NCBI GenBank assembly: GCA_028826165.1
Contig: JAPDFW010000022.1
Span: 62,001-126,000 of the forward strand
DNA: 64,000 bases
Source: Anaeramoeba ignava BMAN
Taxonomy: Eukaryota > Protista > Anaeramoebae
Direction of reading: 5' to 3'
The position numbers and the translations under genes are program-made. Positions 1 through 64,000 of the stretch are shown here, piece by piece. Every line of letters begins with the position of its first letter. Positions within the stretch are counted from its first letter, which is position 1. The notes under the pieces were generated by a model. The model was not told where the DNA came from and made no database searches. It worked only from the letters and a program-made list of their open reading frames with translations.

Positions 1-60
1 TATTATTATTTGAAAAAACCCTTTTTTTTTCTTGTTCTAATTTATGATTTAATTTATAGA

Positions 61-1313
61 ATTTGATGCTAGTTTGCTAAAAGATATTTTTTTATCACAA
101 CCTTTGAAAATTAAAAAGATCATTTCAAATACGTTTTTATTTGCTTATTTTTATTTCAAATCACAAGAAGAAATACTTTCAACTGATGATTTTAAAGAAT
201 TAAGAAAAGGACTTATTGATGCAATAAATTGTCTTTTTCCATTTATTTATAGTAATGATTCACGACAAGAATTTCTTTCAGAATTTATAAAACAAAAGAA
301 TATTTGCAGAATAATGCTTGATAATTCTGAAGTAAATTTTAAAATGAAAATTTCAAATCAAAAATCAAAATTTAAAATTTGAAAATAAATTTGAAAATAG
401 TTCATTTTCGAAAATCAATGGAAACAAAAGAAATCAATTTTTGAAGAAATCAAAACAAGTTTAATAATTTCAAATAAAAGAAAAGTACAAATTCAAAAAG
501 AAGTTGAATTAAATATAGATCAAAATAAAACCGAAATGACAAATGAAAATATTGAAGAAATAGAAGAGAAAAACGAACAAGAAAAACCAAACTGAATCTC
601 GAAATAGATCAGTTAAAAAATTTATTGATAGATCAATTGAAACAATTCGTTCAGGTTCATTAATAGAAAAGCAAGATCAATCACAAAAATTTGATTTTGT
701 CTTTTCAGAAGAATTTGATCATGAATTTGATGAAGATAGTCATTTTATTGATGATAAAGATGATGATTCTTATGAAACCGATGATGAAAATGAAACTGTT
801 GTTCAAAATTTATTAAGAGAAAATCATTATTATCGTTCAGTTCCTATTCCTTTAACACCTCCTATTTTTGATCTTCCAATTTCAGAAGAAAAATATTTGA
901 AGAATATTGATAGTGAATATAATCAAATACAAAATCAAATTCTTGATCTTGATAATATCAATCACATTCAAGAATTAATTAAAGAATTAAATAATGAAAA
1001 TCCCAAATATAATTATAGGTTTGTATAAAATTTTTAATTTTAAATTTATAAATTAATTTAAATAATAATTTTAAATTTTAGAACATATTTAAATGAAAGT
1101 TTGGAATCTTTATCTGCAGAATTAGCTCAATTACAATTAAAATTAGCTGTTCATGATCATGAACTTTCTTTAATTAGAGAACAAACATTTATTCCTCGAA
1201 AACCTGTTTTACTTTTAAATTCAAAATCATTAGCAGAAAATTATAAAGAAGATGAAGATGATTTTCGAAGACTTAGTTTTGGTGTTCTTGAAGTGACAAG
1301 AAAAAGGAAATAA
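61..1313 (+). CDS. 3' part of a multi-exon gene of unknown function (5' end outside window)
   Basis: Coding-like exons joined by GT-AG introns (about 332-400 and 1019-1081); one frameshift in an A-run near 585-590 restores a continuous frame; acidic tract and coiled-coil-like C-terminus; stop at 1311-1313. No family recognised. Confidence 0.6.
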
Positions 1314-1529
1314 AAATTAATTAAAAATTCAAAAAAAATTCATTTTACTCATTCATTAAATAAAAAAAAAAAGAAATTATAATTATAATTATAATTATAA
1401 CTATTTTTATTATTTAAATTTTAGAATTAATTTCCATTTGTTAAATTTCTTTTAAAAAATTGGAATAAAATTTCTCTTTTGAATTTTTTATTCTTTTTGG
1501 TTTTTTTTTTAAAGAAACTTTTTGAAAAT

Positions 1530-2387
1530 TCATTTCAAATCAACAAGAAATTCAGAAATAATTAACTTGTGATCAGAAGCATTTGAATTAATTGAATAAG
1601 AAGAAAGAAGTTTAAAAGGACTTTCAGTTTGGAAAACTTTTTGAGAAGCAAAAATATAATCAATTCTTGTTTGAGCCCAACAAGTGAATTCATCTTTGAT
1701 TTCAGGATGAATTTTTTTCCAACAATCAATATAATTTTCTTTTTGAGTTATTCTTTTATAAACATCAAGTTTTGGTAATTCCCAAAAATTTTTTCTGCGA
1801 ACTTTCTCAATTTTTTCCCAATTTTGAAGTGAATAATCTTCTGCTAAACTTAAACTATTGAAATCACCAACAAAAAAATGATATTTTTCAAAAATTTGAT
1901 TTTCTTTGAATGAATTGAATATTTCATCCAATTGTTTCAATCTAGTTTCTTCGGAAATGTGATCCAAATGAGTGCAACAAACATCGAAAGTAAATGAATT
2001 GAAATCAAAGGATACAACACCAAATGATCGCTTGTCGTTTTTCTTTGATGATACTTCTTTGTATAAAATTTGTTCACCTTTTAATTTGGATTTATTAAAT
2101 AAAATTGCGTTTCCAAAATCACTTTGATAAGAAGGATAAAAATGATATTCCATTCCAAAAGTATTTGCGAGATATTTCAAAGCATCTTCACATTCTTCAC
2201 TTTGTTGTTGGTCTATTGCATCGTAAATTGGAAATACAAATGGACAAACCACTTCTTGTAAACAAAGAATATCAGGCAAATTTTTTTCAATTGTTTTTTT
2301 AAATCTTTCTATTGAAAATGTATCATCTCTATCAGACCACATATGAACATTAAAAGATGCAATTTTGATTAAATTTTTTGATTCCAT
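1530..2387 (-). CDS. Endonuclease/exonuclease/phosphatase (EEP) family protein, intronless
   Basis: Motifs ASFNVH, DILCLQEV, GNAIL, THLDH, VGDFN, RIDYIF, SDH in the expected order. Confidence 0.9.
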   Translation of the reverse strand: MESKNLIKIASFNVHMWSDRDDTFSIERFKKTIEKNLPDILCLQEVVCPFVFPIYDAIDQQQSEECEDALKYLANTFGMEYHFYPSYQSDFGNAILFNKSKLKGEQILYKEVSSKKNDKRSFGVVSFDFNSFTFDVCCTHLDHISEETRLKQLDEIFNSFKENQIFEKYHFFVGDFNSLSLAEDYSLQNWEKIEKVRRKNFWELPKLDVYKRITQKENYIDCWKKIHPEIKDEFTCWAQTRIDYIFASQKVFQTESPFKLLSSYSINSNASDHKLIISEFLVDLK

Positions 2388-2619
2388 TGTTAATTTAAAA
2401 ATGAAAAAAATGAAAAAAATGAAAAAAAATGAAAAAGATTTTTTTTGAAATTTTTAATTAAAAAAATTTGAAATCAATTTTGAATTTCCAAAAGAATCTT
2501 TTGAGTTCTTTTGAAAAAAGAAAAAGAAAAAGAAAAAGAATCATTTTAAAATTTTTTATAAGAAAAGAAAAAAATTATTTCCATTCTTGATTCCGTTTTG
2601 TTTTCCAAATAAAAGATCT

Positions 2620-4135
2620 TTAAATTAATTTCCATTTTGAATCTCCTTTCATCAAAATATAAATCAAGTGATTAGCAAGTTTTTCTGTTTTGTAAGTGCA
2701 AAATTGATGTGCAACAAAACAGAAAATTGATTCTCCCATTTTTTGACAAGAAGTACTGAGGAGATTATTACAAATTTGGTCATAATTTCCTTTTACCATT
2801 TGGTCAAGAACAACTTTAGATTGAATTGCTGAACAAGAATTTTTCAAAAAACGAAAATTTGGATCATCACTTGATTTTGTTTTATCAAATTGAAGAACAA
2901 AAGAGTTTTGAGAATAGGCATCACTTGTTTGAAATGAATTAAGTACTCTTGAACCAAAATGTGCTGGTTGTTGATCTAAACTCATTTCGTTTGGGGAAAA
3001 TTGAAGTTGGTTTGTGTTGAATAAAATTCCGAAAAAGAATAAGAAAATCATCATTGAAATTCCGATTGAGTTTTTAGATGAGAAAATGGTGTTTTTTCGT
3101 GTTTCAAATTCTGTGTTGAGTTGCGAAATTTCTTCCATTTCTAAATGAAATTCATCTGGATTCGAATCAAAAATTGGATCTTGAAAAATTGAATTTGGAT
3201 CTTCTGATGGAAGAGTTGTTAAATTGTTCAAAAAGGAAAAAGTATTTTGTGTAATTGATTTTGAACTGGATTTTCTTGCACTTTTTCTTCTTTTTGGTTC
3301 GTGAACTTCATCATCTTCAAGTTTTTTTGTTCTTTCTTCTATTTCTTGAAGTTTTTTCTATTTTGATTTTTTTTTAAAAAAAAGTGGAACAAAAATATTA
3401 AAAAAAAATTTTTTTTTCCAAATTTTCCAAAAAAAAAAAAATATTATTTAAATTCTTTTACTTTAAGTTGTTCATTTTCTTCATTTGTTTTTGAAAGTTT
3501 AGAAGATAATTTCTTGTTTTTTGATTTAAGAGTTTTAACTTCATTTTCAAGAGTTTGTAATTTAGTTTTAGCTCTCACTCTACTAATTTGTGCATTTTTT
3601 CTGTTTTTCAAAACTTTTCGTTCTTCTTTTTGTTTTTCTGTTAAAAGTTTATGTTGTTCTTTTGATAAATCACCAAGTAAATTAATAGTTTCTCCACTTA
3701 TATTTCTGACCCAAATTTCATCAGGAATATATTCTTTTTTTCTTTGTTTTCTTTGCTTTGGTTTTTTAGATTTTGATTTAGATTTTGATTTCTTTTTTCT
3801 TTTCTTCTTCTTTTGCTTTTTCTTTTTCTTTTTTTGATCATCTTTTTCTTCTTGATTTTTTCTTCATCTTTTTCTTCATCTTTTTCTTCATCTTTTTCTT
3901 CTTGATCTTCAATTGAAAAATTTGAATTGGAATTTAAATTTGAATTAGAATTAGAAAAATTTGAATTTGAATTGGAATTTAAATTGGAATTTGATTCATT
4001 TGTTTCAGTTATTAAATTTTCTGTTGGTTTTTTCAAATTAAAAGAAATTGTTTCTTCATTATTTTCAAAAAAATCATTTAAATTTAGATCAAAGAAAGGA
4101 TCAATTCCAAAATCAGTTAAACTGAATGGATTCAT
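2620..4135 (-). CDS. Membrane-tethered bZIP transcription factor (ATF6/CREB3/plant bZIP28-like)
   Basis: Manual translation gives basic region RKVLKNRKNAQISRVRAK and zipper LQTLENEVKTLKSKNKKLSSKL; phase-0 intron 3358-3461; then TM segment IGISMMIFLFFFGILF and luminal RVLN. Needs one 1-nt correction in the low-complexity runs near 3840-3860. Confidence 0.8.
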
Positions 4136-4406
4136 TTAATAAATTTTCTAAACAAAAATAATATTAAAAACAAATTTAAAAAAAAAAAGAAATTAATTAA
4201 GCAAAAAAAAAAGGAAAAAAAAAAAGAAAAAAAAAAATTTAAACAAAAATGAAATGAAAAAAAAAGAAAAAGAAAAAAAAATTTAATTTTATTTAAATTA
4301 TTTTCTCTTTTTTAAAAAAAAATCAAAAAACGTTTTGTATTTTAAAAGAACGTTTTGTGAAAAATAAATAAAAAATAAAAATAATAAACAAAAAATAAAT
4401 AAAAAG

Positions 4407-5579
4407 ATGTTTTCAAATAATTTGGAAAATCAATCAAATTCTCAAAATAAATTTGAAGATGATTTTTCAGTAATTGTAATTGATGTAGGTTGTCATTCAA
4501 CAAAAATAGGATTTGCAGGAGAAGATTCACCACAAGAAGTTTTTCCAACACTTGTAGGAAGATCATTAGTTACAGAAATTATGGTTGGAATGGGACAAAA
4601 AGAGGCTTATATTGGAGATGAAGTAGAATCCAAAAGAACAATTCTTTCAATAAGAAATCCAATAGAAAGAGGAATTATTAAATATTGGTATGATATGGAA
4701 GAATTATGGAAATTCTGCTATTTTAACGGATTGAGAATTATTCCTGAAGAACATCCACTTTTACTAATTGAACCTCCTTCTATTCAAAAGAAAAAACAAA
4801 GAGAAAAAATTACTTCAATTATGTTTGAAACATTCAATGTTCCCGCTTTTTATTTGGCGAATTCGGGAATTTTATCTTTGTATTCATCCGGGAAAACAAC
4901 TGGAATTGTTCTTGAAAGTGGAGGTGGATTGTCTCATTGTGTCCCTATTTATGAATCTGTTGATTTGAAACCACAAACCAAAAGAATTGATTTGGGTGGA
5001 GATGATTGTACTGATTATTTGATGAAATCATTGATTGAAAAAGGATATTCAATTTCACCTCATTATCAAAGCAACATTTTTAACAAATTCAAAGAGGAAA
5101 ATTGCTATGTTTCTTTTGATTTTGAAGAAGAATCATTGATTGATGAGAAATTCATTATGAAACAAAAAGAAATTCCTGAAAAGCAGCCAATTAACATTGG
5201 AAAAGAAAGATTTGAATCTTCTGAAATACTTTTTCGACCTTCTTTAGTTGGGAATTATCATCAAAAAGGAATTCACGAGATGCTTTATGAATCAATTATA
5301 GAATGTGAACATGATCTCCAAAAGGAATTATTTAAAAATATTGTTTTATCAGGAGGATCCACTTTTTTTTCTGGATTTGAAGAAAGATTGCATAAAGAGT
5401 TATCTAAAGTAGTTAATAATTCAACTGATTTTGAAATTATTTCTTTACCTGAAAGAAGATATGGAAGTTGGATTGGAGGTTCAATTTTGGGTTCACTTTC
5501 AACTTTTCAACAAATATGGATTTCAAAATATGAATATGATGATTGCGGACCAAAATTAATTCATAGAAAATGTGGTTGA
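4407..5579 (+). CDS. Divergent actin / actin-related protein, intronless
   Basis: Full-length actin fold: KIGFAGEDSP, MVGMGQKEAYIGDE, PEEHP, IMFETFNVPA, NIVLSGGST, WIGGSILGSLSTFQQIWISK. Confidence 0.93.
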   Translation: MFSNNLENQSNSQNKFEDDFSVIVIDVGCHSTKIGFAGEDSPQEVFPTLVGRSLVTEIMVGMGQKEAYIGDEVESKRTILSIRNPIERGIIKYWYDMEELWKFCYFNGLRIIPEEHPLLLIEPPSIQKKKQREKITSIMFETFNVPAFYLANSGILSLYSSGKTTGIVLESGGGLSHCVPIYESVDLKPQTKRIDLGGDDCTDYLMKSLIEKGYSISPHYQSNIFNKFKEENCYVSFDFEEESLIDEKFIMKQKEIPEKQPINIGKERFESSEILFRPSLVGNYHQKGIHEMLYESIIECEHDLQKELFKNIVLSGGSTFFSGFEERLHKELSKVVNNSTDFEIISLPERRYGSWIGGSILGSLSTFQQIWISKYEYDDCGPKLIHRKCG

Positions 5580-5695
5580 AACGATGAATATTTTTAATTA
5601 ATTTATTTTTAATTTTTTTCATTTTTTTAATTTCATTTTTTTATTTCAATTTTTCAAAATAAAAAAAATAATAAAAATAATAAAAATAATAAAAA

Positions 5696-8600
5696 ATGAA
5701 AAGATGTTTATTAGATAAACCTGAATTACTCAACCAATTCAAATATCTATTCAATCATCCACAACCACAAAAACTAATTGAAACCAAAGTTGATTCCAAA
5801 ACAATACCTCATATAACATTAACAGAAGCATTATTAGAAACGATCTGCAATTATTTTAATTTCCATCCAAGATTTTATCCAGGAGTCGGTATTTTAAAAG
5901 GATTAACAGCCAAATTCAATGATATGAATAAGTTAATGATTGAAGAAATCGAAATCACTTTAACTGCTTTAAATAGTGATCCTCGTGAAATGATTCATTT
6001 GGACGATATTGATGATCAAATTGATAAAATCCCTCTTGATAACGCTAACATTTCAACCCAAGACTCTTTTAATGATAACCAAAATACTTCTAATTTTTTT
6101 TCTGAATTAAATCTTACAATTTTTGAAAATATTTTGATTGAAATTTCAAAATTGAAACTTGTTTTTCTTGATGCAAATTCTGAAAAAAATTGTTCTTTTT
6201 TAATGAAAAAAGGTAAAAAGCAAATTTAACTTTCATTATTTCAATTTTTATAATTAAATTTATAATTAAAATTATTAACAAAATTTATAATTAAATTTAT
6301 TAACAAAATTTATAATTAAATTTATAATTAAATTTATTAACAAAATTTATAATTAAATTTATAATTATAAATATAATAAAATTATTAACAAAATTTATAT
6401 TTATATTTATAATTAAATTTATAATTAAATTTATAATTAAATTTATAATTAACTTTATAATTAAATTTATAATTAAATTTATAATTATATTTATAATTAT
6501 ATTTATAATTATATTTATAATTATATTTATAATTAAATTTATAATTATATTTATAATTATATTTATAATTAAATTTATAATTAAATTTATAATTAAAATT
6601 ATTAACAAAATTTGTAATTAAATTTATAATTAAATTTATAATTAAATTTATAATTAAATTTATAATTAAATTTATAAATAAATTTATAATTAAATTTATA
6701 ATTAAATTTATAATTAAATTTATAATTAAATTTATAATTAAATTTATAATTAAATTTATAATTAAATTTATAATTAACTTTATAATTAACTTTATAATTA
6801 TATTTATAATTAAATTTATAAGTAAATTTATAATTAAATTTATAATTAAATTTATAATTAAATTTATAATTAACTTTATAATTAATTTTATAATCATATT
6901 TATAATTTAAATTAATAATTAAATTTATAATTAAATTTATAATTAAATTTATTAACAAAAATTTTTATAATTAAATTTATAATTAAAATTAACAAAATTT
7001 ATAATTAAATTTATTAACAAATTTATAATTAAAATTATAATTATATTTATATAATTAATTTTATAATTAAATTTATAATTAAATTTATAATTAAATTTAT
7101 AATTAAAATTAATTAACTAAATTTATAATTAAAATTTATAATTAATTTTATAATTAAATTTATAAAAAATTTATAATTAAATTTATAATTATATTTATAA
7201 TTATATTTATAATTAAATTTATAATTAAATTTATAATTAAATATATAATTAAATTTATAATTAAATTTATAATTAAAATTTATAATTAAATTTATAATTA
7301 AATATATAATTAAATTTATAATTAAATTTATAATTAAAATTATTAACAAAATTTGTAATTAAATTTATAATTATATATATAATTAAATTTATAAATAAAT
7401 TTATAATTAAATTTATATTTAATTTATAATTAAATTTATAATTATATTTATAATTAAATTTATAATTAAATTTATAATTAAATTTATAATTAAATTTATA
7501 ATTAAATTTATAATTAAATTTATAATTAAATTTATAATTAAATTTATAATTAAATTTTATAATTAAATTTATAATTAAATTTATAATTAAATTTATAATT
7601 AAATTTATAATTAAATTTATAATTAAATTTATAATTAAATTTATAATTAAATATATAATTAAATTTATATTCTAATTTGTAATTAAATTTATAATTAAAT
7701 TTATAATTAAATTTATATTTTAATTTATATTTTTTTAATTTGTAATTAAATTTATAATTAAATTTATAATTAAATTTATATTTTAATTTGTAATTAAATT
7801 TATAATTAAATTTATAAATAAATTTATATTCAAATTTATAATTAAAATTATTAACAAAAATTTATAATTAAATTTATAATAAAAATTATTATTAAATTTA
7901 TAATTAAATTTATAATTAAATTTATAATTAACTTTATAATTAAATTTATAATTAAATTTATAATTAAATTTATAATTAACTTTATAATTATATTTATAAT
8001 TATATTTATAATTAAATTTATAATTATATTTATAATTAAATTTATAATTAAATTTATAATTAAATTTATAATTAAATTTATAATTAAATTTATAATTAAA
8101 TATATAATTAAATTTATAATTAAATTTATAATTATATTTATAATTAAATTTATAATTAAATTTATAATTAAAATTATTAACAAAATTTGTAATTAAATTT
8201 ATAATTAAATTTATAATTAAATTTATAATTAAATTTATAATTAACTTTGTAATTAAATTTATAATTAAATTTATAATTATATTTATAATAAAATTTATAA
8301 TTATAATTAAATTTAAAAAGCTATTATTTCGATTGGATCATCAGAATCAATGAAAAAATCAATGTTTACGGATGAACAAATTAAAGAGAAAATCAAAAGT
8401 AAACAAATAACTTCTTCAGATATGGTTCTTGTTAAAATTGAATCACCAATACTTTCAGTTAAACTTGCTAAAAATATTCTTGATCGAAGAGTTGCAAATT
8501 CAGGATTTTCAAAAATTACATTTGAAACTATTAAAATTGAATTTTCTCGTTTTATTGATAAAAACAATAAGAAATTTATTTCTAGATTATTGTCCATAAA

Positions 8601-11529
8601 TACTCTTTCTATTCATGATAACGAAATTGGGTAAATTTTAATTTTAATTTTAATTTTAATTTTAATTTTAATTTTAATTTTAATTTTAATTTTGATTTAA
8701 AAATTTTTTAGAAATACAATCTTTATCTATAGTTTATTAATTGGAGATCTAATTGGAAAATATAAACAACAAGAAAAATTAAATCAAATACCTTCTGAAT
8801 TCTTTATTCAAATAAATTACATGTTTATAATTTTGGATCAACTTGATAAAAATATTTGCCAAGTTACTGACTTGAATTTATCACAATCACCAACATCAAA
8901 TTTAGTATTAAAATTTGATAACATATTGATATCACAATATAACGAGCCTCAATTTCAAACAGAACTTCAAATTCAGAATATACAAGTATAAAAAATTATT
9001 TCAAATATTTCAAATAAAAATATTTCAAATAAAAATATTCTAAATAAATATTTCAATTAAATTATTTTCATTATTTTAATTATTTCAAATAAATATTCTA
9101 AATTAAAATATTCCAAATAAAAATATTCTAAATAAATATTTCAAATAAAATATTCCAAATTAAATATTCTAAATAAAAATATTTCAAATTAAATATTTCA
9201 AATTAAAATAATTTAAATAAAAATATTTTAAATAAAAATATTCCAAATAAATATTCTAAATAAAATATTCTAAATAAAATATTCTAAATAAAAATATTTC
9301 AAATAAAAATATTTTAAATAAAAATATTTTAAATAAAAATATTCCAAATAAAATTATTTCAAATAAAATTATTTCAAATAAATATTCTAAATTAAAATAT
9401 TCCAAATAAAAATATTCTAAATAAATATTTCAAATAAAAATATTCTAAATAAATATTTCAATAAATATTTCAAATAAAAATATTTCAAATAAAAATATTC
9501 TAAATAAATATTTCAATTAAATTATTTTCATTATTTTAATTATTTCAAATAAAAATATTTCAAATAAAAATATTCTAAATAAATATTTCAATAAATTATT
9601 TTAAATATTTCAAATTAAAATATTCTAAATAAATATTTCAAATATTTCAAAATTAGATTGGATTTGGAGATTTAATGTGGAGATCAAACGAAATCCAAAA
9701 AAATGATCCTAGAGTACTTGCTTTCCTCAAAAGCGTAAATACAAACTCAAAAACAAAATTTTTCACCATGAAAACTTTACAGAAAGATGAAAAGCAAATT
9801 GATATCGATTTGCATATTACAAAAATTTCTTTTTATGGAAATTTCTCAGAAGTGTATTATGTTTTCCAATTTTTACTTCAACAAGAGAAAAACATCAGCA
9901 CATACATTAATAATTTATATCAATTTGAGAAAACGATTTTAATAAAAAAGACGAGTCAATTATCTCAGATCCAGTTCTATATTCGCAAAGCTCTTTATTC
10001 AGAAAAATTAAATGTTGGGATTAGTCCAATAACAAAATTGAAACTTCGTGATCCAAAGAAAGAATCAGAACAAAGTGGAATAATATTATATGCCACAATT
10101 GAAATGCTACAGATCACAGGAGATAGTTTAGATCTGTTTAAGCAAAACTGCATACTCAAGAACCTGAACGCAAGCTATCGTGATCAAGAGGAAAAATCGG
10201 AAAAATCCTCAACCAAAAATTTACTATCAGTTTCAACGAATGCTGAACTTATTTGGAATAAGGAATACAATGAAATGCTACAAAAAGATATACGAGGCAA
10301 TTTAACGGTCAAAACACCTGAAGTTGAGCTGAAATTTCCTGAAGGAGTTTTTGAGCTTTTTAAATTTCTTGGACCTGATATTGGATCTTTTCTTCTCAAA
10401 AGAAGAATCCCAAAACCAAAAGGTAGATCAAGTTTGCCTTTTGAAATTGAACCAACACAAGAAGAGATAAATTCTCCAAAAGATGAAAAATCAAAATCTC
10501 TTGATGAATTAGGTGATAATGATAATGATAATGGTATTGAGAAAAATATTCTTCCAAATACAATTTCAAAATCACCAAGAGTTAGAGTTAGTGAATTATT
10601 TTCTGTTCAGAAAAAGGAAAATGAATCGGGAATTCAATCTGTTTTAAAATGGGAAATTTTTGATTTGAAAGAAAAAATTGCGCGTTCAAAACTTCAAATT
10701 AAACAGTTTGTTAGAGAAGTTAATAATTTACGATCAAGTTTTGATCATCAATATCATACTTCTGAACAGAAAATTTCAACAAAACAAGTTTCTAAAGCTG
10801 GGTTTTTAACAAAGAGAGGCCATAAAGTTAAATCTTGGCATTCTCGTTGGTTTATTTTATCTCATGAAAAGCTTCGTTATTTTAAAAATCAACAACCAAA
10901 AGATGAGGTTTATTTTTAAATTAAATTAAATTAAATTAAATTAAAATCAAAATTAAATCAAAATTAAATCAAAATTAAATCAAATTAAATTAAATTAAAT
11001 TAAATTAAATTCAAAAAATTAAATTAAATTAAATTAAATTAAATCAAATCAAATTAAAATTAAATCAAATTAAATCAAATTAAAATTAAATCAAATTAAA
11101 TTTATTAGGAAAAACATACAGAATTACCTTTAGGAATCATTAACTTGCGTGAATCAGAAGTTTCCATTCCTGAACAAAATATTATTTTTAAACGAAAATG
11201 GTGTTTCCAACTAAATACACCAAATAAACTTTATTACATTCAATGTGCTGATCGAAAAGAAAGAAATCAAAAAAAAAAAAGAAATGAATTCAAAATTAAA
11301 TTAAATTTCAACAATTATTGATAGTTTTGAAAAAGAAGCAAAATTTAAAAAAGCAATCAACTTTCAATCTGAACTTTTTCCTGTTCCAACTAAAAATTTA
11401 AAATCTCATCAAGAAAATCTCGTTGCTTTAATCCAAAATAATTATGAATTAATTCGAGAAAGAATTTCTACTTTATCTCAATCTTATCATTTCTTATTAT
11501 CTCAACTTGGAGAACATGGAATGATTTAA
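5696..11529 (+). CDS. Multi-exon protein with C-terminal PH domain; N-terminus possibly chorein/RBG-like
   Basis: In-frame GT-AG introns 6213-8320, 8631-8711, 8986-9656, 10908-11108; PH motifs KAGFLTKRGHKVKSWHSRWFIL, PLGIINL, CFQLNTPNKLYYIQC. 3' end near 11270-11305 is ambiguous. Confidence 0.75.
6245..8312. repeat. Intronic minisatellite, 12-bp unit TTTATAATTAAA
   Basis: About 2 kb of near-perfect tandem copies filling intron 6213-8320. Confidence 0.95.
8995..9650. repeat. Intronic minisatellite, ~12-14-bp unit (AAATAAAAATATTTC / AAATATTCT variants)
   Basis: Degenerate tandem repeat filling intron 8986-9656. Confidence 0.85.
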
Positions 11530-11802
11530 ATCAATTTTTAATTTTTAATTTTTAATTTTTAATTTTTAATTTTTAATTTTTAATTTGTTTTTTTTTTTCT
11601 TTCAAATAATTAAAAGAAAAAAAAACGGAAAAATTTTCCCGAATCCACTCTTTTTTTTATTTTTTTTTCTGTTTGAAATTATTTAAAAAAAGAATTTTTT
11701 TTTTATTTTTTTTTTTTCACAATTTCTGATAAAAAAAAATGAAAAAAATTCAAAAAATTAAAAAATGAAAAAATAAAAGGAAAAAGAAAAGAAAAGAAAT
11801 GA

Positions 11803-14472
11803 TTATTTTATATCTTTCATTTCCAAATCATCTTTTTCATTTAATTCATTTGGTTGGTCTGATTGATCTGATTTACTTTGATTAAGTTTTTCATTTAATT
11901 GTTCAGTTTGATCTTTTACTTCGATTTCATTTTTTTGATCTTCTTGTTTTGGTGGATTATTTTTATTATCATTATTATTATCCACTTGCTTTTGTTTTAA
12001 TTTTTCTTGTTCTTCTTTACTAATAAAATCTTGTTTAAAAACATCAGCTCTTACTTTTTCTCTTATTTTTTTAACATATTCCTCATCTTTTTTAAAAGCC
12101 CTAATAATTGGAGTTAAATTAGGAACCCAAAATAATAAAGCAACACATACTGTAATCTATTTTAATTTTTTATCCGATTTTATTAATTTTAATTATTAAT
12201 TTTAATTTTAATTTTAATTTTAATTTTAATTTTAATTTTAATTTTTTATCCGATTTTGATATTAATTTTATAAATGAATTTTAATTTTAATTTTAATTTT
12301 TATCCGATTTTGCTTTTGTTTTAATTTTTCTATTAATTTAATATTAATTTTAATTTTAATTTTAATTTTAATTATTAATTTTTATCCGATTTGATTCTTT
12401 TTAATTTTAATTTTTAATTTTAATTTTAATTTTAATTTTAATAATTTTAATTATAATTTTAATTTTAATTTTAATTTTAATTTTAAATTTTAATTTTGAT
12501 TTTAATTTTAAATTTTAATATTAATTTTAATATCAATTTTAATTTTAATTTTAATTTTAATTTTTTTAATTTTAAATTTTAATTTTAATTTAATTTTAAT
12601 TTTAATTTTAATATTAATTTAATTTTAATTTTAATTTTAATTTTAATTTTAATTTTAATTTTAATTTTAATTTTAATTTTAATTTTAATTTTAATTTTAA
12701 TTTTAATTTTAATTTTAATTTTAATTTTAATTTTAATTGTAATTTTGAATTTTTACATCTAATGTTAAAATAACTCGGTTTGTTGTACTTCCTGCATCAT
12801 CATCTGATACATTATTAATGGGCTTTCGAAGTAACCAAAATCCAAAACCAATAACAGCTGATATTACACCTAAAAGAAGTGCACCTCGAATTTCTTTATA
12901 TCCACTGTATTCTTCAGTAATTTTACGAATTTTAATAACCGTAAACTTGGATTTATAATTTTAATTTTGATTTCGATTTTGATTTTAATTTTGATTTTGA
13001 TTTTAATTTTGATTTTGATTTTAATTTTGATTTTGATTTTGATTTTGATTTTAATTTTGATTTTGATTTTGATTTTTATTTAGATTTTTATTTTGATTTT
13101 CATTTTGATTTTAATTTTGATTTTAATTTTGATTTTGAATTTTAATTTTGATTTTGATTTTAATTTTAATTTTAATTTTAATTTTAATTTCAATTTTGAA
13201 TTTGATTTTTAATTTTAATTTTGATTTTGATTTTAATTTTAATTTTAATTTTGATTTTGAATCTAATTTTGAAAGAAAAAAAATCAATGATTACTATCAA
13301 TAATAAAATATTTGCAACACCTAAAATAGCTAACAAAACCAAAGAAGCTGTTGTAGATTTGCATTTATCTTTTTCATCATCCCAATAAACACCCTTAAAA
13401 ATAGTTACAACTAAAAAAAAATCAAAAAAAAATCAAAAAAATTTAATTTGATCCAAAAAAAAAAAACAACAAAAAATTAAGAATATCAATTACAAATAGA
13501 AAAAACTAGCCAAGGAGCCTGTAAAATAGCTAGACCCTTATAAAAGACACTTAATCCGGGTCTTATATGCCGTTGAAAAATTAACCATAAACGAAAACTA
13601 CGAAGAATTAAACAATTGACCCAAAGAGAAAATCCAAAAAAGAATTGAATCCAAACTAATAAATTCAAAAAAAAACAATTAGTTAAATCCTAAAACAATA
13701 AGGTTATCATTCTAGTTAATACTTCTCCACAAAGCGCATATGGCCCAAAATGTTCCTTCTGGTCTTTCAAAATGATTATTTGCAATCTAAAAAAAAATTT
13801 CATTTGTTTTCCAAAAATTTGATTTTTTTTTGGTTCAAAATTAGAATTTTTTTTGGAAGTTAAAAATATTAAGAGCGCTATAAATTTACGATGCTTGAAG
13901 ATGCAATAACGCATCCAGCAATAGTGAAAAATAAAACGATTTCTGGTTGTTTAGCTTTTATTGCACCGTATTTTCGATAGTAATAAAAGAATCCAAGTCC
14001 AATAAGAGTGAGAACAGAAACCAAGAGAGTGACAACCTTTGTAATTTTGATTTCCCAATTAATATTTATGTTTTAGATTTTTGATTTATCGTTTAGAAAA
14101 ATGAAAAAATAAAAGAGAATTTTTTGTAAATGAATTTTAAATTATAAATCCGAATTTATTTTATTATTTATTTTATTATTTATTTTGTATTTTAATTTTA
14201 ATTTTAATTTTGATTTTAATTTAGATTTTAATTTGAATTTTAATTTTAATTTTAATATTAATTTTAATTTTAATTTTAATTTTAATTTTAATTTTAATTT
14301 TAATTTTAATTGAATTTTAATTTAGATTTTAATTTGAATTTGAATTGTAATTTGAATTTGAATTTTAATATTAATTTGAATTTTAATTTTAATTTACAGC
14401 AACAAGATAATCAATCCATAAACCTCTTTTTGTTGTATCTCCTGTTTCTTCTAATAATTCTCGATAAAACAT
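11803..14472 (-). CDS. Seven-transmembrane GPCR-like protein resembling the 7TM module of plant RGS1, with no RGS domain
   Basis: Seven exons assembled via GT-AG introns: MFYRELLEE..WIDYLVA | VVTLLVSVLTLIGLGFFYYYRKYGAIKAKQPEIVLFF.. | ..ICALWR | IWIQFFFGFSLWVNCLILRSFRLWLIF..APWL | ..DKCKST.. | FTVIKIRKITEEYSGYKEI.. | ITVCVAYYFWVPNLTPII, then a charged tail; seven hydrophobic segments. Confidence 0.75.
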
Positions 14473-14713
14473 GTTTTTTATTTTTTATTTTTAGGGTTTT
14501 AAAAGAATAAGAATAAGAAAAAGAATAAGAAAAAGAATAAGAAAAAGAAAAAGAAAAAATGAATTTCAAAAAAAAAAAAGCAAAAAAAGAAAAAAATTTT
14601 TTTTTAATTAAAAAAAGTTAAAAAAAGTTAAAGAAATAAAGAAAATCTTTATTTTTAAATTAAAATAAAAGTCAAAAAATCTTTTTCTTTCTTTTTTTCT
14701 TATTTTTTCTTAT

Positions 14714-17700
14714 TTATTTTTTCCTTTCAACAAAAATTGAAATTAGATCGTTAATTGGAAAATTTCGATGAGTTTCTGTATCCAAAAAGATAATTCCAGA
14801 AATATTTTGAAGACCAGTAGCAAGAGGAAACAAATCTATATTAAATTTTATTGAAGATTGAGATTGAACTGTTCCAATTTCCTTTTTTATTTTTAATCAA
14901 TAAATTAAAATTAAAATTAATAATTAAAATTAAAATTAAAATTAAAATTAAAATTAAAATTAAAATCGGATAAAAAATTAAAATTAAAATTAATATTAAT
15001 ATTAAAATTAAAATTAAAATTAAAATCATTATTAAAATTAAAATTAATATTAAAATTAAAATTAATATTAAAATTAAAATTATAATTAAAATCGGATAAA
15101 AAATTAATAATTAAAATTAAAATTAAAATTAAAATTAAAATTAAAATTAAAATCATTGATAAATTTTCATACAAAATTAGAAATTCCTGAAATCACAACT
15201 TGTTTCATTTTTTCTTTATCAATTGTAAACCAAAGATTCATTGTTTCCGGACTAAGATTTTCAATTTCACATTCAATTTGAAATGGAATATCAACATAAA
15301 TTTTTTCTGGAATTTTTGTGACAATAACATCTATGGTTTCGTTATCTGGAATCTTTTGGAAAATAAAAGAAAAAAATTTGAATTTGAATTAAATTGAATT
15401 AAATTAAATTTAAACTTGGATTTGAATTTGAAATTGAATTAAATTTAAACTTGAATTTGAATTAAATTTAAACTTGAATTAAATTAAATTAAATTAAATT
15501 AAATTAAACTTGAATTTGAATTAAATTTAATTAATCTTGAATTAAATTAAACTTGAATTTGAATTGAATTAAATTAAATTGAATTAAATTTAAACTTGAA
15601 TTTGAATTAGATTAAATTTAAACTTGAATTAAATATTGTTTCTTAAATTCAAAATTAATTTACATCCCGAAGAAGTTGTCTAGTTTGAAGATGAGCAACA
15701 TTTCCAAATCTAGTTTTCCATGAAACAGATAAAAAACCAATATCTTTAATTCTCTAAAATTAAAATTAAAATTAAAATTAAAATTAAAATTAAAATTAAA
15801 ATTAAAATTAAAATTAAAATTAAAATTAAAATTAAAATTAAAATTAAAATTAAAATTAAAATTAAAATTAAAATTAAAATTAAAATTAAAATTAAAATTA
15901 AAATTAAAATTAAAATCAAAATTCAAATTAAAATTAAAATTAAAATTAAAATTAAAATTAAAATTAAAATTAAAATTAAAATTCAAATTAAAATTAAAAT
16001 TAAAATCAAAATTAAAATTAAAATTAAATTTAAATTTAAAATTAAAATTAAAATTAAAATTGATTTAATCTTTTTACTCTTGATTTTGCAGCAAATTTTT
16101 CTGTAGGGTTGATTTGAAAAAGATATTGTCTTTCATTCCCTGGATTTAAAAGAATAAATCCAGAAAAAGTACCATCATCTTTCATAATTTTCTTATTATC
16201 TTTTGTTGTAATTTCAGAAGAATTTAAATTTTCCTTTTTAAAATAAGCAGAAGGTTCAAAGATAACATTTTCAATAAACATAGGTTGCTTCATTTTGTTT
16301 CTAATTTGACCTTCAAGAAGAATAGTTTCTGAAGATAATGATTTAATTGTAGTAATTGTTGTTTTCAAATCGACTGGCGTTTTTACTTCAAAACTAATTG
16401 ATGATGAAACTTGTTTTGATTCTCCATCACTTTTTGAGTAAAAAACTACACATGTTATACTATGAAAATATTATTTTAATTTCGAAAAGGAAAATATTAT
16501 TAAATTTCCCATTTTGAATTATATAATTTTCATTGAATATTTTGTACGTATGATTTTCTGCTTTTTTGGCTTCTTGTTGAAGAATATAATCATGATGTTT
16601 TCCTGGTGCTAATTTATCCAATGGTTTATTTGTAGTATCAATAAGAATATAAGTTTGACTTGGAGTTTTTAAATCGCATTTAACAGAAACTTTCGATGCA
16701 AATTGATTTGAATGATTTATAATACTGATATAAAAATTAAATGTTTCACTTAAAAAAATATCTCTATATATATTTTTTGAACAAAAAAGAAATTTTAAAT
16801 AAAATGAGAATAGATGATCAATTAAAAAGGTTTAGGATATTTTTTGGTTTAATTATATTTTCTTACTCATCAGGAGAAGGTACATTTAAAACATCACTAA
16901 ACCCTAATCCACGTTCTCCTTCAGGAAATTCTCCTTTTTTTTGATAAATTAATGGTCGAGATAATGGCAGAACATCACCAATTATTAATGTTGGTTCTGC
17001 TACTATGGGGAATTCTTGATAAAAATCTGGTTTCGTAAATTTCATAACTAAAACAAATTTTATAAATAATTTTAATAATAATTTTAATAATAATTTTAAT
17101 AATAATTTTATATAATAATTTTAATAATAATTTTAATAATAATTTTAATAATAATTTTAATAATAATTTTATAAATAATTTTAATAATAATTTTATATAT
17201 AATTTTAATAATAATTTTAATAATATTTTTATATATAATTTTATAAATAATTTTATATATAATTTTATATATAATTTTAATAATAATTTTAATAATAATT
17301 TTATATATAATTTTATATATAATTTTATATATAATTTTATATATAATTTTATATATAATTTTATATATAATTTTTATATAATTTATATATAATTTTTATA
17401 TATAATTTTATATATAATTTTATATATAATTTTATATATAATTTTATATATAATTTTATATATAATTTTATATATAATTTTATAAATAATTTTATATATA
17501 TAATTTTATAAATAATTTTATATATAATTTTATAAATAATTTTATATATAATTTTATAAATAATTTTAGTAATAATTTTATAAATAATTTTATTAATAAT
17601 TTTATTAATAATTTTATTAATAATTTTATATATAATTTTATATATAATTTTTTATCATATTCCCAGTGTACGTTTAACAGTAAGAAGTGGAACATCTTCA

Positions 17701-17866
17701 ACAACTAAAGGTTGTTTTCCTTTCTAAATAAAATTTATTATAAAAAAAAAGTTGATAATTAAAAGGTCTAAATTTATAAATTGAAAGATCTGTTTTTTTA
17801 TTATATTTTTTTTATATTTAAAAAAAAATATACAGAAACTTGACTTTGAGTGTTTGTATTTGCCAT
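14714..17866 (-). CDS. TRAPPC13: Trafficking protein particle complex subunit 13
   Basis: Spliced product contains LLTVKLMKFTKP, IFLSETFNFYISIINHS, LLEGQIRN, LNPGNERQYLF, IGFLSVSWKTRFGNVAHLQT, LFPLATGLQNISGI; the introns checked are GT-AG and in frame. Confidence 0.85.
17055..17650. repeat. Intronic minisatellite, 13-bp unit AATAATTTTATAT-like
   Basis: Tandem repeat inside TRAPPC13 intron 17048-17671. Confidence 0.9.
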
Positions 17867-18472
17867 TAAAAAATGAAAAAAATGAAAAAAAAAATGAAAA
17901 AAAAATGAAAAACTTAAATTTTTGAGAAATTTTTCTTGCTTTTAATTTACTTTTGATTAAATTCAATTTAACTTTAATTCCGTGTAAATTTTTATTTAAA
18001 ATGAATTATAATTAATTTTTAATCTAAATTATTTTAATTTTATTAAATTTTTTTTGATAAAATAAATGATCAAAAAAAATAAAGAAAATAAAAATTTGTT
18101 TTAGAAAAACTTCAAGATCAAAAAAAATACAAAATAGAAATAATAAACAATAAGGATAATTAGTGAATTGATAAAGTTCAAATTGAAATAAAGGGTATTT
18201 TTTTTTTTTTGGGAGTTTTGAGAAAATAGAAAATCTTACTTTTTTGAAACAAAAAAAAAAAACAAAAAAAAATAAAAAATTTAATAAAAAATTCTTATCA
18301 TTTTTTTCTTTTTCGCTTAATTTTATTTTAAAGAAGCAAACTAATTTTTCTCTTTAAAATTAACAAAATTTTTTTTTTTTATAATTGTTTAATTTTACAA
18401 ACTATTTTTTTTTAATCATTCCAAAAGCAACAAACTTGAAAAAAAAAACGGAAAAAAAAAAATAAAATTAAA

Positions 18473-20668
18473 ATGCAAATGTTATCAAGATATTCAACAT
18501 TAGATCTTCATAAATTTACATACAAACATCATTTCAACAAAAAAATAGGATTTCAAACACAAATAGCATTAGTATTAAAATGGATGAAAGATAAACTGAA
18601 CCAACCTAACTTAACCGCTGACGAGGCATTAAATAAAAATGGAGTTATTGTCTGTCAGTTATTGAACGTTTTAACTTTTCCAGAAATAGTTGTTCCTGAA
18701 ATTGAAATGAATGAGAATTTTAGGCAAATAGAAAACCTAAAGAAATTCAAATTAATTTTAGAAAAAAGGTTTCAAATTGAAAAATTCACTTGGGGGGATA
18801 TCCAAAGTATAAACAATGGTGATCCTGAAGGAAAAAGAAAACTTGTTTATGCCCTTTTACTCTTGAGAAATAAAGCCTTATTGAACCAAGTTGCCATTGA
18901 TGATTCTCAATCTTCTGATAAATCGGACGATGATTTAGATGAGAATTTTGTTGAGGAAACTGAAGAAGTTAAAGAAATTGAGCAATGGCAAAAAAATTAC
19001 CAAAAAAACAATTGGGGTTCTATTCAAAATTTTTCTGAAAAAGCTCTTTCTTCTCGAAAACAATCTAATAGAAATAACCAAAATCATAAAAGGAATCATA
19101 AAAAAAGAAGAGGTCGCAAAAATTCAAGAGGAAAACAAGGAAATCAAAATCGAAATCGAAATCCAAGTTTAGATGAAAAAAAGAAAGAAAATTTAAGTTT
19201 AAATTTAATTCAAGATCAAAAAGGAAATGAAAATCAAATTGAAAATGAAAATCAAAAAGAAAATGAAAATCAAATTGAAAAAGAAAATCAAAATCAAAAT
19301 CAAAAAGAAAATCAAATTGAAAATCAAAATCAAATTGAAAATCAAATTGAAAATGAAATTGAAAATAAAAATCAAATTGAAAATCAAATTGAAAATCAAA
19401 TTGAAAATAAAAATCAAATTGAAAATGAAAATAAAAATAAAATTGAAAATGAAAATCAAAATCAAATGAAAAAGCAAAATTCAATTGAAAATTTAACCCA
19501 AAAAAGGATTCAAAGAAAAAGTATTACTCTTAGAAGAAGTAATTTGGAAGATACAGAACAACACCCAATTTTGTTATACCAAAACATCAAAAGAAGAGGA
19601 AGTATTAAATTAAACAAATCAAGAGCAGAAAAAGCAAGAACAGAAGTATTTTCAAAAGATCATTTAAAAGAACAATTTGAAGAAATGGAAAAAGAAGCAA
19701 ATCCATTTGTAAATAAAGCAAGAATGGAACAAATTCAAAAAAGAAGAAGAGAAAAAATAAAACCGCTTGTTCTTAATTTTGTTTCTTCTTCTGAAGATGA
19801 AAAAGAAGAAGTTCCAGAAAAAAATGAAGAAAAAAAAGAAGAAGAAAAGCAAATCTCAGAAGAAAATAAGAAAAAAATAGCAGAAGTTGTTCTTGGATAT
19901 CTTGAATCGGGAACAGCAAGTTTTGAAGTGAAACCGATTCTGAAAGAAAACGAAATACACAAGAAAAAAAGAGCGATATTAAATCTCAATTCAAAAAGAG
20001 GAATATCAATTTATGTTCATGATTTGGGGAAAATTTTTTCAAAACAATGGAGTAGAAAGTTACAAGCCGGATCGTTTGAAATTAATTCGCCAATTATTAT
20101 TATTAACTTCGGTACAAGCAGAGTTCTAATTGCAAAAACAAAGAGCTTATTTATGAGAGATGTTATTTTGGAAACAATTTCTTCTTTCAATCGCGCTTTT
20201 CAAAACAAAAAAAATCAAACGGAAAATGAACAGGATTTAAATTCAATCATGAAAAAAGCTCCAAATCATGTTCAAAAACAACTTGTCAAATTCAATACAA
20301 TTCAAGCAAAGCAATTGATCCAACAGGGCAAATATTGTGAAGAGTTTTATAAAAAAAAAGGTGTTAATTTCTTTGTTCATGTTAGAAAAAATGAGAACTT
20401 TTTTATTGGATATTTGAAAATTAGAAAAAATGGTATCAAAATTGGTGTTTATGAAAATGGCAAATTTAAAACGATTATTTTTGAAAAATTCTCTCCTAAT
20501 TTTTCTCTCATTTCAAATCCTCAAAATGATCCTACTTTGATCCAAATTTTTTCAAGGAATAATTCTTCCAGAGAATTGTTTATCAAAAGTTTTTCGTCTG
20601 AAGAAAAGATTGTAATTGAAAAATCTTTGTTATTTTTTCAACAAAAATTTTTTGAATTAAAAAATTAA
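18473..20668 (+). CDS. Protein with N-terminal calponin-homology-like domain, ENQ repeats and a possible tandem PH-like C-terminus
   Basis: LKWMKDKL..NGVIVCQLLNVL..ENLKKF..KLVYALLLL fits the CH pattern; C-terminal assignment is tentative; intronless 731-aa ORF. Confidence 0.65.
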   Translation: MQMLSRYSTLDLHKFTYKHHFNKKIGFQTQIALVLKWMKDKLNQPNLTADEALNKNGVIVCQLLNVLTFPEIVVPEIEMNENFRQIENLKKFKLILEKRFQIEKFTWGDIQSINNGDPEGKRKLVYALLLLRNKALLNQVAIDDSQSSDKSDDDLDENFVEETEEVKEIEQWQKNYQKNNWGSIQNFSEKALSSRKQSNRNNQNHKRNHKKRRGRKNSRGKQGNQNRNRNPSLDEKKKENLSLNLIQDQKGNENQIENENQKENENQIEKENQNQNQKENQIENQNQIENQIENEIENKNQIENQIENQIENKNQIENENKNKIENENQNQMKKQNSIENLTQKRIQRKSITLRRSNLEDTEQHPILLYQNIKRRGSIKLNKSRAEKARTEVFSKDHLKEQFEEMEKEANPFVNKARMEQIQKRRREKIKPLVLNFVSSSEDEKEEVPEKNEEKKEEEKQISEENKKKIAEVVLGYLESGTASFEVKPILKENEIHKKKRAILNLNSKRGISIYVHDLGKIFSKQWSRKLQAGSFEINSPIIIINFGTSRVLIAKTKSLFMRDVILETISSFNRAFQNKKNQTENEQDLNSIMKKAPNHVQKQLVKFNTIQAKQLIQQGKYCEEFYKKKGVNFFVHVRKNENFFIGYLKIRKNGIKIGVYENGKFKTIIFEKFSPNFSLISNPQNDPTLIQIFSRNNSSRELFIKSFSSEEKIVIEKSLLFFQQKFFELKN

Positions 20669-20740
20669 AGATTAAAAAAATTAAAAAAATTTTTTTCATT
20701 TTTCATTTTTCATTTTTCATTTTTCATTTTTTTCAATTTA

Positions 20741-22996
20741 ATGGAAAAAAAGCCTTTTCCAATTACAAAAGTTAGTTTTCATTTTTATGAAGCTAACTCA
20801 AGAATTGTTGAAGAATTTTCAAAAAATTTACCTCTTTGTCCAAATATGGATGTAAAATAGAAAATTGAATAATAATTTTTTGAATAATAATTTTATGAAT
20901 AATAATTTTATGAATAATAATTTTTGAATAATAATTTTTGAATAATAAAATTATGAATAATAATTTTTAAATAATAATTTTTGAATAATAATTTTTGAAT
21001 AATAAAATTATGAATAATAATTTTTGAATAATAAATTTTGAATAATAAATTTTGAATAATAAATTTTGAATAATAAATTTTATGAATAATAAATTATGAA
21101 TAATAAATTTTGAATAATAAATTTTGAACAATAATTTTTTGAATAATAAATTATGAATAATAAAATTATGAATAATAAAATTATGAATAATAAATTATGA
21201 ATAATTATTTTTGAATAATAAATTATGAATAATAAATTTTTGAATAATAAAATTATGAATAATAAATTATGAATAATAAAATTATGAATAATAAATTATG
21301 AATAATAAATTATGAATAATAATTTTTGAATAATAAATTATGAATAATAAAATTATGAATAATAAATTATGAATAATAATTTTTGAATAATAAATTTTGA
21401 ATAATAAAATTATGAATAATAATTTTGAATAACAATTTTTGAATAATAAATTATGAATAATAAAATTATGAATAATAAATTATGAATAATAAAATTATGA
21501 ATAATAAATTATGAATAATAATTTTTTGAATAATAATTTTTGAATAATAAAATTTTGAATAATAATTTTTGAATAATAAATTTTTGAATAATAAATTTTG
21601 AATAATAAAATTATGAATAATAAATTATGAATAATAATTTTTGAATAATAAATTTTTTAAATAATATAATTTTTGAATAATAAATTTTATGAATAATAAA
21701 TTATGAATAATAAAATTATGAATAATAAATTATGAATAATAAATTATGAATAATAAATTATGAATAATAAATTATGAATAATAAATTATGAATAATAAAT
21801 TATGAATAATAGGGTTAATTTTTGAATAATAAAATTATGAATAATAAAATTATGAATAATAAATTTTGAATAATAATTTTTGAATAATAAAATTATGAAT
21901 AATAATTTTTGAATAATAAAATTATGAATAATAAATTTATGAATAATAAATTTTGAATAATAATTTATGAATAATAAATTATGAATAATAAATTATGAAT
22001 AATAAATTATGAATAATAATTTTTGAATAATAAATTATGAATAATAATTTATGAATAATAAATTTTTTAAATAATAAATTTTTAAATAATAATTTTATAG
22101 GCAGATATTGCGGATCCTTTTGAAGAAAAAGGAGATGCGATGATTGTTTGGGGAAATAGTTTTGGGTTTGTTTTATTTGGAAATTTTAATTTATATTTAT
22201 ATTTAAATTTTATTTTTTCTATTGTCTATTTTTATCATTTAAAGAATCTTAAATAGTAAGTAATTTAAAAAAGGAATTTAAAATGGATATTTTAAAATGT
22301 ATATTTAAAATACAATTTAATATAATTTATCAGGATCAAAAGAAGAAAAACTCAATAAACTTTTTGGAAATAAGCTATTTGATCAAATTCAAGAAAAAAT
22401 AAAAGAAGAATTTTTTGGAGAACTTTTAATTGGACAAACAATATTAATTCAACCCAAATTTGTAAATTAAAATTAAAATTCATTTTGAAAATTCATTTTG
22501 AAAATTCATTTTGAAAATTCATTTGAAAATTAAAATTTAGAATGAATCATTTCCAATAAAATACCTGATTTATACAAGTTTATTTCGAAGTATAAATTTA
22601 ATTGAGAATAATTGTGTTTTTTTAGCATTTAGAGGAGTTCTAATAAGAATAATAAAACATAATGAATCATGTCTCAAAAATGGACAAGATCCAATCAAAT
22701 CAATTTTATTTCATTCACCTTGGGTTAACGGACAATTAAAATCAAACGTGATTTCAAAACAAGTTTTTGAAGCTTATCGAGTTGTTGCAAATAAACCAAT
22801 AAGTTATAAGAAGAAAAAACTAAAATCAAAATCAAAATCTCAAAATTATTCAAAAAATTCTGATAGTGATGATAATGATAATAGTGATGATAATTGGGAT
22901 GGTGTTGCTTTTCCTGAAAAACTTTTTAACGTTTTTAACCAGGAACTTGCAATGTTACATCCAGATTCAGATTTAAGTCATGAAAAATTTTATTGA
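20741..22996 (+). CDS. Macrodomain (Appr-1-p processing / ADP-ribose-binding family) protein, 5 exons
   Basis: Exons 20741-20851, 22101-22165, 22245-22255, 22334-22461, 22541-22996 give DAMIVWGNSFGILNRSKEEKLNKLFG..QEKIKEEFFGELLIGQ..KYLIY..FLAFRGVL..HN..IKSILF..KQVFEAY. Confidence 0.75.
20865..22092. repeat. Intronic minisatellite, 14-15-bp unit GAATAATAAATTAT
   Basis: Tandem repeat filling intron 20852-22100. Confidence 0.95.
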
Positions 22997-23894
22997 TTGA
23001 AAAACAAAATTAAAAGGAAAAAACAAGTTGAAAAAAAAAAAAAATTTTCATTCCACTTTTTTTCGACTTTTTTTTCCTTTTTTATTTTTCCACAATTTTT
23101 TTTTGCTTTTTGAAAAAATAAATTTATTTCTTTTTTCTTTTCAATTTTAGATTTAATTTATTTAAACAAAAGAAAAAGAAATTATAAAAAGGAAAAGCAA
23201 TTTTTTGATTAATTTATTTTATAATTTAATTTAAATTTTTAAATTTAATTTTATTATTTTTTTTTTGTTGTTTTTTTGAAGGATTTTTGCTTTGATCATT
23301 AAAAAGAAACTTTGAGAAAAAATTTTTTAAATTTATTTTGTTTAGTTTTCATTCAAATTTATGTTTAATTTTTTGTTAAGAAACGAAACAAAGCAAAAAA
23401 ATTTTTTTTTCTTCAATTTTTCAAGTTAAATTTTTTTTCTTTTTTCTTTTTTCATTTTTTTTCTTAACAAATAATACAAGATGAGACACCATTTAATTCC
23501 AAAAAAAAAATAAAACAAACAAAAATGCAAAAGAAAGGAAAAAATTAAAATAAAGTTATATTGATTTTCCAATTTAACAGACAAAAAAAATTTAAATAAA
23601 AAAAATAAAAAAACAAAAAAAAAAAACTTATCAAAATTCGATTTAGACTTTGATCTTATTATTTAAAAGCGATATCATCTCAATAACTCTTTTTTTTTCT
23701 TTTAAGAATTTTTTTTGAAAAAAAAAACCTTTAAAAATTACATTAAAAATACATTACAATACTCAAAAAAAAAATCTTAAATAACAAACAAACAAACAAA
23801 AAATTTATTAATGAATCATTACAAAAAAAAAAAAAGGAAAAACAAAATGAATAAAAAAAGATCAACAAATAAAAAAAAGAAAAAGAATAGCAAA

Positions 23895-24760
23895 TTGAAA
23901 ATGAAAATTAAATTAAAATCAAAATCAAAATCAAAATCAAAATGAAAATCAAAATCAAAATGAAAATCAAAATTAAAATCAAAATCAAATTCAAATTCAA
24001 AATCAAAATCAAAATCAAAATCAAAATCAAAATCAAAATCGAATTGAAAATCAAAATCAAAATCAAAATCAAAATCAAAATCAAAATAAAAATCTAAATC
24101 AAATTGAAAATGAAAATGAAAATCAAAATCAAAATTAAAAATCAAAATCAAAATCAAAATCAAAATTAAAATCAAAATCAAAATTAAAATCAAAATCAAA
24201 ATCAAAATCAAAATCAAATTCAAAATCAAAATCAAATTGAAAATGAAAACTAAAATCAAAATCAAAATAAAAATCTAAATCTAAATCAAAATTAAAATCA
24301 AAATCAAAATTAAAATTAAAATTAAAATTAAAAATTAAAATTAAAATTAAAATCAAAATCAAATTCAAAATCAAAATTCAAATTCAAAATAAAAATCTAA
24401 ATCAAAATCAAAATCAAAATCAAATTCAAAATTAAAATTCAAAATCAAAATCAAAATCAAATTCAAAATTAAAATTCAAAATCAAAATAAATCAAAATTA
24501 AAATTCAAAATCAAAATAAATCAAAATCAAATTCAAAATCAAAATCAAATTCAAATTCAAATTCAAATTCAAAATGAAATTAAAATCAAAATCAAAATCA
24601 AAATCAAAATCAAAATCAAAATCAAATTCAAATTCAAAATCAAAATCAAAATCAAAATCAAATTCAAAATTAAAATCAAAATCAAAATCAAAATCAAAAT
24701 TAAAATCTAAATTAAAATTGAAATCAAAATCAAATTCAAAATCAAATTCAAAATGGAAAT
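23895..24760. repeat. Intergenic (AAAATC/AAAATT)n hexamer microsatellite
   Basis: Direct reading of the sequence. Confidence 0.9.
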
Positions 24761-24834
24761 GGAAATTTATAAAAAAAATTGAAAGGAATTTATTAAATCA
24801 AAAACAAAACAAAGAAAGAAAGAAAAAAAAACAA

Positions 24835-25149
24835 TTAAATCAAAGTTTTAACAACCATTAAAAAATTACGGATAACTTCATCTTCATTAACCTTTTGCTG
24901 ACTAAATTTTTCAGCAATTTTAACAGCAAGCTCTTGATAAGAGATATTTTTATCTGTTTTAATTCGATAATACTTTTTTAAATTTTGCAAAGTATGAGAA
25001 TCAAGTTTAGAAAAATTAACTTTAGTTACATGTGATTTAGAATATTTGCTTTTCTTTTCTTTAGGATTTCCGTTCTTGCTAATTCTTCTGTTATTATTAT
25101 ATTAGTTTTTCTTCTTTTATTGTTATTTTCTTTAATTAACTTACCCCAT
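24835..25149 (-). CDS. SAP30-like protein (Sin3-binding domain only)
   Basis: ATG GG|gtaagt..cag| gives MGRISKNG..VNFSKLDSHTLQNLKKYYRIK..SYQELAVKIAEKFSQQKVNEDEVIRNFLMVVK, matching the SAP30 Sin3-binding pattern; absent from the ORF track. Confidence 0.75.
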
Positions 25150-25663
25150 TATTTTTATGTAAAAAAAAAATGAAAATTTAAATTAAAATTTAATTTTAAA
25201 ATTTATAATAATTAATAATAAAATTATTCCTCAGTGTAAAATAATTTAATTTCCTTTATATTTTTTATAATTTTTTTTAGTTAAACTCTTGTAGAAAAAG
25301 CAAAAAAAAAAAATTTAAATTGATAATTTTCAAAAATTATGAGTCATTTAATAAAGAAAATCGGATAAAATTAAAATTAAAATTAAAATTCATTTATAAA
25401 ATTAAAATCAAAATTAAAATTAAATTTAAAATTAAAATCAAAATTAAAATCAAAATCAAAATTAAAATTAAAATTAAAATTAAAATTAAATTAAAATTAA
25501 AATTAAAATCAAATTAAAAATCAAAATTAAATTATAAAATCAAAATCAAATTAAAAATTTCTTTCGTTTTGAAAAAAAATCATTTCGATTTAATTAATTC
25601 CTAAATCTTTAACTTATTAAAAAAAATTATTCCAAACCAAATTCAAAAGAAAGAAAAAAAGTT

Positions 25664-28600
25664 TTATTTTAGATTTTTTATAGTTGGTTTTTCTGAATCT
25701 TTTTCTGGAACATGAATTTTAAATCCAAAAATTTTTGGAACATATCTATGAGTTGGAAGAGGAGGTTGTAATTCAGGTTGAGAATGAAGAAGAAAATGTG
25801 CAAAAGTTGTACCAAAATAAGCACCATCCATTGCTAAAAAAAATAATAAAAAATTTAAATAAAAAATTTAAATCAAAAAAAAAACGGAAAAATTTTTTGC
25901 TTTTATTTTTGTTCTTCTTTTTTTACAAGCATGTCGAAGTAATTTTGGAACATAAAGCTTTTCACAACGAGGACAAAATAATTTAACAGTGTCCTTTTAA
26001 ATTTGTTTTTTTTTTTGAAAATAATAATAAATAAAATAATGAATAAAAAATCAGAAGAAAATTTTCAAGTTGAAAAGAAATTGATGGATTACTTGTCGAA
26101 CATTATCAGATAATCCTACAGGAAGGCAAGGTTGCTTTTCACAAAAAACTCTAGGACATCTTCCAAATTCACCATTTTGATATTTAGTAGTCTTTTTTTT
26201 AAGAAAACAAAAAGGGAAAAATATTTTATTTTGAAAAATTGAATATAAAATTTTTTGATTAAAATTTTCCTTTTTAAATACCATAAGTTGCATTCCTGGA
26301 GTAGTAATAATATATCTTGCATGAATTAACCCATAGAGCATTTCTGCTGCACTTTCTACAACTTCTTCTTGTTCTTCAGTTAATTGATCTTTAAGAAAAA
26401 AATTTTGAATTTTATTTTATAATTTATAATTTAATTTTGAATTTAATTTATAATTTAATTTTGAATTTAATTTTGAATTTAATTTTGAATTTAATTTTGA
26501 ATTTAATTTTGAATTTAATTTTGAATTTAATTTATAATTTAATATTGAATTTAATATTGAATTTAATATTGAATTTAATTTATAATTTATTTTATAATTT
26601 AATTTATAATTTAATATTGAATTTAATTTTGAATTTAATTTATAATTTAATTTATAATTTATTTTATAATTTATTTTATAATTTAATTTTGAATTTAATT
26701 TATAATTTAATTTATAATTTAATTTTGAATTTAATTTATAATTTAATTTATAATTTAATTTATAATTTAATTTATAATTTAATTTATAATTTAATTTATA
26801 ATTTAATTTATAATTTAATATTGAATTTAATTTATAATTTAATTTTGAGATTTAATTTTAGAATTTAATTTATAATTTAATTTTGAATTTAATTTTAGAA
26901 TTTAATTTATAATTTAATTTATAATTTAATTTATAATTTAATTTATAATTTAATTTATAATTTAATTTATAATTTAATTTATAATTTAATTTATAATTTA
27001 ATTTAGAATTTAATTTATAATTTAATTTTGAATTTAATATTGAATTTAATTTATAATTTAATTTATAATTTAATTTTATAATTTAATTTTGAATTTAATT
27101 TTGATTTTAATTTTTGAATTTAATTTATAATTTAATTTATAATTTAATTTATAATTTAATTTTGAATTTAATTTATAATTTAATTTTGAATTTAATTTAT
27201 AATTTAATTTATAATTTATTTTTGAATTTAATTTTGAATTTAATATTGAATTTAATATTGAATTTAATTTATAATTCAATTTTTGAATTTAATTTATAAT
27301 TTAATTTATAATTTAATTTATAATTTAATTTATAATTTAATTTTTGAATTTAATATTGAATTTAATTTTGAATTTAATTTTTGAATTTAATTTATAATTT
27401 AATATTGAATTTAATTTATAATTTAATTTATAATTTAATATTGAATTTAATTTATAATTTAATTTATAATTTAATTTATAATTTAATTTATAATTTAATT
27501 TATAATTTAATATTGAATTTAATTTTGAATTTAATATTGAATTTAATTTAAATTTAATTTTTATTTTTAATTTTGAATTTAATTTAGAATTTAATTTTTG
27601 AATTTAATTTAGAATTTAATTTAGAATTTAATTTTGAATTTAATTTTGAATTTAATTTTGAATTTAATTTATAATTTAATTTTGAATTTATTTTTTTTGA
27701 ATTTAATATTTAAATTTATTTTTAATTTATAATTTAATTTATAATTTAATTTATAATTTAATTTATAATTTAATTTATAATTTAATTTATAATTTAATTT
27801 TGAATTTAATTTATAATTTAATTTATAATTTAATTTTATAATTTAATTTTTAATTTAAATTTAGAATTTAATATTGAATTTAATTTTGAATTTAATATTG
27901 AATTTAATTTTAAATTTAATATTGAATTTAATTTTGAATTTAATTTTGAATTTAATTTATAATTTAATTTATAATTTAATTTAATTTATAATTTAATTTA
28001 TAATTTAATTTATAATTTAATTTATAATTTAATTTTGAATTTAATTTTAATTTTTGAATTTAATTTTAATTTAATTTTTGAATTTTTATAATTTAATTTA
28101 TAATTTAATTTATAATTTAATTTATAATTTAATTTATAATTTAATTTATAATTTAATTTTGAATTTAATTTATAATTTAATTTATAATTTAATTTATAAT
28201 TTAATTTATAATTTAATTTATAATTTAATTTATAATTTAATTTATAATTTAATTTTGAATTTAATTTTGAATTTAATATTGAATTTAATTTTGAATTTAA
28301 TTTTGAATTTAATTTATATTTTAATTTATAATTTAATTTTGAATTTAATTTAGAATTTAATTTAATTTAAATTTGAATTTAATTTATAATTTAATAATTT
28401 AATAATTTTGAATTTAATTTATAATTTAATTTTTGAATTTAATTTATAATTTAATTTTGAATTTAATTTTTGAATTTAATTTTTGAATTTAATTTTAATT
28501 TAATTTATAATTTAATTTATAATTTAATTTTGAATTTAATATTGAATTTAATTTATAATTTAATTTATAATTTAATTTTGAATTTAATATTGAATTTAAT

Positions 28601-29295
28601 TTTGAATTTAATAATTTAGAATTTAATTTATAATTTAATTTAGAATTTAATTTATAATTTAATTTAGAATTTAATTTATAATTTAATTTATAATTTAATT
28701 TTAAATTTAATTTAATTTATAATTTAATTTATAATTTAATTTATAATTTAATTTTGAATTTATTTTTTAATTTAATTTTGAATTTAATTTATAATTTAAT
28801 TTATAATTTAATTTTGAATTTAATTTAGAATTTAATTTATAATTTAATATTGAATTTAATTTATAATTTAATATTGAATTTATTTTAGAATTTATTTTAT
28901 AATTTAATTTATAATTTAATTTATAATTTAATTTATAATTTAATTTATAATTTAATTTATAATTTAATTTTGAATTTAATTTATAATTTAATTTTGAATT
29001 TATTTTTGAATTTAATATTGAATTTAATATTGAATTTAATTTATAATTTAATTTTATAAATAAATCTTAATCTACCAAGTTCAGGAGAATCAACATCTTT
29101 TATTGTTTGAAGTGCATATTTATAATAAGGAACACAACTTGATAATCCTGTTAAATTAAAATTATCCGCAATAAAAGATTCTTCAACTTCACACAAAAAT
29201 TCGTTTCCTTTTAAACTGCAAAACCAAGTTACCCATGAAACATTTTCATCTTCTTGATTTTGATTTTTTGAACGAGGTCGATTATCTTGAGCCAT
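25664..29295 (-). CDS. CSNK2B: Casein kinase II regulatory (beta) subunit
   Basis: [68 protein letters not shown]; first intron 26389-29075. Confidence 0.95.
26420..29056. repeat. Intronic minisatellite, 12-bp units TTTATAATTTAA / TTTTGAATTTAA
   Basis: About 2.6 kb tandem array within CK2 beta intron 1. Confidence 0.95.
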
Positions 29296-29397
29296 AAATT
29301 AAAGAAGAAAAAAAAAATTAAAGAAGAAAAAAAATGAAAAAATGAAAAAATTAAAATAAAAAATTTTTTTTTCATTTTTTTTTCATTTTTTCATTTT
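29296..29397. promoter_or_regulatory. 102-bp bidirectional promoter with TCATTTT initiator-like motifs on both strands
   Basis: CK2 beta and Rho start codons diverge 102 bp apart; TTTCATTTT copies lie upstream of each ATG on its own sense strand. Confidence 0.55.
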
Positions 29398-29991
29398 ATG
29401 GATAATCCAGTTAAATGCATTTTTATTGGAGATAATGGAGTTGGAAAAACAAGCATTTTAAATACTTTTATCACTCATTATTTTGATGAAAGTAATGTAT
29501 ATTCATATTTTGACGAACAAGAAACAAATATTCAAGTTGGCAATAAAACAAGCAAAATAAGATTAAGAGAACTTTATAATATTGAAGAATTTCAATCACT
29601 TGAAGAATACACTTATAACGAACAAATTGTGGATATTTTTGCTCTTTGTTTTTCTATTATTTCTCCAGAATCTTTTGAAAACGTCACAAACAAATGGATA
29701 ATTCAAGTCAAATCTTCTTTTCCAAAAATTCCAGTTATTCTTATTGGAACCAAAATTGATTTACGAACAGATCCAACTCAAATTTCCCAATTGGAATCTC
29801 AAGGCTTTTTTCCTTTTGATTTCAATTCTGGTTTACAATTGGCTAAGCAAATTGGTGCTTTTACTTATATTGAATGTTCTTCAAAAACTCAAGAAAATTT
29901 GACACAAATTTTTGAAGAAATTGCTCGTTATTTTAATTCAAAACGTTTATCATCAGAAAATTCCAAAAAAATTCGTTGTCAAATTATTTAA
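29398..29991 (+). CDS. Atypical Rho/Rac-family small GTPase, intronless
   Basis: GDNGVGKT, SFENVTNKW, GTKIDLR, Rho insert, YIECSSKT, CAAX CQII; G3 motif degenerate. Confidence 0.88.
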   Translation: MDNPVKCIFIGDNGVGKTSILNTFITHYFDESNVYSYFDEQETNIQVGNKTSKIRLRELYNIEEFQSLEEYTYNEQIVDIFALCFSIISPESFENVTNKWIIQVKSSFPKIPVILIGTKIDLRTDPTQISQLESQGFFPFDFNSGLQLAKQIGAFTYIECSSKTQENLTQIFEEIARYFNSKRLSSENSKKIRCQII

Positions 29992-30164
29992 AAAAAGAAA
30001 ATGCTTTTTTTTTTTTAAAAATTCAGAACATTTTTATTTGGAATTTTTTTTCTTTCTAAAAAAAAAAAGTTGGAAATTTTTTTGCTTTTTTTCTTTTTTT
30101 CTTTTTTTTTGAATCAATAAATTAATTGTAGAAAATTTGATTTTTCTTTTTCTTTTTCTTTTTC

Positions 30165-31733
30165 TTAACAACATCCATCTTTTTTGTTTTTTGGTTTTTC
30201 TTTTTGGTTTGTTAATGTAACTGTATTATTTTCAATAATAAGTGAACTTGTTTTTTTAAGTTGTAAATCTTGTAATTTTGGTTGATTTTTGTTTTTTAAA
30301 ATTCCTAAATTTTGTTTTTAAAATTTAATTTGAAAAAGTTGATTAAATTTTTCTGTTTATTTCATTAAAAAAAAAGTACGAGTTGCTAAATCTTGAAAAG
30401 CTTCTACAATTCCGAATCCAGTTTTTGCTGAAGTATAAAAATGATGTGCACCATTTTTTTCAGCATAACTTTAAAATATTTTTTAATTTTTTTGTAAATA
30501 ATATTTAATTTAGAAATAATATTTAATTTATAATTAATATTTAATTTATATTTAATATTTAATTTATAAATAATATTTAATTTATATTTAATATTTAATT
30601 TATATTTAATAATTAATTTATAAATAATATTTAATTTAATATTTAATTTATATTTAATATTTAATTTATATTTAATATTTAATTTATATATAATATTTAA
30701 TTTATAAATAATATTTAATTTAGAAATAATATTTAATATATAAATAATATTTAATTTATAAATAATATTTAATTTATAAATAATATTTAATTTATAAATA
30801 ATATTTAATTTAAATATAATATTTAATTTATAAATAATATTTAATTTAATATTTAATTTATAATTAATATTTAATTTAATATTTAATTTAATATTTAATT
30901 TATATTTAATATTTAATTTATATTTAATATTTAATTTATATTTAATATTTAATTTATATTTAATATTTAATTTATATTTAATATTTAATTTATATTTAAT
31001 ATTTAATTTATATTTAATATTTAATTTATAAATAATATTTAATTAGGAAATAATATGATGAATACTTTTCTGCATCTTCTTTTGAAACTTTTTGTTTAGA
31101 TAAACAATCATATTTATTTCCTGCTATAATTATAATAGGGGTTTTCTCGAGAACTGTTTTTAACTCTTTTATCCAATGTTGAACCTGTGCAAAAGATTGA
31201 GAATCAGTAATATCATAAACAAGAAAAGCACCTCAATAAAAAACGAATAAAATAAATTAAAAATAAATAAAAAAAATTGAATGAATAATTCATTTCCTAA
31301 ATACCATCTGCATCCCGATAATAAATATGACTCAAAGCATGATACATTTCTTGACCTGCTGTATCCTAAATATAATATTTTTGATTTTGGAAAAAAAAAC
31401 GTTTTTTTTTCATTTTTTTTTTAAATTAAAAAAGAAAATTTATTGAATAATTCCATTCCTATTTTTTAAAAAAAATACCCATATGAATAATTTAATTCTT
31501 CCTTCGGGTAAATTTAATGTCTTATCCATATATCCTGCTTTTGTTGTTGATTTCATATTTGGGTCAAATGTATTTTCAATATATTTTATTAAAATACTTG
31601 ATTTTCCAACTCGACCTAATTTATTTTTATGTTTTTATGTTTTTAAATTCTATTTTTCTTGCTAATTTGTGTTTTGTTTTTTTGTTTTAAAACCTTCTCC
31701 AAGAAGAACTATTTTTGATTCATGTGTTTGCAT
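30165..31733 (-). CDS. Rab GTPase, Rab21-like
   Basis: Spliced: KIVLLGEGRVGKSS, WDTAGQEMYHALSHIYYRDADGA, IAGNKYD, HFYTSAK, C-terminal GCC. Confidence 0.88.
30495..31045. repeat. Intronic minisatellite, ~18-19-bp unit TAATATTTAATTTATATT
   Basis: Tandem repeat inside a Rab intron (about 30469-31066). Confidence 0.9.
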
Positions 31734-31859
31734 TTAATAGAATAAAGAAAAAAGAAAAAAAATGAAAATGAAAAAATGAAAATGAAAAAATGAAAATGAA
31801 AAAATGAAAATGAAAAAATGAAAATGAAAAAATGAAAATGAAAAAATGAAAAATAAAAT

Positions 31860-32922
31860 TAAATTTAAATTTAAATTAATAAAAGCATCGTTGGTTCAGT
31901 GGTAGAATACAAGATATTTATTAATTAATTATTTAGATAATTATTTAATTAAAAAGTGGAATAAAATAATATTAATTAAGAAATATATTTAATTAATAAA
32001 AATATTTATATTTTATTTATTAATTATTATTAAAATTAAAGAAATAAATTAAATAAAATAATTTAAATATTTAAATAAATAAATATGTTTTAAAAAATTA
32101 AAAAATAAGAAAAAAAATTAAATTTAAATTTAAATTAATAAAAAGCATCGTTGGTTCAGTGGTAGAATACAAGATATTTATTAATTAATTATTTAGATAT
32201 TTAATTAGATAAAAAGTGGAATAAAAAATAAATAAAATAATTAAAATAAAAAGTGGAATAAAATAATATTAATTAAGAAAGATATTTAATTAATAAAGAT
32301 ATTTATATTTTATTTATTAATTATTATTAAAATTAATGAAATAAATTTAATTAAAATATTTTAAATATTTAAATAAATAAATATGTTTTAAAAATTAAAA
32401 ATAAGAAAAATTAAATTTAAATTTAAATTAATAAAAGCATCGTTGGTTCAGTGGTAGAATACAAAATATTTATTAATTAGATATTTAATTAGATATTTAA
32501 TTAGATATTTATTTAGATATTTATTTAAATAAAAAGTGGAATAAAATAAATAAAATAATTTAGATAAAAAGTGGAATAAAATAATATTAATTAAGAAATA
32601 TATTTAATTAATAAAAATATTTATATTTTATTTATTAATTATTATTAAAATTAATGAAATAAATTTAATTAAAAATATTTAAATATTTAAATAAATAAAT
32701 ATGTTTTAAAAATTAAAAAATAAGAAAAAAATTAAATTTAAATTAATAAAAGCATCGTTGGTTCAGTGGTAGAATACAAAATATTTATTAATTAATTATT
32801 TAAATATTTATTTAGATATTTATTTAGATATTTATTTAAATAAAAAGTGGAATAAAATAAATAAAATAATTAAAATAAAAAGTGGAATAAAATAATATTA
32901 ATTAGGAAATATATTTAATTAA
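31860..32922 (+). repeat. Tandem array of tRNA-Gly 5' fragments with AT-rich spacers (continues at 37999-38148 after the transposon)
   Basis: GCATCGTTGGTTCAGTGGTAGAATACAA(G) at 31885, 32145, 32437 and 32752 is identical to the first 28-29 nt of the tRNA at 38149; spacers are homologous to each other. Confidence 0.95.
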
Positions 32923-33630
32923 AGCCTTCCCCGCAAGCAAAAATATTTTCTTTTACTTACACTTACAAAAAATTAAGTGTAATCATTCTCAAAAAATTGA
33001 GAAAAATGATTAATAAAAGCAAATATATCTAACTTTCGAAGCTTATCAGGTGATTTTTTTTTCAAAATATCCATTTTAGGAAATGATATACTCAAGCTGC
33101 TGCATATAAATAATTAGAAGATTAGATTTAAATTTAATTTTCATGCTCAAGAATGAAAAAAATTATTAAAATTTTATTGAAATCAATAATTTCTATTGTT
33201 GCAGAACTTTCAGAATCTGGTCCTATTTTTTTCAACATGCTTAATTTATAGATTATTTTATGTTCTTATTTAGGTTCAAATAAATTCAAAAACTTTCGTG
33301 TTTTATAGAAATGGGATGCTTATTTGTTGATCAAAAAATTGGCATTTTTTCAAATTTTTATATCAACTCATTGATCATTTATTTTGTCGATTTCAACCAT
33401 TAATCTTCTTTTATTTTTATTTTTATTTGTTTTTTTCTCTTACTTTTTTTTCTTATTTGTTGACAAACACTATTTAAATAAAAAAAAATATTTTATAAAA
33501 AAAAAATAACAAGATCACAAAACATTTTTCTTTTGACATTTTTTTAAAATTTTTTTCTTTTTTTCTATTTTCTTATTCTGTTTTATCTTTTTATTTTTTT
33601 TTCAAATCTTTGTTTTAATTCGTTTTTTAC

Positions 33631-36425
33631 ATGAAAGCAATAACTTGTTATATTTGTGGGAAAAAAAAAATCCCTAAAGCCCAAGTTCCATCCAAAAATG
33701 AATTATTTTTGAAATTAGAATCTACTCCAAGAAGAAAAAGTAATAAAATATGTAATCGGTGCTATAGAGATAATTTAAAAATGGTATATTTTAGTTATTT
33801 TGCTTCTTTTTAATTTTTTCTCATTCCATCTTTTTTCAGAAAAAATTTATTCAGGAAAACAAGGATATCAAAGAAGAAAATAGCTGCCTCAAACAAGAAT
33901 TAGATTATTTAAAAGAGTTGGTTCAACAACAAAAAAAAGAAATCAATCACCAATTCTCAATTTATAAAGAAGTCAAAAAACAATTGAAAACAACTCTCTC
34001 TTGGGTGAATATCCTCAATGAAAAATGTGACAGCATCGCTAGAACTGAAATGGAACTTAGAGAAAATCTGTGTGAAGTTCAAAAGGAAAAAGAAAATTTG
34101 AAGAATCAACAAATCACAATCCACTCACATTTGATGTATCAACTTACAAAAGAAAATCAAGATTTAAAAACACAAGTGGAAAAAAATCAGATTAAAATTG
34201 GGAATTTGAGAGATAGTGTATATTATTGGAAAATTACTAAACCGAAAAGAAAGGAAAAAAAGAAGGAGGAAGAACAAATGAAAAGAGATTCACTCAAAAA
34301 TCTCTCTCAAAATCAAACCTCACTTGATGGTGAAAATGAAAACAATCAAAATGAAAACAATCAAAATGAAATGGGAAAAGGAAAGGAAAAAACAAAAATT
34401 GAATCTAAATCAATTAAAAAATTCAGAAAACTATATGAAAACGATCGCAGAATGAGATCTGCATTTAATATTGGGACAAAAATTGTAGGAATCAGTATTT
34501 CAAAATTTTATAGATTCCTCAACTTATTTGAAATCAAGACACAAGATGGGTTGCAAGATTATTGCGATGAAGTTAAAATCAAATTAGCTCCAATAGTTAA
34601 TAGTATGGCAGAATCAATTCTAGATTTATCTGCAGAGGAAGTAGAACAATCTACTGATCCTTCTTCAACACAAACCATGGAACATATGAAAAATCACTTT
34701 ATATCTGATAAAGATATTGATAAAATTGCTAACTCCTCAAGAAAATTATTTATTAATAAAGAATTGACAAATTCATCTTCCCTTCTAGACCTCAAAGAAA
34801 AAATATATCAATTAGTCATAAGTAATGAAAAAAAAAATTCAATCGAAAGAAAAGATCAGAACAAGAATAATTCAAATCAACAGATAGAGAATGAATCTCA
34901 ACCAGAAATCGATTCCACTAAAAAAATAGATTCGATTTTTTCTCATGATGTAGCATATTCACATCGGAATAACCGAGCTGCAGATGCATGCGCAATTTTT
35001 ATTGAAGCGAACACAAAATTTAACAGAATTATACATTACCAAAGAATGAGCTCAACTTCAACCATCCATCCACAAAGTTTAGAGGGATTTTTGATTCCCA
35101 AAGGAATACAAAAGCTTTCGGAGAAATACAATATCCTTGCCACGGTTCATGACCAGAATACCTCATCTAAAGTTAAACAGTGTTTCCCGAATATCATGCA
35201 TTTACTAGATCCCTGGCACGTAACTAGATCAATTCGAAGAAGATACAACAAACTTGTTAACAAATTCTGTGGATCAAATAAAAAGAAACGCTCAAAAGAA
35301 GAAAGCGAGAAAATGCGAAAAAAAAAAGAACATTTGATGTCATGGAAAGAATCTATAATTTTCCATTTTCTAAGATGTGCAAAATCTTGCCAAGGCGATA
35401 TGACGACTTTATTATCTGAATGGTTTAGATATTTTCTCCACGCTAAAGGCGATCATTCCCTTTGCCCAAAAAATAGTCCATGCACAAAAAATGAAAATTC
35501 AAACGAAAATAAACATCCTGAAGATAAAAAAATTACAAACAAAGAGGAGGAAGCATTCTTCAAAATGATACTTTCTGATTTCACCATTATTAAAAAATTA
35601 ATTTTTTGTAGATATTTTTTATCCACAAGCTACAACGAATCCTTTTTCAGCACTTTAAACGGTTATCGCGAAAAAATAAGTCATTTTAAAAATTATAATC
35701 TTCTTTATCAACTTGCCATCATTGATTGGAACCAAAATAGGGAAAAAGAAAATGAAAAGGAAATAAATTTAGGAAACCAAGAAAACGAAATTGAATTCAA
35801 TGAAAAAAATGCATTACAAGAAAATCAAAAAAAAGAAAAAGATATGGAATGGCAAAAAGAATTACTTCATCTCTCTTTACCAGGTATCTTTCAAAAAAGT
35901 ACATCTTATTTGAAGAATTTAACTCTCTCAAGAATCAAAAAAAAGAAAAGAAATAGCTCAGAAGAAATTGTCCCTCCTCAAAAAGAAAAAAAAAGAAGTA
36001 GAAAGTCACCAAAAAAAGAAGCAAGTTTAAAAACAAAAAAAAACTTGATCTCAACATTTTTATTAAGTAAGATTCAACCCAATTTGTTTGATTTTGAAAA
36101 CTATTCCTTGCTTCCTACATTTCAAATCCATTTCAAAGATGCTTTGGAGATGTTAAATCCAAAAGAAACTCATAAACAAACTCAAAAGGAAACAGAGAAC
36201 TCATGTCCCAATATACATGATTTGCACATTTTTTCCAATCAAAATCCTTCATTGTTATCAAGAAAAAGTAAAATCGATAATAAAAATGACGTTCCCATTC
36301 AAACAAAAACAAACAATCATAATGCTATCCAAAATATTCAACTTCCCAAACCCAGAGAAATTCAACTCCTTGAGGAAGATTATATACACAACAAAAGAGA
36401 AGAAATAAAAGAGATTTCTGAATGA
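33631..36425 (+). CDS. DDE transposase (Kolobok/Mutator-like) with N-terminal C4 zinc finger
   Basis: Exon 1 (33631-33783) CYIC..CNRC; phase-0 intron 33784-33839; motifs FSHDVAYSHR, TVHDQN, LDPWHVTRS, HAKGDHSLC, STSYNESFFS. Confidence 0.82.
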
Positions 36426-37398
36426 TTTAATTGATAACCCCATTAATCTGTATCTTCCAAGTGGGATACAAGGATCATGGTGGAAAAGATGGGACTTAGA
36501 GCAAATGCTGGAGTCTCAAGATTTGTCTATTGGATTAGTAAATTTTTTATATCCTCAATATCAAAATGATGTAGAATTTACCAGATTAGATTTTGAACCC
36601 ACGATCCAAAAATTACATCAAGAATACAAAGATTTTCAAGCATTCAAAAACAGAAGAAATCAAATTTATGAAGATTTTGATAAATTTTTAGAAGCTTCAA
36701 AAAAAAGTTATCCCAAATTGATTGACCATTTCAACAATTTCGTTGAAAATCGACCGAGAATGAACAAAATAGATGTCTTTTCTAATTGGTTGATGTCTCC
36801 AGAACTCAGAAACCAAATTGAATTGTTTGAATCGTTAATAGAATTTGAGAAAGGAGTGGATGGTTGGAAGCAATTAAGAACAATATTATTTAATTTTGAA
36901 GAATGCGAAAGATTGATGAAATGGGATGAAAAGGAACCTTTAGATATTATACCAATAATATATTTGACTAATCATCATTATGTGTGTTTTTTGATTGATA
37001 AACAATTTCATAAAATCTATTTATATAACACTATTCCAAAATATGCAAAAAAGGAAGTAGAAGATATGGGAAATCATATAAAACAGTATATTAAATGGCG
37101 CATAAATGAAAATTATGAAATTGAAGAACTAGTCAAGAAAAAAATCCAAGAAGATGGCGCCCAATGCGGGAATTCAGTACTACTTTTTTTATGGTTGATT
37201 TTCACTATTAAAATTCCTATTGAAAAAGCAGTGGAAATTATCAACCATTCACTTGCTGTCAGATTTAGATTCATGATCCTAAAATGTATTTGTAAATCAA
37301 CCAGAATTCAATTATTATTCAAATCACCAGAATTCATTCAAGATATAATACAAAATCACCCCAAAAAATATCGGCACAATTCATTTTTTCTTTTTTGA
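36409..37398 (+). CDS. Ulp1/SENP-like (C48) cysteine protease domain, probably the C-terminus of the transposase
   Basis: IIPIIYLTNHHYVCFLID..IYLYNT..IQEDGAQCGNSVL gives His, Asn (usually Asp), Gln, Cys; the frame is open from 36409 and overlaps the transposase stop. Confidence 0.75.
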   Translation, partial: KRFLNDLIDNPINLYLPSGIQGSWWKRWDLEQMLESQDLSIGLVNFLYPQYQNDVEFTRLDFEPTIQKLHQEYKDFQAFKNRRNQIYEDFDKFLEASKKSYPKLIDHFNNFVENRPRMNKIDVFSNWLMSPELRNQIELFESLIEFEKGVDGWKQLRTILFNFEECERLMKWDEKEPLDIIPIIYLTNHHYVCFLIDKQFHKIYLYNTIPKYAKKEVEDMGNHIKQYIKWRINENYEIEELVKKKIQEDGAQCGNSVLLFLWLIFTIKIPIEKAVEIINHSLAVRFRFMILKCICKSTRIQLLFKSPEFIQDIIQNHPKKYRHNSFFLF

Positions 37399-38148
37399 TG
37401 AATCTCTCTAATTTTTAAACGTTAAATTGATTTTTTTTCAAATCATTTTTTCACATCTTTTATTTTTCAAAATCTTTTACAAAGAAAAAATAAAGAATTT
37501 TTGTTGAAGGAAATAATTGAATTTTGTATTGGATTCAGTTAAAATTAATATATTTCAAAATGAAAAAAGAAAAAATTTGAAAAATTGATCAAAACAATTA
37601 TCTTTTGAATTCTCATAAATTTCTTATTCATATCATTAATTGAATTTTTCTCATCAATTTCTTTTCTCAATAATCAAGTTCAGTTGTATGAAACAGAATA
37701 GAAAAAAGAACCAAAATGAAGAAATATTCAACAAAATTTTCCAAAAGATAAAAATTTGTTTGAAAAGTTTTGGATTATGAAATTATGGAGATTGTCCCAA
37801 ATAAAAAAAAAGTAGTATTTCTTTTTCTTTTTCCAAATAGAAAAAATTGATGTTTTTTTGATCTATTCTTTAATTATTTTTTTTAATAAAAAGGGGAAAA
37901 ATCAAATTTTTTATTTTTTTTTATTTTTTTTTCAAAGTGACAGCTGTCACTTCAAAAGGGGAAAAAATGACAAAATATTTTTGCTTGCGGGGAAGGCTTT
38001 AATAAAAATATTTATATTTTATTTATTAGTTATTATTAAAATTAATGAAATAAATTTAATAAAAATATTTAAATATTTAAATAAATAAATATGTTTTAAA
38101 AAATTAAAAAATAAGAAGAAAAATTAATTAAAATTTAAATTAATAAAA

Positions 38149-38219
38149 GCATCGTTGGTTCAGTGGTAGAATACAAGCTTGCCATGTTTGTGATCCGGGT
38201 TCGATTCCCGGACGATGCA
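38149..38219 (+). tRNA. tRNA-Gly (anticodon GCC), 71 nt, no intron
   Basis: Cloverleaf: GCATCGT/ACGATGC acceptor, GTTC/GAAT D-stem, CAAGC-TTGCCAT-GTTTG anticodon arm, CCGGG-TTCGATT-CCCGG T-arm; T-runs downstream. Confidence 0.97.
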
Positions 38220-38480
38220 CTTTAATTTATATTTTTTTTTTTAAATTATTTTTTTTTCCTTTTTTTTTTAATTAAAAAAAAATCTTTTTTTAGTTTTTAA
38301 ATTATGATTTTTTTTAATTAAAAAATATTTTAAAATTTAATTTACAAAAACTTTATTTATTTAATTTAATCAATTATGTTTTATTAAATAGAAAGGATCT
38401 TTATTGAAAAAGAAATTAAAATTTTTTCATTTTTTTTTCATTTTTTTTTGTTATTTTTTATTAAAATTTAAAAATTTAAA

Positions 38481-41400
38481 ATGGGGAATTTTGAAAGTAA
38501 AAAAATGATTAAAAAAAATCAATTAAAATCATATAGAAAGAAAATACATGAATCACAACAACCAGTTATTTTATTTCTTTCAAATGGAGTTATAATTGAA
38601 GCAAATAAACAAGCTCAAATTCTTTTTGAAGTTCCAAATGATTCATTTTTATTAAAAGAATCTTTATCAAATTTAACAGTTGAATTTCAAGATATTCCCA
38701 AAAAAAGCACAAAAGAATTTATTCAAGATTTACTTGATGCTGTTTCTCAGTAAATAAATAAATAATTAATTAAATTTTATTTATTATTTATTATTATTAT
38801 TATTTATTATTTATTAAAAAATTAAATAAAAGATTACAAAGTGGAACTATTGATGTTGATTTTCAATGTTTAACAGCTAAAAAAAATCCAATTTTTGTTC
38901 ATGTATTTATTACAACAATCAATTTATCTGGTTCAAAAGCTATTGAATGTGTTTTTACAAAACCTTCAGAAAGAATGAAACAATTAGAAGAAAAAGCTGC
39001 AAAAAAAACTAAAGATTATAAACAAGAAATTGAAAATATCAAATTGAAAATCAAAAAACTTAAATTTGAAATTAAAAATTTAGAAAGTTCAGATATGAAA
39101 GGTTCACTTCAAATGAAATATAATGCAATGCTTGAAAGATTGAAAACAAAAAATAAAGAAGTTGAAAGTTTAAATTTGAAAATTGATTCTTTAAAAATGC
39201 AACTTGGAGAAAAAGAAAATAATAAATTAAAAGAAAAAATTGATGAACTTTTAGAAAAAAAACAAAAATTATTTGAAATCATTAAAACAAGATGGGTTAC
39301 AGAAAGAAAAAGAGAACAATTCCAACATTTATTAAATCAAGAAACCAAGAAATCTAAAAAATATAAAAGAGAATTAGATTATCATAAACAATTATTTGAA
39401 GAATTAAAAATCAAAAAGAAAAATTTAGAAATTAAATCAAATGAATTTATAAAATCATTAGAACCTGATTCTGATTTTAAAGAAAGTGAAAATGAAAATG
39501 AAAATCAAAATCAAAATCAAAATCAAATTGAAAATCAAAATCAAAATCAAAATCAAAATCAAATTGAAAATCAAATTGAAAATCAAATTGAAAATCAAAA
39601 TCAAAATCAAAATCAAAATCAAAATCAAAATCAAAATAAAATTGAAAATCAAAATCAAATTGAAAATAAAAATGAAAATCAAATTGAAAATGAAATTGAA
39701 AATAAAATTGAAAATGAAGATAAAAATCAAATTGAAAATCAAAATCAAAATCAAATTGAAAATGAAAATCAAAATCAAAATCAAATTGAAAATCAAATTG
39801 AAAATGAAAATCAAAATGAAAATCAAAATGAAAATCAAAATGAAAATCAAAATGAAAATCAAAATGAAAATCAAAATGAAAATCAAAATGAAAATCAAAA
39901 TGAAAATCAAAATCAAAATCAAAATGAAAATCAAATTGAAAATCAAAATCAAAATCAAATTGAAAATAAAAATCAAAATCAAAATCAAAATCAAAATCAA
40001 AATCAAAATCAAATTGAAAATCAAATTGAAAATAAAAATCAAAATCAAAATCAAAATCAAAATCAAAATGAAAATCAAAATGAAAATCAAATTGAAGATA
40101 AAAATGAAAATCAAAATCAAAATCAAATTGAAAATCAAAATCAAAATCAAAATGAAAATGAAAATGAAAATCAAAATAAAAATCAAATTGAAAATAAAGA
40201 TAAAAATCAAAATGAAAATCAAATTGAAAATCAAAATCAAAATCAAAATCAAAATCAAAATCAAATTGAAAATGAAAATGAAAATCAAAATGAAAATCAA
40301 ATTCAAAATAAAATTGAAAATCAAAATCAAAATGAAAATGAAAACCAAATTGAAGATAAAAATCAAATTGAAAATCAAATTGAAAATCAAAATCAAAATC
40401 AAAATCAAAATCAAATTCAAATTGAAAATGAAAATGAAAATCAAAATCAAAATCAAATTGAAAATGAAAATGAAAACCAAATTGAAAATCAAATTGAAAA
40501 TGAAAATGAAATTGAAAATGAAATTGAAAATCAAATTGAAAATGAAAATGAAAATGAAAATGAAAATGAAGAAGATAAAATATTTAAAATTATTAAAGAA
40601 ATATCCAAAAAAATTGAAGAAGAAGTTGAAAAAGAAATTAATGATGAATTAAAAAATGAAAATCAAAAAAGAATAGAAGCAGTTGTTGAAAAAAAAGAAG
40701 AAAAAGAAAATTATGAAATGATTTCAGATAATGAAGAAATTGAAATGAGATCAGAAAGTGAAGATGAACTTGAAATTGAAGTTGAAAAATATCAAAATGA
40801 AATTATTGAAATTCAGAAAAAAATAAATGAAGAAAAAGAAATAAAAAAGAAAGCAGAAATACAAAGACAAAAAGAAATCAAAGCACAAAAAGCAATTCAA
40901 GAAAAAATCAATATTTTAATGAATGAATTGAAAAAGAAAACATTTGAAAATAATAAACTTCGAATTGAAATTGAAAATATGAGTCAAACAGATTTAGCAA
41001 ATTCATTAGAAACTGATACTTATTCTGATATTTCAGAAGTTTGTTATTATAAATAATATTTATAAATAATATTTATAAATAATAAAATAAATAAATAAAA
41101 TAAATAGGATGCACGTTCAAAAGATGGAACAACATCAACATCAACAACAAGATTTCAACAAATAGAAGAAAATTCTTTTGATGAAAATGTAAATTTATTT
41201 AAAAATAATATTTCCTTTTTTTTTAAATTAAAAATTAAATTTAAAATTATAGAGTGAAAATCCATTTAAAGATTTAATAAGTGTTTTAAATAATCCACAA
41301 ACAGTAGAATATTTTAGAGAATTTTTAGTTGAACATTTTAATCAAGAAAATTTATTACTTTATATTGAAATTGAAAAATTTAAAAAACTTTCTGAAAATT

Positions 41401-42940
41401 CTGATGTAAAAATCATAAATTAATCAATAATCAAAAATTAATAAATTAATAAAATTAATAAATTAAAAAATAAATAGAAAGTTGATGAATTTGCTAAAAA
41501 TATTTATGAAAAATTTATTAAACAAGATTCTATTTTTGAAATTGAAATGAATCCAAAAAAAAGAAATGAAATTAGTGATTTGATATCAACTCAAAAAATA
41601 CCATTAACAATTTTTAATGAGGTTTGAATTAAAAAATTAAAAAATTATAAAAATATAAAATTAAAAAATTAAAAAATTATAAAATTAAAAAAATCAAAAT
41701 AGCTTCAAGAAAACATTTATAACATTTTAGAACAAAATTTTTGGAGTGCATTTATTAATTCTAATATATATAAATTATTAAGAATTAGATATCAAAAAAA
41801 AACATTAGAAAATATTCCTCAAATCAAAAAAGTAAAAATATTAAAATTAAAATTAAAATAATTAAAATTAAAATTAAAATTAAAATTAAAATTAAAATTC
41901 AAATTAAAATTAAAATTAAAATTAAAATTAAAATTAAAATTAAAATTAAAATTAAAATTAAAATTAAAATTAAAAATTAAAATTAAAATAAAAATTAAAA
42001 TTAAAATTAAAATAAAAATTAAAATTAAAATTAAAATAAAAATTAAAATTAAAATCAAAATTAAAATTAAAATCAAAATTAAAATAAGATTGATATAACT
42101 AAAGGATTAAGAGAATCCAAAGCATTAAATTCACAATTTGAATATAAATATGTATCAAGACATCCATGTGTTGTTGCAGAAGAACTTTGTGAGAAAATTA
42201 TTGATATATGTTCAGCTAATTATTCGATAAGTACTGAAACAATAACACTTGATTCAGTTTCACATTCAGTTAGTTTTAGAAGATTTGCATTAGCAACACT
42301 TGAATTACAAAATGTTGAATTGAATGAATTAAGTTCAGAAGAATTAATACCATTTTTCATCAATATTTATAATGTTTTATCTATTCATGGAATAATATTG
42401 AAAGGAACAACAGGAGAAAAAAAAGCACAAAATAAATTTATGAATGAAACTAAATATCAAATTGGAAAATATTTCTTTTCATTAAATGATATTAAAAATG
42501 GAATATTAAGACAAAATCAAGGAAAAGGAATAAAAAGTAAACATTTTAAAACAAATGATGAAAGAAGTAATTATTCAATTAAGAAATTAGATCCAAGAAT
42601 TCATTTTGGAATTGTTAATTTTTGGATGGGATCACCAGTTAGAGTATATTATAATCAAAATTATGAAGAAGAACTTGAAACAACAACAAAAACATTTATT
42701 GAAAAAAATGTTATTATTAGTACAAAATCAAAAAAAATATTACTTCCTAAATTATTTAGAAAATATTCAAAAGATTTTGGAAATGGAATTAATGAAGTTT
42801 TAAAATGGATTTTAGGATATTTTAAAAAAGTAGAATATGAAGAAATTTTAAACAAATTAAATGAATATGAAGTTAAATTTAGTTCAAATATTAATATTCC
42901 AATGCTTATTTTTGATTCAGAATATTCTTCATTTAAATAA
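38481..42940 (+). CDS. PAS - coiled coil - ENQ repeat - RGS - DUF547 multidomain protein
   Basis: MGNFES start; PAS-like GVIIEANKQAQILF..FQCLTAKKNPIFVHV; RGS-like VEYFREFLVEHFNQENLLLYIEIEKFK..AKNIYEKFI..FEIEM..FINSNIY; DUF547-like FFINIYNVLSIHG..FSLNDIKNGILR..DPRIHF; six GT-AG introns. Confidence 0.82.
39487..40570 (+). repeat. Coding hexamer microsatellite (AAAATC/AAAATG/CAAATT) encoding about 360 aa of N/Q/E/I repeats
   Basis: Lies within the 38975-41056 open frame. Confidence 0.9.
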
Positions 42941-43123
42941 TTTTCTTTTTTCTTTTTTTCTTTTCTTCTTTCAAATCATAATTTGTTTTTAAAAACAAAA
43001 ATGAAATCCAATTTTTTGGAAATGATTTGATTTATTGGAAATTTTTTTTATTAAAAAAATTGGAGATTTTGATTAGATGAAAAGAAAAAATTTGATTTCA
43101 AAAAAAGAAAGAAAGAAAAAAAA

Positions 43124-44229
43124 CTAATTTTGGAAAAGTAAATTTCTGATTTCAGGTAATAAAGCCTCAAAAGCGAGAAGAAGTCTGTTATCAAGAGTGT
43201 TTGAACAAACAATTTTTCCGTTTGGAGAACTTAAAACAACACCTCCAGAACTAATTTTCAAATAAAATAAAAATTAAAAATGAAATTAAAATTAAAATTA
43301 AAATTAAAATTAAAATTAAAATTAAAATTAAAATTAAAATTAAAATTAAAATTAAAATTAAAAATAAAAATACCAAAATGAATCATTTTCAGAAGGAGGA
43401 GGAGGAAGGAAATCACTGTTTAATAAATGGGCTTGACAAACAAAACCAGTTAATTCTTTAAATTTTTTAGTTGCATAAGGAATTGATTTTTGGACGATTT
43501 CATAATCGCATTGTCTAACTTGAATGAATAATTTTGGTTCCATAATTTTTAACATTCCCTATTTATTAAATAATTTTGAATTTTAAATATTTTTGATTAA
43601 TATTTTTGATTAATATTTTTAATTTAAATATTTTTGAATTTTAAATATTTTTGAATTTTAAATAATTTTGAATTTAAATATTTTTGAATTTAAATATTTT
43701 TGAATTTAAATATTTACTTGAAGAATTAAATCTGAAAGTAATTGTTGATATGATTGTTTGGATACAGTTAAGTCAGAAATTCTTTTGTGTGCTTCTGATA
43801 AAATTTCTTGTATACACTCAAATTTTGTTTTGAGGATTTGAAGTCTTGAAGAATTAATAATATTTGATTGATAACTTGATATTTTTTATAATTTTAATTT
43901 TAATTTTAATTTTAAATTTTAATTTTAATTTTAATTTTAATTTTAATTTTAATTTTAATTTTAATTTTAATTTTAATTTTAATTTTAATTTTAATTTTAA
44001 TTTTTAATTTTAATTTTTATGCAAACATTTTATGATCAATTTGAGCTTGTTTATGCTTTCTTTCAAATTCTTCATTTAATTTAATTTGTTCTTCTTCAAC
44101 TTTTGTGTTTCTTTGAACAGAAGAATCTTCTTTGGCTTTTTGTTTAATAGATTCAGCTCTTTCTTTAGCTTCTTCAATAATAAAAGCAATCATTTTATCA
44201 ATGTGTTCTTTCTTTTCTTTTTCATTCAT
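43124..44229 (-). CDS. ATP6V1E: V-type ATPase subunit E
   Basis: IDKMIAFIIEEAKERAESI, SNIINSSRLQILK, LLSDLILQ, SGGVVL, GKIVCSNTLDNRL, LPEIRNLLF; three introns. Confidence 0.92.
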
Positions 44230-44449
44230 TTTATATTATTTTTTGTTTTAATGTAAATTTTTCAATATAAAGTTTTGAAAAAAATGATTTGATTTTTTAT
44301 TCCAAATGGAAAAATTTTTGAAAAGGATTTTTAAGTTATATTAAATTGGAAAAAATGGTTAAAATGATTAAAATGTTTTTTTTAAAAAATGAAAGAAAAA
44401 AAATGAAAAAAAAAAAAAGAAAAATTTATTCAAAAAATGGTTAATTGAA

Positions 44450-47400
44450 GAATTATTTTATTAAAAGGTTTATTAATAAATTAATTTAAAATTATTTTAT
44501 TAATAAGTTTATAAAGGAATTAATTAACTTTTTAATTGGAAAATAAATAAAAAATTTAATTAAAATTTTCTTATTGAAAAATTAAAATAAAATTTAATTA
44601 TTTTATTAAAAGAGTTTATTAATAAATTAATTTAAAATTATTTTATTAATAAGTTTATAAAGGAATTAATTAATGTTTTAAATAAAAAATTAAATAAAAA
44701 TTTAATTAAAATTTCTTATTGAAAAATTAAAATAAAATTTCTTATTGAAAAATTAAAATAAAATTTAATTATTTTATTAAAAGATTTATTAATAAATTAA
44801 TTTAAAAGTATTTTATTAATAAGTTTATAAAGGAATTAATTAACTTTTTAATTAAAAATTAAATAAAAATTTAATTAAAATTTCTTATTGAAAAATTAAA
44901 ATAAAATTAAATTATTTTATTAAAAGGTTTATTTATAAATTAATTTAAAAGTATTTTATTAATAAGTTTATAAAGGAATTAATTAATGTTTTAATTGGAA
45001 AATTAATAAAAATTTAATTAAAATTTCTTATTGAAAAATTAAAATAAAATTAAATTGTTTTAATAAAAGGTTTATTAATAAATTAATTTAAAAATTATTT
45101 TATTAATAAGTTTATAAAGGAATTAATTAACTTTTTAATTAAAAATAAATAAAAATTTAATTAAAATTTTCTTATTGAAAAATTAAAATAAAATTTAAAT
45201 TATTTTATTAAAAGATTTATTAATAAATTAATTTAAAATTATTTTATTAATAAGTTTATAAAGGAATTGATTAACTTTTTAATTGAAAAATTAAATAAAA
45301 AAAATTTAATTAAAATTTCTTATTGAAAAATTAAAATGAAATTGAATTATTTTATTAAAAGATTTATTAATAAATTAATTTAAAAGTATTTTATAAATAA
45401 ATTTATAAAGGAATTAATTAACTTTTAATTAAAAATTAAATAAAAATTTAATTAAAATTTCTTATTGAAAAATTAAAATAAAATTAAATTAAATTAATAA
45501 AGGTTTATTAATAAATTAATTTAAAATTATTTTATTAATAAGTTTATAAAGGAATTAATTGATGTTTTAATTAAAAATAAATAAAAATTTAATTAAAATT
45601 TCTTATTGAAAAATTAAAATGAAATTAAATTGTTTTATTAAAAGGTTTATTTAATAAATTAATTTAAAATTATTTTATTAATAAATTTATAAAGGAATTA
45701 ATTAATGTTTTAATTGAAAAATATATTTAAAAATTAATTAAAATTTCTTATTGAAAAATTAAAATGAAATTAAATTATTTTATTAAAAGGTTTATTAATA
45801 AATTAATTTAAAATTATTTTATTAATAAAGTTATAAAGTAATTAATTAACTTTTTAATTAAAAAATTAAATAAAAATTTAATTAAAATTTCTTATTGAAA
45901 AATTAAAATGAAATTAAATTATTTTAATAAAAGGTTTATTAATAAATTAATTTAAAAGTATTTTATTAATAAATTTATAAAGGAATTAATTAATGTTTTA
46001 ATTAAAAATATATTTAAAAATTTAATTAAAATTTCTTATTGAAAAATTAAAATGAAATTAAATTATTTTAATAAAAGATTTATTAATAAATTAATTTAAA
46101 ATTATTTTATTAATAAGTTTATAAAGGAATTGATTAACTTTTTAATTAAAAATATATTTAAAAATTTAATTAAAATTTCTTATTGAAAAATTAAAATAAA
46201 ATTAAATTAAATTTTTAATAAAAGGTTTATTAATAAATTAATTTAAAATTATTTTATAAATAAATTTATAAAGGAATTGATTAACTTTTTAATTAAAAAT
46301 TAAATAAAAATTTAATTAAAATTTCTTATTGAAAAATTAAAATAAAATTAAATTAAATTAATAAAAGGTTTATTAATAAATTAATTTAAAAGTATTTTAT
46401 AAATAAATTTATAAAGGAATTAATTGATGTTTTAATTAAAAAATAAATAAAAAAATTTAATTAAAATTTCTTATTGAAAAATTAAAATGAAATTAAATTG
46501 TTTTATTAAAAGGTTTATTTATAAATTAATTTAAAATTATTTTATTAATAAATTTATAAAGGAATTAATTGATGTTTTAAATAAAAATTAAATAAAAAAA
46601 TTTAATTAAAAATTTAATAATCCAAAAATTAAAATGAAATTAAATTAAATTAATAAAAGGTTTATTTATAAATTAATTTAAAAGTATTTTATTAATAAAG
46701 TTTATAAAGGAATTGATTAACTTTTTAATTAAAAATTAATTAAAAATTAATTAAAATTTCTTATTGAAAAATTAAAATTAAATTAAATTAAATTTAATAA
46801 AAGGTTTATTTATAAATTAATTTAAAATTATTTTATTAATAAGTTTATAAAGGAATTAATTGATGTTTTAATTGGAAAATAAATAAAAATTTAATTAAAA
46901 TTTCTTATTGAAAAATTAAAATTAAATTAAATTAAATTAATAAAAGGTTTATTTATAAATTAATTTAAAATTATTTTATTAATAAATTTATAAAGGAATT
47001 AATTGATGTTTTAATTAAAAAATAAATAAAAATTTAATTAAAATTTCTTATTGAAAAATTAAAATAAAATTAAATTATTTTAATAAAAGGTTTATTAATA
47101 AATTATTTTAAAAGTATTTTATTAATAAGTTTATAAAGGAATTAATTAATGTTTTAATTAAAAATATATTTAAAAATTTAATTAAATTTTCTTATCCAAA
47201 AATTAAAATGAAATTGAATTATTTTAATAAAAGGTTTATTTATAAATTAATTTAAAATTATTTTATTAATAAAGTTTATAAAGGAATTAATTGATGTTTT
47301 AATTGGAAAATAAATAAAAATTTAATTAAATTTTCTTATTGAAAAATTAAAATAAAATTAAATTGTTTTATTAAAAGGTTTATTTATAAATTAATTTAAA

Positions 47401-48230
47401 ATTATTTTATTAATAAGTTTATAAAGGAATTAATTAATGTTTTAATTGGAAAATAAATAAAAATTTTTAATTTAAAAATTAAAATGAAATTGAATTAATT
47501 TAATAAAGGTTTATTAATAAATTAATTTAAAATTATTTTATTAATAAGATTATAAAGTAATTAATTAACTTTTAATTTTATTAATTAAAAATTAAATAAA
47601 AAATTTAATTAAAATTTCTTATTGAAAAATTAAAATGAAATTTAATTATTTTAATAAAAGATTTATTAATAAATTAATTTAAAATTATTTTATTAATAAG
47701 TTTAAAGGAATTTAATTAATGTTTTTAAATAAAAATATATTTAAAAATTTAATTAAAATTTCTTATTGAAAAATTAAAATGAAATTAAATTAAATTAATA
47801 AAAGGTTTATTTATAAATTAATTTAAAAGTATTTTATAAATAAAGTTATAAAGGCAATAATTGATGTTTTAAATAAAAAATATATTTAAAAATTAATGGA
47901 AAAATTTAGGAAAAATTTAGGAAAATTTTTTTAATTTAAAAATGGTTAATAGATTAAAATAAAATTAAATTATTTTAATAAAAGGTTTATTTATAAATTA
48001 TTTTGGAATTATTTTATTAATAAGTTTATAAAGGAATTAATTGATGTTTTAAATAAAAAATATATTTAAAAATTAATGGAAAAATTTAGGAAAATTTAAG
48101 GAAAATTTTTTTAATTTAAAAATGGTTAATAGATTAAAATAAAATTAAATTATTTTAATAAAAGATTTATTTATAAATTATTTTATTAATAAGATTATAA
48201 AGGAAATAATTGATGTTTTAATTGGAAAAT
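44450..48230. repeat. AT-rich satellite with ~143-147-bp unit, about 26 copies
   Basis: Landmark TAAAGGAAT and TTTCTTATTGAAAAATT recur at roughly 143-147-bp intervals (e.g. about 44971, 45115, 45259, 45406, 45547, 45690). Confidence 0.92.
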
Positions 48231-48372
48231 AATTGTAAAATTAAGATACGTCAGTTTATAAAAAAAATATTTTTTAAACACGTGTAATTAAAAAAAAAAA
48301 GGAAATTTAAAAGAAAAAAAACAAAATCAAAAAAAAGATCATTTTTTTTTTTAAATTTTCAAAAAAAGAATA

Positions 48373-49330
48373 ATGAAAGTTCTTATCTTAATTTTAGTGA
48401 TTGTGTTTGCAACATGCACACCATATCAACCAATGTTTGAATTATTCAAACAAAAATACAACAAACAATACACAGCCGAAGAAGAAGCTTATCGATACAG
48501 AGTATTTTCACAAAACGTTAAAAAGATGGAAGAACACAACAAGAAAGGAACCTTCCAATTAGGAATCAATCAATTCGCCGATTTGACCAATTCCGAATAT
48601 CAAAGCAAATATTTGCATCCAATCGAAATCACAAGAACTGGATCAACCATGAAGATGTCAAACGTTGAATTACCAACAACAGTTGATTGGAGAAAAGAAG
48701 GAGCAGTCACACCAATCAAGAATCAAGGACAATGCGGATCATGCTGGGCATTCTCAACAGTCGGAGCTATTGAAGGATGTGTTGAAATTGCAAGTAAAAA
48801 ATTGACTTCATTATCCGAACAAGAACTTGTTGATTGTGATTCAACTGATGATGGTTGCAATGGTGGATTAATGGGAAATGCTATGGATTGGGTTGCACAA
48901 AACGGTGGACTTTGCTCAGAATCAGCTTATCCTTATGTTGCTTATGATCAATCCTGCAAAAAGAGCAAATGCAATTCAGTTTCAACAATTACAGGACATG
49001 TTGAAGTTACCGAAGGTTCAGAAACCGCTCTTGCTACTGCTACTGCTGATAAAGGTCCTATCTCAGTTGGTATTGATGCTTCAAACTTCAGTTTCCAAAT
49101 GTATTCTTCTGGTGTCTACAATGAACCTGCTTGCTCTTCTACTCAATTAGATCATGGTGTTTTAGTTGTCGGTTATTCCTGTTGATGGTTCTACTCCTTA
49201 TTGGATCGTCAAAAATTCTTGGGGAACTGGTTGGGGTATTCAAGGTTATATCTGGATGTCAAAGGATAGAAACAACCAATGTGGTATTGCTACTTATGCT
49301 AACTATGGAACTGGTTGCAAAAGCCTTTAA
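48373..49330 (+). CDS. Cathepsin L-like C1A cysteine protease with I29 propeptide (1-nt frameshift near 49178)
   Basis: Signal peptide, [28 protein letters not shown]; after removing one C in TTCCT the frame continues [22 protein letters not shown] to a stop at 49328-49330. Confidence 0.92.
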
Positions 49331-49554
49331 ATTGCCTTTTTCAAAAAATTTTCTTTCTTTTTTTTGAAAAAGTTCCTTTTTCTCTTTTTTCCTTTTTTCC
49401 TTTTTTCTTTTTTTCTTTTTTCTTTTTTCTTTTTTCAATTCAAACATATCAAGCAAATGATAAAATCCTTTTCTAAAATTTGCTGCCAGAAATGACTCAA
49501 ATTCAAAAAAAAAAAAACAAATTTTCTTTTTTTAATTTTTTCTTTCTTTTTTTA

Positions 49555-51494
<1,940 letters not shown>

Positions 51495-51771
51495 GTATTA
51501 CCTTTTTTTCTTTTTCTCCAAAAAGAAAAGAAAATTTTAAACAAAAAAAAAATGAAAAAAAAAATGAAAAAAAAAATGAAAAAAAATTAAAAAAAAATAT
51601 TGTTTTTGTTCTTATTTTTCAAAAAAGAAATCAAACAATTTCAAACTTTTTTTTTCCATTTCTTTTATTAATTTCTTAAATCAAATTAATCGAACATCGA
51701 TCAATTTTTAAAAAAGAAAAAAGTAAAATTGATCATAAAAAAGATTCGAATTCAAAAAAAAAAAAAATGAA

Positions 51772-53172
51772 TCAAAAAATGCCTTCAAAACTTTCATTCG
51801 GAGACAAAGAATCAAGTGAAGAAAAATTCCAATCATTAGCAATTTTCTCATTTAAAGAAGTATTTTGACTACTCTGTTTTGATTCGGGATTTGGATCATC
51901 ACAAATAAGTGGAGATTTGGTCTGGCAAATGGGATGAGTTGTTGGTAAAGCAAAATCAGGATCATCCGAATCTGTAATGACATAAGATTCCAAATAGTTT
52001 CGGTTCACTGAAGTTATTTTTTCCAGTGAAAGTGCTGAAATTTCCCCAAAAATTTTTTGTTGTGATTGAAATAAAACTTTTAATAAATTTCTTGAGTTTT
52101 CAAGTGATCTTGAGCGATTTATTGTTTGAGAAATGGGTGTTTTTTTCTTTTTCTCGTTTGTGTTTCCAGTTGTTATTTCTTCAACTTCATTTGCAAATTT
52201 ACGAAAATGTGGATTATTTGCTAATTGTGTGGGGTTTATAACAGAAATTTTTGAAATTGAATTTCTTTCTAAATTTGATTCTTGTTTAGTTTGATCGTCA
52301 AAATTATTGAAAATAGATTTTGTGTTTTTTGTATTTTCAATAAAATCTGTGATTGCTTTTGCAATAAATGATTTTGTTTGTTTGAGTTGATCTTGATTTG
52401 TTGTTTTATTTTTTGTGTTAAGAATTCCAAGTGAGTTTTGCTGATCTGTAAATTTTTTTGAATTTAGTGAATCTGAATTTTGTTTGTTTGTTTTTTCTTC
52501 TTTTTTTGATGAGTCGAATATATCTTTATTGATTAATTGAAACAACTTTGAGTCATCGGTTTCATAAAATGGTTCTGAGGAAAAAGGAAAAAGTTTTTGA
52601 GTTGATTGAGTATTTTTAAGTTGATTTAAATTCAAATTATCTTTATTTGGATTTTCTTTTTTTATTTTATTTAGATTTTCTTTTTTTATTTTATTTGAAT
52701 TTTCTTTTTTTATTTTATTTGAATTTTTTGCTTCTTCATTTTCTAATGATTCTCCTGTTTTTTGTGTTTTTGTTTTTTTTCCTATTTTTTGTGTTTTATT
52801 CTTTTTAATTTTATTTTCAGAATTTGAGTTTTCTGAAGCATTTGTAACTTTTCTTTTTTTTTTTTTTTGAATTTTAAGATTTGACTTTGATTTTGACTTT
52901 GATTTTGATTTTGGCTTTGATTTTGACTTTGATTTTGATTTTGATTTTGATTTTGATTTTGATTTTGATTTTCTTTTATGAACTTCTCTTTTTAAACCAC
53001 CTCTAAAACGTAGATTTGTTTTGGCTCCATGAATTGGTGGTCTATGTTTTAAATGTGTTTTATAATAACATCCACATGCATTACATAAATATGGAAAATC
53101 TGGTGCTGGTCCTCGTCTCCATGTTGGTGAGTTTCTAGTTCCACAATTCGCACAAATTCCTTCTTTTTGCAT
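51772..53172 (-). CDS. GATA-type zinc finger transcription factor
   Basis: CANCGTRNSPTWRRGP..LCNACG..RP followed by a basic region; likely start MQKEG at 53172. Confidence 0.9.
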   Translation of the reverse strand: MQKEGICANCGTRNSPTWRRGPAPDFPYLCNACGCYYKTHLKHRPPIHGAKTNLRFRGGLKREVHKRKSKSKSKSKSKSKSKSKSKPKSKSKSKSKSNLKIQKKKKRKVTNASENSNSENKIKKNKTQKIGKKTKTQKTGESLENEEAKNSNKIKKENSNKIKKENLNKIKKENPNKDNLNLNQLKNTQSTQKLFPFSSEPFYETDDSKLFQLINKDIFDSSKKEEKTNKQNSDSLNSKKFTDQQNSLGILNTKNKTTNQDQLKQTKSFIAKAITDFIENTKNTKSIFNNFDDQTKQESNLERNSISKISVINPTQLANNPHFRKFANEVEEITTGNTNEKKKKTPISQTINRSRSLENSRNLLKVLFQSQQKIFGEISALSLEKITSVNRNYLESYVITDSDDPDFALPTTHPICQTKSPLICDDPNPESKQSSQNTSLNEKIANDWNFSSLDSLSPNESFEGIF

Positions 53173-53544
53173 TAATGTAAAAAGAAAAATGACACTTGAT
53201 TTGATCTTCATAAGCAAAAAATTTTTTAATTTTTTAATTTTTTAATTTTTTAATTTTAATTTTAATTTTTTAATTTTTCATTTTAATTTTAATTTTAATT
53301 TTTTAATTTTAATTTTAATTTTTCATTTTAAATATTAATTTTAATTTTAAATACTAATTTTAATTTTAAATATTAATTTTAATTTGTTGAGTTTTTTTTT
53401 CTTTTTATTTTTAAATCCAAAATTAAATAAAACAAAAATTAATAAAAAGAAACAAAAATTATCCATTTTTTTTTTTTGGAAAAGTTATTAAAGTTATAAG
53501 ATCAAAAAAGAAAAAGAAATAACTAATTATAATTCCAAAACATT

Positions 53545-55690
53545 TTAATATTTATTCCAATATTTATTTTAATATTTATTCCAATATTTATTTTAATATT
53601 TATTCCACTTTTTATTCCATGTTTTAATATTTATTTTTATATTTATTCCAATATTTATTCCAATATTTATTTCAATATTTATTCCACTATTTATTTTAAT
53701 ATTTATTCCAATATTTATTCCAATATTTTAATATTTATTTTAATATTTATTCCAATATTTATTTTAATATTTATTCAATATTTATTTTAATATTTATTTT
53801 AATATTTATTTTAATATTTATTCCAATATTTATTTTAATATTTATTTTAATATTTATTTTAATATTTATTCCACTTTTTATTCCATGTTTTAATATTTAT
53901 TTTTAATATTTAATTTAATATTTATTTTAATATTTATTCCAATATTTATTCCAATATTTATTTTAATATTTATTTTATTTATTTTAATATTTAATTTAAT
54001 ATTTATTTTAATATTTATTTAATTTATTTTAATATTTAATTTAATATTTATTTTAATATTTATTTTAATATTTATTTTAATATTTATTTTTAATATTTAT
54101 TTTTAATATTTATTTTAATATTTATTTTAATATTTATTTTAATATTTATTTCAATTTTTATTCCAATTTTTAATATTTATTTTAATATTTATTTTAATAT
54201 TTATTTTAATATTTATTTTAATATTTATTTTAATATTTATTCCAATATTTATTTTAATATTTATTTTAATATTTATTTTTAATATTTATTTTAATATTTA
54301 TTTTAATATTTATTTTAATATTTATTTTTAATATTTTTAATATTTATTTTAATACTTATTTTAATATTTATTTTAATATTTATTTTAATATTTATTTTTA
54401 ATATTTATTTTAATATTTATTTTAATATTTATTTCAATATTTATTCCAATATTTATTTTAATATTTATTTTAATATTTTATTTTAATATTTATTTTAATA
54501 TTTATTTTAATATTTATTTTAATATTTATTTTAATATTTATTTTAATATTTATTTTAATATTTATTTTTAATATTTATTTTAATATTTATTTTTAATATT
54601 TATTTTAATATTTTTAAATATTTATTTTAATATTTTATTCAATATTTTATTCCAATATTTATTCTAATATTTATTCCAATATTTTTAATAGTTATTTTAA
54701 TATTTATTTTTAATATTTATTTTTATTTATTTTTTTTTATTTAATTTTATTTATTTTTATTTATTTTAATATTTATTCCACTTTTTATTCCATGTTTTAA
54801 TATTTATTTTTAATATTTATTTTAATATTTATTTTAATATTTATTTCAATATTTATTTTAATATTTATTTTAATATTTATTTTAATATTTATTCCAATAT
54901 TTATTTTAATATTTATTTTAATATTTATTCCACTTTTTATTCCATGTTTTAATATTTATTTTAATATTTATTTTAATATTTATTTTAATATTTATTTTAA
55001 TATTTATTCCACTTTTTATTCCATGTTTTAATATTTATTCCAATATTTATTTTAATATTTATTCCAATATTTATTCCAATATTTATTCTAATATTTATTC
55101 CAATATTTTAATAGTTATTTTAATATTTATTTTTAATATTTATTTTAATATTTATTTTAATATTTATTTTTAATATTTATTTTAATATTTATTTTAATAT
55201 TTATTCCACTTTTTATTCCATGTTTTAATATTTATTTTTAATATTTAATATTTATTTTTAATATTTATTCCAATATTTATTCCAATATTTATTTTAATAT
55301 TTATTCCACTTTTTATTCCATGTTTTAATATTTATTTTAATATTTATTTTAATATTTATTCCACTTTTTATTCCATGTTTTAATATTTATTTTAATATTT
55401 AATATTTATTCCAATATTTATTTTAATATTTAATATTTAATATTTATTTTAATATTTATTTTAATATTTATTCCACTTTTTATTCCATGTTTTAATATTT
55501 ATTTTAATATTTATTCTAATATTTATTTTAATATTTATTTTAATATTTATTTTAATATTTTTTTTAATATTTATTTCAATATTTATTTTAATATTTATTT
55601 TAATATTTATTTTAATATTTTTAATATTTAATTTAATATTTATTTTAATATTTAATTTAATATTTATTTTAATATTTATTTTAATATTTA
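53545..55690. repeat. Intergenic minisatellite, 12-bp unit AATATTTATTTT/CC with interspersed CCACTTTTTATTCCATG variant
   Basis: About 2.1 kb tandem array read directly. Confidence 0.93.
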
Positions 55691-56814
55691 TGAAATTAAA
55701 AAAAAAAAAGATTCCGATCTCCTTTTAAAACAAATTTTTTATTCATTTTTTTTGTTAAGTTTATTTAAGAAAAAAAATTTTTTTTTTTTAAAAATTTTAT
55801 ATCCCTGCTTTCAAATTTAAAAAAGTTTTTATTATTAAAATGTAAAAAAAAAAGAAGCAAATGAGAATTTATCATTGTTCTTCTTTTTTGATTTTTTATT
55901 ATTATTGAATTGGACAAATTAACTTCTAAAATTTTCAATAAATTTTAGAAATAGAAACAAAAATAAATAAAGAATATGAGTTGATCTAATACTAATTGAA
56001 AGAAACTAAGCTAAAAATTAAAATTAAAATTAAAATGGTGAATGAATTTTAAAAGAAGAAAACAAAAAAAAAATTTTTTTTAATTATTTTTTTTTTATTT
56101 AAATTTTTTTTTATTAATTTTTATTTTTTTTTCTTTCACAAAAATTCATTTTTTTTCTTTTTGAACTCCTTTTTTTTTATGTATCTGATCAGATCAAAAT
56201 ATTAAACATTTCCTTTTTAAATAAATTATAATTAGAAAAAATAAAACTATAATTAATAATAACAAAAACCATTCAGTAAATTTTACTTATTTTTTCTTTA
56301 GATTTCTTTTCATTTTTTTACTATAAAAAAATTTTTTTTTTCATAAAAATGTTTTTTCTTAAATCATTTTTGAAAAAAAAAATATAAAAAGAAACAGGAA
56401 AAAATAAGTGAAATTTACTGGTTGAATAACGGAAAATAAATTACAATATTTAATACTTTAACCACAATTTATCAAATATGATGGAAAATAATAAAAAATA
56501 TTAATAATAATAATCCGATTATAATTAAAAAATAGAACAAAATTGTGAATTTGAAAAATTAAATAAAAAAAACAAATTCATCTTTAATTAAAAAATTATA
56601 TAAAAAAAAATAAAAAACAATTCAATTTATAATTCAAGTGTTAAAAGTCGAATTTTGAAATATAAATATAAAAAAATTTTTCTTAAATTCTTTACTAATT
56701 TATGTTATTTATCTTTTCAAATAGTTTTCTTTCCTTTTTTTATTTCAAAAAAAAAAAACAAATTTGTTTTTTTATTAAAATAATAGAATCTTATTAATTA
56801 TTTGTTTAGTGATA

Positions 56815-57546
56815 ATGAATACGAACGAAATAGAAATGAATATTGAAGAAAATGCTCGATTACAAAATTTAATAGCGAAACTTATAAAAGAAATACAAAA
56901 TAAAGAAGAAGAAACAATAAAAACAACTATAGAGTATCTGAGAACACAAAATTATCTTTCGCAACAAATAAATGAAGACTGGAAGCTATTTATTGATTTG
57001 ATTGAAACGGCCATTTCTAATCAATCCTTTTGGATAGAGACGGAAACAAAAGCCAAAATCATTTTTATTTGTCACAAGCTTCTGCATTTTATTTTAATAA
57101 AAAATTCACAGTCGAATACGAATTTTGAAATGTATAATTCTCAAATGAGGGAAATACACACAAATTTAGTTATTTGGCAAAAGGAATTATCGAGAAGTTT
57201 GGATCCTGATTTAAGCGAGTTATTTTTTCAAGTGTATTGTTTAGAGAAAGCGATAAAAATGATGTTGCTTTCGGACAAGAAGCTGATCAGTATATTTTAC
57301 AAATTGCTTGGGATGATTTATCATATTGATATACTCAGAGATGAAGAAATTGATGAAAATGAAAATGAAAATAATAACAACAATGAAAATAATAATGAAA
57401 ATAATGAAAATAATAATAATAATAACAATGAAAATAATAATAATAATAACAATGAAAATAATAATGAAAATAATAATAGCGATATCGAACTTGATATTGA
57501 AGATAATGATAACGATAATGATAAACAGATGAATTTAGATAATGAA

Positions 57547-57584
<38 letters not shown>

Positions 57585-60500
57585 TAAAAATAAAAATAAT
57601 ACTGCTGATATTATTAGTAACTACTCAGTGTACAATTATTTCCAAATATTGATCATGTATTTAACAACAAATACAAACCAAGAAATCTCTAAAGAAATCA
57701 AAAATAAGCTTCTATTCTTGAAACATCCTCATTGGACTGTTTTATATATTTATATCCGTATTTTCTACCAAAAACGTATACAAAATAACGCTGATGATTT
57801 GCGGTCTTTTCTTCATGGTTTGGCATCTGTAAAATATAGCTCCTATTGGAGGGTGAGAAAAGAGATGTTTTTCGCCTTCAAAATGCTTCAAAAAACATAT
57901 CAAAATGGAGATGATTCGCAGGAAATTAACAAAGAAATGGAGAGGTTCAAATACGAAGAATCTCATCCTGTTGTACGGAATTTATTTTCAGAAAAGAAAC
58001 CAAGCGAATATACAGCAGTTCTTTATTTTCTGGAAGAAACAACAACGGATAGAGGAGATTTTAACGAAAAAATGTTAGTATCTTTGGTGAAAAATGTTGT
58101 TGTTAGCAAAACAAAAAAGAAGATTTTGAATATTCCACATTTGTGGAACGTTCCTAAGAAAGAAACAAGAATACTGAATTCGAGAAGTTTAAATGAAAAT
58201 GAAAATGAAAATGAAAATCAAAACAATACTTACAAAAATGGAAACGGGCCAAGAAACGCCCAGATACAATTCATAAATGCGCGTATGAATGAGATCCGCA
58301 ATCAATTCGCTACCCAAAATATTGTTGTACTCTACGGAAAGCATGGATCAGGAAAAACAATGATTGCCACACAATATACACATTACTCTCAAGAGTTACA
58401 CCCACAGATCCTATGGATTACAGGTAACTCAGAAATTGGGGTGCGGATTCAAATGATTTTCTTTGCAAAACAAATAGGACTTCTTTATTTCATCAAAAAT
58501 GAGGAACATCTTCTCGAAAAATTGAATGGATTTTTTAACAGACAAAAGGATTGGTTAATAATTTACCAAGATCTTTCTGAGGAGATGGCACAAAGTCCAT
58601 GGTTTCTTAAAACAAACACAAAAACATTAGTGACGACTAGTTCGAAAAAAATCGGAGAATCATTGAATCCGATCAAATTTGGTCGAATTAGTGCAGATGA
58701 AATTGTGCAAGCTGTGTCGAGTTATCCTCAAAATTCAGTGAGAAACACACTTGTGGAAACATATCCGATTGGACACTGTTTGGTTGACTTTATTCTTGTT
58801 GGGGAAATGGTGCTTGGACGAGATATTCAACTACAAAGTCTTGAAAGCATTAGAAATCAATCATATAAAAAACAGATTCATGCGGTTGTTTCTGAAATAC
58901 TTGTTGAATTGAATACAAAGGATCCGTTTGCAGTGGATGTTTTGTTCACGTTTTTCTTCATTTCGAAAAAACTGAAGTATGAGTTTGTAGAGTATTTAGC
59001 CGAGAAACTTGAGGAAGAAAAAAATAATTTAAATGAAAATCAAAATCAAAATCAAAATCAAAATCAAAATCAAAATCAAAATCAAAATCAAAATCAAAAT
59101 TTAAATCAAAATCAAAATCAAAATCAAAAAACGGAAAATACACCCGATGCAAATATTTATATCCCATACAAAAAACTTAGCAAGGAGACACGGAAAACAG
59201 TCCAAACACTCCTGGATCTCCAATTAATATACGAAATAGACGAACGTTTTTTTGGAATTTCAAGAGTTTTGGAGAATGAGATAAAAGAATTATTTGAATC
59301 AAGCGAACAAGAAAAAACAGGACGATATTTTTCTCTTGCAACAAAAACACTGAGTAGTTATTTCCGGAACGCATCTTTATCAGGAGTGATGGAGAGCATA
59401 GCAAACATTGAGAGTCTTATAGGATGGTTCAATCATTTCAAGAAGGAAAACAATCTTATTCTTTACGATGTTTTGTATATTGCAAATCGTGGACTTGAAA
59501 TATTCCCAGCGAAACCTGTGTATGAGGGAGTAATGCGGAATTTTGCAGAGAAGATCCAACAGACAGTGGAAGATGTAGGGGAAACAACAACGCAAGAAAA
59601 GTCTGCATATGCAGAGACGCTTTTTACACTTGGGAAATCATATGCGAATGAGAATCCTCAAAAAACAATAGAATATCTTGATTTGGCAGACAGCATCCCG
59701 AGTAAGTCGATCGAGTGCGCTGAGAACATTGTGTTCTATCGTTTGATCGCGAAGCTTCAAATGAACAAAAACGATCCTGAACTACCACGACTTGTGGATA
59801 GTGTGAACGCATCTATTGCCAATGCAGAAAAGGATCGGAAAAAGAAATTGAAACTTTTATACACATTTGCCGGGATTATTTACCAATATTCAAACCAAAA
59901 GGACTCTATTGAGTATTTCAAGAGGGCACTTTCTGTGCGCGATAGAAAGGAGACAAAATCAGATCTTGAGTGCGATTGCGAGATGTTTCTAGGGCTTGCG
60001 CAGGTGTCAACAAGAATGAACGATGAAGCAGAGCAGACATTTGTATCTGCAATTGAATCATATAGCGCGCTCTATGGCAGCACATTCCATAGGGTTGCAT
60101 CATGCTATATGGGGCGGGGATTCAACGAAAAGAGTCGGCATTCTGAAGGTGTTGCTGAGAAAACAAAGAACGAAAAACGTGCGCGTGAGATGATGGAAAC
60201 TTCATACCGAATATACCATCTGATTTCTCCTGATGAACTCAAATCAAAAATCATGTCTTCACTCCACATCGCGGCGTTTTCAATGAAAAACAGAAGCAGA
60301 CTTTCCGCCGCGAAAATGCGTCTCACAAACGCGCTTGAAATCACATCAACAATCCTCGGCGAGGATGACCAATTCACTCAACTTTTCGCAAGACAACGCG
60401 ACGAATGCTCGCGCGGTTTGTTTGTTCTCGAGAATATCAACGCGCAGAAAAAACAGCGCGAAACCACACACGCTCGACGCAGCATGCAGTATTCAGACAT

Positions 60501-61875
60501 CGCACTGCTGTCCTTCGAGACAACCGACGCCGATCTCACAGACCAAAACTCCGAAGACGGACAGATCCTCTTCGAAGAGCATTTGAACGAGCTCAAACAC
60601 AAGCATCCCAATCCTTCTGATCTTGCCAAAGTGCTGCATTCCTTCGCAGAAAGTCTCATCAAAAGCGCACGCTTCAACGACGCGCTTCAATATGCAGTCG
60701 AGGCACGCAGCATCTACGACAGACTCAATATCCACGATTACGATTGCGATATTGTACTTGGAAATATTTATGCCGGTTTGCGTGACCAAGAAAATTTCGA
60801 ACGGCAAATCCAACATATCCGAAATTGGATTGGCAAAAGTGAGAAAAAAGAAGATCATTTTCTCCAAATTTTGGATTGTGAATATCTCTCCGCAAATTTC
60901 TACTACCAGATCCGCCAATTGGATTCTGCGGATGAGAAGGTGAAGGAAATCATGAGCATATACACAAATCACGAGGATCGGGATTTGAGCAACAAAGAGA
61001 AGCTTCTTTTCTCCAAGACGCATCTTGTGTCAGCATACATTCACTATTCTCGCAATTTCTTCCAGGCAACCTGGCGCAGTGCTCTTCGCGCACTTGAGAT
61101 GGTGAAGAGCATGAAACCCGAGCCTGATCAAGAGGTGCTTGCTCTTGCTCATTGGGCCATCTTCTACGGTTACCGTTCTGATGAGGAATACAAGAGCGAA
61201 ACCCCGACTCATGAACAAACTATTGAGTCCCATTTTCTTCAAGCTTATGAAGCCTTCAAGAAAACCTCCCTTAAACCCCAAACTGCTCTTTGCCACCGCT
61301 TCGCATCAGACATCTTCGCCCAGAAAAACATCGATAACAAATCCCCTCTTGATCATCTCCACGACGCCCTTGCCATCTATCAATCCCTTAAAGGCAGAAA
61401 AAATCAACAAATAGAAACTCTTAATCAAATGGGAAAACTCATGCTTGATAAAAAAAATATTACAGATGCTCTCGCTCACTTCAAAAATGCAATCGATATT
61501 CAGACTGATGACTATCTCAATGAGAAATACAAATCTTTCCACTTCATCTCACAGATCTATTTATCCCAGAAGAAATTCGAAGAATCAATCAAAAGCATCC
61601 ATTCTGCAATTGATTTATGCCAAAAATTCCTTAATTCTTCAGACACACAATCCAGTGAATATCTTGGTGATCTTTACTTCAGTTGCGGTGAAATTTATGA
61701 ACAAATCCCTTCAAACCCAGATTCAGATGAAAAAGACACTTTCAAACAACTCTCTTCAGAAAACTTCAAAAAAGCTTATGATATCTATTCTCAAGTTCTT
61801 AAGGAAGACGATAAAAAACTTAAAAAAGCTCAATCAAAAGCAAATCCTTCAAAAACTTCTTGCGATTTAATGTAG
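56815..61875 (+). CDS. STAND (NB-ARC-like) NTPase with TPR repeats and C-terminal CAAX (NLR-like)
   Basis: VVLYGKHGSGKTMIATQY (Walker A), ILWI, WLIIYQDL (Walker B-like), LVTTS; helical TPR-like repeats (SIEYFKRAL, DALQYAVEA, DALAHFKNAI); ends CDLM; single uninterrupted ORF. Confidence 0.82.
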
Positions 61876-61897
61876 ACAATTTTAAAAACGAATTTTG

Positions 61898-62070
61898 AAT
61901 CTTATTCAAAATCTTATTCAAAATCTTATTCAAAATCTTATTCAAAACCTTATTCAAAACCTTATTCAAAACCTTATTCAAAACCTTATTCAAAACCTTA
62001 TTCAAAACATTATTCAAAATCTTATTCAAAACCTTATTCAAAATTTTATTCAAAATCTTATTCAAAATCC
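61898..62070. repeat. 12-bp tandem repeat CTTATTCAAAA(T/C)
   Basis: About 14 copies just after the NB-ARC/TPR stop codon. Confidence 0.9.
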
Positions 62071-62477
62071 CCTTTTATGTATTTAAATCCTTTTCTTTTA
62101 ATTTCAATTCATTTCATCAAATTTTATGTATCTAGAACTTTCAAAAAAAAAAGAACTTTATTTGTAGCTAAATTTTTTCAAACCATTTCCATCTTTCATT
62201 TCTCAAAATAAATTGATCAAATCAAATCAAATTAAATTAAATTAAATCAAATCAAAAAGAATTTGTATCAATTATTTTTTTTTTTCACCTTTAATTTCTT
62301 TTTTTTTTTCTTTTGAAATTCACTTTTTAATTCTTTCTTTTATTTGAGTATCAAAACTCAAATTTTTTTTTTTGAATAAACCTCTTTTTTTTTGCTTTTA
62401 AAAAATGAAAAAGAAAAAACAAAAACAAATTATGATTTGAAAGAAAAAGAAAAAGAAAGAAAAAAGAAAAAAGAAAA

Positions 62478-64000
62478 TTATTTAAATGAAGAATATTCTG
62501 AATCAAAAATAAGCATTGGAATATTGATATTTGAACTAAATTTAACTTCATATTCATTTAATTTGTTTAAAATTTCTTCATATTCTACTTTTTTAAAATA
62601 TCCTAAAATCCATTTTAAAACTTCATTTATTCCATTTCCAAAATCTTTTGAATATTTTCTAAATAATTTAGGAAGTAATATTTTTTTTGATTTTGTACTA
62701 ATAATAACATTTTTTTCAATAAATGTTTTTGTTGTTGTTTCAAGTTCTTCTTCATAATTTTGATTATAATATACTCTAACTGGTGATCCCATCCAAAAAT
62801 TAACAATTCCAAAATGTATTCTTGGATCTAATTTCTTAATTGAATAATTACTTCTTTCATCGTTTGTTTTAAAATGTTTACTTTTTATTCCTTTTCCTTG
62901 ATTTTGTCTTAATATTCCATTTTTGATATCATTTAATGAAAAGAAATATTTTCCAATTTGATATTTAGTTTCATTCATAAATTTATTTTGTGCTTTTTTT
63001 TCTCCTGTTGTTCCTTTCAATATTATTCCATGAATAGATAAAACATTATAAATATTGATGAAAAATGGTATTAATTCTTCTGAACTTAATTCATTCAATT
63101 CAACATTTTGTAATTCAAGTGTTGCTAATGCAAATCTTCTAAAACTAACTGAATGTGAAACTGAATCAAGTGTTATTGTTTCAGTACTTATCGAATAATT
63201 AGCTGAACATATATCAATAATTTTCTCACAAAGTTCTTCTGCAACAACGCATGGATGTCTTGATACATATTTATATTCAAATTGTGAATTTAATGCTTTG
63301 GATTCTCTTAATCCTTTAGTTATATCAATCTTTATTTTAATTTTAATTTTAATTTTAATTTTAATTTTAATTTTAATTTTAATTTTAATTTTAATTTTAA
63401 TTTTAATTTTAATTTTAATTTTAATTTTAATTTTAATTTAAATTTTAATTTTAATTTTAATTTAATATTAATTTTAATTTTAATTTTAATTTTAATTTTA
63501 ATTTTAATTTTAATTTTAATTTTAATTTTAATTTTAATTTTAATTTTAATTTTAATTTTAATTTTAATTTTAATTTTAATTTTAATTTTAATTTTAATTT
63601 TAATTTTAATTTTAATTTTAATTTTAATTTTAATTTTAATTTTAATTTTAATTTTAATTTTTAATTTTAATTTTAATTTTAATTTTAATTTTTAATTTTA
63701 ATTTTAATATTTTTACTTTTTGATTTTAATTTTGATTTTAATTTTAATTTTAATTTTAATTTTAATTTTAATTTTAATTTTAATTTTAATTTTAATTTTA
63801 ATTTTAATTTTAATTTTAATTTTTTTACTTTTTTGATTTGAGGAATATTTTCTAATGTTTTTTTTTGATATCTAATTCTTAATAATTTATATATATTAGA
63901 ATTAATAAATGCACTCCAAAAATTTTGTTCTAAAATGTTATAAATGTTTTCTTGAAGCTATTTTGATTTTTATAATTTTTTAATTTTTATAATTTTATAT
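62478..64000 (-). CDS. Inverted paralog of the RGS-DUF547 gene (3' exons; 5' part beyond the window)
   Basis: The 206-aa terminal ORF is identical in protein to 42320-42940; the preceding exon and intron positions are conserved. Confidence 0.9.

Follow-up and report, generated by a model that had tools for sequence, protein, structure and literature searches.

Fusions of transposases with Ulp1 or OTU deubiquitinase/deSUMOylase domains recur over DNA-transposon superfamilies (Ginger1, Mutator, and others). Ulp1-like domains also occur in CACTA and Zisupton elements, and, to our knowledge, the role of transposase fusions with Ulp1 or OTU has never been shown. The Ginger1 transposases of Hydra carry a C-terminal Ulp1 domain, and Ulp1-bearing Mutator elements exist (PMC2836005). 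Kolobok elements are described as duplicating TTAA, having AG termini, and encoding a DDE transposase that bears a THAP domain and an H2CH motif, the latter defined in the same study, and the inverted ends of the Xenopus elements start with AGC or AGT (PMC6004289). A search of the literature returned no paper on Kolobok with Ulp1, Kolobok with a SUMO protease, or Kolobok with PF20700, and, for Kolobok with a protease domain, a single paper concerned with transposable elements of nematodes.

The element described here spans 5,076 bp (32923-37998) of the window, i.e., the whole 64,000-nucleotide stretch of Anaeramoeba ignava DNA that was analyzed. With a probability of roughly 0.8, it is an autonomous cut-and-paste transposon of the Kolobok superfamily with a single two-exon gene, which ancestrally coded for a transposase-protease fusion of ∼1,240 aa. 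The assignment was made by the published description (PMC6004289) and by features of homologues. Similar to Xenopus XKol/Kolobok-1_XT (PMC6004289), it shows a TTAA duplication and AG(C) termini, and its DDE transposase has a zinc finger at the N-terminus and, between the second D and the E, a zinc motif of His and Cys. Unlike the Xenopus element, its finger is of the C4 type with no detectable THAP, the fourth H2CH ligand is replaced, the transposase bears a C-terminal clan-CE protease, and the host is an anaeramoebid protist. It shares with Ginger1 and the Ulp1-bearing Mutator elements the physical joining of a DDE transposase to an Ulp1-type clan-CE protease, and with Ginger1 also the C-terminal position of the protease; however, those elements belong to other transposase superfamilies (integrase-like and MULE) with other duplications, and their Ulp1 domains match PF02902, whereas the A. 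ignava domain does not. The novelty is the pairing of already-known parts, and the kind of element is itself not new.

The ends of the element and its target site were as follows:

32919-32922, no strand: left TTAA target-site duplication, present as a single TTAA in the consensus of the uninterrupted repeat units
32923-32949, + strand: left terminal inverted repeat of 27 bp, beginning AGCCTTCCCC, identical in 5/5 copies
37972-37998, - strand: right terminal inverted repeat of 27 bp, the perfect inverse of the left end
37999-38002, no strand: right TTAA target-site duplication, adjoining the right inverted repeat

The element interrupts a 318-bp tandem repeat, and the consensus of the uninterrupted repeat has one TTAA at the insertion point (the empty site), so the TTAA duplication is real. 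A genome-wide copy search found five full-length copies in the A. ignava genome, 97-100% identical, with TTAA on 10/10 flanks and the same 27-bp ends and AG...CT termini (AGCC...GGCT) in all of them. From the window alone, a TA duplication with AAGCC...GGCTT termini was equally possible; this was ruled out because a T precedes the TA and an A follows it at all ten flanks. Substitutions among the five copies amount to ∼0.2-0.6%, and the family is young, low-copy, and recently active. The sequence-only reading of this DNA had described an apparently complete element with perfect 27-bp inverted repeats, AG..CT ends, and a TTAA duplication judged against the neighboring repeat units, had suggested recent activity, and had proposed a genome-wide search for copies and their duplications. 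The window, the repeat consensus, and the five copies bear out each of these points except completeness, which holds for the ends but not for the coding part, as the fused frame is fully open in none of the five copies as assembled.

The gene was resolved into the following parts:

33631-33783, + strand: exon 1, 51 aa, with a CxxC-x31-CxxC zinc finger; equal to residues 1-51 of P0001 and placed at the site that THAP occupies elsewhere in Kolobok
33784-33839, + strand: predicted intron of 56 nt, GT...AG, read from the sequence and matching the splice of the database gene model
33840-36425, + strand: exon 2, with a coiled-coil region, the DDE core, and a long basic linker; this copy stops at TGA 36423-36425
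36407-36410, + strand: run of four A, A3 in 4/4 other copies; the extra A is private to the window copy and shifts the protease domain out of frame

Each exon was used as a query of its own and then set against M0811_03984, a database protein; the two translations equaled its residues 1-51 and 52-912. Both the exon 1 finger and the intron position recur in the diverged sister family found on contig C68, which is 46% identical to the window element in the core and 37% identical in the protease domain. The C68 element shares its first 10 bases with the window element and has the ends AGCC...GGCT, and TTAA follows the right end in both copies of the sister family. Together with the database protein match, the sister family supports the intron-containing, C4-finger DDE transposase that had been read from the sequence.

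In the assembled window copy, the stop codon at 36423-36425 is followed by a 297-aa ORF initiated by an ATG at 36505, and the database gene model is of 912 aa; an element of two genes, in which an independent protease gene follows that of the transposase, would account for both. This arrangement is nevertheless improbable. The split depends on the single extra A, without which (as in the four other copies) both ORFs read as one frame; the annotated proteins P0020 and P0111, derived from other copies, cross the junction uninterrupted; the 26 codons that precede the ATG are kept as protein in the C68 family; and that family holds the transposase and protease in one ORF of 1,534 aa. Since the extra A is private and the sister family has both domains in one ORF, the protease is best read as an ancestral C-terminal domain of the transposase and not as a separate gene. 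Hence, of the earlier description of a downstream protease in place of KolX, the clan-CE protease stands but its status as a gene of its own does not. The assembly is Nanopore-based, and homopolymer runs hold most of the indels; the extra A that splits the window copy may be a true slip that inactivated it, or else a homopolymer error of Nanopore sequencing.

The catalytic core of the transposase was delimited by alignment with 55 homologues, some of them fragments (alignment A1):

34947-35639, + strand: catalytic core
34947-34949, + strand: D370 of the exon-2 translation, D in 46/46 ungapped rows
35151-35153, + strand: D438, D in 52/52 ungapped rows
35439-35483, + strand: H534-x4-H539-x2-C542-x5-C548, a zinc motif that varies the H2CH pattern of Kolobok
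35637-35639, + strand: E600, E in 55/55 ungapped rows

The sequence LDPWH at exon-2 residues 456-460 contains a D-x-W-H motif, of which alignment columns W120 and H121 are nearly invariant. In the zinc motif, columns H195, H200, and C209 show little or no variation, and the fourth ligand is His in 43 of the 55 rows; it is Lys in the window transposase, which together with four close relatives carries an extra Cys (H2C2-like). An exhaustive HMMER search with the core gave 108 matches, THAP-bearing animal proteins among them, and a mayfly homologue (P0009) lies in a TTAA-flanked element with TTAA at 5/5 visible ends. A word-indexed protein search with the core returned nothing beyond the copies of A. 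ignava itself. No Pfam family was matched by the window transposase or by the downstream ORF2, and Pfam showed no THAP in exon 1, where the CxxC-x31-CxxC finger is found instead. Among the 55 aligned homologues, Pfam recognized PF20700 (“Mutator-like transposase”) in 23, THAP in five, and piggyBac in none. The “Mutator-like” label of the homologues, the absence of any Pfam match to the window transposase itself, the lack of a recognizable THAP, and the replaced fourth H2CH ligand count against Kolobok. The missing THAP does not alone exclude it, because only 5/55 homologues, some of them fragments, have this domain.

Besides Kolobok, piggyBac is the eukaryotic superfamily with TTAA as its target, and its termini are CCC...GGG. 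An element of this superfamily would explain the duplication found here; however, the termini are AG...CT, the piggyBac transposase domain (Pfam DDE_Tnp_1_7) is absent from the window transposase and from all 55 aligned homologues, and the core contains D-x-W-H and H-H-C, both motifs of the Kolobok/Mutator-like group. A search of PDB sequences with the transposase profile found no solved relative and no piggyBac transposase. Target-site duplications of Mutator elements are ∼8-11 bp, as opposed to the strict 4-bp TTAA here and in the mayfly homologue. A Mutator/MULE element with Ulp1, like the KI-MULEs, would have to make 4-bp duplications by chance; it would fit the 23 homologues with PF20700, weak MULE matches in 7/55 homologues (best E=1.3e-4; absent in the window transposase), and the Ulp1-carrying Mutator elements already described (PMC2836005). 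All of the MULE matches fall below the Pfam threshold, and the combination of THAP, an H2CH-type motif, and AG termini fits the published description of Kolobok (PMC6004289). Both readings were rejected on the evidence of domains, termini, and duplication, the Mutator origin as very improbable and the piggyBac origin as more remote still. The proposed Kolobok type is sustained by the TTAA and AG...CT ends and by a DDE core homologous to THAP/H2CH animal transposases, one of them TTAA-flanked, with no piggyBac signature.

The domain downstream of the basic linker was located by alignment, profile, and fold searches, and the residues of its motif are numbered within it:

36409-37398, + strand: frame of the clan-CE (Ulp1/SENP-like) protease domain
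36976-36978, + strand: His (H184), invariant against the relatives C68 and C117
37027-37029, + strand: Asn (N201), invariant against C68 and C117
37147-37149, + strand: Gln (Q241), invariant against C68 and C117
37165-37167, + strand: Cys (C247), invariant against C68 and C117

The C68 and C117 sequences, both from the A. ignava genome, were the diverged relatives aligned with the domain. The order and spacing of the residues, His-17-Asn-40-Gln-6-Cys, resemble those of yeast Ulp1, of which the catalytic residues are His514, Asp531, Gln574, and Cys580. Profile matches in the PDB were CE proteases, led by ChlaDUB1 (E=5e-4) and ChlaDUB2 (E=0.0085-0.0096), to the catalytic residues of which those of the A. 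ignava domain align. Its language-model neighbors were Peptidase_C48 clusters (0.94). In a fold search with Foldseek, CE proteases made up nearly all of the top 50 matches, most of them with a probability of 0.9-1.0 and the best with E=2.5e-4, although the model used is of low confidence (mean pLDDT 57.5, <50 in the Cys region). Comparison with VIA gave Z of 5-7 to SENP, Ulp1, XopD, and NEDP1 (up to 7.0 for SENP5, SENP2, XopD, and SENP1), with low TM-scores and with Z ≤7 lying in the range that the tool calls common. A single-sequence AlphaFold model of ORF2 (pLDDT 42) was unusable. The predicted core of strand-strand-strand-helix-strand-helix is shared with Ulp1/SENP, ChlaDUB, XopD, and SnCE1, the top sequence and fold matches of the domain; the domain differs from these proteases in having Asn for Asp, a long helical N-terminal extension, and a divergence that places it below Pfam detection. 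PF02902 was matched neither by the window domain nor by the C68 protein that contains it (residues 184-1534), and since the gathering score was not reached, the similarity shown is at the level of the clan and not formal C48 membership. A scan of metagenome loci with the protease profile detected no relatives, and word-indexed protein searches with this profile or with the C-terminal region of the C68 protein returned only A. ignava copies or nothing. The downstream domain is hence predicted, from profiles and models, to be a very divergent cysteine protease fold of clan CE, similar to Ulp1/SENP. The sequence-only reading had named an Ulp1/SENP-like His/Asn/Gln/Cys protease and suggested an HMM and structure search; the invariant motif and the CE-clan proteases that dominate the profile and fold matches agree with it, at clan level.

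The pS273R protease of ASFV, a member of clan CE that was among the fold matches, works with a His-Asn-Cys triad. This stands against the view that the C-terminal domain is catalytically dead or is a repurposed CE-fold module, either a binder of SUMO/ubiquitin or an acetyltransferase like YopJ/ChlaDUB1. Such a module would be in keeping with the Asn in place of the canonical Asp, with a divergence too great for PF02902, and with best sequence matches to ChlaDUB enzymes, ChlaDUB1 having been solved with bound coenzyme A. Yet His, Asn, Gln, and Cys are invariant among relatives of only 21-37% identity, which argues for retained catalysis, and loss or change of function is considered unlikely.

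A public protein, P0067 (1,518 aa, unannotated, run ERR1352942), similarly has, at residues 816-1035, a distant core of the same transposase family (E=6.6e-5 against the window transposase) and, C-terminal to it, a clan-CE protease. Unlike the A. ignava domain, that of P0067 is a canonical, Pfam-positive Peptidase_C48 (E=4e-23). Profile-profile alignment of the two with hhalign covered 26 columns around the Cys with a probability of 20%, and with no more than this region alignable, the two fusions may have arisen independently. The sequence-only reading had suggested that the Kolobok lineage may be undescribed; P0067 is a distant counterpart already present in public data.

The fusion protein would thus be ordered as a C4 finger, a coiled-coil, a DDE RNase H-like core (with D-x-W-H and H-H-C-C), a basic linker, and a clan-CE peptidase with His-Asn-(Gln)-Cys. 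The element would insert at TTAA and duplicate it. The finger, a putative DNA binder, stands where THAP sits in other Kolobok transposases, and the DDE core would excise and reinsert the element. The most likely role of the protease would be that of a SUMO- or ubiquitin-like-specific isopeptidase aiding transposition, e.g., by stripping modifications off chromatin or repair factors or the transposase itself; cleavage of the fusion protein is a less likely role. The element would add Kolobok, from a deep-branching metamonad relative, to the superfamilies with such fusions. Because the family is young and low-copy and its copies are almost intact, it is a tractable system for the role of the protease in excision and integration. 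Caution is called for, as such elements are under-described by the gene model of 912 aa, by the label “Mutator-like” in Pfam, and by the failure of Pfam to find the protease.

It is conceivable, although we hold it only tentatively, that an unrecognized, Pfam-invisible clan-CE branch with a His-Asn-Cys triad serves in A. ignava as a portable transposition-helper module, fused to Kolobok and PIF/Harbinger transposases and selected in both. If so, removing SUMO/ubiquitin-like marks, or a related activity, would directly benefit cut-and-paste transposition in this organism. The same C-terminal protease domain is borne by a PIF/Harbinger transposase in the A. ignava genome, so that a single genome holds one divergent protease module on two unrelated transposases.

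The element and its predicted gene were delimited in the window as follows:

32923-37998: element, 5,076 bp, first bases AGCCTTCCCC, last bases the exact reverse complement
33631-33783: exon 1, 51 aa, with a CxxC-x31-CxxC finger
after exon 1, up to the exon 2 start at 33840: predicted intron, 56 nt, GT...AG

The terminal inverted repeat was perfect over 27 bp, and TTAA was present on both sides of the element. The insertion site is a 318-bp tandem repeat (31939-32922) resuming past 37999, whose consensus unit contains a single TTAA at the matching place. The unbroken units thus represent the empty site and show the 4-bp duplication to be real; hence, the perfect ends and the TTAA duplication noted by the sequence-only reading were confirmed in the window as well as by the repeat consensus. 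Taken alone, the window would equally allow a 2-bp TA duplication and an element extended by one base at either end; the other copies excluded this. The repeat units (31939-32922 and 37999-38220) each carry only the first ∼26 bases of tRNA-Gly(GCC), e.g., 32744-32769, and the sole complete tRNA-Gly lies at the array end (38149-38220).

The Anaeramoeba ignava assembly (42.8 Mb, 147 contigs; the window is C13:62001-126000) was searched at the DNA level. The collection of copies and target site duplications that had been called for yielded five full-length copies, on contigs C13, C67, C89, C75, and C107, with 97-100% identity. The 27-bp ends were the same in all five, and TTAA lay on either side of each copy, the flanking DNA being otherwise unrelated. 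The copies on C13, C67, and C89 differed by 10-12 substitutions per 5 kb, indicating that the family is young. A genome search with the 10-nt terminus recovered all ten ends of the five copies together with the ends of a sister family, which is too diverged in DNA to be found by the genome DNA search:

C68:366671-372376: sister family, 5,706 bp, termini AGCCTTCCCCC and AGCCTTCTCCC, similar to those of the element
C69:∼257110-262953: second sister-family copy, 5'-truncated, without the left end and with frameshifts

The right flank of both sister copies (loci L063/L065) was TTAA, and the left flank on C68 was TTAA plus an additional A, possibly a homopolymer error. The terminus search also returned three further exact matches of the AGCCTTCCCC form and three of the AGCCTTCTCC variant; one extra AGCCTTCCCC-form match lay on C68, ∼2.7 kb upstream of a degraded match to the transposase. 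The pattern read backwards, used as a control, matched 11 times in the genome, so that isolated terminus matches may be due to chance. The search gave no indication of a large non-autonomous (MITE) family. A perfect 18-bp palindrome, AAGTGACAGCTGTCACTT, was present at 37935-37952, 20 bp inside the right inverted repeat, and a different short palindrome, ACACGTGT, occupied a similar subterminal position in the C68 family; these are candidate sites of transposase binding or hairpin formation.

The exon translations corresponded to residues 1-51 and 52-912 of the hypothetical protein M0811_03984 [Anaeramoeba ignava] (912 aa), the exon-2 protein being identical to the matching part. The sister family keeps the C4 finger exon and the intron position; on C68 the finger exon is alike and ends at the same ...KM/GT junction. 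The proposal of a C4-finger, intron-bearing transposase gene was therefore borne out, the intron itself being predicted from gene prediction and conservation in the C68 family. No Pfam match was found in the transposase (query). A HMMER search with exon-2 residues 340-700 gave 108 matches at E≤1e-3, the best beyond fragments of the element's own family having E=1.8e-29 and 1.3e-26. Conservation was read from an alignment of 55 homologues (exon-2 numbering; counts for the D and E columns refer to ungapped rows):

D370: D in 46 of 46 rows
D438: D in 52 of 52 rows
E600: E in 55 of 55 rows
456-460 (LDPWH): D-x-W-H motif, nearly invariant
H534, H539, C548: invariant or almost invariant
fourth zinc ligand: 43 of 55 rows have His; the query has K, and four close relatives likewise lack His and have an extra Cys in common

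Named homologues came from a mayfly, an ostracod, a nemertean, and a hemichordate, the others being metagenomic or raw-read assemblies. A Pfam scan of the 55 aligned sequences identified PF20700 "Mutator-like transposase" in 23, THAP in five, and Peptidase_C48 in one, with weak MULE matches in seven. The Pfam name would favor assignment of the element to Mutator, but the 4-bp duplication argues against it. piggyBac was excluded by the absence of its domain from all 55 sequences, the absence of a PDB match, and the different termini. Kolobok elements duplicate TTAA, their transposase carries DDE, THAP, and H2CH motifs, and the inverted ends of full-length Xenopus copies all start with AG (AGCGATTC... 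or AGTGATAC...) (PMC6004289). TTAA adjoined all five visible ends in three genomic copies of the element encoding the mayfly relative P0009; the transposase family thus rides TTAA-inserting elements in two very distant hosts. Hence, TTAA, the AG ends, DDE homology to THAP-bearing proteins, and the TTAA-flanked mayfly relative uphold the Kolobok-type reading, and the element is probably a Kolobok, a placement based on the published description and on its homologues. The mayfly copies (loci L067-L069; Cloeon dipterum, GCA_949628265.1) encode an identical 483-aa PF20700-type transposase and have TTAA flanks, termini ACCAATTGG...CCAATTGGT, and long inverted arrays of subterminal tandem repeats; the element measures ∼9.4 kb in L067 and L069 and appears to be a mayfly Kolobok with recent activity.

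The transposase frame of the window copy stops at a TGA (36423-36425), with the protease frame offset by +1, an arrangement that had been taken for a separate downstream gene. The window reads AAAA at ∼36407-36410 and each of the other four copies AAA; the shorter run makes the protease frame continuous with that of the transposase, and P0020 and P0111, database proteins predicted from other copies, run unbroken over the junction. On C68, the DDE core and the protease domain (46% and 37% identity, respectively) lie in one uninterrupted 1,534-aa ORF. The two-gene arrangement was accordingly abandoned in favor of one fused protein. Retention of an open frame and of the catalytic residues at 37% identity argues for selection on the protease domain as a component of the transposase.

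As assembled, none of the five copies has the whole fused frame open. The one-base difference alone blocks it in the window copy; on C89 the junction is fused and the frame shifts ∼100 nt further on, while C67, C75, and C107 each have several to many frameshifts. The description of the transposon as apparently complete thus stands for its 27-bp ends and TTAA and not for its coding sequence. The A. ignava BMAN assembly was built from R9 Nanopore reads polished with Racon, Nanopolish, and Pilon (PMC11550330). Between copies, indels were broadly as frequent as substitutions or more so (11 vs. 12, 10 vs. 10, 13 vs. 30, and 63 vs. 56). From 70% to 91% of the indels fell in homopolymer runs. Short-read polishing works poorly in multi-copy repeats. 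Given this location, the type of assembly, and the poor polishing of repeats, many of the indels may be assembly errors.

The frame at 36409-37398 gave no Pfam match. Two relatives of the domain were found in A. ignava, the C-terminus of the C68 protein (37% identity) and that of an 848-aa protein on contig C117 (21-24%), and H184, N201, Q241, D243, Q246, C247, and G248 were invariant in the three-sequence alignment. The spacing His-17-Asn-40-Gln-6-Cys may be set beside the 17, 43, 6 of yeast Ulp1. A single-sequence PDB search matched ChlaDUB2 (E=0.0085), with an alignment covering the His, Asn/Asp, and Gln...Cys-Gly positions, and XopD (E ∼1-1.6). The three-sequence profile matched ChlaDUB1 (E=5e-4) and ChlaDUB2 (E=0.0096), eight of its ten PDB matches being chlamydial CE proteases. 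Language-model neighbors were Peptidase_C48 clusters (score 0.94). The AlphaFold model, from a five-sequence alignment, was modest (mean pLDDT 57.5, Cys region <50). Nearly all of its top 50 Foldseek matches were clan-CE enzymes (best E 2.5e-4), including SnCE1, SENP1/2/5, Ulp1, ChlaDUB1/2, XopD, RickCE, ASFV pS273R, and the monkeypox core protease, and VIA-align with the same low-confidence model gave Z 5-7 to SENP5, SENP2, XopD, SENP1, a Ulp1-like protease, and NEDP1. None of these lines is strong by itself, but all agree, and it was concluded from motif and modeled fold that the domain is a putative clan-CE, Ulp1/SENP-like peptidase with a His-Asn-Cys triad. The Ulp1/SENP-like His/Asn/Gln/Cys protease originally suggested is retained at the level of clan CE, on motif, PDB, and fold matches; the domain does not reach the Pfam threshold for family C48.

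The element is thus TIR-bounded, TTAA-duplicating, and recently multiplied, with a complete DDE triad and a fused CE-type domain having the full catalytic set. The finger and adjoining regions would bind the element ends, and the DDE core would perform cut-and-paste. Most likely, by analogy, the protease domain would strip host factors or the transposase of SUMO or ubiquitin-like modifiers during transposition, a role that has been proposed for Ulp1 and OTU domains in Ginger1 and Mutator elements (PMC2836005). Alternatively, the domain could self-process the fusion protein or act as an acyl-transferase; sequence does not separate these two readings from modifier removal.

Ulp1 is known as a C-terminal fusion in Ginger1 and as a domain in Mutator elements (PMC2836005). 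CACTA and Zisupton elements were also listed as Ulp1 carriers in the sequence-only reading. In the library covered, which excludes Repbase reports, no publication was found that connects Kolobok with Ulp1 or a SUMO protease. Two further fusions were recovered:

ERR1352942 (run), contig of 4,896 bp (L070), ORF 330-4886: P0067, 1,518 aa, unannotated
C117 ∼141971-144514 (L042:1228-3771, minus strand): PIF/Harbinger transposase, 848-aa ORF, DDE_Tnp_4 (E=5.5e-26) and HTH_Tnp_4

P0067 shares the same-family transposase core (residues 816-1035), whereas its protease is, unlike that of the query, a canonical Peptidase_C48 (1324-1515, E=4e-23). The architecture of transposase plus C48 therefore occurs elsewhere, and the P0067 and A. 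ignava fusions are possibly independent. In the C117 protein, the C-terminal 300 aa are homologous to the element's protease-like domain with His, Asn, Gln, and Cys kept, so that one genome carries the same protease module on two unrelated transposase superfamilies. This double capture, by Kolobok and PIF/Harbinger transposases, is the main point of interest. The protease domain also had matches within long open frames of C74 and C134 and weaker ones on C137, C126, C8, and C60.

The A. ignava BMAN genome is 80.65% A+T (PMC11550330), and even against this value the G+C content of 4-9% at window positions 6001-8000, 26001-28000, 44001-48000, and 54001-56000 is extreme. These low-G+C stretches include long tandem arrays with a 12-nt period, e.g., 28000-29059 and 39489-40570.
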